A stretch of DNA of 64,000 bases from Candidatus Omnitrophota bacterium (GTDB lineage: Bacteria > Omnitrophota > Gorgyraeia > Zapsychrales > Zapsychraceae), in contig JAGOSC010000005.1 of the NCBI GenBank assembly GCA_018062515.1, positions 880 to 64,879 of the forward strand. Reading direction: 5' to 3'. Below, piece by piece: positions 1 through 64,000 of the stretch; the first letter of the stretch is position 1, and the number at the start of each line of letters is the position of its first letter. A model generated the notes under the pieces. It did not search any database. It saw only the letters and a list, made by a program, of their open reading frames with translations, and was not told the DNA's origin. Position numbers and translations under genes: made by a program.

Positions 1-2
1 TT

Positions 3-128
3 AGCCGAATGGAAAATAATAAATTAACAGGGAGCATTAAAACCTATATTGCGATTGCGAATGTATTAGGCTTTCGATTAAGTGAGATGTTTGCCATGAT
101 TGAACAGATTGAAAAAAGTCGAAATTAA
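3..128 (+). CDS. HTH XRE-family transcriptional regulator, C-terminal fragment (5' end outside window)
   Basis: Frame 3 reads ...LTGSIKTYIAIANVLGFRLSEMFAMIEQIEKSRN*. This matches the last helix of HTH_3/XRE repressors. It is open to the left edge and stops at 126-128. Confidence 0.4.
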   Translation, partial: SRMENNKLTGSIKTYIAIANVLGFRLSEMFAMIEQIEKSRN

Positions 129-144
129 AAGGAAAGGTATTACC

Positions 145-699
145 ATGACAAAGAAAGAGTCAGCAGAAAACGCGGTTAATTTAATACCCCACGAAAAAAT
201 TGAAAATAATATTTATTTAATTAGGGGCAGAAAAGTAATGCTTGATGAAGAATTAGCCGAACTATATGGTGTCCCAACAAAGTCGTTAAATTTGGCAGTT
301 AAACGAAATTTGACGCGTTTCCCGTCGGATTTTATGTTTCAATTAAATGAAAAAGAGAGCCAGTTTTTGAGGTTTCAAAATGAAACCTCAAATAAAGGCC
401 GTGGTGGTCGCAGATACTTACCTTATGTTTTTACTCAAGAAGGCGTTGCTATGCTTTCGAGTGTATTAAACAGTGAAAGGGCCATTCAAGTCAACATCCA
501 GATTATGCGGGCGTTCGTAAAGCTTCGAGAATTGATGATTTCACATAAGGGATTAGCCCAAAAAATCAATGAATTGGAAAAAAAATTTAAGGATCATGAC
601 AAAAGTATCGCCTTGATTTTTAGGGCAATCAAGGAATTATTGGAAAACCCACCTGAACAGGATAAATCTAAGCAAGGAATTGGTTTTCATGTGAGGTGA
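145..699 (+). CDS. ORF6N-domain DNA-binding protein (phage/ICE-associated)
   Basis: Motif block [18 protein letters not shown]...[13 protein letters not shown]...[22 protein letters not shown] is the ORF6N/KilA-N-like domain. GGAAAGG is a plausible RBS before the ATG at 145. The ORF table begins at 100, but that start has no better RBS. Confidence 0.7.
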   Translation: [184 protein letters not shown]

Positions 700-702
700 A
701 AT

Positions 703-897
703 ATGGCTGTCAGTGTAAACAAAAGGTTTTTAAACGTGGAAGAATTAGCTGAGTTTTTGGGAATTGCTGAAGGCACCGTTTATGTTTGGGTCTGTCATCG
801 AAAAATACCGTTTTTAAAAGTTGGACGTTTGGTTAAATTTGATCTTAGGAAGATAGAAAAATGGCTAGAACAAAAATCAGTTGAAATGTATAATTAA
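703..897 (+). CDS. excisionase / AlpA-like helix-turn-helix DNA-binding protein
   Basis: 64 aa with LNVEELAEFLGIAEGTVYVWVCHRKIPFLKVGR, an HTH_17/excisionase-type motif, immediately upstream of the integrase. Confidence 0.6.
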   Translation: MAVSVNKRFLNVEELAEFLGIAEGTVYVWVCHRKIPFLKVGRLVKFDLRKIEKWLEQKSVEMYN

Positions 898-929
898 TCA
901 TTAACTTTTAATATATATATTGATTAATT

Positions 930-2012
930 ATGGGCGTATATTTTAAAAATCAAAATTGGCATATTGACTATCGTTTGAAAAACGGCATACGTAGGCGTGA
1001 GAAAGTTGGAACGAGTAAAAAGCTTGCAGAAACCGTTTTAGCAAAACGCAAAGTTGAGATCGCTGAAGATAAATTCTTAGATGTAAATAAAAAAGAAAAA
1101 ATTCGTTTTGAAGAATTTTCAATCGAATTTTTAAACATTCATTCCAAACCAAATAAAAAAAGCTGGATTTCGGATTTATACAATATAAATCGTTTAAAAA
1201 AATCCTTTAAAGGTAAATATATTTTTAGTATTACTTTAAAAGATATCGAAAAATATAAAGCTGATCGCAATGAAGAAGTTTCTTCTGCCACTGTAAACCG
1301 TGAATTGGCAACTTTAAAAACAATGTTATCTAAAGCTGTTGCGTGGGGAAAATTATCTTCAAATCCAGCTCAGAATGTTAAGTTTCTCAAAGAACCTAGT
1401 GGGCGTCTTCGTTTTTTAGAACGTGAAGAAATCTTAAAACTACTCACCAATTGCAATAAACACATGAAATCGATTGTTATACTTGCCTTAAACACCGGAA
1501 TGCGAAAAGGTGAAATTTTAGGACTTAAATGGCGGGATATAGATATTAAACGTAATATAATTACTATATTAGATACAAAAAACGGTGAAAAAAGAGAAAT
1601 TTATATGAATGAACAGGTGAAAACGGCCTTGATTAGAACCCCGAAGCATCCTGATAGCCAATTTATTTTTTGTAAAGAAGATGGTAAACCGCGTCAGGAT
1701 ATACGCAAATCATTCTTTACAGCCCTACGCAAATCTGGTATAAAAGAATTTCGTTTTCATGATTTGAGGCATACTTTTGCAAGTCAATTGGTTATGTCTG
1801 GTACAGATATTAATACTGTAAGAGAATTATTAGGACATAAGGATATTAGAATGACACTTCGATATAGCCACTTGTCACCAAGTTATAAGCAACGGGCGAT
1901 TGATATTTTGGGCAGAAAAATGGACACTTTTTGGACACTTGGCCAATCACAGGTTATTTCTGAAAATTCTGAATTATCACAAACCCTTGATAATAAATCA
2001 TTAACAGTTTAA
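930..2012 (+). CDS. int: tyrosine site-specific recombinase / phage-type integrase
   Basis: C-terminal catalytic block HDLRHTFASQLVMSGTDINTVRELLGHKDIRMTLRYSHL carries the R..H..R..Y signature. An N-terminal SAM-like domain is present. The stop abuts a tRNA gene. Confidence 0.9.
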   Translation: MGVYFKNQNWHIDYRLKNGIRRREKVGTSKKLAETVLAKRKVEIAEDKFLDVNKKEKIRFEEFSIEFLNIHSKPNKKSWISDLYNINRLKKSFKGKYIFSITLKDIEKYKADRNEEVSSATVNRELATLKTMLSKAVAWGKLSSNPAQNVKFLKEPSGRLRFLEREEILKLLTNCNKHMKSIVILALNTGMRKGEILGLKWRDIDIKRNIITILDTKNGEKREIYMNEQVKTALIRTPKHPDSQFIFCKEDGKPRQDIRKSFFTALRKSGIKEFRFHDLRHTFASQLVMSGTDINTVRELLGHKDIRMTLRYSHLSPSYKQRAIDILGRKMDTFWTLGQSQVISENSELSQTLDNKSLTV

Positions 2013-2086
2013 CGGGGCGTAGCGCAGCTGGCTAGCGCACTTGTATGGGGTACAAGAAGTCGTGAGTTCAAATCTCACCGCCCCGA
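2013..2086 (+). tRNA. tRNA-Pro (anticodon GGG)
   Basis: Cloverleaf folded by hand. Acceptor CGGGGCG/CGCCCCG with C1:G72 and discriminator A73, both typical of bacterial tRNA-Pro. D arm GCGC-AGCTGGCTA-GCGC. Anticodon stem CTTGT/ACAAG with loop AUGGGGU, giving GGG. T arm GTGAG-TTCAAAT-CTCAC. No encoded CCA. Confidence 0.85.
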
Positions 2087-2114
2087 TTTTAATTTAAAAC
2101 TAAAAGGAGCTATT

Positions 2115-2501
2115 ATGCTTCCCAAGAAAAAAGAAGAATCCTTTACTGAAAAACGTAAATACAAACGTTTCCGAAAGCATTTCTTATTACGTTATTACGA
2201 CATTAGGACCCCACAAAATAAGGAAGAGCTAACGCAGTTAAAAAATATTAGCCAAGGCGGAATGTGTTTTGTCACAACATCAGCGTTTCCCATCGGCACG
2301 CACATGGGTGTTGAATTGAATACACCTTTTATTACCGGCACGACCATACTTGAAGGCATTGTTCGCGGCAGTAATGAAAAAGTCAAAAATATGATCTATG
2401 AAACACGCTTGGAATTTGAAAACCTAAATACCGAGGCATTGGTTGTCCTCGATAAGTTGATTACCTTTTTTAATCGGGCTGAAGGAGCTACACATGATTA
2501 A
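2115..2501 (+). CDS. PilZ-domain protein (c-di-GMP binding candidate)
   Basis: RxxxR motif (KRKYKRFRK) followed ~30 aa later by N-I-S-Q-G-G (the D/NxSxxG motif). SD AAAAGGAG upstream. The 3' end overlaps the hom start. Confidence 0.65.
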   Translation: MLPKKKEESFTEKRKYKRFRKHFLLRYYDIRTPQNKEELTQLKNISQGGMCFVTTSAFPIGTHMGVELNTPFITGTTILEGIVRGSNEKVKNMIYETRLEFENLNTEALVVLDKLITFFNRAEGATHD

Positions 2502-3804
2502 ACACCGCAAAATTTCAGATCGAATGAACGTTGGGCTCGTCGGATATGGTGTTGTCGGCCAAGGAGTGGTTCAAATTTTAAAGAAAAACAGACGAACCTT
2601 CCAAGAAACGTATAACACGGATTTTAATCTCGTCGCTATCTGTGACCGCAGTATTCACAAAAAAAACACATCCGGCCTAACTGGAGTTAAGAGGACAAAA
2701 AATATTGATGATGTCCTCAATGATCCTAATATCGATATCGTGATTGAACTTATCGGTGGAAAACAGCCGGCTAAACAAATTGTTGAACGGGCCTTGAAAA
2801 ATGGCAAGGACGTTATCACCGCGAATAAAGATTTAATCGCGAATCATGGCCTCGAGTTATTTAAACTTGCCCAAGACAATGGCCGGCATCTTTACTATGA
2901 ATCTGCCGTTGGTGCTGGTATTCCGATCATCAAAATGATTTCTGAAACGATTGCCGGAAATTCCTTTAAAGGTCTTTACGGAATTATCAACGGGACATGC
3001 AACTTTATCCTCGATGAAATGACCACCAAACATTGTTCCTTTCAAGACGCTTTAAAAGATGCTCAAGCCAGAGGTTACGCGGAGTCTGATCCGACGCTGG
3101 ATGTCAATGGGATGGACACTACCCATAAACTCGCCATTTTAACTTTTCTTGCCTTCGGAAAAATGTTTCCGGTTAAATCTATTTATACAGAAGGGATCAG
3201 TGATATTTCTCACATTGATATTACTTATGCCGAAAGCCTTAATTTATCGATCAAATTACTCGCCATTGCAAAAGAAACAAAAGGAAACTTGGAAGTACGC
3301 GTTCATCCGACGCTGATTTCTAAAAACCATCCATTGTCGACGGTACGCGGAATTTTCAATGCTGTGTATTTAAACACAGATCCTCTGGGAAATGTGATGG
3401 TTTCCGGCGAAGGAGCCGGCCAAATGGCCGCTGCCAGCGGCGTTGTCGCCGATCTTATCAATGCGGCGAATGCTCCCAACAATCCTATGTATTGTAACCG
3501 TTATGTGCAATCAAAAGGCATACGGCTCAGAACCATTGATCATATTGAAACAAAATTTTATATACGTATTCTCGCCGCTGATAAGCCGGGCGTTTTGTCA
3601 CAGGTAACCGGTATTCTCGGTCGCGCTGGTATCGGCATCAATTCGGTAACACAGCAAGCCCATGATGCAGATTTGAAGGCCGTTCCGGTTATTATGTTGA
3701 CCGATTATTCGACGGAAAAAGCGTTACGGAGCGCGCTAAATAAGATTGAAAAATTATCCAGCGTTAAAAGCAAACCTGTAGCAATCAGGATGGAGCAATT
3801 ATAA
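2494..3804 (+). CDS. hom: homoserine dehydrogenase
   Basis: N-terminal Rossmann fold VGLVGYGVVGQGVVQIL, a central catalytic domain, and a C-terminal ACT domain (ILAADKPGVLSQVTGILG). SD GAAGGAG. Confidence 0.9.
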   Translation: MIKHRKISDRMNVGLVGYGVVGQGVVQILKKNRRTFQETYNTDFNLVAICDRSIHKKNTSGLTGVKRTKNIDDVLNDPNIDIVIELIGGKQPAKQIVERALKNGKDVITANKDLIANHGLELFKLAQDNGRHLYYESAVGAGIPIIKMISETIAGNSFKGLYGIINGTCNFILDEMTTKHCSFQDALKDAQARGYAESDPTLDVNGMDTTHKLAILTFLAFGKMFPVKSIYTEGISDISHIDITYAESLNLSIKLLAIAKETKGNLEVRVHPTLISKNHPLSTVRGIFNAVYLNTDPLGNVMVSGEGAGQMAAASGVVADLINAANAPNNPMYCNRYVQSKGIRLRTIDHIETKFYIRILAADKPGVLSQVTGILGRAGIGINSVTQQAHDADLKAVPVIMLTDYSTEKALRSALNKIEKLSSVKSKPVAIRMEQL

Positions 3805-4862
3805 TGAGTTACAAAGGCCTCATTCATCAATACAGAAAATTTTTACCACCGATCAAAGATGAAAACATCGTGACTCTTTTGGAATGCAACACCCCATTGA
3901 TTTATTCCGAGGATTTATCTAAACGCACCGGTTTAAATGTTTATCTTAAATATGAAGGGCTTAATCCGACGGGATCGTTTAAGGACCGCGGAATGACCAT
4001 GGCTATTTCGATGGCCAAGGAAAAAAACGCCAAGATCGTTATGTGCGCCTCGACGGGAAATACATCTGCCTCCGCGGCTGCATACGCCGCTAAAAGCGGG
4101 AGCATGGAATGCGTGGTTCTTATTCCCGAAGGTAATATTTCCCTCGGTAAATTAGCGCAAGCGATGATTCATAATGCCAAAGTCATACAGATTAAAGGAA
4201 ATTTTGATCACGCGCTTGAATTGGTCAAAAAAATTGCCGACGAGTTTCCCGTCGAATTGGTTAATTCGATTAATCCTTATCGCATTGAAGGTCAGAAAAC
4301 AGCGGCATTTGAGATTTGTGATGTACTCGGCGACGCGCCGCATTTTCATGCCATTCCCGTCGGAAACGCAGGAAATATCACCGCGTATTGGAAGGGTTAT
4401 AATGAATACGAACAGGCATGTATCAGCGAAAGGTTGCCGAAAATGCTTGGATTTCAAGCCGCAGGGTCAGCGCCGATTGTTCATAATAAAATTATTGAGA
4501 AGCCGGAAACAATCGCAACAGCGATTAAAATAGGAAACCCGGCGAGCTGGAAACAGGCTGTTGCCGCGCGAGATGAGTCTGGCGGATTAATTGAAGCTGT
4601 CACCGACGAAGAAATTCTTGAGGCTTATAAAATTTTAGCTAATTACAGCGGTGTGTTTTGCGAACCAGCGTCGGCAGCTAGCGTCGCAGGTGTTCTCAAA
4701 TTACATAAACGTGGTTATTTTAAGAATGATTCAGAAGCAAATTTAGTGTGCACCTTGACGGGACATGGACTAAAAGACCCGACTTCTGCTATTAATCTCA
4801 TTGGTAAACCAGTAACGGTTGAGGCTGATATATCGGCTGTACTTAAAGAAATAGGATTATAG
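3804..4862 (+). CDS. thrC: threonine synthase
   Basis: PLP-binding lysine motif NPTGSFKDRGMT. The 352-aa length matches short-form ThrC. The ATG overlaps the hom stop (TAATG). Confidence 0.9.
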   Translation: MSYKGLIHQYRKFLPPIKDENIVTLLECNTPLIYSEDLSKRTGLNVYLKYEGLNPTGSFKDRGMTMAISMAKEKNAKIVMCASTGNTSASAAAYAAKSGSMECVVLIPEGNISLGKLAQAMIHNAKVIQIKGNFDHALELVKKIADEFPVELVNSINPYRIEGQKTAAFEICDVLGDAPHFHAIPVGNAGNITAYWKGYNEYEQACISERLPKMLGFQAAGSAPIVHNKIIEKPETIATAIKIGNPASWKQAVAARDESGGLIEAVTDEEILEAYKILANYSGVFCEPASAASVAGVLKLHKRGYFKNDSEANLVCTLTGHGLKDPTSAINLIGKPVTVEADISAVLKEIGL

Positions 4863-4930
4863 AAGTCACAAGACACAAAGTCACAAGTCACATCTGACCT
4901 TGTGACATGTGTCCTGTGACATGTGACTTA
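4863..4930. repeat. heptamer-built imperfect inverted repeat (GTCACAA-type), copy 1
   Basis: GTCACAAGACACAAAGTCACAAGTCACAT-ctgacc-TTGTGACATGTGTCCTGTGACATGTGAC. It fills the thrC-coaB spacer. A 19-mer ACAAAGTCACAAGTCACAT is identical to the copy at 6776-6834. Confidence 0.6.
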
Positions 4931-4933
4931 TAG

Positions 4934-5575
4934 ATGAGTAAACTTAAGAACAAATCAGTGCTGATCACATGCGGGCCCACATGGGTTCCGATTGATGATG
5001 TGCGGGTCATTAGTAATATATCGACGGGTGAAATGGGACAAACTCTTGCGCTCGAATGCAAAAAACGAGGAGCTAAAGTTACTTTAATTGAAGGTCCCGT
5101 CGAACGTCGCTTAGTCTCCAAGGGAATTAATGTTAAACCATTTAAATATTTTACCGATTTGGCAAAAATCATTCGGAAAGAATTGAAGAAAAATTACGAT
5201 GTCATCTTTCATGCGGCAGCGGTGAGTGATTACGCCGTGAATAAACCGTCTAAAAACAAAATCAAATCGGATCGATCACGTTTAACTTTGAACTTAGTTC
5301 CATTACCAAAATTGATCCAGTCATTACGGAAATTTAGCCCTAAAGCATTCATTGTTGGATTTAAACTGGAATCTGACATGACGGAAAAAACCGCACTGGA
5401 GTCGACTCGCGGATTATTTAAAAAATCATTTTGTGATCTTGTCATCGCGAACACCGTCCGGAAACAGAAATATCTGGGTTATATTGTTGAGCAAGATAAA
5501 GTTTTAGCGAAGGGAATCACATCGCGCTCGGCAATGGTTAAAAAAATATTAAATACGGTTGAAAATAAAATATGA
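4934..5575 (+). CDS. coaB: phosphopantothenate--cysteine ligase (CoaB domain, stand-alone)
   Basis: VLITCGPTWVPIDDVRVISNISTGEMG matches the CoaB signature ITAGPT.E.ID.VR.ISN.SSGKMG. No CoaC flavoprotein domain is fused. Confidence 0.75.
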   Translation: MSKLKNKSVLITCGPTWVPIDDVRVISNISTGEMGQTLALECKKRGAKVTLIEGPVERRLVSKGINVKPFKYFTDLAKIIRKELKKNYDVIFHAAAVSDYAVNKPSKNKIKSDRSRLTLNLVPLPKLIQSLRKFSPKAFIVGFKLESDMTEKTALESTRGLFKKSFCDLVIANTVRKQKYLGYIVEQDKVLAKGITSRSAMVKKILNTVENKI

Positions 5576-6774
5576 AATACGTCGTGATTGTGCCGGATGG
5601 TATGTTCGATCATCCGCTGGAAAATTTTGATAATCGTACACCTCTGGAAATCGCTCGCACACCGAACATGGATTATCTCGCGAGAAATGGAATGAGCGGT
5701 TTGGTGCAGACTATTCCTGATAAGCTTCCCCCAGGGTCTGACGTCGGAAATATGGCCATACTTGGTTATAATCCTGAAATTTCTTTGACTGGGCGATCGC
5801 CGCTGGAAGCTGCGAACATGGGCATCGATTTAAAGGAAGATGAGATTGCATTTCGCTGCAATATGATTACCGAAATGAATGGAATCATGGCAGATTACAG
5901 CGCCGGGCATATCCGGACAGAAGAAGCAGCAATTTTGATCGAAGCGTTAAAAAACCACCTCGGAACTAGAGAGGTAAAATTTTACGCGGGAAAAAGTTAC
6001 CGCCACATTATGGTTCTAAAAACCACGAATCTTAATGAATTTCTAGCGATTAAAACTGTGCCGCCGCATGACATCATCGACCAACCCATTGAAAAGTATT
6101 TGCCGCATGGCCCATTAGCGGATAAACTCATCGGTATTATGGAACAATCCAAAGCGATTTTTGCGGAAAATTCCATTAATCAAGTCCGCATTGATTTAAA
6201 AGAAAATCCGGCGACGATGATTTGGTTGTGGGGACAAGGGACGAAACCAAATCTTATACCTTTTAAAAAAAAATATGGGATTAGCGGATCCATTATTTCC
6301 GCCGTGGATCTTGTCAACGGTTTAGGACGATTGGCCGGATTAAATGTGATTGATGTCCCAGGCGCGACGGGTTACTACGATACCAACTACCAGGGAAAAG
6401 CGGATTATGCGATGGAATCGTTAAAGAAACATGATTATGTCTATATTCACATTGAATCACCCGACGAAGCTGGCCATAACGGAGATGCGCAAGCGAAAAT
6501 TGAAGCGATTGAAAAAATTGATAAGTATGTCGTCGGAACTGTATTAAATCACTTTGGGGACCATCCGGATGCGCGTATCCTAGTTTTACCAGATCATCCG
6601 ACGCCAGTTGTATTACGTACTCATACTCATGAGCCGGTCGGTTTTGCTATGTACGGGCGCGGCATTCCACCCAGCGGTGTAGATTCATACACTGAATCAT
6701 CGACACAAGAAATAGGAATGAAATTCAAGAGTGGCGAAGAAATGATTGAATACTTTATTAAGAAAAATTTATAA
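5572..6774 (+). CDS. cofactor-independent phosphoglycerate mutase family protein (archaeal-type iPGM/ApgM-like); candidate homoserine kinase analog
   Basis: MKYVVIVPDGMFDHP...NMDYLARNGMSGL...DVGNMAILGY is the ApgM-type metalloenzyme N-terminus. It is 400 aa and embedded in the hom-thrC-lysC cluster. ATGA overlap with coaB. Confidence 0.8.
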   Translation: MKYVVIVPDGMFDHPLENFDNRTPLEIARTPNMDYLARNGMSGLVQTIPDKLPPGSDVGNMAILGYNPEISLTGRSPLEAANMGIDLKEDEIAFRCNMITEMNGIMADYSAGHIRTEEAAILIEALKNHLGTREVKFYAGKSYRHIMVLKTTNLNEFLAIKTVPPHDIIDQPIEKYLPHGPLADKLIGIMEQSKAIFAENSINQVRIDLKENPATMIWLWGQGTKPNLIPFKKKYGISGSIISAVDLVNGLGRLAGLNVIDVPGATGYYDTNYQGKADYAMESLKKHDYVYIHIESPDEAGHNGDAQAKIEAIEKIDKYVVGTVLNHFGDHPDARILVLPDHPTPVVLRTHTHEPVGFAMYGRGIPPSGVDSYTESSTQEIGMKFKSGEEMIEYFIKKNL

Positions 6775-6775
6775 A

Positions 6776-6834
6776 TGACACAAGATACAAAGTCACAAGT
6801 CACATGTGTCATTGTGACCTGTGTCTTGTGTCTG
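6776..6834. repeat. heptamer-built imperfect inverted repeat (GTCACAA-type), copy 2
   Basis: GACACAAGATACAAAGTCACAAGTCACATG-TGTCATTGTGACCTGTGTCTTGTGTC. It lies directly after the iPGM-like stop. Confidence 0.6.
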
Positions 6835-6856
6835 ATATGAAAGGACATAATCACTC

Positions 6857-8083
6857 ATGAAAAAAGATATTGTCGTGCTAAAATTCGGCGGTTCTTCCGT
6901 CGCAAATATTGACCGCATTAAAAACGTAGCCCGGCGCATTGTCGACTCAAAAACGAAAACGAATAATTTAGTCGTTGTCGTTTCGGCCCTGGGAGATACG
7001 ACGGATGAATTAGAAGAAATGGCCTTTAAACTCTGTGATAATCCGCCGGACCGTGAAATGGATTTACTCATGTCAACTGGCGAACAAATTTCTTCTGCGC
7101 TTGTGGCTATGGCGATTAAATCACTGGGTCTTGACGCCATTGCCTTTACCGGCCCGCAAGTCGGAATTAAAACCGATAAATCGCATACAAACGCACGGGT
7201 CATGTCGATAGAATCGCCGCGCATCAAAAAAGCGCATCAGCAAAATAAAATTGTCATCGTCGCCGGTTATCAGGGAATTACCGAGGATGATGAGATTACA
7301 ACACTTGGGCGAGGCGGATCGGATCTGACAGCCGTTGCTTTAGCCGTCGCTCTTAAAGCCAAGGTATGTGAAATTTATACCGACGTGACCGGCATCTTCA
7401 CGACGGATCCACGCAAAGTTAAAGATGCGCGTAAAATAAAAACCATCACGTTTGAAGAAATGCTCGAAATGGCTTCTCTGGGCGCGCAGGTTATGCAGGC
7501 CCGCTCAATCGAAGTCGCCAAACGTTTTAATGTGCCAATCCATGTTCGATCAAGTTTTTCTAAGGAGGAAGGAACCATGATAGTGAAAGACGCACCTAAA
7601 ATCGAAGATATCGCCGTACGCGGCATTACCAGCAATACATCTGAAGCAAAAATTACCATACACGCCGTTCCTGATCAAACAGGTATCGCGGCGAGTATAT
7701 TTACGGAGATTTCTAAAAAAGGTGTCAACGTCGACATTATCGTCCAGAATGTTTCTAACACAGGCTTGACGGATATTTCTTTCACGGTTCCAAAAAAAGA
7801 ATTAGGGAAAGCTTTAGACGCATCCAATAATGTCGCCAAAAAAATTAAAGCCGGGCAAGTTACGTCGGCATCCAACATTGCCCGCGTGTCAATTATCGGT
7901 TCAGGCATGCGCTCGCATAATGGTATTGCAGCTAAGATGTTTGACACATTGGCTAAATTAAAAGTCAATATTGAAATGATTTCCACGTCGGAAATAAGCA
8001 TTTCTTGTATCATTAACGAAAAGCACGCCGAAAAGGCAACACTGGGATTACATAAAGCGTTCGCGCTCGATAAAATAAAATAA
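6857..8083 (+). CDS. lysC: aspartate kinase
   Basis: N-terminus VLKFGGSSV with VVVVSALGDTTDEL (amino-acid kinase fold) and two C-terminal ACT domains. SD AAAGGA. Confidence 0.9.
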   Translation: MKKDIVVLKFGGSSVANIDRIKNVARRIVDSKTKTNNLVVVVSALGDTTDELEEMAFKLCDNPPDREMDLLMSTGEQISSALVAMAIKSLGLDAIAFTGPQVGIKTDKSHTNARVMSIESPRIKKAHQQNKIVIVAGYQGITEDDEITTLGRGGSDLTAVALAVALKAKVCEIYTDVTGIFTTDPRKVKDARKIKTITFEEMLEMASLGAQVMQARSIEVAKRFNVPIHVRSSFSKEEGTMIVKDAPKIEDIAVRGITSNTSEAKITIHAVPDQTGIAASIFTEISKKGVNVDIIVQNVSNTGLTDISFTVPKKELGKALDASNNVAKKIKAGQVTSASNIARVSIIGSGMRSHNGIAAKMFDTLAKLKVNIEMISTSEISISCIINEKHAEKATLGLHKAFALDKIK

Positions 8084-8120
8084 TCAATCCATACAAATTC
8101 TATTTGGAGGATTTTCATAC

Positions 8121-9689
8121 ATGCAACGATTTATCATTTATGACACGACATTACGCGACGGCAGTCAAACCGAGGGTGTCAGTTATACGGTAAGCGACAA
8201 AATCAAGATCACCCACAAACTCGACGAGCTGGGCGTGCATTATATCGAAGGCGGTTGGCCGGGTTCTAATCCAAAGGACCAGGAATATTTCGCGCATTTT
8301 AAGGGCAAGAAATTAAAAAGCGCCGTTATTACCGCGTTTGGTTCGACTCGACGGGCTAAATCACCGACGGCAAAAGACGCGAATATCCGCGCACTCATTC
8401 AATCCGGAGCCAAGACCATTTGTATTTTCGGTAAATCGTGGGATTTGCATGTGACCGATGTCATCAAAACAACACTCGAAGAAAATCTAAGCATGATTTA
8501 TGATTCGGTTCAATATCTTAAAAAACAAAAGAAAGAAGTCTTCTACGACGCTGAACATTTTTTTGACGGGTTTAAAAATAATCCGGAATACGCGCTTAAG
8601 GCCGTCTTAACCGCCCAGAAAGCAGGGGCCGATTGTATTATTTTCTGCGATACCAATGGCGGAACCCTTCCAAGTGAAGTTTATAAAATCATCAGCGAAA
8701 TCAAACATCACTTTGATATCCCTTTGGGTATCCATTGCCATCATGATATGGAATTAGGTGTAGCGAATTCAATTGCAGCCGTCGAGGCTGGATGTAAACA
8801 AATTCAAGGAACATTTAATGGTTTAGGCGAACGTTGTGGAAACGCGAATCTTGCGACAATCATCGGCATTTTGCAAACAAAAATGAAATTCGAATGTTTA
8901 CCCAAAGCTAATTTAAACAAGTTAATGGACACTTGTTATTTTATCAGTGAAATCTCGAACAATCTTATTCCGAACAATGCCGCGTTTGTCGGTCATTCAG
9001 CATTCGCGCATAAAGGTGGCGTGCATATTGATGCCATGATGAAAAATCCGCTCGCGTATGAGCATATTGATCCTAAGCTCGTTGGAAATCACAGCCGATT
9101 TATCACATCGGAACTCGCCGGAAAAATGCCGATTGTTAAAAAAGCTGAACAGATGAATGTTGTACTCGATAAAAAGTCCCCTCAAACGAAAAAATTGATG
9201 AAACAACTGCAAGATAAAGAACACAGTGGTTATCAATTTGAAGCGGCGGATGCATCTTTTGAACTGTTTTTGAAACGCCAATTGAAAAAATATAAACCAT
9301 TTTTTATCCTCGAAGGTTTCCGAACCTATTCTGAAAAACGTCAGGATGGACGAGTGTTTGCGGAAGCGACTGTACGCTTAAGTGTTGACGGTCAGGAAAA
9401 GTACGCGGCCGTTGAAGGCGATGGCCCCGTCGACGCATTGGATAAGGCTTTACGGCAAGCATTAAATCCTTTTTATCCCAAGCTCCAGGAAATGCGTTTG
9501 TCTGATTATAAAGTCCGGGTGTTAGATACTAAAGAAGGAACGGGCGCTAAGGTGCGGGTCTTAATCGAAACACATGATGAACATGATTCTTGGACCACCG
9601 TCGGAGTTCATGAAAATATCATTGAAGCCTCGTGGGAAGCCTTAACCGATGCAATCGAATATAAATTATTAAAAGACCAAAAGAAATAG
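8121..9689 (+). CDS. cimA: (R)-citramalate synthase (LeuA/CimA family, Geobacter-type)
   Basis: YDTTLRDGSQ...IEGGWPGSNPKD...AFGSTRRAK...YDAEHFFDG...GIHCHHDMELGVANS...AFAHKGGVHIDA plus a LeuA-dimer-like C-terminus (VRVLIETHDEHDSWTTVGVHENIIEASWEAL). Co-linear with TIGR00977-type citramalate synthases as I recall them. SD GGAGG. Confidence 0.85.
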   Translation: MQRFIIYDTTLRDGSQTEGVSYTVSDKIKITHKLDELGVHYIEGGWPGSNPKDQEYFAHFKGKKLKSAVITAFGSTRRAKSPTAKDANIRALIQSGAKTICIFGKSWDLHVTDVIKTTLEENLSMIYDSVQYLKKQKKEVFYDAEHFFDGFKNNPEYALKAVLTAQKAGADCIIFCDTNGGTLPSEVYKIISEIKHHFDIPLGIHCHHDMELGVANSIAAVEAGCKQIQGTFNGLGERCGNANLATIIGILQTKMKFECLPKANLNKLMDTCYFISEISNNLIPNNAAFVGHSAFAHKGGVHIDAMMKNPLAYEHIDPKLVGNHSRFITSELAGKMPIVKKAEQMNVVLDKKSPQTKKLMKQLQDKEHSGYQFEAADASFELFLKRQLKKYKPFFILEGFRTYSEKRQDGRVFAEATVRLSVDGQEKYAAVEGDGPVDALDKALRQALNPFYPKLQEMRLSDYKVRVLDTKEGTGAKVRVLIETHDEHDSWTTVGVHENIIEASWEALTDAIEYKLLKDQKK

Positions 9690-9697
9690 AAAAATAA

Positions 9698-9795
9698 CTA
9701 AGTGGTAAGTGGTAAGTGGTAGGTGATAAGTGATATGAAATTTTACTAACCACTCACTGATGACTTACCACATATCACTTACCACTTATCACTCT
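9698..9795. repeat. heptamer-built imperfect inverted repeat (GTGGTAA-type)
   Basis: AAGTGGTAAGTGGTAAGTGGTAGGTGATAAGTGATATG ... ACTTACCACATATCACTTACCACTTATCACT between cimA and valS. It overlaps the ORF-table start of valS (9760). Confidence 0.6.
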
Positions 9796-9798
9796 AAT

Positions 9799-12408
9799 AT
9801 GGAACTAGATAAACGTTTTGATTTTAAAACTGTTGATGCCAAGTGGACGGCTTACTGGGAAAAGAATAATTGTTTTCACGCCACACCCAGCGATAAGAAG
9901 CCTTATGTCATCACCATCCCGCCCCCGAATGTTACCGGTATTCTTCACATGGGACACGCACTCAATAATACTTTGCAAGACATTCTCATCCGTTACAAAC
10001 GCATGCAAGGTTTTGAAACCTGCTGGATGCCGGGAACGGACCATGCTGGGATCGCCACGCAAAACGTCGTCGAGAAACAGTTAGCCAAAGAAGGGACTAA
10101 CCGTCATGCGGTCGGGCGGGAAAAACTTCTGCAACGCTTGTGGGAATGGAAACAGCAGTATGGGGACACCATCATCAATCAACTTAAAGCTATTGGCGCG
10201 TCCTGCGATTGGCCCCGCGCCGCCTTCACGATGGATGAACAATACAGCGAAGCCGTTAAAAAAGTTTTTATTGAGCTTTACAAAAAAGATCTCATTTATC
10301 AAGGCGAGCGAATTATCAATTGGTGCCCGCGTTGCCGCACCGCTTTATCTGATGAAGAAAGCGAACACGAAGAAAAACAGGGCACGTTAACGCATATCAA
10401 ATATCCGCTTAAAGATGATCCAAATCAATTTATTACGGTAGCGACCACCCGTCCTGAAACCATGTTAGGAGATACCGCCGTCGCTGTTCATCCGAATGAT
10501 GAACGCTACAAAAACCTTCATGGTAAAACACTTATTTTACCTATATTACGTCGAGAAATTCCTATTATTACCGATGAATTCGTGGATCCGACATTCGGCA
10601 GCGGAGCTGTCAAAGTAACGCCAGCGCATGATCCCAATGACTTTGATATGGGACGTCGCCATAATCTTAAATTTATCCGTGTCATGAATGAAGATGGAAC
10701 AATGAATGAACAAGCCGGCCCTTTTGCTGGTCAAGACCGTTTTGTCGCCCGCAAAGGTGTCCTCGAAGCTCTTAAAAATGAAGGCGTGTTTGTGAAACAA
10801 GAAGACCACACACATTCAGTCGGGCATTGTTATCGATGTCACTCAATCGTTGAACCTTATTTATCCAAACAATGGTTTGTCCGTATGGAACCGTTGGCTC
10901 GTCCAGCCATTGAAGCTGTCCGTTCCGGAGAAATAAAATTTCATCCCGCGCGTTGGGAAAAAGTCTACATGAACTGGATGGAAAATATCCGGGACTGGTG
11001 TATTTCTCGTCAGATTTGGTGGGGCCATCGCATTCCAGTTTGGTACGATGAACAAGGCAATCCTTATGCGGCGAATAATGAAGAAGAAGCGATCAAACTT
11101 TCCGGAAAGAAAAATTTACGCCAAGATGAAGATGTTCTCGATACCTGGTTCTCGTCGTGGTTATGGCCATTTGCCACGTTTGGTTATCCCAACAAAAATA
11201 AAGATTTGGAATTTTTTTATCCAGGCGATGCGCTTTTTACCGCCTCAGAAATTATCTTTTTTTGGGTGGCGCGTATGATCATGGCCGGATATGAATTCAT
11301 GGGCGATTTACCATTTAAAGACGTTTTCATTCATGGAACCGTGCGCGATGCACAAGGTCGTAAAATGAGCAAATCGCTAGGCAATGCCATTGATCCTCTG
11401 GAAATCGTCGACGAATATGGCGCCGATGCTTTAAGATTTTCTTTGATTCATAATTCCGGGCAAGACTTGTATATATCCAAAGATAATTTTGAGGTAGGAC
11501 GAAACTTTGCGAATAAAATTTGGAATGCTTCACGCCTTATATTAATGAATGTAGAATCCCGCGAATCCAAAAACACGAGTTCACTTGTTCCTATCGATGG
11601 AGATTTGGCCAGCAAGTGGATCGTTTCCCGGTTTTATTCAACATTAAAAAATGTGGAGGAAGCCATCGAGAATTTTCGTTATTCCGAGGCTGAACATTTG
11701 ATTTATGAATTCTTCTGGACGAATTTATGTGATTGGTATTTCGAAATTATTAAAAGTCAAAATCGATGGAATGAACCAGCTGTACAAAGATTGGTAGTAC
11801 AAATTCTCGAAGAATCCTTAAAGATGATGCATCCGTTTATTCCCTTTGTCACCGAGGAGATTTGGGAACATTTAAACAAAGAAAAAGGGCCACTATGCCT
11901 TCAAGATTGGCCTAAAGTTAATCAACAATTCATCAATGCTGAAATTGAGTCAGACATGCAGCAATATATCATGAACACGACTATTGCTATACGTGATATC
12001 CGAGCCACGCGGAATATTCCTCTCAAAAAAAATATACCCGTTAGCTATGATGGAGAGACCGAAGACATTGAACGTTTTCTGAAAAACCAAGATATTGTCA
12101 CATCCCTTACAAACTCTACAGTAAGTCTGGGACGAATAGTAACGGTTAACTGTGCTACTGCAATCGTCGGTAAAATCACATTGACCGTTCCCTTGGAAAA
12201 TCTTATCGACAATGAGGCCGAAAAAAATCGCATCCAAAAACAAATGGACACAGCGACAAAAAGTTATGATTCGTTGAAAAACCGACTCTCCAATGAAAGC
12301 TTTCTCGCTAAAGCCCCCGAAGATGTAGTCAAGAAAGAACAAGAGCGCTTAAAGACGTTAGAACATGAAATTACTGAATTTCAAAACGTTTTAAAAAACT
12401 TGAAATAG
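9799..12408 (+). CDS. valS: valine--tRNA ligase
   Basis: Class I motifs HMGH (PPPNVTGILHMGHA) and KMSKS. CP1 editing domain present. C-terminal coiled coil. The ATG at 9799 (MELDKRFDF...) is preferred over the in-frame 9760, which lies inside the palindrome. Confidence 0.93.
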   Translation: MELDKRFDFKTVDAKWTAYWEKNNCFHATPSDKKPYVITIPPPNVTGILHMGHALNNTLQDILIRYKRMQGFETCWMPGTDHAGIATQNVVEKQLAKEGTNRHAVGREKLLQRLWEWKQQYGDTIINQLKAIGASCDWPRAAFTMDEQYSEAVKKVFIELYKKDLIYQGERIINWCPRCRTALSDEESEHEEKQGTLTHIKYPLKDDPNQFITVATTRPETMLGDTAVAVHPNDERYKNLHGKTLILPILRREIPIITDEFVDPTFGSGAVKVTPAHDPNDFDMGRRHNLKFIRVMNEDGTMNEQAGPFAGQDRFVARKGVLEALKNEGVFVKQEDHTHSVGHCYRCHSIVEPYLSKQWFVRMEPLARPAIEAVRSGEIKFHPARWEKVYMNWMENIRDWCISRQIWWGHRIPVWYDEQGNPYAANNEEEAIKLSGKKNLRQDEDVLDTWFSSWLWPFATFGYPNKNKDLEFFYPGDALFTASEIIFFWVARMIMAGYEFMGDLPFKDVFIHGTVRDAQGRKMSKSLGNAIDPLEIVDEYGADALRFSLIHNSGQDLYISKDNFEVGRNFANKIWNASRLILMNVESRESKNTSSLVPIDGDLASKWIVSRFYSTLKNVEEAIENFRYSEAEHLIYEFFWTNLCDWYFEIIKSQNRWNEPAVQRLVVQILEESLKMMHPFIPFVTEEIWEHLNKEKGPLCLQDWPKVNQQFINAEIESDMQQYIMNTTIAIRDIRATRNIPLKKNIPVSYDGETEDIERFLKNQDIVTSLTNSTVSLGRIVTVNCATAIVGKITLTVPLENLIDNEAEKNRIQKQMDTATKSYDSLKNRLSNESFLAKAPEDVVKKEQERLKTLEHEITEFQNVLKNLK

Positions 12409-12413
12409 TCTCT

Positions 12414-13196
12414 ATGGAATACTTGATCGTATGCTTAGCATCACTCCTCGCCTCGGGATTAACATTATTTTCCGGGTTTGGTTTAGGGACTATTCTTACG
12501 CCGGTATTCGCCATATTCTTTCCCGTTCCCGTCGCTATTGCCGCCACCGCCGTTGTCCATTTAGCCAATAATATTTTTAAATTATTTTTAGTCGGCCAGA
12601 ACTCAAATAAAAAAATCCTAATCCGTTTTGGCATACCCGCCGTCGTTGCCGCCTTTTTGGGGGCATTTCTTCTCAAGTATGTGAGCGCTTTTCCTGTTCT
12701 TTGGTCTTATTCCATAGCTGAACACAGACATGAAATTACGCTCGTTAAATTAATCATTGGATTTGTTATTATTCTTTTTTCTGCCCTTGAACTTAACCCG
12801 CATTTCCAAAAAAAATCGATCGACGAAAAGTATATGCCGATCGGCGGAATATTATCCGGTTTCTTTGGCGGCCTGTCTGGTCATCAAGGCGCGCTAAGAT
12901 CTATGTTTTTAATTCGCGCCGGGCTTAGCAAAGAAGAGTTTATTGGGACCAACGTGGCATTAGCCATCATGGTCGATATGGGAAGACTTATCGTCTATGG
13001 AATGGGGTTTTATTCCTCAAAATTTTTAGCGATGGACGATATAAAGGGCCTGGTGTTGGCTGCTACTTTTTTCGCCTTCATCGGCGCGTATATCGGAATG
13101 AAATTCTTTAAAAAGGTGACTTTAACTGTTATACAAAATCTCGTCGGAATTATGCTGATTTTTCTTGGGTTGGGATTAAGCACTGGCCTGTTATAA
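12414..13196 (+). CDS. TSUP (TauE/SafE, DUF81) family membrane transporter
   Basis: Two 4-TM repeats with the GGLSGHQGALRSMFL-type motif. Confidence 0.75.
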   Translation: MEYLIVCLASLLASGLTLFSGFGLGTILTPVFAIFFPVPVAIAATAVVHLANNIFKLFLVGQNSNKKILIRFGIPAVVAAFLGAFLLKYVSAFPVLWSYSIAEHRHEITLVKLIIGFVIILFSALELNPHFQKKSIDEKYMPIGGILSGFFGGLSGHQGALRSMFLIRAGLSKEEFIGTNVALAIMVDMGRLIVYGMGFYSSKFLAMDDIKGLVLAATFFAFIGAYIGMKFFKKVTLTVIQNLVGIMLIFLGLGLSTGLL

Positions 13197-13208
13197 TAAA
13201 ACCCGGAG

Positions 13209-13622
13209 GTGGTGATGATAAAACATTTTTTTATTCTGTCATTTTTATTTCTTTTTTCCTCAACAGCTCAGGCTGAACCACAAACCTATGGAGCATTTGA
13301 TCTACACCTTGAATCTTCTAAAAAAGCATTTGCCGTAGAGGAAAATTTAAATATCAAAATAGTTATCTCACACTCGTATCCAGCTGCCTTGCCAGGAACA
13401 TTTAAGGTCGAGCTTTTTCATGATGGAATTAAGTGGTCGGAAAATTTAATTAATCTCGAGGCCATTTTGCCCGGAGAAAATGATTTTACTCTTAAAGAAT
13501 TTAATATTCAGCCATTTAATCGCGACAATTCCAGCGTCGGAAACTGGCGCATCCGTATTTTTCCTATAACGGATGAAAAAAAAGCGCAAGAGATACGGAT
13601 AACCATTCATCCACAAAATTAA
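13209..13622 (+). CDS. hypothetical secreted protein
   Basis: Signal peptide MVMIKHFFILSFLFLFSSTAQA followed by a hydrophilic 110 aa. SD GGAGGTGG. Confidence 0.45.
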   Translation: MVMIKHFFILSFLFLFSSTAQAEPQTYGAFDLHLESSKKAFAVEENLNIKIVISHSYPAALPGTFKVELFHDGIKWSENLINLEAILPGENDFTLKEFNIQPFNRDNSSVGNWRIRIFPITDEKKAQEIRITIHPQN

Positions 13623-13646
13623 TTGTTTTTTAAAAATGATTTGCGT

Positions 13647-13720
13647 GCGGGTGTAATTCAGTGGCAGAATGTAAGCTTCCCAAGCTTAATACGACGGTTC
13701 GATTCCGTTCACCCGCTCCA
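13647..13720 (+). tRNA. tRNA-Gly (anticodon CCC)
   Basis: Acceptor GCGGGTG/CACCCGC. Anticodon stem TAAGC/GCTTA with loop UUCCCAA. T arm GACGG-TTCGATT-CCGTT. Discriminator U. CCA is encoded. Confidence 0.85.
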
Positions 13721-13751
13721 TTAACAAATGTAAATCAACCGAAGGAGAGAT

Positions 13752-14213
13752 ATGTATAATTTGACTTTATTCGTTCATTCATGGTTACGCTGGGTGATTG
13801 TTATTTTATTAATTCTTTTAGCGGTTAAGTCATGGAGAGGATGGCGGAGTAATAGCACGTATACGAAATCAGATAATATTCTTCGCTTAGTCACCGTTTT
13901 AGTTTTTGATCTGCAAGCTCTCGTGGGAATTTATCTGTATTTTTTTCTCAGTCCCGTCGTGAAAGCGGCTTTTGAACCGAACAGTCATTTCATGAAAGAT
14001 TCACAATTAAGATTTTATGCGGTCGAACATATATTTTTGATGACCATAGCTTTGGTTATTTTGCATGTCGGGAACTTCTTGTCTAAAAAGGCACTGCAAC
14101 CACAACAAAAATTCAAAAGGATGGCGATAACCATTGCCTTGATTTTAATTTCCGTTTTAATATCGATTCCATGGCCGGGCCTGCCATATGGACGTCCGTT
14201 ATTACGATTCTAA
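13752..14213 (+). CDS. hypothetical small membrane protein
   Basis: Four predicted hydrophobic helices. SD AAGGAGAG. Convergent 4-nt overlap with the minus-strand gene. Confidence 0.45.
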   Translation: MYNLTLFVHSWLRWVIVILLILLAVKSWRGWRSNSTYTKSDNILRLVTVLVFDLQALVGIYLYFFLSPVVKAAFEPNSHFMKDSQLRFYAVEHIFLMTIALVILHVGNFLSKKALQPQQKFKRMAITIALILISVLISIPWPGLPYGRPLLRF

Positions 14214-15388
14214 ACAAATTGAGCGGCGGCATGGCCTGACGACCAGGCCCATTGAAAATTATAACCTCCCAGATGGCCGGTCACATCCACCACTTCACCG
14301 ATAAAATAAAGACCTTTGACTTTATGCGATTCCATAGTCTTAGATGATAGTTCGTCGGTGTCAATACCACCGAGCGTTACTTCTGCTTTTGAATATCCTT
14401 CCGTCCCGGCTGGATAGATATCCCAACGATGTAAACGCTGCTCAATCTCGGTTAACTCTTTAACCGAATACTGATTCAATGGTTTATTATCTAAATACAA
14501 TTCACAAAAAACTTCAGTAAACCGCTTAGGAAGATGATTAGCGAGAAAATTTTTAAGAGTAATTCTTGATGAAGAGGATGATTTAAAAAGTTTATCTTTT
14601 TTATTAGGAAGAAGATCGACGAGAATGGGCTGGTTCTTATTCCAATAAGAGGAAATTTGCAGGACAGCCGGGCCGCTTAAACCACGGTGAGTAAAAAGTA
14701 AATTTTCTCTAAACCTTATTTCAGGCACGGAGACATCAGCGTCGAATGATAGGCCAGACAGTGCTGCGAAATGCGCTAAATCAGCTTTACTTAAAGTTAA
14801 AGGAACAAGGCCTGGTAGACGAGGGCGGAGCTTGATACCAAATTGATCCGCCAATTTATATCCAAAATCAGAAACACCCAAAGGGGGAATGGAAAGACCT
14901 CCGGTAGCAACGACGAGACTTTGACATAAAATACTTCCCTGATCCGTGTGAACTAAAAACTTATCCGTCTTAACAACTTCTTTAACACGTGTGTTTAATT
15001 GGATTTTAACCTTAACAGCCGCGCATTCTTTTAATAACATATCGATAATTTGCTGCGCGCTTTCATCACAAAAGAGTTGGCCAAGCTTTTTTTCATGAAA
15101 ACGGATATGATTTTTTTGTACGAGTTGAATAAAATCCTGCGGAGTATAACGAGAGAGGGCCGAACGAGCAAAATCTGAATTTCCGCTTAGATATTGTGCA
15201 GAACCGGCATAGACATTCGTAAAATTACAACGGCCGCCTCCGGAAATACGAATTTTTTTACCGACTTTGTCATTGTGTTCGAGAAGAAGAACCGATCGCC
15301 CGCGCTGCCCGGCTTGCATGGCACACATTAATCCAGCAGCACCAGCGCCGATAATCACGACATCATATTGTTTTTTTTGTTCAGACAT
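14210..15388 (-). CDS. HI0933/BaiN/YhiN-family FAD-dependent oxidoreductase
   Basis: YDVVIIGAGAAGLMCA dinucleotide-binding motif, ...ISGGGRCNFTN..., and a C-terminal GHLGGYNFQWAWSSG block typical of this flavoprotein family. Confidence 0.85.
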   Translation of the reverse strand: MSEQKKQYDVVIIGAGAAGLMCAMQAGQRGRSVLLLEHNDKVGKKIRISGGGRCNFTNVYAGSAQYLSGNSDFARSALSRYTPQDFIQLVQKNHIRFHEKKLGQLFCDESAQQIIDMLLKECAAVKVKIQLNTRVKEVVKTDKFLVHTDQGSILCQSLVVATGGLSIPPLGVSDFGYKLADQFGIKLRPRLPGLVPLTLSKADLAHFAALSGLSFDADVSVPEIRFRENLLFTHRGLSGPAVLQISSYWNKNQPILVDLLPNKKDKLFKSSSSSRITLKNFLANHLPKRFTEVFCELYLDNKPLNQYSVKELTEIEQRLHRWDIYPAGTEGYSKAEVTLGGIDTDELSSKTMESHKVKGLYFIGEVVDVTGHLGGYNFQWAWSSGHAAAQFV

Positions 15389-15566
15389 AATTATCCTAAT
15401 AACCCGCGCTCATTGTAATCATTCACCTCAAAAGATCAATAAAAAATTAGCACCAATTCCACCTAATAAAACATTTGATATGTTTATATAACAAAAATAA
15501 ACTTTGTAGTAAAATTTTTATATGTTGATTTTATTTAATTAATTATTATTTTATTTTTCGAAACTT

Positions 15567-17228
15567 ATGACCGTTCATTATAAACCTTCGATCATTTTAC
15601 TCAGCATTATTGTCCTGGCCGCTTTTGCCATCCGGATCTCCTATCTAAACGCACTCAAAACCCATCCGCTCCCGATTCTTGCCAATCACGCGGATGAATT
15701 TGACCAATCACGCTTTATGAATCTTGCTGATAAAATAAGCGCGGGAAAATGGGAAGAGGCAGGTAAATCATTTTTCTCACCCGTCTATTCGATCTTAATA
15801 AGTCTGATTTTTTATTTCTTTGGCCACGATTTTTATAATGTATTTCTTTTTCAAAGCATCATCGCTTGTCTATCGATCATTACGGTTTATAAAACCGCGG
15901 AATTAGTATACAACAATCCGAGGATAGGCATTATTGCCGCATTCCTCATGGCTTTCTACGGGCCACTGATTTATCATGACAGTAAAATTGAGCGAGGCGC
16001 TTTAATCGCTTATTTAAATCTAACAAGCTTTTATTTCCTGGTAAAATTTCTCCAATTTAAAAATAAAATTTTTTTAGTTCTTTCCGGATTTGTGACGGGA
16101 TTATCCTTCATTATGAGAGACAATTTTTTGCCTTTTGTGGTTTTACCGTATCTTTTTATTAACGTGGATAAAAATTTTAAGGATAGAATTCTTTCTTGCG
16201 TACTTTTTTTATCAATTTTAGCTATTCCGATCGGATCCTTAATTATATTGCAAAAAACCTCTGAAAATAAAGGGATATTCACGACTCAAGGTTCTTCAGT
16301 TTTTTGGATTGGAAATACTCCGGATGCGATGGGAATCGGCCTTTACCGGTCACCGATACGGGAAGTTTATGATCAAAAAACCGAAGGAAAAGCATTAAAA
16401 ACCATCGGTCTTTTTTTAAATGAAGTTGTACATAATCCTTCGGTCTATTCAAGATTATATTGGCGTAAAATTCAAATGTATTTCAATGGTTATGAAATTC
16501 CCGGCAATTTAAGCTTTGACCTTTTCCGTGAAGATATAAAAATACTTCGTATAGGATTTGTTACTTTTACTTTTATTTGCCCTTTAGCACTTATGGCGAT
16601 GTTGATTGGCTGGAAAAAATTTGCTTATCATCGGCTTTTGGTTCTGTTCACGTTCGTTTTAAGCATGTCGGTCATTGCTTTTCATATTCAGGGACGTTAC
16701 CGTATTCCTTCCATACCATTTTTTATTTTATTAGCTGCTTTTACGATTGAATGGTTTATTCAAAAACTCGGCAATAAACAAACACTGAAGCTTATAATTG
16801 GAAGCGTAGTGTTCCTTTTATTGTTTAATTTCTGTTCTCCCAATGAGAGGATTATAAAAACATACTTCGGGGATAAAGTACGTCCGCTTGATTACGTTAA
16901 TACCGCCATTGCCTATCATTATTTACTTTTAACATATCCAGAGCGGTATCCATCTTCCCAAAAAGCAATCATTTATCAAAAAGTGATTGAATATTTTTCG
17001 AAGGCAATCGAAAGCACCCCCGGTACAGCAAAAAACTTTCGAACGGATCTTTATATCAATAAAGGATTGTTTGAAAAGTTGACCGGCCAAGAAAATGCCG
17101 CCGAAAAATCTTTTCAGGAAGCCTTGAGCCTTAATAAAGGAAAAGAAGACACGATATGGACAAATATCAAGGAAAGATGGCGCGTGTTATCCATTAGCCC
17201 TCAAGACACACAATACGTATATTTTTAA
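15567..17228 (+). CDS. GT-C fold membrane glycosyltransferase-like protein (ArnT/PMT family 39-like)
   Basis: Polytopic protein with an acidic DEF motif in the first extracytoplasmic loop (HADEFDQSRF) and a C-terminal soluble TPR-like tail. Confidence 0.5.
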   Translation: MTVHYKPSIILLSIIVLAAFAIRISYLNALKTHPLPILANHADEFDQSRFMNLADKISAGKWEEAGKSFFSPVYSILISLIFYFFGHDFYNVFLFQSIIACLSIITVYKTAELVYNNPRIGIIAAFLMAFYGPLIYHDSKIERGALIAYLNLTSFYFLVKFLQFKNKIFLVLSGFVTGLSFIMRDNFLPFVVLPYLFINVDKNFKDRILSCVLFLSILAIPIGSLIILQKTSENKGIFTTQGSSVFWIGNTPDAMGIGLYRSPIREVYDQKTEGKALKTIGLFLNEVVHNPSVYSRLYWRKIQMYFNGYEIPGNLSFDLFREDIKILRIGFVTFTFICPLALMAMLIGWKKFAYHRLLVLFTFVLSMSVIAFHIQGRYRIPSIPFFILLAAFTIEWFIQKLGNKQTLKLIIGSVVFLLLFNFCSPNERIIKTYFGDKVRPLDYVNTAIAYHYLLLTYPERYPSSQKAIIYQKVIEYFSKAIESTPGTAKNFRTDLYINKGLFEKLTGQENAAEKSFQEALSLNKGKEDTIWTNIKERWRVLSISPQDTQYVYF

Positions 17229-17355
17229 TAGAAAGATATGCCTACATATATAGGAAATTTTTAATACACATAAAAAATCAATGGAATAACCACCCCGGAT
17301 ATGTTGTAATGAAATTTAGTATTTCGAAACCTCCTCATAAAACGGCATATTCAAC

Positions 17356-17835
17356 ATGACAAATCTGTTCGACTTTATTCAATCAACCCTGTATGGAATT
17401 TTTCCACATCCGGATATTACCGGTTTTTATGGAAACAGCCATGTTATTTACTTTGTAATTTACACACAGATCGTTTTACTTACTTTACTCATCAGTTTCT
17501 TTAAACCCTTACAAAAATATTTTGATCCATTTTTAATCTGCTTCTATCACGGCTGGAGAAACTATTTCTTTTCCCTTTTTATTTTCTTTTTTCTTCTGAT
17601 TTCTTTTACTCAGATCAGCATGCATGTTCGGTATTTTTCAAACCGCTATACCCGCCTGGTCAGTTTTGGCCCAGGCTATTTTAATAATTCCACACGCATC
17701 AAAAATTTTGCAAATGGATGTCAGCAATTTTTTGGGAAAGAACGCTTAAAAGGAAAGCTGATCACTGATTTAGACATAACGGATGATCCCGGTATGATTA
17801 TGCATAAGAATTTGCGTACCAAGCTTACCCGGTGA
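17356..17835 (+). CDS. hypothetical protein (weak)
   Basis: ORF only. Low-complexity hydrophobic sequence with no recognisable motif. Confidence 0.25.
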   Translation: MTNLFDFIQSTLYGIFPHPDITGFYGNSHVIYFVIYTQIVLLTLLISFFKPLQKYFDPFLICFYHGWRNYFFSLFIFFFLLISFTQISMHVRYFSNRYTRLVSFGPGYFNNSTRIKNFANGCQQFFGKERLKGKLITDLDITDDPGMIMHKNLRTKLTR

Positions 17836-17982
17836 TCAATATTCGTGCGCACAATCGGCAGGAACAACCGGATTGCCTCGTCTATTTTTATAAGCTTAAT
17901 GCCCAACAATTCATTCCAGATGGATACGAAATTAAGTATAAATTTGATGAAATAAACATGATCGCGATGAAAAAAGAATCCA

Positions 17983-19344
17983 ATGGAAATCCTTAAACTT
18001 ATTTACAGCCTATCTTTACCCTGGTGGATGGGATATCAAATTTTATTCTTGATAGGTGGAAGAAATAAATTAGATTGGACCGTTTCCTCAGCTATTGCTT
18101 TCGGGATTGGATTCGGCATTTTGAGCCAAATCATGCTCATATTAGGTATTTTGAATGTTGAATTTTCCGTTTTTAATATTAGCGCTGTGCTTATTTTTCT
18201 AGGAGGAGGGAGCTGGCTGATTAAAAAAATAAGAACGTCCGGTAAAGAGGTTATGCCCATTATCCTTCCACATAAATTATTCACCGGCTATGATATTTTA
18301 AGTCCGTCCATGATCATTCTGATCAAGGCGATTATCGTTTACTATATTGTATACGTATTTTGGAATGCTATCAGTTTTCCTGTATACGAATGGGATTCCG
18401 TTTCGACCGCTATTTATAATGCCAAAGTTATATACTTTGACCGGTCATTAAAATCATTTGAATTTTTAGCTCATCGGGCTTACCCATTGCATATTCCATT
18501 TCTGACGGTATGGATTTCCACTAATTTAGGATTCTGGACAGAACAAACCTTTAAGATTATTTTTCCATTAACCCTGTGCATGTTTACCGGAGTGTTTTAT
18601 CAATATTTAGCGTCTCAAACCAATAAAAACTGGTCGCTGTTGGGTGTTTTTATGCTTTTTTCATCGAACTTGCTTATCTTTCACGCCAGTGCGACTTACC
18701 GTGATTTATCACTCATGTTTTATAACTGTTCCGCGATTATTTTTTTGCTCATCTGGAAAGATCAAAAACAAGACACATTTCTCATTTTGGCTGCGCTATT
18801 TTCCGGATTTGGTACTTTCATCAAGCAGGAAGGCACTGCCTATCTTTTAGTACATATTCTGGTTATGTTGACGATATTGATAAAATATAAGACCGAAAAT
18901 AATAAAGCGAAGGCGGTAAAGGCGGCAATTTTTTTAATTTTGACTTTAGGAATTTACTCGCTGTTTTTCGGCTATAAAATCCTGAATGGTTATAATACGA
19001 CGGAGTATTTGAGCTTTAATTTTTATTCTGCCTTTCAGCAGATTCCATTGATCCTTGTAGCATTTATCAAAGCCCTTTTTTTCACGGCTAATTGGAACAT
19101 ATTGTGGGCGCTTCTCTTTGTAAGCGCTGCCTTTAATATTAGAAAAATTAAAAACGATTCAAATATTCAGGTATTACTGATCACGATCACTTTATTCTTT
19201 GCTTTACTCATGTCTTTGAGTTTGGTAGTTGAAAAGGGACTCATTATTAATGTCTATAATATCTCAAGAATTTTACTTCATTTTTTCCCACTGTGCCCTT
19301 TAGCAATCATTCTTTTGATTAGTCGCTCCGATGAACAGCCTTGA
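17983..19344 (+). CDS. hypothetical polytopic membrane protein (possible GT-C/polymerase-like)
   Basis: 453 aa with more than ten hydrophobic segments. No family-specific motif recognised. Confidence 0.5.
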   Translation: MEILKLIYSLSLPWWMGYQILFLIGGRNKLDWTVSSAIAFGIGFGILSQIMLILGILNVEFSVFNISAVLIFLGGGSWLIKKIRTSGKEVMPIILPHKLFTGYDILSPSMIILIKAIIVYYIVYVFWNAISFPVYEWDSVSTAIYNAKVIYFDRSLKSFEFLAHRAYPLHIPFLTVWISTNLGFWTEQTFKIIFPLTLCMFTGVFYQYLASQTNKNWSLLGVFMLFSSNLLIFHASATYRDLSLMFYNCSAIIFLLIWKDQKQDTFLILAALFSGFGTFIKQEGTAYLLVHILVMLTILIKYKTENNKAKAVKAAIFLILTLGIYSLFFGYKILNGYNTTEYLSFNFYSAFQQIPLILVAFIKALFFTANWNILWALLFVSAAFNIRKIKNDSNIQVLLITITLFFALLMSLSLVVEKGLIINVYNISRILLHFFPLCPLAIILLISRSDEQP

Positions 19345-19492
19345 TAAAATCTTTATTTATCCGCGCCCAGATAAAGATGATTTATCTTTTAAAAAATCGT
19401 TCTTATCTTTTTAGGATAATCTGCTAAGATAGTTCGTTGTATTTTAGAATAATCGCCACACATAGCATTAACCATAGAGAAAGAGGTCATAT

Positions 19493-19867
19493 ATGCAAAA
19501 CCCGCTGGTAGTTACCTTTCATGATCTTCCGCATTATCCCCAAATTGAAAAACTTATATCCGAAAAATTTGCTAAACTTCAAACTATCAACTCCGACGTG
19601 ACTAAATGCCATGTCATCCTCGAAAAATTGAGCAAACATCATCAAAAAGCCAACTCATCGTGCGTGCGCCTCGACCTGAAAGTGCCGCATTTAGATGATA
19701 TTGTTATTACCGAGAAATGCAGCGATGACGAAGCGGATCTTGCTTCAAATGTCATCAAAGTTTTTAAACTCGGACAATTGTCAATGCGCGAAGGAATTAA
19801 ACGTAAGCAAGATCGTCAGCGCGTCCCACGGCCAAATCTGGTAGAATCTGTCGAGGAACCTGAATAA
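19493..19867 (+). CDS. ribosome hibernation factor HPF/RaiA (sigma-54 modulation protein) family, tentative
   Basis: Length and pattern resemble HPF: ...ISEKFAKL...CHVILEK...VRLDLKVPHLDDIVITEKCSDD..., where HPF has ...TAKFAKL...VYVVLKVEK... SD GAGAAAGAGG. Confidence 0.5.
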   Translation: MQNPLVVTFHDLPHYPQIEKLISEKFAKLQTINSDVTKCHVILEKLSKHHQKANSSCVRLDLKVPHLDDIVITEKCSDDEADLASNVIKVFKLGQLSMREGIKRKQDRQRVPRPNLVESVEEPE

Positions 19868-19883
19868 AATTACAGATACGAAC

Positions 19884-20201
19884 ATGCGTACAGATTTATC
19901 CCGGGAAGAAATCCTTAAATTCCGTCAAGACCGAACGAATTATATTTACGGCGGAACGGTGTACGCGTGCAAATCGGATCCATACGTCATTCTCCCTAAA
20001 AAAATAAAGTGGATGGGATGGACCATCAACATGGGGCATCATGACGCCCTTGCAACGTTGATGCTTATTATTTTATGGACGACGATCCCGGTTCTTTTGG
20101 TGATTTTCTTGTTTCAAAATGTACTCGCTATTTTTATCGCCGTTGTTATCGATACAATTTTATTATGTGCGTGGTGTGCCAAGAAGGCCAAGCTCACGTA
20201 A
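19884..20201 (+). CDS. hypothetical membrane protein
   Basis: ORF with two C-terminal hydrophobic helices. Confidence 0.35.
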   Translation: MRTDLSREEILKFRQDRTNYIYGGTVYACKSDPYVILPKKIKWMGWTINMGHHDALATLMLIILWTTIPVLLVIFLFQNVLAIFIAVVIDTILLCAWCAKKAKLT

Positions 20202-20207
20202 ATTTTT

Positions 20208-20444
20208 TTGAATGGAAAAACAGACTTTCTTATGGACAACTCATTATTAGAAAAAAAGATTATTGAACTGGAAAAACAAACGGCATTTTTAGACCAATCC
20301 GTCGATGAGCTTACCGAAGTAGTCAATAGTCAGAAGAAATTAATTGATTCCTTAGAAAAGAAGATTGAACAGCTCAGCATGCAGATGAGTGACGAACGTT
20401 TGGTTCGTCCGCTGGATGAAGAAGATAAACCACCGCATTATTGA
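20208..20444 (+). CDS. slyX: SlyX family coiled-coil protein
   Basis: 78 aa, an all-heptad coiled coil (LEKKIIELEKQTAFLDQSVDELTEVVNSQKKLIDSLEKKIEQL) ending in EEDKPPHY. This matches SlyX size and its PPPHY-type terminus. Confidence 0.7.
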   Translation: MNGKTDFLMDNSLLEKKIIELEKQTAFLDQSVDELTEVVNSQKKLIDSLEKKIEQLSMQMSDERLVRPLDEEDKPPHY

Positions 20445-20453
20445 GAAATTTAT

Positions 20454-21782
20454 ATGACCGTGGATTTCCAAAAAATTAAAAAGTATTTAACAGACGATAT
20501 CTGGCGCATCCGTAAAAGTCAATTGAGTGGACGGCATTCGATGTGGATCAATCAATTACGGATCATGATGTTGGCTGTCCGCCGATTTGACGAGAACGAT
20601 TGCCAGCTGCGCGCCTCGGCCTTGACATTTTATTCTTTGTTATCCATTGTTCCCGTCGTGGCCATGGCCTTTGGCATCGCGAAAGGTTTTGGATTTGAAA
20701 AACTTTTGGAAACACAGCTGTATGAAAAGTTGAGAGGACAAGAAGAAGCTGTTCGTCAAATTCTGGCCTTTTCAAATTCACTTTTACAGAATACACAAGG
20801 AGGAGTCATTGCCGGAGTGGGCGTCGCCATCCTTTTCTATACAGTCATTAAAGTGTTGGGGAATATTGAAAATTCTTTCAACATTATTTGGGGTGTTAAA
20901 AAAGCCCGCTCATTCAGCCGTAAATTCAGCGACTATATGTCGATTATGATGATTTGTCCGATTCTGTTGATCATGTCGAGCAGTTTAACGGTGTTCATGA
21001 CGAGTCAAGTCACCCTCATCGTGGCAAAACTATCTTTTTTAGGGCCCGTCGGGGAAATCCTTTTATTATGTCTTAAAATTTTACCCTTTTGTGTGATGTG
21101 GGCTGTTTTTACTTTTATCTATATATTTTTGCCCAATACAAAAGTTAATTTTAAAGCTGGCCTGGTCGGAGGAATTATTGGAGGAACATTCTACCAACTC
21201 GGGCAATGGATTTACATTAAATTTCAAGTGGGTGTAGCCAGTTATGGCGCGATTTACGGAAGTTTTGCGGCTCTGCCGCTTTTTTTAATTTGGTTACAAA
21301 CCAGTTGGCTCATCGTTTTATTCGGGGCTGAACTTTCTTTTGCGGAACAAAATGTGGATACATATGAATTTGAACCCGACAGCTTAAAAGCCAGCCGGAA
21401 GTTCAAACAAATTGTCGCATTAGGCATAGCTCAAGTATCCATCAAAAGATTTTATCAAGCTGAAGTTCCTTTAACAGCCAATCAAATCGCCCAATCCCTT
21501 GAACTGCCCATACGCTTAGCGAATCAAGTTATTTTTGAAATGACTGAAGCGGGAATTCTCGCCGAGGTAAAATTCAATGAAGGAAAAATTGTCGCCTATC
21601 AGCCCGCCCGGGATATACATCAATTGACTATCCATCAAGTTTTACGTTTGATGGAAGAGAATGGACTATCCAATATTCCCTATGCGGAAACAGCGGAGAT
21701 TAAAAAGATCAAAGAATCCTTGGAATCTTTGTCGAGAAAAATCCAAAGCGCCCCGGAAAATCAGCTCCTCAAAGATATTTAG
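20454..21782 (+). CDS. yihY: YihY/BrkB (virulence factor BrkB) family inner-membrane protein with C-terminal soluble extension
   Basis: LRASALTFYSLLSIVPVVAMAFGIAKGFG is the YihY core, followed by six TM segments and a ~130-aa hydrophilic tail. Confidence 0.7.
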   Translation: MTVDFQKIKKYLTDDIWRIRKSQLSGRHSMWINQLRIMMLAVRRFDENDCQLRASALTFYSLLSIVPVVAMAFGIAKGFGFEKLLETQLYEKLRGQEEAVRQILAFSNSLLQNTQGGVIAGVGVAILFYTVIKVLGNIENSFNIIWGVKKARSFSRKFSDYMSIMMICPILLIMSSSLTVFMTSQVTLIVAKLSFLGPVGEILLLCLKILPFCVMWAVFTFIYIFLPNTKVNFKAGLVGGIIGGTFYQLGQWIYIKFQVGVASYGAIYGSFAALPLFLIWLQTSWLIVLFGAELSFAEQNVDTYEFEPDSLKASRKFKQIVALGIAQVSIKRFYQAEVPLTANQIAQSLELPIRLANQVIFEMTEAGILAEVKFNEGKIVAYQPARDIHQLTIHQVLRLMEENGLSNIPYAETAEIKKIKESLESLSRKIQSAPENQLLKDI

Positions 21783-21822
21783 TTAATTAGTATATCAGTA
21801 TAGATAATTGTTAAAAATATTT

Positions 21823-21851
21823 TTGACAATGGATCGACTTTAATGTATACT
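21823..21851 (+). promoter_or_regulatory. near-consensus sigma70-type promoter (TTGACA-17 bp-TATACT) upstream of giant operon
   Basis: TTGACA at 21823-21828 and TATACT at 21846-21851 with a 17-bp spacer. It sits in an AT-rich 236-bp intergenic region ~170 bp before the gene A start. Confidence 0.45.
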
Positions 21852-22018
21852 CGTTTCAATTCAATAAGTAGTTCCAAATTCCCCAATCTTTAGAAGTTAA
21901 ATTTCACCCAACTTTAGTTAATTTTATTTTTTGCAGCGCGTCTTTTTTTTGATGCCCTTTATATTTTTTTGTCAAATTTAGATAAAAATTTGTTTAAACT
22001 ATTGAGAGGAAATGAGTT

Positions 22019-25000
22019 ATGATGATTTTTAAAAGAAATAAAAGAAATTTAACCCGAAAAATAACTTCCACCTTTGTCTTATTTTCATTTATTTTCTCAT
22101 CAATACTACCTCCTCAAGTCTCGGCGCAGAGCGTATTCCATTTACCTATACCTGGGACCCTGTTTAATGTTACAAATACCTTTAATCCTTTTATCATTCA
22201 AGGGCTTACTGTAGATCCGCAAAATCCTCTTCATTTCAGTTTTATTATTGACACCGGCGACACGCAAACAAACGATCCAGACGCTTTCCGCTTAGAATCT
22301 ACAAAACTAGTCAAATATTTCTTAGCATCCTTAACCGTTCCCGAAGATCAAATGTGGGTTAACCTTTCTCCGTATGAAGGCAACCGCATTATTTCGGACA
22401 CATTTGGTCAAACCGAAATGGGCCGTGACTTATTAGCTCAAGATTATATTCTCAAACAAATGTCGGCTTCTTTAACGTATTCAGAAGAAGAATTGGGTGA
22501 AAAATTTTGGCACAGGGTCCACCAACGCGCAAAAAAAGAATACGGCGTTAAAGATATTCCTTTAAATACTTTTAATAAAGTATGGATCATTCCTCAGAAG
22601 GCAACCGTTTATGAACATGACGGCAGCGCGTATGTCGTCAATAGCCGGTTAAAAGTAATGATGGAAGAAGATTACTTAGCCTTAAACAAAAATATCGGTG
22701 AGCAAGCTTTTGGTATGAATAATGTCAAGCAAGATGAGGCGGAATCCACGAGTAAAGTTACTTCCGCCATCATTAAAGAAATTATTATCCCGGAACTCGA
22801 GAAAGAAGTGAATGAAGGCAGCCATTTTGCCAATTTGCGTCAAATTTATCAGTCGATGATTTTAGCGACCTGGTACAAAGTGAATTTAAAAGAATCACTT
22901 TTAGGAAAAGTTTATATTGATCAAAATAAAGTCCAAGGAATTGATTTAAACGACAAAAACGCGAATCAGAAAATTTATGAACAATATTTAGCCGCCTTTA
23001 AAAAAGGTGTTTACAACTATATTAAGGAAGACTACGATTCAGCCACTCATAAGTCAACACCTCGTCAATATTTCGCCGGCGGATTTGTTCCAAAAACCGA
23101 AGATAATGCGACTTTAGCAGAATTGATCACACGAGAGAAGACCACTCGTTTAGCCGCTACGGATCAGGCAGCTTTAACTCCGAAAGGAAACCAGATTCGA
23201 GCTGATTTCGCTTTATTAGAAGACTTAACCGATGAAGATGCTCCAAAGGTACAAAAACCGATTGAAAAAATTGAAGACGCGCAGATAGCTGTGGACCCTA
23301 ATTGGGTTGAGGACTATTTGGAAAATCTTTTCCCTGAAAACAGCTTTCCTAAACCAGTCAAACAAGAACCAGTCATTATCAGCAAAGAAAGAAAAGAATT
23401 AGAAGACGAATTAATCGCCAATCGTTCTCAATTCTCGGGCTCTAGAATAAATCGGAATATTAAGGAAAAAACAGGGCTTGACGTTCCCGAGGACACTGTC
23501 GATTATTTCGTCGAGCATAGTGGAACCCTCCCTGGATTAAATCACCGTGCTGACCGTTCCCAGGTTATAGGGCAACTTATCCGCAATCATCGTCCTTATG
23601 AAATCTCTAAATTATTTGCCTTATCAGAATCCAAAAATTTTGAAAGAAAATATTATCCTGCCTGGATCCAAGCTTTATCAAAAATATTTACTTTTTTGAA
23701 AGATAAAAATTCAACCATTAATACAGAATTAACCGTTCAAGTCAATTTAGACGGAATTCTTTTAATTAAAGACGGCTCGGGAGAAGAACTCAAGGCGTTT
23801 CAGAAATTGGATCAATTGCACACGGAAAAAGCTTCCGTCGGTGCACTGGCCCTTCAAATTGTCAAATTATTAACCCATGATTACGACGGTTTGGAACTCA
23901 CCAACACTAAAGAATTGTCAGATGATTTAGTATCCATCTTTAATATTTTCGGAATCAAGCCGACGGTGATTAATGATGCGTGGATGCAAACTGTCCTGGG
24001 ATACGGAGATTCTTCATTAAATCTTCAAGCTCTAAAAGAAGGCGTTGAAGTAACTGAAGCTGATGTCGACACTTATCTTTTCCGTCTGGACACAGAAAAA
24101 AGTTTAGCTCGTCAAGCCGGAGAGACTGTATATCTTTCTACGCGCTCAGAAGCCGTCGCTGAAATGATTAAAGAAAATAAATATGATTCTGCTCTTTTAG
24201 CCTCCATCGATGAAAAGGCTTTAACACCGGAAATTCTTACTGCTTTTGGCGGAAATGTAACGGCCGCACAAACGGTCGTGGCCGAGCGTCTTGAGGCTAT
24301 GCGCGTCGCTGATCCGAATGCCACCGTCGAGCAAGCTGTCGCCCGTTTAGCTTGGGAATATAAGCCGCGCGATATTCAAAACGTTTTTCCTGGAGACAAC
24401 TGGAAATTTATGTTTTTGGCCGCCAAAGCCGGCATGAAAGCTCCGATTCTTTTATTAGACTTGGAAGACGCAGTTGCGACAACTCGTAAAGAAATTGCCC
24501 GCGGTGTTATCGTACAATTGATCCGGGCTTTTAAAGGTGAAGGATTAACACAAGATGAATTTGATTTCTTGCAGAAGAACGCGCTTCAGGCTGATGATGA
24601 AAAATATCCGATGACTAGTTTCTTTACACAAAGTCTTGTCGACGGAAAAACTGTTTATACGTTAAATCCTGAAAATCAATTCCATAAAGATCAAATGGTT
24701 CTTTTCCGCCCGAATAATTTAAGAACAAAGTGGTCGGCAGGGGATTATTCTCAAGTTTTTCGTAAAGTCGGTCATTTGGTAGACGGTATTTATATGCCTA
24801 AAGTAGAAGGCCCAGAAGATATCAAAATCGGCGCGTCTATTTTACGCGCCATTCAGAAAGAACAAAACTGGGTCGTTGGTCGTCACAAAATTTTTGTTTT
24901 AACCGAACTTCCCGGCGCTGTTTTGACCGCTGAAAATATTTTAAAAATAGCTCCTGAAGTTGAAGAAGTTCAATTAGGAGTCGTCGATTACACCGCAGCG

Positions 25001-28000
25001 ACGGGTGGAAAAAATCAAGTTCAAATCGAACAATTTCCATTTATGCGTTATGCCTTATTACGCTTGGTTGAAGCCGCTAATAATATAGGGAAATCCGCCG
25101 GTTTAGGTATTACCGTTCAATTTACTCCAGAAGCAACAGCCGAGGATACAGTCAAGGCTATTAATATTGGCCTTCATCGCAAATGGAGCGTTCATCCAGC
25201 GCATTTGAAAGGCATGGAATCATTCATCGGAAAATTCCCAAAGATTGTCCGAAAAGATATTCAATATGATGAACTACAAGGATTTGATTTGGTACAGCTA
25301 GATCAATACGCTAGTGAAAGCCGTCCAATTTTAGCTCCTAAAGTTTTAACACCTAAAGATGTGGTTTTATCCAGAGCTGTGGTCACTGTTTCATCCGGAA
25401 ATATTGATGGGCTTAAAAAAGCTCTGGATTCAAATGCTGATACTATTATTTTGGATTTCGGGAAAAAAGAAAATTTGTCTGAAATTAAAAAAATATTAGT
25501 TCAGGCTAAAACAACAAAGAGTATTCTTGTTGTCGATGAGCTTGATTCCCTACAATCAATTAAACAAATTGTAACTGAGTTAAATGGATATTTTCAAGGA
25601 TTTAACCTGAATAACATACAGAATGCATCAACAGTAAGAGATGTGGATGGATTGTTATCAGAAGCAGAAAGTGATTTGGGATTAAACGCAGGCAGCTTAA
25701 AAATTGCCGTCAGCTTTAATGACCCGCAAGTGGTCGAGGAGCAATCCCGCTATCTCGGCACCGATCCAGCTAAAGCTCTTTTGTATTCCAGTCAACGCCT
25801 CAGCTGGGCCATCTTGAATTTGCCTACCATGCCGACTGAAGATTTAGATGATCCGGAAACGAGAGGATACAATTATTATCATTCTTTATTTATTGCCATG
25901 ACCGCTCATGCCGAAGTCGATTCCATCGACGGTTATAGCGCGGATGAGAATTTAACAGAACAAGTTGCGACCTCAGCCATTTGGGGATTTCAAGGAAAAC
26001 TAGCTAACTTGAATCAAGTTGATGAAATTACTGAAGCCATGAGCCCGCAGCGAGCTGGAATTATGCCAGAATTTTCTACTCCAGAGGAACGTAAAGCTTG
26101 GTTAGCTACTGCCGAAGGAAAAATTTATGTAGCACGTTGGAAAAATTCATTAGAACGAGATTTGGAACTGATGGATCTGTATGCCGAAGCGGATCAAGAA
26201 CGGCAATTAGGTGCGGTAGGTTATAAGGATCCTTTAACCGGCGCTATTGAAATCGTCGACGCTGCTTCAGCTCGAATTCCATTCCGACAATTAGAAAAAG
26301 CTTTAAAGACAAATCAATTAACCGATACGGAAAAAGTTCGATATGCAAAATCACGAGAAAAATTACTTTTAGCCATGCGTCCAGGCGGACGAGAAGGCAG
26401 CGGTGAAAAAGTTTTTGCCGGGCAAAAAATTACAGCTCCGGCCATTGTGATGCGTCCTTGGATGGTTAATGCGTTTGCTAAAGATGGCGATCAAAACCGT
26501 TATCATTTAGATGAAGCTTATGCCAACGCCTCAAAATTTAAAGGATTAGTTGCTCATGGATTATTGACGGTAACTAAGGCTTTAAGTTCTTTAAAAGCTC
26601 AATTACCGGCTTATAAAATTGAAGAAGTCGACGACGCTAAATTCTTAGCTCCTGTACGCTTTAATGATACGATTACCCCGGTCATTGATGTTACGAGTGT
26701 CGACAATGAAAAAGCCAATGTAAAAATTAGTGTAATCAATCAAGACGGAAAAACAGTCAGTGAAATCAAAGTTTTATTAATAGAAAGCACTGATTCTCAA
26801 ATCATTCCAAAAATTAATAATGATTCTTTAAAATCAGCAGAAAAGGTGCCGGCTTCTATTCCGGCCGTCATTTACGATTTTACTGATCCACAAAGTCCTC
26901 GAGAACAAACGTTCAAGCAGGAAATCACATCCAGTTATTTAGAAAATGTTCAAGGATCTAATTTGATTACAAGCCGGGATTTATTAAGTCAATTAGCTGC
27001 CTTTAAAATGATGGCCGGTACTTCCGCCAATGCCGTCCCAGGCCACATATTATTGAATGCAACAAATGTAAAATTCGGAGCTGAAATTCATTTAGGTGAT
27101 GTATTGACCGCCAAAGCTACTGTTCCTGCAGCTGATCAAATTAAATTGACTAAAGACAATCTTCCTAAAGTTCCAGTCACGATTGAAATCACGAATCAAA
27201 ATGGAGAAATGGTTTTAAAAGGACAAGTATTAAAACTCATGGAACCGGGTAAAGATCGAGCGATGCTGGCCAAAAAACCATACCTTCTGCCAAGAGGAAA
27301 AATTGTTACATCGCCGGATGAACTTCCAACACATATGGAAGCATATGTAGTCCGACGCGGTGAGCATGGTGACCCAATTGATGCGTTTAAAAAATCCATT
27401 CAACCCGTTCCCGATGTGGGCGATTATGAAGTCCTTGTCCAAGTTATGGCTGGAGGATTAAATTTTAATGGAACATGGGCCCTTCAAGGTCTTCCCATTT
27501 CTCCATTTACTTATCCTTTGAATAAATTCCACGATGAACAACGCTTAGGTAGTGATGCTTCAGGCATTGTTGTGGCCGTTGGCAAACATGTCACACAATA
27601 TAAAATTGGTGATCAGGTTGTTATGGCTACCGGTGAAGATGACCGCGCTGAAAAAGATCCTGATCATGGCGATACCATGCAAAAACGAACGTTTGTTATC
27701 ACCGGGTATGAAACTCCGGATGGAACGTTCGGTCAATTTGTCGCTTTGGATGAACGTCAAGTACATCCGAAAGAGGCAAATATGACTTGGGAACAAGCCG
27801 CCAGTTATCATTTAGTCGCCGACACAGCTTGGCGAGATATGAAATACAAACTGGGTGTTAAAAAGGGAGATACTGTATTAATCTGGGGGGCATCAACAGG
27901 AGTAGGAGCTTTTAATGTCCAGATCGCTAAATATTTAGGAGCCAAGAATATTGTGGCGGTTGTTTCCAGTGCTTCAAGAGCGGAACAAGCCAGAAAATTC

Positions 28001-29941
28001 GGGGCCACTCAAGTGATTAATCGAACTGAACTTCCTAAAATTTTGGGATACAGTGATGCTGAAATTTGGGGTGAACTCTCTAACAATCCCCAAAAGCAGC
28101 AAAAACAAATTGAAATGTTAAATAAGTTCAGAGAATATTTTCTTTCTCTAACGGGTGGTGAATTAGCCGATGCCGTTGCGGAACAAATCGGCCAAACAAC
28201 TTATCCAATTAGTCAATATTTAGCTAAAGATTCCGGAAAAGTCACTCATTTTGCCGGAACATTTGGTTTCAAATTTACCTTTATGGGAAAAGATTTACCG
28301 TTGGATGAGAATACAAAAAAGCAAAAAACGCCACTTCAAATGTTAGAAGAAGCTGGTGTACGCGACGCTAAACGAGTGCTGATATATGGTGCTGATCAAC
28401 TTTCTAAAGAAATTTTTGAGGAAGTTAAAAAATACAGCACTAATATTGCTTTCATCGTTAAAAGCCAAGAAGAACAAAATACAGTCGAAAACTGGGATTT
28501 AGAAAAGACATATATCAAAGGTATTGTAGATTTAAATCCGATTTCTTTTCCTGAAGATATGCCTACACCTCCTCATCCAGACATCCCGGCAGATAAACAG
28601 GCAAAAAATCTTGAAGAATTTAATGAGTATCGTATCAAAGTACTGGATCCAATCCGAGGATCGGTTGTAAAAGCTTTAGGCGGTCAGCCCGACTTAATTG
28701 TTGAAAGAGCGGGGAACAAAAATACTTTGGATATCAGCGTATTTGTCGTGCGTCCTCATGGCGTCGTAACATATGTTGAATCAACAAAAGGAAAACGTTT
28801 AGTCTTTGATGCCCGATTTATTTGGATGTTCCAAAAGCAAATTTATCCTTGGGTTCTTGGGACTCATTATGCGAACCACACACAAACCAAGGAATTAAAT
28901 GATTTAGTTTTAAAAGGCATCATAAGCGTACCTGAACCCGAAGTATTTTCTTGGGATGAATTACCCTTAGCCCAGCAGAAAATGTATGAAAATAAATTAA
29001 TCGCAACCAAAGCGTCTGTTCTTATCGGAGCTGTTAAACCAGGACTGAAAGGTCTGCCCGAAGAAACTGCGGCAGAACTGCCCATAAAAAACGAAGAGGG
29101 ATTGCTTCCGGCTTTCATGATTACCTCAAAAATCATAGAACCCACCATTTCTGATAATCAAATCAATCTTTATAAGAATCCGGCCATTGATCTATCTGAG
29201 AAATTCGCAATATTAGCTGCTAAATCAAAATTTAAAGACCCAAATAGCGCCCTAGGAATGTATGCCTTGGAAACAAAGGCATTTATACCTGCCATTGTTG
29301 AAAAAGTTTTCGGGAACACGGCGGAATTAGGGGAATTTAAATTAAAGGGGTTTACATCATTTGCTCCTAGCGGATTAGATGCTAATGATCAAATTCGAAC
29401 GACATTGCAAGTAAGCCGCAATTTTAAGATCGACGGGGATGATGTATACCTTAATGCCCGTATATCTTTGGATAAATTTTTTGTCGATTCCGGAAAATGG
29501 AAAGAGTTGTTGGTCGGAAATCAAATACTAAAAATGCCAATTAACGACTTAAACTCTTTAGGTTTTTACTTACCGTCTGAAAAAATTGACTCCGCTTTGA
29601 TTGGAGAAAAAAACGATGTTAGCCTGAATAATAATATCGCTGAATCCAAAAAAGAATACGGCGGTATTGACTTTAATTCAAAATTTTTGAATCTTCAGAT
29701 CAAGCGTGATGGACGAGGAATTCCATTGCCGGTGAATCAGCAGCCATTGATGAACATTCACATCAATGGATTTTATCCGGTTCTCATTGAAACAATGCCG
29801 ATTAATTTACCATTGATTCTCGGTTTAGAGACGGAAGAAGAAGATTCGAATTCAAGAACTCAACAAAGTTCACTTGATCCTTTGCATAAACAAGAAGACA
29901 TACGTATCGAAGATTTAGAAACAGCCAGCATACTAAACTAA
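22019..29941 (+). CDS. giant secreted mosaic protein A (2640 aa): signal peptide + shared N-module + CitE-like lyase + MaoC double-hotdog + crotonyl-CoA carboxylase/reductase-like MDR + shared C-module
   Basis: RBS GAGAGGAAA. Signal peptide ...SILPPQVSA|QS. N-module 22127-23085. CitE signature ILLLDLEDAV at ~24445. Hotdog VAHGLLTV at ~26545. CCR-like VLVQVMAGGLNFNGTWALQG at ~27430 with Rossmann LIWGASTGVGAFNVQIAKYLGA. C-module YGGIDFNSKFLNLQIKRDGRGIPLPVNQQP at 29655-29941. Confidence 0.85.
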   Translation: MMIFKRNKRNLTRKITSTFVLFSFIFSSILPPQVSAQSVFHLPIPGTLFNVTNTFNPFIIQGLTVDPQNPLHFSFIIDTGDTQTNDPDAFRLESTKLVKYFLASLTVPEDQMWVNLSPYEGNRIISDTFGQTEMGRDLLAQDYILKQMSASLTYSEEELGEKFWHRVHQRAKKEYGVKDIPLNTFNKVWIIPQKATVYEHDGSAYVVNSRLKVMMEEDYLALNKNIGEQAFGMNNVKQDEAESTSKVTSAIIKEIIIPELEKEVNEGSHFANLRQIYQSMILATWYKVNLKESLLGKVYIDQNKVQGIDLNDKNANQKIYEQYLAAFKKGVYNYIKEDYDSATHKSTPRQYFAGGFVPKTEDNATLAELITREKTTRLAATDQAALTPKGNQIRADFALLEDLTDEDAPKVQKPIEKIEDAQIAVDPNWVEDYLENLFPENSFPKPVKQEPVIISKERKELEDELIANRSQFSGSRINRNIKEKTGLDVPEDTVDYFVEHSGTLPGLNHRADRSQVIGQLIRNHRPYEISKLFALSESKNFERKYYPAWIQALSKIFTFLKDKNSTINTELTVQVNLDGILLIKDGSGEELKAFQKLDQLHTEKASVGALALQIVKLLTHDYDGLELTNTKELSDDLVSIFNIFGIKPTVINDAWMQTVLGYGDSSLNLQALKEGVEVTEADVDTYLFRLDTEKSLARQAGETVYLSTRSEAVAEMIKENKYDSALLASIDEKALTPEILTAFGGNVTAAQTVVAERLEAMRVADPNATVEQAVARLAWEYKPRDIQNVFPGDNWKFMFLAAKAGMKAPILLLDLEDAVATTRKEIARGVIVQLIRAFKGEGLTQDEFDFLQKNALQADDEKYPMTSFFTQSLVDGKTVYTLNPENQFHKDQMVLFRPNNLRTKWSAGDYSQVFRKVGHLVDGIYMPKVEGPEDIKIGASILRAIQKEQNWVVGRHKIFVLTELPGAVLTAENILKIAPEVEEVQLGVVDYTAATGGKNQVQIEQFPFMRYALLRLVEAANNIGKSAGLGITVQFTPEATAEDTVKAINIGLHRKWSVHPAHLKGMESFIGKFPKIVRKDIQYDELQGFDLVQLDQYASESRPILAPKVLTPKDVVLSRAVVTVSSGNIDGLKKALDSNADTIILDFGKKENLSEIKKILVQAKTTKSILVVDELDSLQSIKQIVTELNGYFQGFNLNNIQNASTVRDVDGLLSEAESDLGLNAGSLKIAVSFNDPQVVEEQSRYLGTDPAKALLYSSQRLSWAILNLPTMPTEDLDDPETRGYNYYHSLFIAMTAHAEVDSIDGYSADENLTEQVATSAIWGFQGKLANLNQVDEITEAMSPQRAGIMPEFSTPEERKAWLATAEGKIYVARWKNSLERDLELMDLYAEADQERQLGAVGYKDPLTGAIEIVDAASARIPFRQLEKALKTNQLTDTEKVRYAKSREKLLLAMRPGGREGSGEKVFAGQKITAPAIVMRPWMVNAFAKDGDQNRYHLDEAYANASKFKGLVAHGLLTVTKALSSLKAQLPAYKIEEVDDAKFLAPVRFNDTITPVIDVTSVDNEKANVKISVINQDGKTVSEIKVLLIESTDSQIIPKINNDSLKSAEKVPASIPAVIYDFTDPQSPREQTFKQEITSSYLENVQGSNLITSRDLLSQLAAFKMMAGTSANAVPGHILLNATNVKFGAEIHLGDVLTAKATVPAADQIKLTKDNLPKVPVTIEITNQNGEMVLKGQVLKLMEPGKDRAMLAKKPYLLPRGKIVTSPDELPTHMEAYVVRRGEHGDPIDAFKKSIQPVPDVGDYEVLVQVMAGGLNFNGTWALQGLPISPFTYPLNKFHDEQRLGSDASGIVVAVGKHVTQYKIGDQVVMATGEDDRAEKDPDHGDTMQKRTFVITGYETPDGTFGQFVALDERQVHPKEANMTWEQAASYHLVADTAWRDMKYKLGVKKGDTVLIWGASTGVGAFNVQIAKYLGAKNIVAVVSSASRAEQARKFGATQVINRTELPKILGYSDAEIWGELSNNPQKQQKQIEMLNKFREYFLSLTGGELADAVAEQIGQTTYPISQYLAKDSGKVTHFAGTFGFKFTFMGKDLPLDENTKKQKTPLQMLEEAGVRDAKRVLIYGADQLSKEIFEEVKKYSTNIAFIVKSQEEQNTVENWDLEKTYIKGIVDLNPISFPEDMPTPPHPDIPADKQAKNLEEFNEYRIKVLDPIRGSVVKALGGQPDLIVERAGNKNTLDISVFVVRPHGVVTYVESTKGKRLVFDARFIWMFQKQIYPWVLGTHYANHTQTKELNDLVLKGIISVPEPEVFSWDELPLAQQKMYENKLIATKASVLIGAVKPGLKGLPEETAAELPIKNEEGLLPAFMITSKIIEPTISDNQINLYKNPAIDLSEKFAILAAKSKFKDPNSALGMYALETKAFIPAIVEKVFGNTAELGEFKLKGFTSFAPSGLDANDQIRTTLQVSRNFKIDGDDVYLNARISLDKFFVDSGKWKELLVGNQILKMPINDLNSLGFYLPSEKIDSALIGEKNDVSLNNNIAESKKEYGGIDFNSKFLNLQIKRDGRGIPLPVNQQPLMNIHINGFYPVLIETMPINLPLILGLETEEEDSNSRTQQSSLDPLHKQEDIRIEDLETASILN

Positions 29942-29957
29942 TAAGGGACGCAGCTAA

Positions 29958-32900
29958 GTGATTAATCAATTTAAGAAGTTTCAGCCACGATTTGCTTATA
30001 AATTATTCTGTGCGGTCATCAATGTTGCGTTTATTTCAACTTCGGTTCTCCCACCGAGTTATGCTCAGGTTTTACCAACCGCATTTGCATTACCGCAACC
30101 CGGGGCAATGGTTAACCTAACGGAGAAGTTTATGCCGGTCATCGTGCGCGGCATAACCATTCATCCTGAAAATCCGCTTATGTTTGATTTTATGGTGGAT
30201 CAAGGCGACACAACTCTTGATGCGACCGCCCTCAAAAACGAATCGTTAAAACTAATTAAATACTTTCTCGCTTCCTTGACCATTCCAGAAAAGGAAATGT
30301 GGGTCAATCTTTCTCCGACGGAAAAAGATAGAATTATTCCTGATTCGTTTGGAGAAACCGAAATGGGACGGGATCTCTTAGCCCAAGATTATGTTCTCAA
30401 ACAGTTGACGGCCTCTTTGATGTATCCGGAAAAAGAATTAGGCCAAAAATTCTGGCAGCGCGTCCGTGAACGGGCGAAATCCGAATATGGTCTAACAGAT
30501 ATTCCGATGGATACATTTAATAAGGTATGGATTGTGCCTAAATCAGCGGTTGTTTTTGAAGGTAAAAATTCTGCCTTTGTCGTTGAGAGTGAGTTGGACG
30601 TCATGCTTGAAGAAGAGTATTCCCAGTTAGATGGTGTCATCCAGGCTCAAGGTTCCTCGTCGATAAAAAGTAGTTCAGCAAAAGAAATTATTAAAGAAGT
30701 CATTTTACCGGAAATCAAAAAAGAAGTTAACACGGGAGAGACTTTTGCGAATTTGCGTCAGATTTATAATTCCATGATCTTGGCTTCCTGGTATAAAGAT
30801 AATTTAAAAAAGAGTCTTTTAGGACAAGTATACGTCGATCAGAATAAAATACGCGGCATTGATGTTGAGGATAAAAATGTCAAACTAAAGATTTACGACC
30901 AATATATGAAGGCCTTTAAAAAAGGTGTTTACAACTATATAAGAGAAGATTATGACTCAGCATCTAAGAAAATGGTTCCGAGAAGATATTTTTCCGGTGG
31001 GGAAACATTTACAAATTTAAAAATCACTCGCCAGGATATAGATGATTCCGGGATGCTAAGCGCTTCACAAAAAGATGCAATGAATCCGGGTAATACCGAC
31101 GTCATTGTGACAGTAGCGTTAGCTGACTTTGGAAGCAATGTCGATACGACAACTTTAAAACAAGCCGCAAAAGAACTCAATGAAGATCAATCCATGGTTG
31201 GCGAAAATCCTGAGAATAAAAAGGGAATAACCGGAGGATTTTTAACGGACGGCAATTTGGTTGTATATGATAATCCTAAAATTGTCCTTTATCCGGAAAA
31301 TGTTAAAGATCATCCTGATGTCGACACAATGTATCAAATGTTTGAATCCATCTTGGGTCAAAATTCTGAAATTGTACAATCAGTGGGTGAAAGGATTGAC
31401 ACGAAAGAAATTCACGTCGAAGAACCATATGAAGTTACCGTTAACGGGAAAAATGAATCACGAGAAAGTTTAATTAAACAATTAGGCGGTTTAGGTCTTT
31501 TAGGCATGTCGGTACCGGCTGAATATCGAACCGTTGAACTCGGTGGTGATGGTAAAAAGGCCTTCCCTAAAATTGTTAAATCATTGGCGGATAAATGGGC
31601 ATGGTATGGGAACGCGTCTATTGGATCGCTGGTGCGTGTTCATGGCGGCGTGTCTACATTTCCAATTTTAATTTACGGAACGGAAGAACAAAAGAAAAAA
31701 TATTTGCCAAAATTAGCCTCGGGAGAAATGATCGGCGCTTATGCGTTGACGGAATCGAATCATGGGTCTGATACTCTTAATCAGGAAACTGTATTTGATA
31801 CCACCGGGGTTATCGTCGAGCAAGATGGCAAAAAGTATGTAAAAATAAATGGTTCAAAACAATATATTACCAATACACGTTTTGCGGATATTTTCACCGT
31901 GTTTGTGTCTGTCCAAAATCCTGAATGGAATAAGGATCAACCAGACGCAGCCCCACAATGGTTAAAAAGCGTTTTTGTCGTTGAGAAGAAAGATTCCACA
32001 CCGGATACTTTTTCATTTGGACCCGAAATGGAAAAAATTGGGCTTCCCGGATCTGCGACCCAAGAAATATTTTTTAATGATTTACTGATACCGATGGACA
32101 ACCTTTTAGGCAAATTAGGCCAAGGCGATAAAATCGGCATGAGTATTCTTAATTATGGACGATTAGCGATTGGCGCCGGATCTTTAGGCGGAAGCCAACG
32201 TATTCTCGATGAGAGTATACGCTGGATCCTTACTCGTCAGCAATTCGGACATCCCTTGGCCGACTTTAGCGCTGTTCAAACCAATATCGCCGAAATGGAA
32301 GCGAATATTTATGCGATGGAAGCCTTGGTTTATGCCGTCAGCGCGTTATTAGATAACAATGAAGCACCGGGGTTAGAAGCATCAATAGCCAAGGTCTGGG
32401 GGTCCAACACATTTCAGAAAATTGCCCAGATGGGTGTCAATCTGCGTGATGATGAAGGTTTTCTCAAATCAACGCATGTTAACCGCATACTCGGTGATTC
32501 CGTTGTCATGTCTATTTTTGAAGGGGCGAATGAAGTTCTTTCGTCACAGGTCATCGCCGCTTTATCCATGAAATACTTAGACAAAAAAGATAAATTATTA
32601 GGCAGCTGGACAATCCCTCAAGATAGCCCTGTTTACGACGAGAGTTTGCATATAAAACAGGCTGCCGAAACAATTATGCAAGCCAAGGATAAATTGATTA
32701 AAACCTACGGAACGACGTCGGTCTTGCGGGAGCGCGGGAAAGAACATCTTCAAGAATATTTTAATGCATTTGGATTAATGATCGCCGATCTGTACGTATT
32801 AGTGAATACGCTTAATCGAACACATCATTTGCTTTTGTCAAATCCTCAATCACAACATGAAAGGAATTTAGCTAAATTGGTTGTTGAAGAAGGTATTCGT

Positions 32901-35141
32901 CGAATCGAAAGCAATGCCGGGCTCATCTTGACTCAGGATGAAATTAAACTAGTTAATCTGGGTACCGAAAGCCCTGTGGAGCTCAAAATACAAGTAGCAA
33001 AACATATTTTAGAGAATAATAAATTTATGACGTGGACCCCTGCGACAGCCACCGACGAAGAAATAGTGAGTACGGAAGGCGCAAAACCGGTATCAACATT
33101 CCTCTTTAGTGGTCAAAAAGGTGAATACCCGGAATCAGCTTTACCATTTATGGAAGATAATGAGCAGTTTGCTGAAGGCCCGATGTACGAAGGTCTTAAA
33201 GAAATTTTCGCGGATATGGTCGTTTCTAAACAGATTAATAAAAATTTGGATGAAGGCCATTTAAAACTCACGCAGATTTGGGACGAACTGAAAGAATTAG
33301 GCCTTTTTGATCCGGAATACTCTACCATTGTAAAAAATTGGGTGAATCAATTTGCGGCATATGCCAGCCCGTCGCTAGGACTTACTTTAGCCGTTCATAA
33401 CGGCGTAGGTTCTATGCCCATTAAACTTTTTGGAAGTGATGCGCAGAAGGAAAAATATTTACCGCTATTTAACTCTGGTGAAAATATCGCGGCCATGGCC
33501 ATCACGGAAAAAGAGCATAACTCAGATATTTATTCTGACAATACGGTATTAGAAACGACCGCCACGCCCATCACCGACGAGAATGGAACGATTGTTTCTT
33601 ACCAAATCAAGGGTTCAAAAGATTATGTGATTAATGCGAGTGACAACAGCATATATATTATCTTAGCTTCGGTTTTGAATGAATCACAAGGAAAACAAAA
33701 ATCTTTATTTATCGTCGAGCATAACGATACTGGAAAAATTTCGGTCACAGAACAAAAAAATAAAATGGGTTTGAGATCAGCTATGACCGCGGTTGTTGAT
33801 TTTAATATCACCGTTCCGGCAGACCGCATGATCGGTGAGGCGGATCAAAGCGATATGATCAACCAAAACATTCAAGGTTATACGTGGACTGCTTTGGGTT
33901 CCATTTATTTAGGCGCCAGTGACATTGCGTTTAAAGAAACTTTAAAGTACGTAACTCAGCGCAAACAATTTTCCTACAAAAAAGATAATGTTTTAAAAAG
34001 AAAATTCATCGCGGATTTCGGTGCCGTACAAATATCCTTAGCCAACTCAGAAGCCATGTTATACGCCTTGGAATCGATGGTCTATGCTGTCAATGCAGAA
34101 TTTGATAGCGGCCGTAATCCCGTTTTTGAATCAGCTATTTTGAAAGTGATCGGGACAAACACATTCCAGGATATTGCCCGTCAAGGTGTGCAAAAACACG
34201 GCGGCATGGGTTTCGGGCGGGAAACGGAAGTCGCTAAATATTTCGAAGATTCCATCGCACTCGCGCAGATTGGCGGATCAAATAATGTCCTATTAGGTGT
34301 TGTTATCGGCCCCTTGGGATTAACGGCTTTAAAAGAAAATTCCGGCCTGAGCATTTTGGAAAACTGGAATATTCCGGAAGGCCCGTTGACGGATGATGTC
34401 CTTAGAATAAAAGTAGCCGCTAAAACTATTTTGAATATGGTGAGTGAATTTGAAAAACGCGGCATTACGAAAAATAACCCTTCCGCCAGTATATATTTTC
34501 ACCTGCTTGGAGAAATGTTTGTCCAACTCTATGTGATGACCACGACGGTGAACCGCACTCAACATCGTTTAGATAAGGGCATGGATTCTGCGCATGAAAT
34601 TGGTTTAACAAAAACCATTGTCATTGACGGGATACAAAAAATACAAAAATTAGCGCAAGAATTACGTATTTCTGCGCCATCCACGCCATCCCTAAACAGT
34701 GATCAATTGGTGGCCTTGAAAACAGAAATCGCGGAATCAACATTAGAACGCACGACCGATTGGGAAAAACCACAAACAGAAAAAGATATAGCCATGGTGG
34801 CAGAAACCGAAGATCCATACTTGATGAATAAAGCAGATCTCAATACACCGTCGACAAAAGATAAGGTAGGGGGTATTAATTTAGACCGTTCCTTACTGAA
34901 TATGCAAATCCTCCGGGATGAGGGCGGTGTTCCTCTTCCGCTCGACGATCAACCGCTTTTGGAAATGAATATCGAAGGGTTTATTCCGGTGATCATTCAA
35001 ATTACACCGGCTCTAAATGTGCCTTTATTGTTGGGGTTAGCCGGTGAAAAGAAAGATTCAAATTCAAACAGCCAACGCGGTTCGCTAGACCCTTTGCAAA
35101 AAAAAGAGCATATGCTTGTAGAATATGAGGAACGCAGCTAA
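29958..35141 (+). CDS. giant secreted mosaic protein B (1727 aa): signal peptide + shared N-module + two acyl-CoA dehydrogenase units + shared C-module
   Basis: GTG start 16 nt after A. Signal ...VLPPSYA|QV. ACAD signatures GAYALTESNHGSD (~31740) and AAMAITEKEHNSD (~33490), each followed by a ~150-aa helical extension. C-module GGINLDRSLLNMQILRDEGGVPLPLDDQP at 34870-35141. Confidence 0.85.
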   Translation: MINQFKKFQPRFAYKLFCAVINVAFISTSVLPPSYAQVLPTAFALPQPGAMVNLTEKFMPVIVRGITIHPENPLMFDFMVDQGDTTLDATALKNESLKLIKYFLASLTIPEKEMWVNLSPTEKDRIIPDSFGETEMGRDLLAQDYVLKQLTASLMYPEKELGQKFWQRVRERAKSEYGLTDIPMDTFNKVWIVPKSAVVFEGKNSAFVVESELDVMLEEEYSQLDGVIQAQGSSSIKSSSAKEIIKEVILPEIKKEVNTGETFANLRQIYNSMILASWYKDNLKKSLLGQVYVDQNKIRGIDVEDKNVKLKIYDQYMKAFKKGVYNYIREDYDSASKKMVPRRYFSGGETFTNLKITRQDIDDSGMLSASQKDAMNPGNTDVIVTVALADFGSNVDTTTLKQAAKELNEDQSMVGENPENKKGITGGFLTDGNLVVYDNPKIVLYPENVKDHPDVDTMYQMFESILGQNSEIVQSVGERIDTKEIHVEEPYEVTVNGKNESRESLIKQLGGLGLLGMSVPAEYRTVELGGDGKKAFPKIVKSLADKWAWYGNASIGSLVRVHGGVSTFPILIYGTEEQKKKYLPKLASGEMIGAYALTESNHGSDTLNQETVFDTTGVIVEQDGKKYVKINGSKQYITNTRFADIFTVFVSVQNPEWNKDQPDAAPQWLKSVFVVEKKDSTPDTFSFGPEMEKIGLPGSATQEIFFNDLLIPMDNLLGKLGQGDKIGMSILNYGRLAIGAGSLGGSQRILDESIRWILTRQQFGHPLADFSAVQTNIAEMEANIYAMEALVYAVSALLDNNEAPGLEASIAKVWGSNTFQKIAQMGVNLRDDEGFLKSTHVNRILGDSVVMSIFEGANEVLSSQVIAALSMKYLDKKDKLLGSWTIPQDSPVYDESLHIKQAAETIMQAKDKLIKTYGTTSVLRERGKEHLQEYFNAFGLMIADLYVLVNTLNRTHHLLLSNPQSQHERNLAKLVVEEGIRRIESNAGLILTQDEIKLVNLGTESPVELKIQVAKHILENNKFMTWTPATATDEEIVSTEGAKPVSTFLFSGQKGEYPESALPFMEDNEQFAEGPMYEGLKEIFADMVVSKQINKNLDEGHLKLTQIWDELKELGLFDPEYSTIVKNWVNQFAAYASPSLGLTLAVHNGVGSMPIKLFGSDAQKEKYLPLFNSGENIAAMAITEKEHNSDIYSDNTVLETTATPITDENGTIVSYQIKGSKDYVINASDNSIYIILASVLNESQGKQKSLFIVEHNDTGKISVTEQKNKMGLRSAMTAVVDFNITVPADRMIGEADQSDMINQNIQGYTWTALGSIYLGASDIAFKETLKYVTQRKQFSYKKDNVLKRKFIADFGAVQISLANSEAMLYALESMVYAVNAEFDSGRNPVFESAILKVIGTNTFQDIARQGVQKHGGMGFGRETEVAKYFEDSIALAQIGGSNNVLLGVVIGPLGLTALKENSGLSILENWNIPEGPLTDDVLRIKVAAKTILNMVSEFEKRGITKNNPSASIYFHLLGEMFVQLYVMTTTVNRTQHRLDKGMDSAHEIGLTKTIVIDGIQKIQKLAQELRISAPSTPSLNSDQLVALKTEIAESTLERTTDWEKPQTEKDIAMVAETEDPYLMNKADLNTPSTKDKVGGINLDRSLLNMQILRDEGGVPLPLDDQPLLEMNIEGFIPVIIQITPALNVPLLLGLAGEKKDSNSNSQRGSLDPLQKKEHMLVEYEERS

Positions 35142-38100
35142 GTGATTATTCAGTTTAAAAAATTCCAGTTAAAATTTACCTATAAATTTCTTTGTACGGT
35201 TATCAATATTGCGTTTATCTCGACTTGTGTTCTACCGCCGAGCTATGCTCAGGTTTTATCTTTACCCCAACCTGGAACCATGCTGAATGTAAGCCCGGTT
35301 TATACTCCGCCCATGATCAAAGGACTGACCATTGATCAAGAAAACCCGCTGCATTTTCAATTTATTATTGATACTGGAAATGAACAATATAAAGATAATG
35401 ATCAGCTTCGAGAAGAATCAACACGCTTAATTAAATATTTCCTTGCTTCGTTAACAGTTCCTGAAAATGAAATGTGGGTGAACCTTTCACCCCATGAAAA
35501 AGACCGCATTATTCCCGACGGGTTCGGCCAAACCGAAATGGGCCGTGACCTTTTAGCCCAGGATTATATTTTAAAACAACTCACCGCGTCATTGATTTAT
35601 CCTGAAAAAGAATTAGGGGCTGAGTTTTGGAAAAAAGTGCATGACCGCGCTTGGAAAGAATTTAAAACAAAAGAAATTCCATTGGATACATTTAATAAGG
35701 TTTGGATTGTTCCGGAAAAAGCAGTGATTTATGAACATGAAAGAAGCGCTTATGTTCTGGAAAGTCATTTAAAGGTCATGTTGGAAGAAGATTATCAAGC
35801 ACTTATATCCAATACTTCGTCGACATCCGCGGACAATCAAAAATTAAAAGATGATAATCGGCAACTGACAGCGTCGATCATGAAAGAAATTATTATTCCG
35901 GAAATCGAACGGGAAGTTAATGAAGGTAAAAATTTCACAAATCTACGCCAAATTTACCAGTCGATGATTTTAGCGACGTGGTACAAGATGAACTTAAAAG
36001 AGTCATTACTTGGACAAATTTACGTCGATCAGAATAAACTCATAGGGATTGATCTCGACGATAAGAATGTTAAAGACAAAATTTACGCGCAGTATATAGA
36101 AGCCTTTAAAAAAGGTGTTTATAACTATATCAAAGAAGATTATGATCCTGACCAGCAAAAGACCGTTCCTCGTCAATACATTTCGGGCGGTTTCTCGACG
36201 GTAGGAAAAGATAACGCAACGCTCGTTGATCTCGTTGGCCGAGAAATCATTAAGTCCAGCGCCGGCTATGTGAGCGCGGATCAATATAAACGTATTTCCA
36301 AAGGACTTAAACCCAGCGGTGATCAATTCAGAACAGATGTTCAATTATTAGAAAACGGAAATAATGGAATTATTAACGCCGATCAATCCATGCTGGTTAA
36401 GATCGACGATGCTTTACAAAAAAATCCTTCTCAAAAAGTTCATACGGTTAAAGGATACACACCGGCTGGAAATCCAATTGAAGATGTTCTTACATATCAG
36501 GATATCAGCGACCAATCCAATCAATTTGCCCATGTATTAAAAAATGCGGGGATTGAAAAAGGCGACCGTGTGGCTGTTATGTCGCCGGTCTCAGGTTTGG
36601 AAATGATCGCGTCTTTGGGAATTTGGAAAGCCGGGGCAGTACGTGTACCGTTTAAAACCCAATGGACGTCGAATGAAATTAAAAAATATTTGACCCAAAC
36701 CACGCCTGAAGCGATGGTTATTCTAAATGTGTATTACGATCAACATTTATTGTCAATTTTAAATGAATTTAAAGATTTAAAAGTTTATATCATTTCTTCC
36801 GGCGAAACTATTTCTTCAACACCTCACGTCATGACTTTTCAAAATAGTTTAATCAATCAAACAACGGATTTCTTAAATATTTCTTCCGATCCGAGGGATT
36901 TAGTCCAATTGGCTATTTCCACCGGAACAACCGGTGAATCAAAAATTGTAAAGCAAACACAAGAAAACTTTTATTTCAGTACGCAAGAGTATAGTGAGTG
37001 GCTTGATGATGCTCCTCAAGGCCCTGTCGTCAGCACTTTACCGCCGGGAACGTACGGAAGCCATAGTATTTTAGGAACTGTTCTGCGAGGACGTCCGTTA
37101 TATATCGTTCCCCGTTTACCCAAAAATCAAACGACCGATGAATATACCCAGACATTATCGGAAACATTGAAGAGAACAAACGCGAAAATTTTATTCGGCG
37201 TTCCAACGCAATTTCAGGCTTTAGCCATGACGGGAGAAAAATTCCCCGGCCTTATTGGTTTAAGCCGAGGAGCCGCGTTAAGAGATGTAAAACAATTATT
37301 TGAGTCGGTGACCGGAGGACGGGTTATCGAAGGTTATGGATTGACAGAAGGAACCAGTTCAGTCACCAATCCGATTAATAGAGATAAGCCGGGTACCGTC
37401 GGAATTCCGTCAAAAGATACGACATTTAAAGTCATTAATCCATCCACGCAAAAAGAACTTCCCATTGGTGAAGAAGGTGAATTAGTGTTAAAAGGCCCGC
37501 AGGTTATGGCCGGATATTGGGAAGATCCTGTGGGCACTAAAGCCGCTTTTACAGAAGATGGATTTTTAAGGACCGGCGATTTGGGCTCCATCGACAAAGA
37601 TGGTTATATAAAAATCACCGGCCGCTTAAAAGACATTATTATTTCCGGCGGTGATAATGTCATTCCGTCGGAGGTAGAAAAAATTATTAAAACCAACGCC
37701 GCTATCGAAGAAGTTACCGTCGTCGGTATAAGTGATCCTGGCCGTTTTCCTGATGATCCGGCATTTGCTGAGCTCGTTGAACATTGGGGGGAAGTTGTTG
37801 TCGCGTTTGTCGTCCCGAAAAAGGGCATGAATACTTTAAATTTAGAGCCATCCATACGAGAATTTGCCAAAAAGAATTTGGCTGCTTATAAAGTCCCCAA
37901 AAAAGTTGTTGTCCTCAATAAACTGCCTCTGCTAGGAGACCTTTTTAAAATTGACCGTCAACAACTCATCCGAGGCGACAATGACAATGCTGTTTTAGTT
38001 ATTCCTTCAGCCATCAAGAATATAGAAAATATAAAAGCCAAATTAGTGTTAAATTTTATGATAAATGAGACTTTAAGAAATGGTTTAATTTCCCAAATTG

Positions 38101-41100
38101 ATGGCGAAAAACTTATTCCTTCTGTGGCCATTGATGATGAACAAATAACAGTTGCAAAAAAAGTCAGCGATGAAGAATATGAACTATCCGGAACGAAGGC
38201 GGCTGTTGTCAATGGAGGCCGGGCTTCTTTTTATATTGTATTTGCGCAGCTCAACGGAAAATCAAAAGCGTTCTTAGTCGACAATCCAAAAGGGATAACC
38301 AAAAAATCTGTTCCCACCATGGGCTTGGCTGAAAATAATATTGCTCAAGTTCAGTTTAACCGTGTTAGAGCCAAACTCATCACTGATAATTTAGACGATT
38401 CCGAAATACTTAAAGCTGTACAAAATAAAGAAAATAAAATCATTCGAGCCCTGGCTATTTCCGAAGCCCAAAGGATATATAAAATGGGCGAGAAATATGC
38501 CGCCGAAAGACGCGCCTTTGGACAATCCATCAATAAATTCCCATCTTTAAAACGATTAATGGATGGTATTCAAACGGATGTAGAAAACATCAATGCATCC
38601 CCGAATCCAACCGCCATGCTGGTTGATATAGCCAACCGTGTCCTTCAAATTTTTGCGGCGCGCGGATTTGAAAATAATACGCCGGCTGTAAAAATCTGGC
38701 GTGAGGCACAGGCCCTACATGCCATTGTCACTTATCGGCAATCTTTAACAAAAACAACTCCGGAAAACATATCTCTTGACCCTGAAGAGGTATTTAAAAA
38801 AGGTTCATGGGAAGATTTTGGATTAACACCGGATCAGATTTCTCTAAAATCGAAAATTCGCAATTTTGCGGAAAATATCGTCGCGCCAATGTATGAAGAG
38901 CTTGATCGTGATGGACAGTATCCGCTTTCTATATTGAAGAAAATGGGGGATGCCGGCATTACAAAACCCGGTTATCCAAAAGAAGTTGGCGGTGAAGAAG
39001 CTGACACATTAAGCTGGGCCATCGTCGTCGAGGAACTGGTTAAAGCGGCTCCGGCCTTCGGTATATTTTCCGGTGTTCCGCACACGGCTTCCGTTCCAAT
39101 TCTCAAATCCGGCACTCCCGAACAGAAAGAAATTGTCGCGCAAGTTGTCCGCGGAGAAATTCCTCTATCTTACGGACAGAGCGAACCTCACAGCGGATCG
39201 GACGTTGGCGGAATTAAGACAACGGCTCATTTAACAAAACGTGATGGTGTTGAAGGTTATGTTATTAACGGTGAAAAAATTTGGATTGGAAGCGCGACCG
39301 TAGCTCCGTGGTTGGTATTATTGGCAAAAACAGGCGAGGCTACTGATCGAGATTTAAATAAATTTGCATTTTTCCTAGTCCCGTTTCGGGATCAAGATGG
39401 TAAATTCCAAAAAGGAATTGAAGTTCATGAAATGGATTTATTGGGAATGCGGGGAATTGGCAACAGCCATATCATTATGAAAGATGTATTTATTCCCAAA
39501 GAAAATATATTAGGTGAAGTTGGTAAAGGATTTAAAACCGCTATGCACGCCATGGATAGCGGGCGTATTTTTGTTTCCTCTCGAGGATTGGGCGTGATAA
39601 GCCACGCGGTGGAGAATGCCAAAGAAGCTTTAAAAGAAGCATTGCGAGAAAATCCGAACTTGCCCCACGCTCAAAATTATATTTCTCAGATTGACTTAAT
39701 GGAAGCCGAACGGCTAAGCGTGCGGGCTATGCTGCAAAAAACATCTGACATGAATGACCGAGGCAAACGCATGACTTATGAAACGGCGATCATGAAATGG
39801 ATTGCCGGAGAAGTTGCTGCCGACATTGCTCAGCGTTCCTACGATCTAATTCACACCATCTCATATAATCCATCACGATGGGCGCATTCCGAACGGGTTT
39901 TGCGGGATTCGCGGCAAATTCGTATCGGCGAAGGGACGCCGCAAATTATGCAACGTATCGCTGGTCTTAAAATCCGACGTCAAATGAAAAAAAAGTTAAC
40001 ACATTTATCAAGTGACATTATTTTACAGGATGCCCTAAAACAAATTCTCGACGAAAAAGAAAATGATTCTGTGCCTACCCGTCTGAATATTCTGTTTAAT
40101 ATAGCTCTGGCCGCATACCTCAAAGCGATTAAAGATGGACAATTTGATATTACGCCCGTCGAGCCATATGGCATTGAATTGGATTTGGCTAATTTAGAAG
40201 CCTTGCGTATGCGTGTGAATGATTTTCAAAAAATGCTCACACAAATGGCGCAATCTGGACAACCTTTTCCTTATGGAAATGCTGTTCAGATATTTATGAA
40301 TCAGAAGTATGTCGAAGCTGAGACGATAGTTCATAATATTTTTACACAATTAAGTTTTAAGACCGAATTGGAAGAAATAAAAGACTATGCTATGATCGCT
40401 TCACTGCAAGTCGAAGAGCTTCGCAAACGTTTTAAAGAAACCGGCGGAGCGATCACACGGGAAGAAGCGCAACAAATAGTAAAAGGTGCAAAGCCAGAAG
40501 AGGTTGCAGTTGTCCTTGAGCAAATAGCATATCAGTCAAGCCTTTATGGGCCTGTCAACGATCCTGCCATTAACAGAGTTGATCCAAAAATTTATGAATC
40601 TTTAATTGGAATTCCTGGTCAAGCGCCGTTTGTCCGCGGATTGTTTCCTTCAGTTACGCAGCGCGCTGCTGGCCGATGGCCGACGGTACGACGTTATGGT
40701 TCGTATGGAACTGCGGAAGAATCAAACGCCAATCTTAAAAAACAATTAGAAGCGGGTGTTACTGGATTTAGTATTGCTTTTGATTTACCGACTCAAAATG
40801 GTTATGACACAGGTCATCCTTTAGCTGTTGGAGAAGCTGGCCGCGTCGGTATCGCCATTAACACATTGCAAGATATGGAAGATCTTTTTGATGGACTGCC
40901 TTTAGAGAAAATTAGTACATCAATGACCATTAATCCAACCGCGCCAATTCTTTTTGCCATGTATGTGGCTGCAGCGCGTAAGAAAGGCGTGCCAGACAAA
41001 TTAATTGCCGGAAGCGTTCAAAATGATAGCTTGAAAGAATACACGGCGCGTAATACGTATGTTCTACCTTATAAAGGTATGATGCGCATGACCACAGATG

Positions 41101-44100
41101 TATTTCGTTGGACGAAAGACAATTTGCCGCGATTTAATACGATTACGATTTCTGGTTATCATATCCGTGAATCCAACGTCGATGCGGTTAAAGAAATTGC
41201 TTTTACGATAACGAACGCGCTTCAATATGTCGCCGAATTAAAACGCAAAGGTCTAAGCCGTGATGAAATCGCCGGATCATTGGCCACGATGGCTTGGTTT
41301 ATCAATTTGAAAATGAATACGTTTGAAGAAGTCGGAAAACTTCGCGCACTCCGACGGGTATGGTCGAAAATTGTCCGTGATGGATTAGGCATTAAACCTG
41401 AAAATGTGACTGATCCTAAGCTCAAAGATGTGTATCAAAAAGCAACGAACGCCCGGGTTGCAACCTGGTCGGGTGGAAGCGAAGTCCGGTTACCGTACGC
41501 AACGACACTGAATTTTGCCCGTAACGCTATCCGTGCTTTTAACGCACCGTTAAGCGGCGTTCAAAGTTGGGACGGAGCAGCCTTTGATGAATCCATCGGA
41601 ATACCGACGGATTTTGCTCAAGAAGAAGCTATGCTTCGGCTTTTCGCGGCACAGTCGGAAACAGGCCTTATGGAATTAGATGATCCATTCGGCGGATCAT
41701 ATTTCTTGGAAGCTGAGACAAATCGAATTGAGCAAGGAATTTGGAATGAATTATCTGAATTATCACAAAAAGATTCATTCTTGGATGTTCTCCAATTTAT
41801 GGTCGATGAACGAACGCGCTTAACTGATCAGGACCGAATAGATTTAGAAGGGGGACAACGAAAAATCGTCGGGTACAACATTTCCACCGACGGGGCAGAT
41901 GCTTATCCTCAACCCAAAGCTCGGCCGATGAACACCGAAAATTTCGATGTAAAACAGGGCAAAAGATTAAAGAAAGTTTTGGAAACTCGCGATAATGACG
42001 CTGTACAATCCGCCTTGGATGAACTTGAAAAAGCATTAAAAAATGAAACTGAAAATGTCCTGCCATATATTTTTAAAGCCGTCGAAGTTTACGCTACGGT
42101 TGGAGAGATTAGTGACCGCATGCGACGCATATATGGCGCCTCCGACGGAAAGACTCCATGGAATGCGCAACCTGTTTGGAAAGATTTGAAAGACAAAGAA
42201 TGGACTCCTCCAATACAAGAGAAGCCAGAAATTTTTGATCAAGATATACGGAACTTTATCGAAACACAAAAAAATCTTATTGGGAATAGCTATCAAGAAA
42301 TTTATGACCGAGGGATTGCCCGCGGATATTTCTTGGCTGGCGACATGCCATATGTTAGACATTTGCATGTTGAAGAGCGCCCCGGGGAGTATCCATATAC
42401 ACGCGGAATTATTAAGCAGCGACCAGAAAAATTAAATAACATTAGTGGATATTTATTAAGAGAAGCTGGGATGGATGGAATGCAGGAATTGGCTTTGAGT
42501 TTATTTGCTGCTAAAAAGGAAATTGAAAAAGGAAATACTCCCAGCGAACGTGCAGACATTGCCAATCAAATCCGTATTGTGCTTTCTTCCAGCGATAATT
42601 TTATGGAAGAAACCGCTCGAATATTTTTAGCACGTAGAATGTGGGCTGAAATGCTCAAAGAAATGGGAATCACCGATGAAAATGCATTGCAATTGATCGT
42701 CGGTGTTAAAACCGATGCAACCACATACACGGAAGATAAACATTGGCTGAATATTAGCCGCGGCACACGTCAAGCATATCAAGCTTATTTAGCCGGTGTT
42801 GATCCGCAAGATATTATCATTACCCGTTTTGATGCTCCTTATGGCCATACAGATCAAACTCGATTAGCCGAACAAATTGCCAAAGATACTCTCGATGTAT
42901 TCCGTTATGAATTACCCAAAAAAGTTCAAAATCCTTTAAGCGGAATGTTTGCTTTAGAAGCTAAGATCGAAACAATGGAAGGTGAATTAAAAGCTGAATT
43001 AACAAAACTTGAAGATTTGTCATCTGATAAAAAATCAATATCTATTTCCGCAGAATCTGAAATGAAAGCCCTTATACCTGTTACCAATGTTACTGGATCC
43101 ACGGGTGTTCCAACTTGGTTAACTCCGTCATTAGCGAATTATCTGATCACTTCACTTTTACATTCGCAGGCTGTTCAGCTAGCCAAAGTTACCGCCGGAT
43201 TGACTCCAAAAGTAGGCGAGAATATTAAAACCAGTTCGACGAAATATTTTCCGCCAATGAATACCGAGGCCATGGGTATGAAACTTCTACCGCCATCAGA
43301 ACAAGTCACCATTGATGCCTTAGCCTCTGATTCAGAGGATTTAAGAATTGCAATTGCGGACGCATGGTTCAATCAAGCTGCAAATTTATATACAAAACTT
43401 TTAGGCGCGCTTCATCTTAATAACAGTAATCGTCATATTACAAAACTCCTCAGAGGTTTAGCAGCGGCTAATTTAAGTGTGAATGCTGAACAATTTTCAA
43501 AAATTGCTGAAAAATGGTCAATTATTTCTGAAGGCGATCAATTCACTATTCAGACGGATAATGGATCACAACTGAATATTATCCGTGATACTGATCACCA
43601 AGGGAAAATGGGCATTGAATTGGCGGGAAATGTTTCAGAAATAATGCGGTATGTTTCACAGTATACACTAAAAAATAAAATGACTAAAAAAGATAAATTA
43701 CGTATTCTCGTCGCTAAACCAGGACTTGATGGTCATGATGTCGGTGCACGAACAATCGCCAATGGCTTTCGTGACGCCGGCTTTGATGTAATTTATACGG
43801 GATTGCAAAACACCCCGGAACAAATTGTGGAAACAGCTCGCCAAGAAAATATTGATGTCATTGGGTTAAGCATTCTTTCTAACGCTCATAATTCGATTGG
43901 ACCAAAAGTCGCTAGCCTTTTAAATAAGAATGGAATGGATGATGTTTTTGTCGCCATGGGCGGAATGATTCCTGACGATGATCAGCGTAATTTATTTCGA
44001 AAAAGCGCGGTCAACGCAATCTATATTGCCGGTACAACCATGCAAAAGATTGTTGACGATATCAACCATTGGAATGAATGGCGGGGGAAATCAGATAAAA

Positions 44101-45560
44101 TAAAAATCACAAATGATCATCAGTTTACGGCAACATTATTCGATGGAAGTTCAGTCGAAGTTGTTGTCATCAATAAGGAAATTCCAACAGCTAAACCGGT
44201 CACGGACGTAGAAGAAACGGAAATTCCTCAAACTGCTTTAGCCGTGCCAACAAAACTAGGCCCATTGCATCGATCAAATATTCCCGTCGTTGAAGGCGTT
44301 TGGAGCGATGATCCAGAAATTCGAAACCGTGCTCTACAACACTATGCTTTAGCTGGAGACATATTGTTAGAACAGGTCATAAAAACGAGTCCAGTACTGG
44401 GACGATTTATTATTCCGGTTTCGAATGCCGTTTCTCCTCATATTGAACACGCCACTGTTGCCTCAGCTGGAATTGCTTTAACACCCGAACATTTTGAACA
44501 AGCCTGGGAGGCTAATGGAAACCCTCATCGTTCCAATGTACCGGAAGACGTCCGTGCAGAAGAATTTGAAGTTATAGTAACAATGCCCGATGGAAGTAAG
44601 CGAATTTTGGATATTCTTCGTGATAAAAAGGATGACTTTGAAGCTGGCGATATTGTCCGAAGAAAGATAGACGTCTCACACACGTTGGTTGAAGCATGGA
44701 ATAAAAAAGCTAAAACCAACCCTAAAGCCAAAGATCAAGAAGCAGAATGGTTAAATATGACCATAAAACAAATTCTTAATCCGCCGTTTGCTTCAAATAT
44801 TTTTCCAGCTAATGCGATTGTGATAAAGGTTCAAAACAGAAATAGTGAATTGGACCGAGGTATTATTGAACTTGATCAAGAATTAAATATTTACGTGAAG
44901 GTTCTCGACGTCACCCCATTTAATCAACAAACTGTCGACGGAAAATCATTCATTAAAGCGGATGTCATCGTTAAAGATAAAGAAGAAAACATTCTCATCG
45001 ACAGTATCGTCACAGTCATGAAACCGCTGACCATCGCTCGTCATATTAATGAATACAGTGAAGCGGTGATTCAGCAAGTTGAAGTTTGGACCGACGACAT
45101 TCAAGCGGCTCACAAAGCGATTTCCGCAGCGGCTAAAGATAAAACAAATGGTATTAATGTCGTACTGCCTGTCCGTGACGGAGCGAATGGAACAAAGGTT
45201 TTCTTTACGATGGTGACAATCGAAGGCGGCGTCAAAGTTCTCGTTGAGTTAATTCAAAATCCAAAAGCCGCGGTTGATAACGCTTCGCTCAGCCAATACG
45301 GCGGTATCGACCTTAATCCAGCGCATTTGGATTTGCAAATCAAGCGTGATGGACGAGGAATTCCGCTTCCGGTTAATCAACAGCCAATCATCAATATGCA
45401 TATCGACGGTTTTTATCCGATTATTATTGAAATGACGCCAGTGAATTTGCCGATGTTGCTCGGTTTCGCGGATGAAAATATGCCTGCGGATGAAACAGAT
45501 GATTATTCTCAATCAGAATTAAACGCCAGAGAACCTGAAGATTTAAGTTATTTAAATTAA
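35142..45560 (+). CDS. giant secreted mosaic protein C (3472 aa): signal peptide + shared N-module + AMP-forming acyl-CoA synthetase + acyl-CoA dehydrogenase + methylmalonyl-CoA-mutase-like catalytic region + B12-binding domain + shared C-module
   Basis: GTG start immediately after the B stop. AMP-binding motifs GYGLTEGTS and TGDLGSIDKDGYIKITGRLKD. ACAD YGQSEPHSGSDVGG. Mutase RYGSYGTAEESNANLK...GFSIAFDLPTQNGYD is co-linear with the MCM large subunit. B12 motif RILVAKPGLDGHDVGA (DxHxxG) at ~43700. C-module YGGIDLNPAHLDLQIKRDGRGIPLPVNQQP at 45298-45560. Confidence 0.85.
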   Translation: MIIQFKKFQLKFTYKFLCTVINIAFISTCVLPPSYAQVLSLPQPGTMLNVSPVYTPPMIKGLTIDQENPLHFQFIIDTGNEQYKDNDQLREESTRLIKYFLASLTVPENEMWVNLSPHEKDRIIPDGFGQTEMGRDLLAQDYILKQLTASLIYPEKELGAEFWKKVHDRAWKEFKTKEIPLDTFNKVWIVPEKAVIYEHERSAYVLESHLKVMLEEDYQALISNTSSTSADNQKLKDDNRQLTASIMKEIIIPEIEREVNEGKNFTNLRQIYQSMILATWYKMNLKESLLGQIYVDQNKLIGIDLDDKNVKDKIYAQYIEAFKKGVYNYIKEDYDPDQQKTVPRQYISGGFSTVGKDNATLVDLVGREIIKSSAGYVSADQYKRISKGLKPSGDQFRTDVQLLENGNNGIINADQSMLVKIDDALQKNPSQKVHTVKGYTPAGNPIEDVLTYQDISDQSNQFAHVLKNAGIEKGDRVAVMSPVSGLEMIASLGIWKAGAVRVPFKTQWTSNEIKKYLTQTTPEAMVILNVYYDQHLLSILNEFKDLKVYIISSGETISSTPHVMTFQNSLINQTTDFLNISSDPRDLVQLAISTGTTGESKIVKQTQENFYFSTQEYSEWLDDAPQGPVVSTLPPGTYGSHSILGTVLRGRPLYIVPRLPKNQTTDEYTQTLSETLKRTNAKILFGVPTQFQALAMTGEKFPGLIGLSRGAALRDVKQLFESVTGGRVIEGYGLTEGTSSVTNPINRDKPGTVGIPSKDTTFKVINPSTQKELPIGEEGELVLKGPQVMAGYWEDPVGTKAAFTEDGFLRTGDLGSIDKDGYIKITGRLKDIIISGGDNVIPSEVEKIIKTNAAIEEVTVVGISDPGRFPDDPAFAELVEHWGEVVVAFVVPKKGMNTLNLEPSIREFAKKNLAAYKVPKKVVVLNKLPLLGDLFKIDRQQLIRGDNDNAVLVIPSAIKNIENIKAKLVLNFMINETLRNGLISQIDGEKLIPSVAIDDEQITVAKKVSDEEYELSGTKAAVVNGGRASFYIVFAQLNGKSKAFLVDNPKGITKKSVPTMGLAENNIAQVQFNRVRAKLITDNLDDSEILKAVQNKENKIIRALAISEAQRIYKMGEKYAAERRAFGQSINKFPSLKRLMDGIQTDVENINASPNPTAMLVDIANRVLQIFAARGFENNTPAVKIWREAQALHAIVTYRQSLTKTTPENISLDPEEVFKKGSWEDFGLTPDQISLKSKIRNFAENIVAPMYEELDRDGQYPLSILKKMGDAGITKPGYPKEVGGEEADTLSWAIVVEELVKAAPAFGIFSGVPHTASVPILKSGTPEQKEIVAQVVRGEIPLSYGQSEPHSGSDVGGIKTTAHLTKRDGVEGYVINGEKIWIGSATVAPWLVLLAKTGEATDRDLNKFAFFLVPFRDQDGKFQKGIEVHEMDLLGMRGIGNSHIIMKDVFIPKENILGEVGKGFKTAMHAMDSGRIFVSSRGLGVISHAVENAKEALKEALRENPNLPHAQNYISQIDLMEAERLSVRAMLQKTSDMNDRGKRMTYETAIMKWIAGEVAADIAQRSYDLIHTISYNPSRWAHSERVLRDSRQIRIGEGTPQIMQRIAGLKIRRQMKKKLTHLSSDIILQDALKQILDEKENDSVPTRLNILFNIALAAYLKAIKDGQFDITPVEPYGIELDLANLEALRMRVNDFQKMLTQMAQSGQPFPYGNAVQIFMNQKYVEAETIVHNIFTQLSFKTELEEIKDYAMIASLQVEELRKRFKETGGAITREEAQQIVKGAKPEEVAVVLEQIAYQSSLYGPVNDPAINRVDPKIYESLIGIPGQAPFVRGLFPSVTQRAAGRWPTVRRYGSYGTAEESNANLKKQLEAGVTGFSIAFDLPTQNGYDTGHPLAVGEAGRVGIAINTLQDMEDLFDGLPLEKISTSMTINPTAPILFAMYVAAARKKGVPDKLIAGSVQNDSLKEYTARNTYVLPYKGMMRMTTDVFRWTKDNLPRFNTITISGYHIRESNVDAVKEIAFTITNALQYVAELKRKGLSRDEIAGSLATMAWFINLKMNTFEEVGKLRALRRVWSKIVRDGLGIKPENVTDPKLKDVYQKATNARVATWSGGSEVRLPYATTLNFARNAIRAFNAPLSGVQSWDGAAFDESIGIPTDFAQEEAMLRLFAAQSETGLMELDDPFGGSYFLEAETNRIEQGIWNELSELSQKDSFLDVLQFMVDERTRLTDQDRIDLEGGQRKIVGYNISTDGADAYPQPKARPMNTENFDVKQGKRLKKVLETRDNDAVQSALDELEKALKNETENVLPYIFKAVEVYATVGEISDRMRRIYGASDGKTPWNAQPVWKDLKDKEWTPPIQEKPEIFDQDIRNFIETQKNLIGNSYQEIYDRGIARGYFLAGDMPYVRHLHVEERPGEYPYTRGIIKQRPEKLNNISGYLLREAGMDGMQELALSLFAAKKEIEKGNTPSERADIANQIRIVLSSSDNFMEETARIFLARRMWAEMLKEMGITDENALQLIVGVKTDATTYTEDKHWLNISRGTRQAYQAYLAGVDPQDIIITRFDAPYGHTDQTRLAEQIAKDTLDVFRYELPKKVQNPLSGMFALEAKIETMEGELKAELTKLEDLSSDKKSISISAESEMKALIPVTNVTGSTGVPTWLTPSLANYLITSLLHSQAVQLAKVTAGLTPKVGENIKTSSTKYFPPMNTEAMGMKLLPPSEQVTIDALASDSEDLRIAIADAWFNQAANLYTKLLGALHLNNSNRHITKLLRGLAAANLSVNAEQFSKIAEKWSIISEGDQFTIQTDNGSQLNIIRDTDHQGKMGIELAGNVSEIMRYVSQYTLKNKMTKKDKLRILVAKPGLDGHDVGARTIANGFRDAGFDVIYTGLQNTPEQIVETARQENIDVIGLSILSNAHNSIGPKVASLLNKNGMDDVFVAMGGMIPDDDQRNLFRKSAVNAIYIAGTTMQKIVDDINHWNEWRGKSDKIKITNDHQFTATLFDGSSVEVVVINKEIPTAKPVTDVEETEIPQTALAVPTKLGPLHRSNIPVVEGVWSDDPEIRNRALQHYALAGDILLEQVIKTSPVLGRFIIPVSNAVSPHIEHATVASAGIALTPEHFEQAWEANGNPHRSNVPEDVRAEEFEVIVTMPDGSKRILDILRDKKDDFEAGDIVRRKIDVSHTLVEAWNKKAKTNPKAKDQEAEWLNMTIKQILNPPFASNIFPANAIVIKVQNRNSELDRGIIELDQELNIYVKVLDVTPFNQQTVDGKSFIKADVIVKDKEENILIDSIVTVMKPLTIARHINEYSEAVIQQVEVWTDDIQAAHKAISAAAKDKTNGINVVLPVRDGANGTKVFFTMVTIEGGVKVLVELIQNPKAAVDNASLSQYGGIDLNPAHLDLQIKRDGRGIPLPVNQQPIINMHIDGFYPIIIEMTPVNLPMLLGFADENMPADETDDYSQSELNAREPEDLSYLN

Positions 45561-45566
45561 TAAACC

Positions 45567-48500
45567 ATGAAAAAGAAAATTTTCCTTATGAAAAAGTTTG
45601 TGTCTATATTAATTCTTTGCGCATTTACAATGAACACCATTGTTCCGCCGAGTTTGGCGCAGAGCATATCGTCAACGATCCTACCGCCGGTAGGTTCAAT
45701 GCTAACCATGACACCATCGTTTGTTCCGATACAAATCAAGGGTCTAACCATCGATCCCGAAAATCCTTTGCATTTTGAATTTATCATCGATACCGGCGAT
45801 TCAAAAATTGTAAACGATGAAGAATTGCGCGCCGAAACAACAAAACTGGTTAAATATTTTCTTACATCGCTGACCGTTCCGGAAGAAGATATGTGGGTCA
45901 ATCTTTCTCCTTATGAAGGAAATCGTATTGTTACCGACGGATTCGGACAAACGCAAATGGGTCAGGATCTCTTAGCGCAAGATTATATTCTAAAACAAAT
46001 CACCGCATCATTAATGTTCCCTGAAAAAGAGTTGGGCAAAAAGTTCTGGGATAAAATTTATCAGAGAGCAGAACAAGAATACGGAACTAAAGATATTCCA
46101 ACGAATACATTTAATAAAGTATGGATCATTCCGGAAAAAGCCACGGTTTATGAGCATGACGGCAGTGTTTTTGTTATCGAAAGCCGTTTAAAGGTTTTAT
46201 TGGAAGAAGATTATTTTGCCCAAAGAAAATCTGAAGGAGCCTCCGTCGATCCAAATAAATCTGTGTATACCGACATCGTTCGAGAAATTTTAATTCCGGA
46301 GATTGAAAAAGAAGTCAATGAAGGACAGCATTTTGCCAAACTGCGTCAAATTTATAATGCGATGATCTTAGCGACTTGGTATAAAACCAATCTGCAAAAA
46401 TCCGTCTTAGGACAAATTTATGTTGATCAAAATAAGTTGGAAGGCATTAACGGCGAGAATAAAAACGCTAAGTCAGATATTTATAATCAATATCTCAAGG
46501 CTTTTAAGGCCGGCGTTTATAACTATATTAAAGAAGACTATGATTCGACAACTCGGTCAACGATTCCCCGACAGTACTTCTCCGGTGGATTTGCCGCTAC
46601 TTCAGATAAAGCGGCATTATCCACCGTAGTTAAGGAATCAAACCTGGGTCAAAACAACACGCCGTTATCCGACGAGGACTCAGCACTCATCGCAGATGCA
46701 TTATCCGCGCGAGGCAAACAGTTTAATACAGATATCCTCCTTAGAGAAGCCGTCTCGGGGATAACTTCCGGCGATGAAGCTATTCTTAGTTCTTTTACTG
46801 AAGATGAAATTGTGTCACGAATTCTAAATACTCCATATGATCCGATAAAAATTGGTCAGCAAATGCGGGCATGGTACGCTGATGGTAACCTCGACGCTGA
46901 TATCTTAAAAGCAACCTTGACCAATTTAAGCCGCCGTGTTGTGTACGTAAAAAGTACAGCTGATTTAAAAGACTATGAAAAAATGAAGCCTTTTTTGATC
47001 AAGACCTGGGCGCTGCTTAAAGAAGCGAATGACTCTCAGTATACCGAAAGCATTTCGATCATTGAGAGAACCATGGCCTACTCCTTATATATTTCGGATC
47101 CAAAATTATTTTATGCCGAACCGATTGAATCCATGGTCGCTGATTTAAGAAAAATTAAAGACAGCACCGCGGATGAACGTATTAAATTTGATGAAGCTTG
47201 GACACTGATTTCCAAACGCTACAGCCAAAAAAATCCGCGAGATATTTTTTATATCGCCCGGGCGATGAAACGTCCCAAGGCCTCAGATATTGTTAAAAGT
47301 TCTTTATTTAAAGATTTCATGGAATTGCGGGATGCCAAAGATCCGCTCGACCCTCAAAAAAATGAACGTTACACGCCGACGGAAAATGAGATTCAAGAGG
47401 CCATGTCGATCGGGTTCAAAGATAAATTAGAAGCCCGTGAATATGTCATTGCCAAACGAGACGCCCAATATGATGACGCATCCGTACTTACGGGAATAGG
47501 GACTTTTGTGGATCCAAAAACCGGAAAAGAGACAAAAGTTATGGTTGTTGCTTTACAAAATGGAAGTGATATTAAGGAATTATTTGAAAGAAATGCCGGT
47601 TTAAACCGCCCGTGGGGATATTGGAAAGCGATCCGCGCTTTTCGTTTGGCGGAATCTACAGAGTATAGAATTCCAATTGTCACTTTTGTTGACACGAAGG
47701 GGGCGGATAACACATTACCGTCGGAAATCGCCAATCAATCGGGCGTGGTTTCCTACGCCATACAAGTTCAACAAGAGCTGACGGTTCCGTTTATTTCCAT
47801 CATCAATATCGACGGCGTAAGTGCTGGAGGCATGGTTGTCACTCAAGGCGGCGCATTATATATGATGGATTATTCGAATCGATATTTAGCTGCTCCGGCA
47901 GGGTCTTTAGATATTATCGGCAAAGCAAAAACGACTATTCCCGTCGCTGAGCAACGCGGCGTGAAAGATACAATCGGAATGCAAATCATTGAAAAAGAAG
48001 TGCAAAGTGTGTGGGGAGATGCTTTTCATGCGGACGCGAAAAGATCATTGGAAGAATTAAAAACCATTTCCGGAATTATCCCTGAAGCGCTCGGTGGTGC
48101 GCATCGATTCCCTGAACTTTCTTATGAAATGATAGGCGATGTCATTCACAATTACTTAAAGGAAAATGCCAACAAAACAGTTGCGCAGCTTAAAGCCCAG
48201 CGTCATGACTTTTTCCGTCGATTAGGTGGAATTCCTGAAAAAGATTTTAGAATCGTCGACGATCAAGATGTCCCAACCTTGACCAAATCCATCATCACAC
48301 CGGATGAATTTGCACAGTTGGTGGAAACTATTCTTGACAATAAACAAAATACCGAACGTATGCTCCATGCGTATCGCCAGTACACTTTTACACTGAAATC
48401 AGCGAAACAAAAAAAAGAGGTTGTCGCTGTATGGATGAAAGTTTTTAGAGCTAACCGCAGCTGGTTTGATAATCGCTGGATGGTCAAAGTTTTAAATGCT

Positions 48501-51500
48501 TCGTTAACAGAATTTGAAAAGAAGGGAACGCAAAATGCTAAAACTCTTAAAGAGGCGATGATCAAGAGTTTCTTTCCGGAACCGCGCAGTATTGCTGATC
48601 GTCTCGAACAATTTGTCGACCGCAAAAAAGATGGAAGTTTGGAGATTATTGAAGAATTAAATGCGAATTTAGCCGAGACACCCATCATCGATTTTGATGA
48701 AACCATTCATGAAGCCTATCCCTTTTTGAAGATTGATGGCCAGGATATTGCGGCCAAGTTTGACCAATTCCGCAAATTAACCGGCTCATTAACCGGCGTT
48801 TGGACCGGTTATGTTAAAATCGGCGGAGTAAAGACGATGCTGGTTTTAAAAGATCCACGCTGGTTGAACGCCAGCGCAACAACGGCCGTCATCGGCGAGA
48901 AAGTGACCCGCGCCTTGGAAGATGTGCGTCAAAAATTTGATAAAACCAAAGAAAAAATTCCCGTGATCATGTTGACGACGGCGAGCGGTGCTCTTCAGCA
49001 AGAAGGCCAGCGCGCTATGGACCCGTTAAATAAAAAACTCGCTGGATTGGTTGAATTGAAGGAACGAAATATTCCCGTCGTGATTTTAGGTGCCTACGAA
49101 GTTTTCGGTGGTGATAGCGCCTCCGACGCGACATATCAAGATGCTGATCTTTTACTATTAGAAAAAGGGACAAGAAAAGGATTCACCGGCCACCCGACGC
49201 TGACCGGAGAAAATGATCGACGTAAGAAAAAAGGTGTTAAAGATACTTCGCAAAATGAGGTTGTGCCATTAACCGTTTTGCCTTTTCCATATCAGACTGA
49301 TCAGTTCTTAGACCGGCTTGGATTTATCGATGGAATTGTGACTGTCGAGCAAGAAACGCCTTTATTACAAGCTTTCTTACAAGACGTGACTAATAAAGAA
49401 CTGACTGTTAAATCCGAAGAAATTAAAGAACTTTTAAAAACCTTTAAAGACAAACGTGAAATGCGAGTAAAGCTTGTACGCGCCTTGGAACGAAAACCAT
49501 TTAAGACGACGTTTCAAAATGGAAATGAGGCTGAAGTTTTTAATCTGCGAAATAAGGCAAGACTATTGATGAATCAGCCAGGCATTGGCTGGCGTTATGA
49601 AAAGCCCGCAACAGGCCAAGAAACGGTGAATTCAGATGAAGCCATGCTGACCAACGTTTATGAAAATGCTGAAACGATGTATCAAAATTTGCCGCAAGAT
49701 ATTGAAAAATTTATGATGAGTACGGCATCGAAAATTAACGGCGGTGAAGCTGTAATGAATGATCAAAAAGCGATTACGGACATGATGTCCTTAATCGGAG
49801 AAATTTATGAAAAAGAAATGGACGGCCTGACGACGAAAAATTATCACAATCATATGCATAATCTTTCTGTCTCATTTGGAAGTTTAATTCTCGCCCAAAA
49901 TGCAAATTTAATTAAAGATAAGAATGATTTGATTATCGTCTTTTTAGGATCATTGTTTCATGATTTTCATGTGCGCGATGTCCGTCCTTTGCGTGAACGC
50001 GGCCCGGCAACGCCCGCCTTGGTTAATGAAACATTAGGTATTGAAGGATCAGGTGGGCAGCTCCCTGATTTATTAGCAATAGATGGATTCGTTTATAAAA
50101 ATCCAGCTATTGCCAATGCGCGTTATGGAGTGGTCGGAACCGATGTTAAAAAATCGGCCCGGGAAATCTATCAAACTTTAACTGGTAATGATGGTTCAAA
50201 TGGAATTTATAATGAAATTGCCGCCATTATACGGCGAACTGATTTTTCATCGGATCTCCCGCCAGCTATCGATAAGTATAAAAACCGTACTTTTGTTGTC
50301 CGCGATTTTATGGATGCAAAGGTTAATGAATGGTCACAAACGAAATCAGAAATATCCGACACTGATTTAACGCAACTCATTAATCAGGTGGAAAAACAAT
50401 ACCAGGATATTTATACTGATATGGCTCGGGACAAAGAATTGACTCCTGTAGGAAAAAGGGAAGTTTCCGAGAAGTGGGTAACACGTCAGCGTAATATTGA
50501 ACTGGCCTTCTTAAATGCTTTAACTAAAGTCAGATCTTCTCGACGATTAAATGTTTACCAAATAGCCAATCGTGTTGAGCTGGCCGATCAATCTGTTGCC
50601 TCGTGGATCGGATCCCCGGATATTGCCAAAAATATCACGTTAGGACTTAAAGAGGAACTGCCTTTTGTCAGCATCGAAGCTAATTATCCCTTATTTTATA
50701 CACCGCAATTATTACCCACACGGGTTTTATCACGCTTAAGAGATCTTCCCCTCAATTTAAGAATTAATTTCTTAAAAAATATGGAATATTTTGCCAGTTA
50801 TAGTACTGATTTCGCTAAAAATCTGAATGATGAGCAGAAAACGAAAATAAATGAATTTGTTTATAAGATGATGTTAAATTCTTTAGGAGAGTGGGACAAG
50901 ATTGAAGAAGATGTCCTTATGGAATTACGACTATATGTAGATGAAGAAGGTCAGATTAAACAACAAAGAATGGATCCTGAAGTAGTGCAGGGACTGAGAA
51001 AATCTATTATCGGAACAGTCTTTAACCTACGTGACATACATTCAATGGTTGCACAAAGAACAGTGAAAAAAATAAACTTGGCAGCAAATCAAACGATCAT
51101 TGAAGAAGGTGATGTCATTAATCACAAGAATTCAGAAGGTCTTTACATTATTATTTCCGGGGAAGTTAAGGTTATTGTCGGTGGAAGTCCTGTGGCAACG
51201 CTTAAGGCGGGGGACCATTTCGGAGAATTGGCCATCATCAGTCGCCTACCGCGCAATGCCACTGTTGTTTCCACTAGTCCTACAGTATTGGTTAAAATGC
51301 CGAGCAGATTTTTACATGGATTAAGATTAGTCAGCGATGAATTTAGTGATGCATTATATGCTGAAGCCAGAGCTAAAACGCGAAAAGGAACATCGATTCT
51401 GCCATATTGGGTTGAATCAGAAATTGTCATGAAAATGGCGCGGTCAAACCAAATATTAAATGAACAATCTAAAATTTTAGCTTGGCAGATGCCACAGTTT

Positions 51501-52088
51501 GTTAGGGGAAATGAAAATAAGAGCGAACGTTTAACACTCCAAAGCGTATATGACCGTTTACCAGCTGCCCTTTATGAATTTGAAAATGATTATCCTGAAA
51601 TAGGACCGATTAAGCTTGTTGGAATTGCCTCTAACGGACCGTCCGTCAGTGTTTATGTGGATCCGATTGACCATAAGTCGATTGTGGTTTTCTCCGATGA
51701 TTTCTTTAAGAGAGACTTGGACAACTTTAATCAACGTATAAAAACGGCTTTGCAGACTGCGATGAATGACGCGGCCATGTTCGCTGATGATGAATCTCCC
51801 AACGCTTTAACCAAAGGTGGTATTGATTTAAATCCCCAGGCGCTGGACCTAAAAATTAAAAATACCGGCACACAAATTCCTTTTCCCGTCGATGAGAACA
51901 TCGAACAGTTTATCGATATCAAAGGATTTTCTCCTGTCATTATTAATATAACCCCGATCCACAATCTTCCGCTTATTTTAGGAATCATTGATGGGAAGAA
52001 TGACCAATCTCCCCAAGTTAAAAGTGATCATTTTCCGTTATATAACGTGAAAGGTCGTTTTGAATCCGTCGAGGATTATCCTTCCTAA
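45567..52088 (+). CDS. giant secreted mosaic protein D (2173 aa): signal peptide + shared N-module + carboxyltransferase alpha (AccA-like) and beta (AccD-like) domains + HD-like domain + cNMP-binding domain + shared C-module
   Basis: ATG 6 nt after the C stop. Signal ...IVPPSLA|QS. AccA-like RIPIVTFVDTKGA...PEALGGAHRFPE. AccD-like VIMLTTASGALQQEGQ...VVILGAYEVFGGDSAS. cNMP block GDHFGELAIISRLPRNATVVS. C-module GGIDLNPQALDLKIKNTGTQIPFPVDEN at 51815-52088. Confidence 0.85.
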   Translation: MKKKIFLMKKFVSILILCAFTMNTIVPPSLAQSISSTILPPVGSMLTMTPSFVPIQIKGLTIDPENPLHFEFIIDTGDSKIVNDEELRAETTKLVKYFLTSLTVPEEDMWVNLSPYEGNRIVTDGFGQTQMGQDLLAQDYILKQITASLMFPEKELGKKFWDKIYQRAEQEYGTKDIPTNTFNKVWIIPEKATVYEHDGSVFVIESRLKVLLEEDYFAQRKSEGASVDPNKSVYTDIVREILIPEIEKEVNEGQHFAKLRQIYNAMILATWYKTNLQKSVLGQIYVDQNKLEGINGENKNAKSDIYNQYLKAFKAGVYNYIKEDYDSTTRSTIPRQYFSGGFAATSDKAALSTVVKESNLGQNNTPLSDEDSALIADALSARGKQFNTDILLREAVSGITSGDEAILSSFTEDEIVSRILNTPYDPIKIGQQMRAWYADGNLDADILKATLTNLSRRVVYVKSTADLKDYEKMKPFLIKTWALLKEANDSQYTESISIIERTMAYSLYISDPKLFYAEPIESMVADLRKIKDSTADERIKFDEAWTLISKRYSQKNPRDIFYIARAMKRPKASDIVKSSLFKDFMELRDAKDPLDPQKNERYTPTENEIQEAMSIGFKDKLEAREYVIAKRDAQYDDASVLTGIGTFVDPKTGKETKVMVVALQNGSDIKELFERNAGLNRPWGYWKAIRAFRLAESTEYRIPIVTFVDTKGADNTLPSEIANQSGVVSYAIQVQQELTVPFISIINIDGVSAGGMVVTQGGALYMMDYSNRYLAAPAGSLDIIGKAKTTIPVAEQRGVKDTIGMQIIEKEVQSVWGDAFHADAKRSLEELKTISGIIPEALGGAHRFPELSYEMIGDVIHNYLKENANKTVAQLKAQRHDFFRRLGGIPEKDFRIVDDQDVPTLTKSIITPDEFAQLVETILDNKQNTERMLHAYRQYTFTLKSAKQKKEVVAVWMKVFRANRSWFDNRWMVKVLNASLTEFEKKGTQNAKTLKEAMIKSFFPEPRSIADRLEQFVDRKKDGSLEIIEELNANLAETPIIDFDETIHEAYPFLKIDGQDIAAKFDQFRKLTGSLTGVWTGYVKIGGVKTMLVLKDPRWLNASATTAVIGEKVTRALEDVRQKFDKTKEKIPVIMLTTASGALQQEGQRAMDPLNKKLAGLVELKERNIPVVILGAYEVFGGDSASDATYQDADLLLLEKGTRKGFTGHPTLTGENDRRKKKGVKDTSQNEVVPLTVLPFPYQTDQFLDRLGFIDGIVTVEQETPLLQAFLQDVTNKELTVKSEEIKELLKTFKDKREMRVKLVRALERKPFKTTFQNGNEAEVFNLRNKARLLMNQPGIGWRYEKPATGQETVNSDEAMLTNVYENAETMYQNLPQDIEKFMMSTASKINGGEAVMNDQKAITDMMSLIGEIYEKEMDGLTTKNYHNHMHNLSVSFGSLILAQNANLIKDKNDLIIVFLGSLFHDFHVRDVRPLRERGPATPALVNETLGIEGSGGQLPDLLAIDGFVYKNPAIANARYGVVGTDVKKSAREIYQTLTGNDGSNGIYNEIAAIIRRTDFSSDLPPAIDKYKNRTFVVRDFMDAKVNEWSQTKSEISDTDLTQLINQVEKQYQDIYTDMARDKELTPVGKREVSEKWVTRQRNIELAFLNALTKVRSSRRLNVYQIANRVELADQSVASWIGSPDIAKNITLGLKEELPFVSIEANYPLFYTPQLLPTRVLSRLRDLPLNLRINFLKNMEYFASYSTDFAKNLNDEQKTKINEFVYKMMLNSLGEWDKIEEDVLMELRLYVDEEGQIKQQRMDPEVVQGLRKSIIGTVFNLRDIHSMVAQRTVKKINLAANQTIIEEGDVINHKNSEGLYIIISGEVKVIVGGSPVATLKAGDHFGELAIISRLPRNATVVSTSPTVLVKMPSRFLHGLRLVSDEFSDALYAEARAKTRKGTSILPYWVESEIVMKMARSNQILNEQSKILAWQMPQFVRGNENKSERLTLQSVYDRLPAALYEFENDYPEIGPIKLVGIASNGPSVSVYVDPIDHKSIVVFSDDFFKRDLDNFNQRIKTALQTAMNDAAMFADDESPNALTKGGIDLNPQALDLKIKNTGTQIPFPVDENIEQFIDIKGFSPVIINITPIHNLPLILGIIDGKNDQSPQVKSDHFPLYNVKGRFESVEDYPS

Positions 52089-52110
52089 AATAATTCGTTA
52101 AAAATATTAG

Positions 52111-52182
52111 TATAATCCTGAATATTTTCGTTATAATACTACACAAAAGTTATTCCAACCTATAACGTCAGGATTATATATG
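52111..52182 (+). promoter_or_regulatory. imperfect inverted repeat carrying TATAAT boxes, overlapping start codon of downstream TPR gene
   Basis: TATAATCCTGA(atatttt)CGTTATAAT ... CTATAACGTCAGGATTATATATG. The right arm contains the ATG at 52180. Confidence 0.3.
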
Positions 52183-52773
52183 AACCCATCGATCAATTTC
52201 AGCGACCTACGAAAATCTCTGGATGAAGCAATCACGTTCGCCGAGCTCGAAAAAGCCGAACAAATTGCCGATCAAGGTTTAGAATTTGCCCTTTTTAAAG
52301 AAGACTTGGGCGAAATTATGTACTTCCAAGCACAACACGCCATTCTCGATGAGAATTTTAATCTCGCTATTCGATTTCTAAAAGAAGCGGTTGAATATAA
52401 CCCCTTCGACGGAGCCGCGTACAATGATATTGCTTTGTGTATGATTGAAATCGAAGAAGATGTTCACGAAACAATGTCTTATTTCGACATTGGCATAGAA
52501 GTAGAACCCGACTATGCCACCATTTTCCATAATAAAGGTTGGTTTTTGAATCAACTCGGACGCCCGCAAGAGGCAATTGCCTATTTAAATAAGGCATTAA
52601 CGATTGAACCAGATAGAGCGGTGACTTTCGAGAATTTAGCCGACGTTTATATAAAACTCGGTGAAACCGCCAAGGCCATCTCGGCCTATCAGACGTCCTT
52701 ACGTCTTCTCGATCAATCCTATCCTGATATTCGTCAGCAAATTTTCGAAAAACTCAAAATCCTGATGAGCTAA
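52180..52773 (+). CDS. TPR-repeat protein
   Basis: Three to four TPR-like 34-aa repeats (AIAYLNKALTIEPDRAVTFENLADVYIKLGETAKAISAYQTSLRL). Confidence 0.6.
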   Translation: MNPSINFSDLRKSLDEAITFAELEKAEQIADQGLEFALFKEDLGEIMYFQAQHAILDENFNLAIRFLKEAVEYNPFDGAAYNDIALCMIEIEEDVHETMSYFDIGIEVEPDYATIFHNKGWFLNQLGRPQEAIAYLNKALTIEPDRAVTFENLADVYIKLGETAKAISAYQTSLRLLDQSYPDIRQQIFEKLKILMS

Positions 52774-52780
52774 TCTTTGT

Positions 52781-53143
52781 ATGATTCATATTCCCGATAC
52801 TTTTCTCCCCAGGGATGAAAACGGACAAATCATCTGTCCAAAATGTAAACTTCCGACAAATAAATGTCAATGTCCTTCTTACGATCCGACACAGCCTAAA
52901 ACGGAACGCTATAGTCCGACGATCAAGTTAGAGAAGGCAGGCCGTTCAGGAAAAATTGTTTCGGTTATTCAGCATTTACCCAATGATGAGGCCTACTTGA
53001 AACGATTGATAAAAATAATTAAAACGAGGACAGCCAGCGGCGGAACCTTTTATATCCTCGACGCTGAAGGTGTCATCGAAATTCAAGGCAATCATCAAGC
53101 GATCATTGAAAAAATATTAGGTGATGAAAATTTTTCAGTGTAG
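52781..53143 (+). CDS. yciH: translation initiation factor SUI1/YciH family protein with N-terminal zinc ribbon
   Basis: CPKCKLPTNKCQC followed by the SUI1 core ...IKLEKAGRSGKIVSVIQHL...TASGGTF...IEIQGNHQAII. Confidence 0.7.
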   Translation: MIHIPDTFLPRDENGQIICPKCKLPTNKCQCPSYDPTQPKTERYSPTIKLEKAGRSGKIVSVIQHLPNDEAYLKRLIKIIKTRTASGGTFYILDAEGVIEIQGNHQAIIEKILGDENFSV

Positions 53144-53157
53144 GAAAAATTAATCCC

Positions 53158-53814
53158 GTGGAAAAAATCCAATTTGATTTAGCGCAACACGACGGTAAAT
53201 TAAGTTTATTGTTTGCGGATGAACTTAAAATTAAACCAATTTCTGTTGATTTTACGTCGGACGTTTTGAATTATCGCCTCAAACATGGAGGCGGAAAAAA
53301 ACAATTAATCGCCCGCGCCGTCGGGATAAAATCAGGAAAAGATCTTCCCACCATCTTGGATGCCACGGCGGGTTTTGGACGTGATGCCTTTGTTTTGGCT
53401 TCGTTGGGATGCCGAGTACACATGCGAGAACGTTCAGCGGTAATTCGGGCTTTATTAGAAGACGGTTTGAACCGCGCTAAATTGGATCCTAAAATCGGCA
53501 GTTGGGTGGAAGAGCGTTTAAGTTTAGCATTGAATGATTCACAAAAAATACCGTTTAAACCGGATGTTGTTTATCTTGACCCTATGTATCCAACTAAAAA
53601 AAAATCAGCGCATGCTAAACAGGAAATGCGGATCATTAAAATGGTGGTGGGTGAGGATCCTGATGCGGATGAATTGCTGGAACCGGCCTTAAAAATAGCT
53701 TTAAAGAGAGTGGCTGTCAAACGTCCGGCCTATGCGGGCTGGTTGGCTGACCGAAAACCCGACGCTGTGATCGAATCTAAAAACAGCCGATTTGATATTT
53801 ATATGATTAAATAA
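53158..53814 (+). CDS. rsmJ: 16S rRNA (guanine1516-N2)-methyltransferase RsmJ
   Basis: LDATAGFGRDAFVLASLGCRVHMRERSAVIRALLEDGL...VVYLDPMYP.KKKSA..KQEMRI...LLEPALKIALKRVAVKRPAYA is co-linear with E. coli RsmJ. GTG start. Confidence 0.8.
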   Translation: MEKIQFDLAQHDGKLSLLFADELKIKPISVDFTSDVLNYRLKHGGGKKQLIARAVGIKSGKDLPTILDATAGFGRDAFVLASLGCRVHMRERSAVIRALLEDGLNRAKLDPKIGSWVEERLSLALNDSQKIPFKPDVVYLDPMYPTKKKSAHAKQEMRIIKMVVGEDPDADELLEPALKIALKRVAVKRPAYAGWLADRKPDAVIESKNSRFDIYMIK

Positions 53815-53908
53815 TACCAAAGATCGTGATAGATTCTGTGTTGACGATGTGTACAATATCAATTATATTATTTACACATATCCACGGTCTAAACGCTTAA
53901 AAAAATTC

Positions 53909-55177
53909 ATGAATAAAATGCGAAAATCAATTTTTATTATGGGCAGAAAATTTACGATTTTATTATCCTTATTTTTAATTTTCTTAACATGTCAAGAAAG
54001 CTGCGTATTCGCTTCACAGGAAGAAGACATCAAGACGGTCGCTGAAAATAATCAGCAATTTGCCTTTGATTTGTATTCTCAAATTAAAAACAATGATGAC
54101 AATCTGTTCTTTTCTCCATTTAGTATTTCGATGGCTTTGGCCATGACCTACGCTGGCGCCCGCGGAAATACAGAAAAGCAAATGGCGGAAACTCTCCATT
54201 TTTCTCTCAACCAAGATGAGTTACATCCGATTTTCCTAAAAATCAACCGGGATTTACAAGCTGATCAAGGGGAAAAAGGTTTTGAACTTTCGATTGCGAA
54301 TGCCCTATGGGGAGAAAAAAGTTTTAAATTTCATAAGTCTTTTATCGATCTAACAAAAAATTATTATGAAGCCGGGTTTAAAGAAGCTGATTTTAAAAAC
54401 AACGCCGAACCCGAACGTCAAACGATCAATAGCTGGGTTGAAAAACAAACCAAAGATAAGATCAAAGACTTACTTCTCCCGAGAGTTTTGACAGAAATAA
54501 CAAAATTGGTTTTAGTAAATGCCATTTACTTTAAAGGACATTGGATATATCCATTTGAGAAAGAATACACACAACCAAGAAAATTTGAATTAATAAGCGG
54601 AGAGCAAATTGAAGTGCCGACGATGAATCAGGAAAGTTCGTATGGATATTCGGAAAATGAAACGCTTCAAATTCTTGAAATGCCTTACAAAGGCGATGAG
54701 CTGTCTATGGTTATTTTTCTTCCTAAAAAAGCGGGCGGAATAAAAGAATTAGAGGCTTCGCTTAAAACAGAGAATGTCCGAAATTGGCTTTCAAAATTAG
54801 AGAAACAAGAAGTCACTGTATTTTTACCAAAATTTACAATGACCAGAGAATTTTCTTTAAAAGAAAACTTTGAATCACTCGGAATGACCGATGCGTTTAA
54901 TCCATACGCGGCTGATTTTTCCGGTATGTCTCCGCTAGCCTTAGATACAGAATATCATTTATGCATATCGGAAATAATTCATAAAGCCTTTGTGGATGTG
55001 AATGAAGAAGGTACTGAGGCTGCTGCCGCGACCGCTGTTGTCATGGTCAAGATGACTGCCGCAGCCGTAGAACCAAAACCTATTTTTAACGCTGACCATC
55101 CGTTTATTTTTATTATTCGTGATAAGATTTCCGATAATATTTTATTTATCGGCCGGGTAATGGACCCTTTAAAATAA
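53909..55177 (+). CDS. serpin (serine protease inhibitor), secreted
   Basis: Serpin core NAIYFKGHWIYPF. Reactive-centre-loop hinge EEGTEAAAATAVVM. C-terminal signature HPFIFIIRDKISDNILFIGRVMDP. Signal peptide after M at 53909 (KFTILLSLFLIFLTCQESCVFA). The upstream in-frame 53849 start is unlikely. Confidence 0.85.
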   Translation: MNKMRKSIFIMGRKFTILLSLFLIFLTCQESCVFASQEEDIKTVAENNQQFAFDLYSQIKNNDDNLFFSPFSISMALAMTYAGARGNTEKQMAETLHFSLNQDELHPIFLKINRDLQADQGEKGFELSIANALWGEKSFKFHKSFIDLTKNYYEAGFKEADFKNNAEPERQTINSWVEKQTKDKIKDLLLPRVLTEITKLVLVNAIYFKGHWIYPFEKEYTQPRKFELISGEQIEVPTMNQESSYGYSENETLQILEMPYKGDELSMVIFLPKKAGGIKELEASLKTENVRNWLSKLEKQEVTVFLPKFTMTREFSLKENFESLGMTDAFNPYAADFSGMSPLALDTEYHLCISEIIHKAFVDVNEEGTEAAAATAVVMVKMTAAAVEPKPIFNADHPFIFIIRDKISDNILFIGRVMDPLK

Positions 55178-55178
55178 T

Positions 55179-55496
55179 ATGAACTCAAACAATAAAGAAG
55201 TCAAAGAAGTTGACATCAATCAAGCCAAAGAAATGCTCGGGCGGGATGACACCATCATCATCGATATTCGTCATATATCCGATTATGAAGCCGGAAATAT
55301 CGAAGGCTCTCAACATCTAACGCCTGAAACATTCAAAGATTTTCTCGAATTAACTGATAAAACAAAAACAATATTATGTTATTGTTATCATGGAATCAGC
55401 AGCCTGGACGTATGCGAAACTTTGAAGGATCATGGATTTCAAAATCCTATCAGCCTCAAAGGCGGCTTCAGTGCCTGGCAGACAAATCAACCCTAA
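55179..55496 (+). CDS. single-domain rhodanese-like sulfurtransferase
   Basis: IIIDIRHISDYEAGNIEGS...ILCYCYHGISS (active-site Cys loop)...LKGGFSAWQ. Confidence 0.75.
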   Translation: MNSNNKEVKEVDINQAKEMLGRDDTIIIDIRHISDYEAGNIEGSQHLTPETFKDFLELTDKTKTILCYCYHGISSLDVCETLKDHGFQNPISLKGGFSAWQTNQP

Positions 55497-55508
55497 AAGG
55501 AAATACCT

Positions 55509-55991
55509 ATGCAAATTGCGGATAAAAAAGTGGCTCAGTTTCATTTTTCTTTAAAGAATGATCAAGGTGAAATACTGGATTCTTCTAAAGGAGAAACACC
55601 ATTAGGATATATTCACGGTCAAAATAATTTAATGCCCGGGCTTGAAAAGGCGCTGGCTGGCCACAAAAAAGGCGACAAATTCAGCGTTAAACTTGATCCG
55701 GAAGACGCTTTTGGGTCTTACGCGGAAGAATTAATCAAAGAAGTACCGCTCAATGAATTTGAAAACCCAAAAGAATTAAAGCCGGGAACAAAAATGCAGG
55801 TCCACAGCCAACAAGGCGACCAAATCGTTACAGTTCTCGATATCGTTGGAGAAACGGTGCGCGTTGATTTTAATCATCCGTTTGCCGGCCAAACATTACA
55901 GTTTGATATTGAAGTTCTTGAAGTTAGAGATGCGACCGCGGATGAATTATCTCACGGCCATTTGCACGGAGACGGCGGTTGCTGTCATTAA
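55509..55991 (+). CDS. slyD: FKBP-type peptidyl-prolyl cis-trans isomerase SlyD
   Basis: FKBP plus IF domain, co-linear with E. coli SlyD, and a metal-binding tail HGHLHGDGGCCH. Confidence 0.85.
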   Translation: MQIADKKVAQFHFSLKNDQGEILDSSKGETPLGYIHGQNNLMPGLEKALAGHKKGDKFSVKLDPEDAFGSYAEELIKEVPLNEFENPKELKPGTKMQVHSQQGDQIVTVLDIVGETVRVDFNHPFAGQTLQFDIEVLEVRDATADELSHGHLHGDGGCCH

Positions 55992-56049
55992 TTTTTATTT
56001 ATCAGCGTCGATCATTTGAAAAATAATTGTCAATGAAAGGATCAATAAG

Positions 56050-56475
56050 ATGAGTTTAAACAGTGTCAATATGCTGGGGAATTTGACCCGGGATCCGGAA
56101 ATGCGCTTTACCACCGCCGGGCGTCCGGTCTGCAATATATCCATCGCGAATAACCGTATTTATACAAAAGACGGACAAAGAGTCCAGGAAGTATCTTACT
56201 TTGACGTTGAGGTATGGGGCACGATGGCGGAAAATTGTAATAAATATTTATCCAAAGGCAGCGGAATTGTCGTCGAAGGCCGGCTCAAACAAGACCGTTG
56301 GGAAAAAGACGGCAAAACACAAACCCGCGTGCGGATTGTCGCTAACAATATCCATTTTCTACCTAAGAAAAGTGGAGATAATTCAGCCCCGTCGGGAAAT
56401 GACTATCAACCAGAAGCTCAAATGGCCCCGGCCGCTCAAGATCCTGGCTATGATACAACCTCATGGGACGGATAA
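56050..56475 (+). CDS. ssb: single-stranded DNA-binding protein
   Basis: OB-fold: NSVNMLGNLTRDPEMRFTTAGRPVCNISIANN...FDVEVWGTMAENCNKYLSKGSGIVVEGRLKQDRWE.DGKTQTRVRIVANNIHFL, then a Gly/Pro/Gln-rich tail. Confidence 0.85.
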   Translation: MSLNSVNMLGNLTRDPEMRFTTAGRPVCNISIANNRIYTKDGQRVQEVSYFDVEVWGTMAENCNKYLSKGSGIVVEGRLKQDRWEKDGKTQTRVRIVANNIHFLPKKSGDNSAPSGNDYQPEAQMAPAAQDPGYDTTSWDG

Positions 56476-56478
56476 TTC

Positions 56479-56856
56479 GTGAGTGAACAGTATCAACATC
56501 CCAGTTTTATTGCTCAAGAAGTAGATGACCTGATCATTGTTCGCCTCTACGGTGATTTCAATCAGCATACGCTGCATCAATCACGGAAAATGATTGATGA
56601 AATGATGCGTATTCATCAAATCAATGAACGGCATAATCTCAGCATCATCATCGACTATCAAAATGTCAATGATGTTGATTCCTCGACGATAGCGGACATC
56701 TTGGAACATATTGAAGAGAACAGTGAGCATTCGCATAAAGTGGCATTCATCAATGTTCCGGACGAATTTATTAAATTACTGGAAATCTATAAGCTCCAGG
56801 ACAAAATCCTCGTTTTCAAAACAGAAAAAGAGGCTATCAAAGCTCTGCAACAATAA
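56479..56856 (+). CDS. STAS-domain protein (anti-sigma-factor antagonist-like)
   Basis: GTG start. SpoIIAA-like pattern: DDLIIVRLYGDF...IIDYQNVNDVDSSTIADILE. Confidence 0.6.
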   Translation: MSEQYQHPSFIAQEVDDLIIVRLYGDFNQHTLHQSRKMIDEMMRIHQINERHNLSIIIDYQNVNDVDSSTIADILEHIEENSEHSHKVAFINVPDEFIKLLEIYKLQDKILVFKTEKEAIKALQQ

Positions 56857-56877
56857 TACATATCAATCTTTCACAGG

Positions 56878-57336
56878 ATGAATGTAAAACCACAATCAAT
56901 AACCGCAAAAACCTTCCGATCATATGGAAAATTGATTGAATATCCTGATCAAAATAAAAAGGGAACGGTAAGGAATTTGTGGCGGATAATCCATCGGGCG
57001 CCGAATAAAAATGGCTGGCGCGTTGCCTATCTGATTTTACGTGATCGTTCTATCGGCCGTTTGGAATGCCATCCAACCAGTGACGAAACATTCGAACCCA
57101 TTAAAAACAGCGCCTTATTTTTTGTATCTAAAACTAAAAACATTGACGACATTGAATGTTTTATCCTCGACCGTCCCATTATTTTATATAAAGGAATTTG
57201 GCATGGGCTCATCACGCAGGGAAATGAAGCCGAAATTAAAATAACCGAAAATTTAAATATTTCCAGCCGTTACTGGCCGTTTGGTTTCCGTATTAAAAAT
57301 TTAACTGATTTAAACCGAAAAAGGACAAGAACATGA
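56878..57336 (+). CDS. cupin-fold protein, ureidoglycolate lyase (AllA)-like
   Basis: Block-wise co-linear with AllA: SITAKTFRSYGKLIE / RLECHPTSDETFEPIKNSALFFVS / LYKGIWHGLI. Confidence 0.5.
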   Translation: MNVKPQSITAKTFRSYGKLIEYPDQNKKGTVRNLWRIIHRAPNKNGWRVAYLILRDRSIGRLECHPTSDETFEPIKNSALFFVSKTKNIDDIECFILDRPIILYKGIWHGLITQGNEAEIKITENLNISSRYWPFGFRIKNLTDLNRKRTRT

Positions 57337-57716
57337 ACAAAACAATTATTCTTTCCACAAACGCACCGCAACCCGTCGGTCCTTATAGCCAAGCCGTTAT
57401 GTCGGGTCAATTCATCTTTCTGGCCGGACAGATTCCTTTGACGAAAGAAGGCAAGAAGATCGACGGTGGCATCACTGAGCAAACCGAACAGGTCATTACC
57501 AATATTATTGCCGTTCTCGCCGCCGGGGGAACAACGCTGGAAAGAGTCGTTAAGGTGACAGTGTTTCTACAAGATATGAATGACTTTAAAGCCATGAATG
57601 AAGTGTATGCCAAATATTTTAAGCCAGGCTATGCGCCGGCCCGCTCAACCGTTCAGGTCGCGCGTTTACCCATGGACAGCCTGGTCGAAATTGAAGCCAT
57701 AGCTGAAATCAGTTAA
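57333..57716 (+). CDS. ridA: RidA (YjgF/TdcF) family reactive-intermediate deaminase
   Basis: APQPVGPYSQAV..G.FIFLAGQIP...TEQTEQVITNIIAVL..AGGTTLERVVKVTVFLQDMNDFKAMNEVYAKYF...PARSTVQVARLPMDSLVEIEAIA. Confidence 0.85.
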   Translation: MNKTIILSTNAPQPVGPYSQAVMSGQFIFLAGQIPLTKEGKKIDGGITEQTEQVITNIIAVLAAGGTTLERVVKVTVFLQDMNDFKAMNEVYAKYFKPGYAPARSTVQVARLPMDSLVEIEAIAEIS

Positions 57717-57744
57717 TCAAGCAGTCTAAAGAAAGGACGCTACG

Positions 57745-59502
57745 TTGATTAAAAATTTACTAAAGGATACGTCAGCCAAATTCATTCATATTTCCGCATT
57801 AATGATCATTGGCCTCATTATCTATGCGAATTCACTCCATGGTGAATTTATAGCTGATGATTTTGGTTCCATTCTCGCGCACGCGAAAGCACTTTCAACG
57901 TTTAATCTTATTGAACTTTGGCAAGCCTACAGCACACGTCTCATCGGAGGCCTGACTTTCGCGATTAATTATCAGCTTAGCCATGAAGATGTGCTTAGTT
58001 ATCATTTTTTTAATGTCATGATACATATCCTCAATGCCGTCCTGTTTTATCATTTTATTCTGCAGATATTCACAACACCCGTCGGGAAAAAATCATCAAT
58101 AGTCGATCATGCCGGCGGCGTAGCTTTCTTAAGCGCGGTTTTATTCCTTGTCCATCCAATCCAGAGCCAAGCGGTGGCTTACATCGTCCAGAGATATATT
58201 TCGCTGGCGACTTCTTTATGCCTGGCATCAATCTTGTTTTATGGGAAAGCCCGATTGATGGGAGATAAAAAATATTATTTTATTTCATTTCTATTTTTGG
58301 TTTTCGCCATGTTCACCAAAGAGTCGGCATACCCATTTTTCATTTTAATTATTTTGTACGATATTATTTTCTGGGGAAAGACAACGGCTTCACTAAAAAG
58401 GGTAGGGGCTTACGGGCTTTCGGCGCTGCTTTTTATTAGTTATATGCTTCGGTTGTCAACGTCTCGCGTTGAACAAAATCTTTTCGTGGATTATCCATCC
58501 TCTTCCATGCCCAGCCTTTGGAATCTTTTTTTAACTCAACTGAATGTTCTACGCACATATTTCCGTCTGCTTATTTTGCCCTATAAACAATCCTATTCCT
58601 ACGACTATAACATTGTTTCTCATTTGGATTTGAACACTTTGGTTTCGATTATTTTATTGTCATCCATTGGTATTCTGGCTGTATATCTATATAAGAAAAA
58701 TAAATTAATTCCGTTTTTTACTATTCTTTGGTATTTTTTAACGCTTTCGATTCATGCTTTATTTGTGATCGTTTATGGCCAAAACGGCGACGGGTTACTA
58801 AACGATCATTGGCTATATTTACCCACGGCCGGTTTCGCTTTATTTATTGTTTATACTCTGGTCGACTTGGTTAACATTAAAAATGCACGGCGAATACTGT
58901 TTATGGTCCTGATTGTTTTTTGTGTACTGACATTCCAACGGAATAAAGTCTGGCGGTCCAGTACTACATTATGGGAAAATGTCGTCAAGAATAACCCGGA
59001 TCGTTTTTACCATACTCTGGGGCTGGGAGGAAGTTATCAAGCGAAAGGTTTAACGGAAAAAGCTTATTCAGTCTATACAGAAGCATTATATCAGCATCGA
59101 TTCGAATCGATTAAAGACATGTTGCCCGCCCAACAGTTTTACATGGCGCAAATGTATTTTAATTTAGGATTAGCGGCAAATGGTCTGGGAAAAAAAGATG
59201 AATTTATTTCATCATTACATGCGGCCGTAGCTATTGCCCCGAAAGAACCTTTCTACACGTACCATTTAGGAATAGCCTATTATCAGTTATCCATACCGGA
59301 AAAAGCGATTTTCTACTTAAATCAGGTTGAAAAAAGATTTCAAAACGCCCCCTATTTGCATTATTATCTAGGCTCCGCGTATCTCCAAATAAACAACAAA
59401 GTTTTAGCGAAAGAACATTTGGACCACGCTTTGACCTTATTCCATGCGGCGGGAGATGTGGTCAAAGAGCAAGAGGTGGAAGCGATGGTCAAAAAACTAT
59501 AA
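57745..59502 (+). CDS. GT-C fold membrane glycosyltransferase-like protein with C-terminal TPR repeats (PMT_2/TMTC-like)
   Basis: TTG start in the ORF table; a downstream ATG at ~57806 is also possible. Acidic loop motif EFIADDF after TM1, ~10 TM segments, and C-terminal TPRs (YHTLGLGGSYQAKGLTEKAYSVY...). Confidence 0.5.
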   Translation: MIKNLLKDTSAKFIHISALMIIGLIIYANSLHGEFIADDFGSILAHAKALSTFNLIELWQAYSTRLIGGLTFAINYQLSHEDVLSYHFFNVMIHILNAVLFYHFILQIFTTPVGKKSSIVDHAGGVAFLSAVLFLVHPIQSQAVAYIVQRYISLATSLCLASILFYGKARLMGDKKYYFISFLFLVFAMFTKESAYPFFILIILYDIIFWGKTTASLKRVGAYGLSALLFISYMLRLSTSRVEQNLFVDYPSSSMPSLWNLFLTQLNVLRTYFRLLILPYKQSYSYDYNIVSHLDLNTLVSIILLSSIGILAVYLYKKNKLIPFFTILWYFLTLSIHALFVIVYGQNGDGLLNDHWLYLPTAGFALFIVYTLVDLVNIKNARRILFMVLIVFCVLTFQRNKVWRSSTTLWENVVKNNPDRFYHTLGLGGSYQAKGLTEKAYSVYTEALYQHRFESIKDMLPAQQFYMAQMYFNLGLAANGLGKKDEFISSLHAAVAIAPKEPFYTYHLGIAYYQLSIPEKAIFYLNQVEKRFQNAPYLHYYLGSAYLQINNKVLAKEHLDHALTLFHAAGDVVKEQEVEAMVKKL

Positions 59503-61166
59503 TGAACAAACAAAACGATTATAAATCAAATAAAATCACTGAATGGAAGAAGAAACTAGCACGTCCGACGAACCCGGTAAGCCTGGCTTGTTTCCGTATC
59601 GGCTTCGGTATATTCATGTTTTTTCACATTTATCTATACCAAACACCGGATGTGATTAATGCTGTTTATTTATCACCGGATTTTCACTTTACCTTTCCTT
59701 TATTTGATTGGTTACATCTACCGATCCCAACAGCGGTGAGCATTTCCATTTTACTAAAAATAATAGCTGTTTCAGCTTTATGTATTGCCATAGGGCTATT
59801 GACCCGTATATCGGCCGGTATTTTTTTCATCACGTTCGGTTACATCTTTCTCCTCGAGAAATCAGAATACAGCCAATATTATTATTTGGTTTTGCTATTA
59901 TCCTTTTTATTTATGATAACCAACGCGAACCGGTTTTTTTCCGTCGACAATCTTATATTCAAGCAATCAAAGAAAAATGCTATTCCCTATTGGAACCTTT
60001 TCTTATTTCAGTTTCAGTTTATTTTGGTGTACTTTTTCGGTGGCATAGCCTATTTGAATAATGATTGGATCAGCGGACGGGTGGTTCAATCGATTTTTGA
60101 AGGGGCGGGCGATTTATTTTTCTTTGCGACTTCGATCAGCGCATTGCTCATCCTGCTCAGCGCTCCGTTAATGTTAATTTATAAACCGTTAAAATATGCC
60201 GGAATCTTGCTTTTGGTGATTTTCAATGCATTTATCAAATATAGTCTTGGTTTTGGAATTTTTCCATATTTGATGATTATCTCGTCGGTGTTATTCATTC
60301 ATTTAGAGGAAATAAGAGGCCTTTCCCGTTTATTCCGTCCTAAGAAGGCTGCGGCAACTATTCAACCGGAAATGGCTCATTCCGAGGCGATAAAGCCGGG
60401 AGTTTGGTTATTTATTATCACTTATGTTTTCTTTCAATTTTTTATCCCCTTACGATTTTTATTAGAAAAAGGACCTGTACAGTGGACACTCAATGGCAGC
60501 CGTTTTTCCTGGAGATTGTTGGCACAAAATAATCTTGGCCATATTGATTTTTTTGTCACCGATATAGTGACGGGAGAAACAAAAGAGGCGCCCCGATTAA
60601 AAGGGATAACCGTTAGCTCTTATCTTCAAATGGCTTGTCACCCCGACATGATTATTCAATATGCAAGGTACCTGCACGACGTTTATCAAAAACAGGGAGT
60701 TTATAATCCCATTATCACGTCAAATTCTTTTGTTTCATTTAACGGCCGGCCTTTTTCTCTATTCATTAATCCTGAATTCAATTTAGCTCACCCCACGATT
60801 CATCCGAACAGCGACAATCTTCTCACGCCCGCGCCTTTTGTAAGGCAAGACACTATGATCACACCAAAAAATGTCGGACGGTTTTTCCCTCCTGAGTATC
60901 AGTTAGCGGTTATCGAAGAGGAGAGTTTACTGCCGGGTGATCATCCGACCGTTGGTGTCATGAACGATTTAATTTATCAATTGATCGGTGACCCGACGGT
61001 GAGCCCGGCTGAGATTTCAGATACCGTCGTAGAACTTCACAATATGCTTTATTCAAAATATGGCCGGCATTTCACCATCAAACAGATTCTGGAGACACTG
61101 TATGATAAAGCCGGTCAAATGACAACTGTACCTTCCATCGACGAACTCATAAAATATTTTCTTTAA
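59502..61166 (+). CDS. HTTM-domain (vitamin K-dependent gamma-carboxylase-like) membrane protein
   Basis: N-terminal LACFRIGFGIFMFFHIYLY resembles the HTTM signature (LA.FRI.FG). Polytopic N-terminal half with a soluble C-terminal half. Confidence 0.5.
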   Translation: MNKQNDYKSNKITEWKKKLARPTNPVSLACFRIGFGIFMFFHIYLYQTPDVINAVYLSPDFHFTFPLFDWLHLPIPTAVSISILLKIIAVSALCIAIGLLTRISAGIFFITFGYIFLLEKSEYSQYYYLVLLLSFLFMITNANRFFSVDNLIFKQSKKNAIPYWNLFLFQFQFILVYFFGGIAYLNNDWISGRVVQSIFEGAGDLFFFATSISALLILLSAPLMLIYKPLKYAGILLLVIFNAFIKYSLGFGIFPYLMIISSVLFIHLEEIRGLSRLFRPKKAAATIQPEMAHSEAIKPGVWLFIITYVFFQFFIPLRFLLEKGPVQWTLNGSRFSWRLLAQNNLGHIDFFVTDIVTGETKEAPRLKGITVSSYLQMACHPDMIIQYARYLHDVYQKQGVYNPIITSNSFVSFNGRPFSLFINPEFNLAHPTIHPNSDNLLTPAPFVRQDTMITPKNVGRFFPPEYQLAVIEEESLLPGDHPTVGVMNDLIYQLIGDPTVSPAEISDTVVELHNMLYSKYGRHFTIKQILETLYDKAGQMTTVPSIDELIKYFL

Positions 61167-61171
61167 TCTGA

Positions 61172-62569
61172 ATGAATCTAAAATATTTCAAAATTATTTT
61201 TCTTATTCTCAGTTTGCAAATGATATATATCCATCCGGCCGTATCTCAGGAATATCCGCCGCTGCCGAAAATTCTCCCTGAAGACCGTATATTAATTATC
61301 GCGCCTCATCCCGACGATGAAACCATCGCCGCCGCCGGTGTTATTCAGAACACACTAGAAAGTAAATCCCAACTTCGAATGGTATGGCTGACGAACGGAG
61401 ACAGCAATGAATATGCGTTTCTCCTCTACAAGAAAAAACCCGTCCTTAAGCGTTCCGCCGTTATAAAAATGGGGACTTTACGACGGAAAGAAGCTATTGA
61501 CGCCATGAAGGTGTTAGGCGTTGATGAAAGCCAACTGACTTTTTTGGGTTATCCGGACTTCGGCACCATGAGTATTTTTAAAGACTTTTGGAAAAGTTCA
61601 AAATCTCTGAAGAGTGTATTAACTCGGGTGCGAAGCGTTCCTTATTACAGCAGCCCATCATTCGGCAAGCCGTATATTGGAGACAGCATTCTCGAGGATA
61701 TGATCCGCATCCTCATTGAATTTAAGCCGACGAAAATATTCGTGACTTTATCGTCCGACTTAAATTCTGACCATCAAGCCGCTTTTCTTTTTTTGCAGGT
61801 CGCTGTTTGGGAAATAAAGGATCTGATCGGAGAGCCGGAAATTTATTCTTATCTCGTCCATTCCGCCCGTTGGCCAAAACCAAAAGGCTATCATCCCGAA
61901 TTGGCGTTTGAACCACCTAAACGGTTTAGTACATCGAGCATTCAGTGGTATACATTAAAATTAAATCCTGAACAAATCGAAAAAAAAAGAGAGGCAATAT
62001 TAAAATATAAATCTCAACGCTACAAGCCTGGTTATCTTTTAGCGTTTGCGCGCAGTAATGAATTATTCGGACAGTATCCCGATATTAAACTTTATGATAA
62101 AGAAGAATCACTTGATTGGAATTCCGTCGAGAAAGAAATGAATATTGAATCCCAAATCTATGATGAAGACTATCCGGGAAGTAATACCATCGAGGAAGTA
62201 CTTTACGCCAAAACGGCCGATTCACTGTATGTAAAAATCAAATCACCGACGTATAAGAGCCGATTATTCGGCGTTAATTTATTCTTGTATGGGTATAAGA
62301 AAGACAAACATTTTAGTGAAATGCCTAAACTGCGTTTTCATTTCCAACGTCCGAATAAAGTGGTTATTTATGATAAACGTCATCCCGTTATGTTGCCGGA
62401 TATTAAATATGAGTACAAAAAAAGAGAGATTGAGGTCCGGATTCCATTGAAATTATTGGATAATCCGGAAATGATCCTGACCAGCGTCTCGTCGTGGCTG
62501 CGCGGAATTCCTCAAGAAACAACGGCTTGGCGTGTATTGGAATTTCCATCGGAAGAGGACAATCCATAA
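61172..62569 (+). CDS. PIG-L/LmbE family N-acetylglucosaminyl deacetylase, secreted, with C-terminal extension
   Basis: Signal peptide, then ILIIAPHPDDETIAAAGVI (the PIG-L HPDDE motif) and ...LNSDHQAAF. Confidence 0.7.
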   Translation: MNLKYFKIIFLILSLQMIYIHPAVSQEYPPLPKILPEDRILIIAPHPDDETIAAAGVIQNTLESKSQLRMVWLTNGDSNEYAFLLYKKKPVLKRSAVIKMGTLRRKEAIDAMKVLGVDESQLTFLGYPDFGTMSIFKDFWKSSKSLKSVLTRVRSVPYYSSPSFGKPYIGDSILEDMIRILIEFKPTKIFVTLSSDLNSDHQAAFLFLQVAVWEIKDLIGEPEIYSYLVHSARWPKPKGYHPELAFEPPKRFSTSSIQWYTLKLNPEQIEKKREAILKYKSQRYKPGYLLAFARSNELFGQYPDIKLYDKEESLDWNSVEKEMNIESQIYDEDYPGSNTIEEVLYAKTADSLYVKIKSPTYKSRLFGVNLFLYGYKKDKHFSEMPKLRFHFQRPNKVVIYDKRHPVMLPDIKYEYKKREIEVRIPLKLLDNPEMILTSVSSWLRGIPQETTAWRVLEFPSEEDNP

Positions 62570-62570
62570 C

Positions 62571-63215
62571 ATGAATGTCATCATTCGTCCCTACGAATCG
62601 AACGATTTAGAAGCGTTACGTCAAATCGCCTGCGATACGGTCTTTATGGGAAAACCCTATCACCACATCGTATCGAATGCCGAAGTTGTTGCCGACGTGA
62701 TAACCCTTTGTTATACGCAGTACGAACCTGAATCCTGTCTTGTCGCGGAAATTGGAGGTAAGGTCGTCGGTTATCTTATCGGGACAAAAGATATACGACG
62801 AATGAACAAAATAAAAGCAAAAATGATACCCCGCATAACGCTTAAAATCATCCGGTATGGTTTATTGTTTAACAAAAAAAATTTAAAATTTCTTTGGTTT
62901 AATTTATTTAGTTTTTTTAAAGGAGAAACTCGGAAGGAAGACTATGCGATAGAATACCCGGCGACAGGTCATATTAATATTGACGCTCAATATCAATCCA
63001 GCGGTATTGCGAGCAAACTACTGGGGGAATCTCTCCATTACTTACGAAAAAATAATATTCCCGGCGTACAAGTATCGATCAACACCGAAGCCGGAAAGAA
63101 ATTCTTTTTAAAGCATAAATTCAATTTTTTATATAGTCAAAAGAGAAGTGAGTTACGATATCTCATTCATCAAGACTTCACCAATTACATTTATGGACTG
63201 AAACTTTCCGAATGA
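62571..63215 (+). CDS. GNAT family N-acetyltransferase
   Basis: The ATG at 62571 (MNVIIRPYESNDLEALRQIA) is preferred. Acetyl-CoA-binding-like block HINIDAQYQSSGIASKLL. Confidence 0.6.
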   Translation: MNVIIRPYESNDLEALRQIACDTVFMGKPYHHIVSNAEVVADVITLCYTQYEPESCLVAEIGGKVVGYLIGTKDIRRMNKIKAKMIPRITLKIIRYGLLFNKKNLKFLWFNLFSFFKGETRKEDYAIEYPATGHINIDAQYQSSGIASKLLGESLHYLRKNNIPGVQVSINTEAGKKFFLKHKFNFLYSQKRSELRYLIHQDFTNYIYGLKLSE

Positions 63216-63236
63216 TGGTCGGGCAGGAAATAAAAA

Positions 63237-63326
63237 TGGCGGAGAGGCAGGGGTTCGAACCCTGGGTCCCGTTTCCAGGACAACTGCTTAGCAGGCAGCT
63301 GCAATCGACCACTCTGCCACCTCTCC
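63237..63326 (-). tRNA. tRNA-Ser (anticodon GCU), long variable arm
   Basis: Reverse complement: GGAGAGG-UG-GCAGAGUGGUCGAUUGC-AGCUG-CCUGCUAAG-CAGUU-GUCCUGGAAACGGGACCC-AGGGUUCGAACCCCU-GCCUCUCC-G-CCA. Anticodon loop CU-GCU-AA. Class II long variable arm. CCA encoded. Confidence 0.85.
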
Positions 63327-63446
63327 GACAATATTTTATGGTAATACTTTGGCTAGATATTTAGTTAGGAAAATAACGAGAACTCTTTATACCAGACTTT
63401 ATCTTCAGTGTAAAGAGCGAAGTTTCGGAATCAAGGAAGAATGTAA

Positions 63447-63577
63447 GAGTTATTGAGTTATTTGTGTTTATTGCGTTTGCTGAGTTAAACACGGCAACTC
63501 AAAAACTCAATCAACCCAATCAACTCGACCAACTCAATTAACTCAATTAACTCAAGAAACTCAACAAACGCAAGTTT
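63447..63577. repeat. heptamer-built imperfect inverted repeat (ACTCAAT-type) in tRNA-Ser upstream region
   Basis: Left arm GAGTTATTGAGTTATTTGTGTTTATTGCGTTTGCTGAGTT. Right arm is ~10 degenerate tandem AACTCAA(T) units ending ...AACTCAACAAACGCAAG, which is the complement of the left arm. Confidence 0.5.
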
Positions 63578-63707
63578 ATTTGACATTTCGTCAAATATAG
63601 TTTATTCTTTCTTCAGGTAATCGCCTCCCCAATAGTTCTACCCATAAACAGGCAAGCCTACGAAGGGTGTTAACATTACAAGTCTAATAATTCGGAATAA
63701 CCTGTTT

Positions 63708-64000
63708 ATGTTCAAAAATCCTATTCTTAAAATCATCCTTCTGATCGCAGCGGTTTTGTCCTTTTATATAAGGGAAGCCGACGCGATGAAACAAATCGAA
63801 CCCCGCGATAATAAAGTCCTAATCAACTTTACCCACAACGGAACTTGGCAAACCGTCAATCTTACGCCAATTCTTAATTTCAGCGGTTCTACCAAATTGG
63901 TAACAATCATGATTGTTTCAAGCGCGGACAGAAAGGTCGGGATCCGTCCGACGGGAACAACGTTCGGGGACGATAAGACCCGCTGGAGAACTGATCCGAC
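63708..64000 (+). CDS. hypothetical secreted protein, 5' partial (runs off right edge)
   Basis: ATG at 63708 with signal-peptide-like MFKNPILKIILLIAAVLSFYIREADA, open to the window end. A weak promoter-like TTGACA (63580) ... TATTCT (63603) lies upstream. Confidence 0.3.
   Translation, partial: MFKNPILKIILLIAAVLSFYIREADAMKQIEPRDNKVLINFTHNGTWQTVNLTPILNFSGSTKLVTIMIVSSADRKVGIRPTGTTFGDDKTRWRTDP

Follow-up and report, generated by a model that had tools for sequence, protein, structure and literature searches.

Gene D, an intact open reading frame of 2173 aa (45567..52088, + strand), contains a block composed of a phosphodiesterase (PDE)-like helical domain, a cyclic-nucleotide-binding (CNB) domain and a tail, and this block is portable and independent of the carboxyltransferase that precedes it in the same polypeptide. 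We favour, with modest confidence, the reading that this cassette is a self-contained phosphodiesterase module that senses cyclic nucleotides (cNMPs) and not a switch for the carboxyltransferase; its catalysis and its ligand are putative. In the mechanism that we propose, the PDE-like domain would hydrolyse a cyclic nucleotide, its presumed substrate, to the 5'-monophosphate, and the CNB domain at its C terminus would tune that activity, presumably by allostery, on binding this cyclic nucleotide or a related one. The cassette would work on its own.

Gene D is the last of four adjacent giant multi-enzyme ORFs in the 64-kb window (the whole stretch of DNA that was analysed), where it follows gene A (22019-29941), gene B (29958-35141) and gene C (35142-45560) in the ORF list; a public assembly contains a protein identical to that of gene D. 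The proteins encoded by genes A-D range in size from 1.7 to 3.5 kaa. The N terminus of gene D is hydrophobic and signal-peptide-like (aa 1-32, ending ...PPSLA/QS) and leads into an N-module that extends to about aa 345 (together 45567..46601, +). This N-module is common to genes A-D, with 53-59% identity among them. Omnitrophota MAGs contain at least 555 relatives, and searches of Pfam and the PDB gave no match. A C-module (GGIDLNPQALDLKIKNTG...PVIINITPIHNLPLILG; 51816..52007, +) is also common to genes A-D and to many other proteins, and an exhaustive representative search placed it at the extreme C terminus of more than 100 proteins. The architecture of A-D is a signal peptide, the N-module, a string of independent enzymes and the C-module. 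The string of gene D joins two units with separate evolutionary histories: the pair of carboxyltransferase halves (aa 476-1346) and the three-part cassette (aa 1356-2075). 'Multi-enzyme metabolic' giant proteins of Omnitrophota, in which unrelated enzyme domains are tiled together with a signal peptide and/or TM helices, are described in the consulted passages of two reports that cover proteins of at least 10 kaa (bioRxiv 10.64898/2026.06.07.730766; 10.1101/2023.11.21.568195). By contrast, A-D are smaller and have a specific N-module and C-module at their ends, and those passages do not mention phosphodiesterase, cyclic-nucleotide or carboxyltransferase content.

The carboxyltransferase block of gene D (46992..49604, +) comprises AccA-like and AccD-like halves, as the first-pass annotation had described, and family profiles recognised both as crotonase-fold halves, one alpha-like and one beta-like. 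The AccA-like half (47469-48227, +; aa 635-887) matched Pfam ACCA at E=2.4e-36 (125.9 bits against a cut-off of 23). The AccD-like half (48687-49382, +; aa 1041-1272) matched TIGR00515 at E=1e-10 and, over aa 1076-1171, Carboxyl_trans at E=4.8e-5 (22.6 bits against a cut-off of 22.3). Matches to the NCBIfam accA and accD models lay far below their equivalog cut-offs of 300-357 bits, which indicates that the gene D carboxyltransferase is a relative and not an AccA/AccD orthologue. A giant protein from another Omnitrophota genome (L011) carries a carboxyltransferase block that is 45.7% identical to that of gene D over 879 aa; there, the block is followed directly by the C-module, with the cassette absent between them.

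The CNB domain of gene D (50994..51386, +; aa 1810-1940) had been called a canonical cNMP-binding domain of the CAP family, and this claim held up. PF00027 (cNMP_binding) matched aa 1837-1917 (Pfam envelope nt 51075-51317) and scored 47.6 bits, well above its gathering cut-off of 27.5 (E=1.7e-12), and a phmmer search of the PDB matched the CNB domains of PKG and PKA-R at E=1e-17 to 1e-8. Within the domain, EEGDVINH begins at nt 51102 and PRNATVVS finishes at nt 51272. The domain has an intact phosphate-binding cassette (PBC), FGELAIISRLPRNAT (51219-51263, +), which contains G1886, E1887, R1896 and A1898 and matches the pattern G-E-[LIM]-A ... R-[ASTN]-A. In an alignment of this region, the G-E...R-x-A cassette was kept in 11 of 13 relatives and was degenerate in two members, P0002 and P0025. 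An AlphaFold2 (AF2) model of aa 1400-1978 built from five sequences predicted the strand and helix order of a CNB domain, with an eight-stranded beta-barrel, a short PBC helix and C-terminal hinge/lid helices, but at a pLDDT of no more than 50-76 there. Judged by these matches, the CNB domain of gene D is genuine. Its cassette points to neither cAMP nor cGMP: the residue after the arginine is asparagine, which is neither the alanine of PKA nor the threonine or serine of PKG; paralogues have RTAT, RAAT or RGAT at this point. The domain is also similar to the CNB domains of Pycsar effectors, which bind cCMP or cUMP. We considered a Pycsar defence system and rejected it: PADLOC matches were limited to the shared CNB domain, with no TIR domain and no cyclase. 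Two points count against the cNMP-sensing module that we favour: no nucleotide cyclase is encoded within the window, and bacterial CNB-fold domains can bind other ligands.

The region between the carboxyltransferase and the CNB domain is occupied by the PDE-like domain (49632..50996, +; aa 1356-1810), an all-helical domain of ~455 aa that belongs to an unannotated family. A word-indexed homologue search yielded only four relatives, whereas the exhaustive representative search opened up the family, with 48 representatives at E<1e-10. The His/Asp block of gene D, YHNHMHNLSVSF from nt 49842 (aa 1426) and LFHDFHVRDVRP from nt 49953 (aa 1463), contains two motifs that align with the metal site of PDE4D. 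In motif I, YHNHMH (49842..49859, +), residues Y1426, H1427, N1428 and H1431 align with Y159-H160-N161...H164 of PDE4D by HMMER and hhalign. In motif II, the H1465-D1466 'HD' dyad (49959..49964, +) likewise aligns with H200-D201. Residues Y1426, H1427, H1431, H1465 and D1466 were invariant in an alignment of 28 family members that are 21-49% identical to gene D, a degree of conservation that we judge to be far beyond chance. Two later motifs are candidates for the remainder of the site. In IRRTDF (50229..50246, +; aa 1555-1560), T1558 and D1559 are nearly invariant and align with the PDE 'ILATD' motif at low confidence. In ELADQS (50577..50594, +), E1671 is nearly invariant and D1674 is invariant; D1674 may be the last acidic metal ligand, by analogy with the aspartate of the PDE 'CADLS' motif, to which it gave no significant alignment. 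Together, the sequences and the model match an H...HD...D pattern of putative metal ligands on an all-alpha fold, formed by H1431, H1465-D1466 and D1674 with the nearly invariant D1559. The domain retains counterparts of the class I PDE metal-site motifs YHNxxH and HD and, less securely, of the 'xTD' motif and the late acidic residue.

This block had been described as compatible with an HD phosphohydrolase fold. Membership in the HD/PDEase superfamily is supported, in the form of a probable class-I-PDE-like metal site, whereas the Pfam HD match is not: PF01966 gave no match to gene D at any E<=10 and matched only three of the 28 relatives, below threshold (best E=0.048). Pfam and NCBIfam made no HD or PDE call on gene D or on the isolated region, and phmmer of the region against the PDB returned CNB matches only. 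PDEase_I (PF00233, threshold 24.8 bits) also failed to match gene D. Among the 28 members, however, it was the sole recurrent Pfam family (8/28), followed by HD, HD-CE and YfbR-like; these eight matches covered profile positions 1-47 only and scored at most 18.8 bits (best E=0.0015). A profile search of the PDB gave class I PDEs as 58 of the best 60 matches, with a best E of 0.011. An AF2 model from five sequences had a pLDDT of 68.7, and the 28-sequence alignment raised this to 92.4 (pTM 0.92), predicting an all-helical domain. In a Foldseek search of the PDB, 48 of the top 50 matches were PDE10A, PDE4D or TbrPDEB1, at probabilities of up to 0.95 but with E>=0.07, TM 0.27-0.53 and an rmsd of 10-17 A.

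Direct profile comparison pointed in the same direction. With PDE4D alone, hhalign gave a weak match (Prob 7.7%), and a PDE4D query returned PDE4D orthologues only; we therefore built a profile of five PDE families from sequences that are each 100% identical to a PDB chain. Against this profile, hhalign gave Prob 70.8% and P=3.8e-5 over 61 columns only; global hhalign was uninformative, and the 'bridge' proteins P0082 and P0059 had no PDB match. A first motif of the form YHNxxH is a hallmark of class I PDEs, where it supplies the general-acid histidine and the first metal histidine. Gene D has this form (Y1426-H1427-N1428-x-x-H1431), aligned to the YHN..H of PDE7A and PDE4D. The PROSITE-type class I PDE signature, H-D-[LIVMFY]-x-H-x-[AG], is unmatched in gene D, which reads H-D-F-H-V-R-D with the second histidine one position early; this histidine is not invariant in the family, being glutamine in P0001. 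We conclude that the evidence for a class I PDE relationship is consistent but weak, no single homology measure being strong, and that the domain appears from sequence and model to represent a divergent branch of the HD/PDEase superfamily that lacks annotation.

The distribution of the cassette bears on the proposal in the first-pass annotation that gene D has built-in second-messenger control of its carboxyltransferase. Of the 32 full-length representatives of the family, 10 have a CNB domain directly after the PDE-like domain, as does one fragment; these include proteins without a carboxyltransferase and without N/C modules. The other 22 full-length members lack a CNB domain, which is therefore optional. 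Gene D and P0006 align over aa 1356-2085, and gene D and P0013 over aa 1357-2048; elsewhere, each pair shares the N- and C-modules only. We considered whether P0006 might share the carboxyltransferase of gene D, with the cassette similarly placed, and dismissed this, as BLAST showed no similarity upstream of aa 1356 except the N-module. P0009 consists of the N-module, the cassette and the C-module and nothing else, and P0002 and P0003 are stand-alone proteins of 597 aa with a signal peptide, the PDE-like domain and the CNB domain. The cassette also occurs in giant proteins with adenylate kinase and phosphoglycerate kinase as cargo. The tail of gene D (51393..51791, +; aa 1943-2075), an unannotated domain of ~130 aa with no Pfam match, is kept with the cassette in the N/C-module proteins P0006, P0009 and P0013. 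An allosteric switch that places the carboxyltransferase under cAMP or cGMP control is formally possible through intramolecular coupling, as both domains lie in one polypeptide. However, the 455-aa PDE-like domain separates them, the CNB domain was contiguous with the PDE-like domain in every case seen, the cassette is found alone or with unrelated cargo, and the carboxyltransferase block of L011 lacks it. We therefore give up the proposed control, to which we assign a very low probability, and regard the PDE-like domain as the natural partner of the CNB domain.

It is also possible, though we consider it unlikely, that the helical domain is instead a phosphohydrolase of the HD superfamily whose substrate is non-cyclic (a nucleoside mono- or triphosphate or an alarmone) or is a 2',3'-cyclic or linear dinucleotide, with the CNB domain gating its activity and not sensing the substrate class. 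Individual members do match HD, HD-CE and YfbR-like 5'-deoxynucleotidase weakly, and the similarity to PDEs is limited to metal motifs shared by the HD clan. Additionally, the purine-nucleotide enzymes fused to the PDE-like domain elsewhere, adenylate kinase (P0006), an adenosine/AMP deaminase-like domain (P0011 and P0022) and LOG (P0022), speak for the reading that we favour but would suit any purine-nucleotide substrate. Against this, roughly three times as many members matched PDEase_I as matched HD, the first motif has the form typical of class I PDEs, and PDB searches by sequence and by fold gave PDEs almost exclusively and not other HD enzymes. Far less probable is a non-catalytic cassette, in which a degenerate helical scaffold and a CNB-fold domain that binds a non-nucleotide ligand or nothing would serve giant-protein assembly. 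The degenerate PBC of some members would fit such a role, as would the fact that the family has so far turned up only among giant proteins that are poorly understood; however, His/Asp/Glu residues that stay strictly invariant at 21-49% identity mark an active site and not a scaffold, and the PBC of gene D retains its Gly, Glu, Arg and Ala.

The phosphodiesterase module that we favour can be compared with several known systems. Its helical domain resembles the catalytic domain of class I PDEs (PDE4D, PDE10A and PDE7A), which are its top sequence-profile and fold matches, in being all-helical and in having YHNxxH, then HD ~34 residues on (36 in PDE4D) and a later xTD motif. It differs in falling below the Pfam threshold, in having HDFHVR instead of the HDxxH signature, in being ~100 residues longer with no demonstrable similarity past the first ~130 residues, and in being bacterial and part of signal-peptide-led giant fusions. 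In the GAF-regulated PDEs (PDE2, PDE5, PDE6, PDE10 and PDE11), a cyclic-nucleotide-binding regulatory domain lies in cis with the PDE catalytic domain. The logic proposed here is the same, but the sensor of gene D is a CAP-type CNB domain C-terminal to the catalytic domain, whereas GAF domains are N-terminal. Dictyostelium GbpA and GbpB (PdeD and PdeE) combine a cNMP phosphodiesterase with CNB domains that activate it; these are eukaryotic, cytosolic proteins with a class II metallo-beta-lactamase catalytic fold, in contrast to the HD/PDEase fold of gene D. Periplasmic CpdP of Vibrio fischeri and Dictyostelium PdsA are exported cNMP phosphodiesterases, presumed to act in extracellular or periplasmic scavenging or signal removal. 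They share a signal peptide with gene D but belong to class II and have no CNB sensor, and export of the cassette is suggested by the N terminus of gene D.

Signal-peptide-like N termini in gene D and in the stand-alone cassette proteins point to a putative extracytoplasmic location. A more speculative extension, which we hold to be doubtful, is that a previously unrecognised bacterial branch of the class I PDE lineage, with its own CNB sensor, is exported by Omnitrophota, a group of largely host-dependent nanobacteria. Such an enzyme might intercept or scavenge cyclic nucleotides of a partner or host outside the cytoplasm, and the resulting 5'-NMP might feed the purine-salvage enzymes (deaminase, LOG and adenylate kinase) fused in sister proteins. 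The signal peptides also raise the question of where cofactor- and nucleotide-dependent enzymes work in episymbiont-like bacteria.

Textbooks treat class I PDEs as eukaryotic enzymes, and a conserved bacterial relative, if confirmed, would bear on the origin of their lineage. A CNB domain in cis would represent a third way of coupling sensing to degradation, beside the GAF-PDEs and the CNB-class II PDEs, and our reading would provide a functional handle on a family of ~450-aa domains that is invisible to Pfam and NCBIfam. It would also mean that multi-enzyme proteins of Omnitrophota are assembled from shuffled, self-contained cassettes, in which case domains that are neighbours in one polypeptide should not be taken as pairs of regulator and target.

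Genes A (22019-29941), B (29958-35141), C (35142-45560) and D (45567-52088) are adjacent ORFs on the forward (+) strand, spaced by 0-16 nt. Each starts with a signal-peptide-like segment followed by a conserved N-module of ~340 amino acids, which is 53-59% identical among the four, and ends with a C-module of ~70 amino acids (GGIDLNPxxLDLxIKRDGxGIPLP...). Neither module matched Pfam, and the N-module had no match in the PDB. Strings of CoA-ester enzymes fill the space between the modules: HpcH/citrate-lyase-like, MaoC and Zn-ADH-type domains in A; two acyl-CoA dehydrogenases in B; an acyl-CoA synthetase, an acyl-CoA dehydrogenase, a methylmalonyl-CoA mutase and a B12-binding domain in C; and a carboxyltransferase with AccA-like and AccD-like halves in D. 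Across this cluster (22019-52088), a putative Sec-type signal peptide precedes ATP-, CoA- and B12-dependent enzymes. At least 555 relatives of the N-module were found, nearly all from Candidatus Omnitrophota MAGs and many in each genome, and a public Logan contig encodes a protein identical to that of gene D. Giant proteins of a 'multi-enzyme metabolic' kind, bearing signal peptides or TM helices, have been described in Omnitrophota (bioRxiv 10.64898/2026.06.07.730766; 10.1101/2023.11.21.568195); in the passages searched, neither preprint speaks of phosphodiesterases, cyclic nucleotides or carboxyltransferases.

The window comes from a bacterial chromosome (GC 33-43% across 2-kb windows), and its housekeeping genes include homoserine dehydrogenase, a threonine synthase-like PALP enzyme, aspartokinase and ValRS. 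At 930-2086, a tyrosine recombinase gene (phage-integrase family) ends right beside tRNA-Pro(GGG) (2013-2086); the first 2 kb have a lower GC (0.33), and an integrated element may have its boundary here. Just downstream of the giant genes lies a full-length bacterial serpin with a hydrophobic N-terminal segment (53849-55177; PF00079, E=2.8e-127). An HTTM/vitamin-K-dependent gamma-carboxylase-like protein with a lumenal domain, which is unusual among bacteria, is encoded at 59502-61166 (PF05090, PF22777).

The first-pass annotation had placed a His/Asp-rich, HD-like block and a cNMP-binding (CNB) domain in D, and we found both at those positions. Within a large domain (amino acids 1356-1810), the His/Asp block shows the strongest conservation, although Pfam HD has no match in D. 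A word-indexed search with amino acids 1400-1830 yielded four relatives, and an exhaustive search of 1.84 billion representatives, queried with the alignment of those four, gave a family of 48 at E<1e-10, most of which sit within proteins of 1,000-7,500 amino acids. In a 28-sequence alignment (21-49% identity to D), the invariant residues include Y1426, H1427, H1431, H1465, D1466, R1640, D1674 and E1697, and the nearly invariant ones F1467, R1470, E1488, T1489, R1557, T1558, D1559 and E1671. AlphaFold2 produced from this alignment a confident all-helical model (pLDDT 92.4, pTM 0.92).

Four comparisons, each independent of the others, all point to class I cyclic-nucleotide phosphodiesterases (PDEs). 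PDEs made up 58 of the 60 best matches of the family profile to PDB sequences, among them PDE7A (E=0.011), PDE1B, PDE10A, PDE2A and PDE8A, in alignments that rest on YHNxxH...HD and are weaker for IRRTD against PDE 'ILATD'. When the model was searched against the PDB with Foldseek, all but two of the top 50 matches (48) were to PDE10A, PDE4D or TbrPDEB1, with a top probability of 0.95 but E of at least 0.07 and TM of 0.19-0.53. When the 28 members were scanned against Pfam at E<=10, PDEase_I was the sole recurrent family (8/28, best E=0.0015), ahead of HD (3), HD-CE (1), YfbR-like (1) and other singletons; all of these matches fall below the Pfam thresholds. Finally, hhalign matched the family to a profile of the PDE4D, PDE10A, PDE5A, PDE9A and PDE2A catalytic domains, each checked as identical to its database or PDB sequence (Prob 70.8%, P=3.8e-5, 61 columns). 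The conserved motifs align with PDE4D2 H160, H164, H200 and D201 (numbering checked against the PDE4D sequence used), of which H160 serves as the general acid and the remaining three bind metal. Relaxed, low-confidence alignments also place NARY on PDE 'LAxxY' and IRRTDF on 'ILATD', in the same order. In contrast to class I PDEs, D lacks the HDxxH signature and reads HDFHVR, and no PDE similarity was demonstrable past the first ~130 residues. We therefore call the domain PDE-like, outside PF00233; sequence and model together suggest an HD/PDEase-superfamily branch that lacks annotation and lies nearest to class I PDEs.

The CNB domain (amino acids 1810-1940) is genuine, scoring above the PF00027 gathering threshold (E=1.7e-12), and its neighbours in the PDB are the CNB domains from PKG and from regulatory subunits of PKA; those of Pycsar effectors also resemble it. 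Its phosphate-binding cassette, FGELAIISRLPRNAT, retains the residues in contact with the ribose-phosphate (Gly, Glu, Arg and Ala), and reads R-N-A-T in D's subclade and RTAT, RAAT or RGAT in other relatives. No cyclase is encoded within the 64-kb window.

HMMs for the N-module, PDE-like domain, CNB domain and C-module, run over the retrieved proteins, placed a CNB domain immediately C-terminal to the PDE-like domain in 10 of 32 full-length representatives (D, P0002, P0003, P0006, P0007, P0009, P0011, P0012, P0013 and P0025). The fragment P0045 has the same arrangement. P0002 and P0003 (597 amino acids) consist of a signal peptide and these two domains only; P0002 has housekeeping neighbours, and the same genome carries an intein-interrupted RtcB RNA ligase adjoining archease (locus L001, 4680-7676). 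P0009 contains only the N-module, the cassette (PDE-like domain, CNB domain and a tail) and the C-module. P0006 has adenylate kinase and phosphoglycerate kinase in addition, and P0011 an adenosine-deaminase-like segment. In BLAST comparisons with P0006 and P0013, D shared one homologous block with each (D amino acids 1356-2085 and 1357-2048, respectively) besides the N- and C-modules. The block spans the PDE-like and CNB domains and a ~130-amino-acid tail, and neither protein has a counterpart of the carboxyltransferase. The unannotated tail (51393-51791, amino acids 1943-2075) follows the CNB domain; beyond D, its conservation is limited to P0006, P0009 and P0013, cassette proteins that have the N- and C-modules. 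Conversely, the Omnitrophota locus L011 encodes the carboxyltransferase block (45.7% identity to D amino acids 476-1346) in a protein where ~90 residues separate it from the C-module and neither a PDE-like nor a CNB domain lies between them. This giant protein (1-9912; at least 3303 amino acids, cut by the locus edge) joins methylmalonyl-CoA-mutase-like, B12-binding and carboxyltransferase domains in one polypeptide, whereas C and D split them. The carboxyltransferase and the cassette are thus separate modules whose proximity in D is incidental, which leaves no ground for taking the CNB domain as a regulator of the carboxyltransferase. The first-pass annotation, which had proposed cNMP control of the carboxyltransferase, was thus right about the domains and wrong about the regulatory target. 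Two other C-module proteins, P0100 (amino acids ~1150-1720) and P0147 (amino acids ~1-550), carry a CNB domain after a different His/Asp-rich domain (EGHDxGYS ... HGT ... HHxGYP ... ALDR; by eye HD-GYP-like) that matched neither Pfam nor the PDE-like profile, and may represent a second kind of HD-type and CNB pairing.

The cassette would be a self-contained cyclic-nucleotide phosphodiesterase carrying a CNB sensor in cis. Residue conservation, read by analogy with PDEs, suggests that H1431, H1465, D1466 and a late Asp (D1674 and/or D1559) make up a two-metal hydrolytic site in which H1427 would donate the proton. Binding of the substrate or a related cNMP to the CNB domain would modulate turnover, for which cNMP-tuned GAF-PDEs and Dictyostelium GbpA/GbpB offer a model. 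Catalysis and allostery alike are inferred. Elsewhere the PDE-like domain is fused to adenylate kinase (P0006), adenosine/AMP-deaminase-like (P0011, P0022) and LOG (Lysine_decarbox; P0022) enzymes, which suggests a purine-nucleotide theme and indirectly fits a 5'-NMP product. Because the secure similarity is confined to clan-wide metal motifs, it is plausible, if somewhat improbable, that the domain is a generic HD phosphohydrolase with a non-cyclic nucleotide as its substrate. Two further readings are unlikely: that the cassette is a non-catalytic scaffold, which we consider very doubtful, and that the CNB domain controls the carboxyltransferase of D, which is highly improbable given that each module occurs without the other.

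Signal-peptide-like starts in D and most complete relatives, and the lack of an internal TM helix in D, indicate that the putative phosphodiesterase cassette may act in the periplasm or on the cell surface, with a ligand possibly from other cells, as the first-pass annotation had speculated. What is new, as judged from sequence, is a CNB-coupled, class-I-PDE-like cassette of an unannotated family that appears to be shuffled among signal-peptide-bearing multi-enzyme proteins of Omnitrophota.
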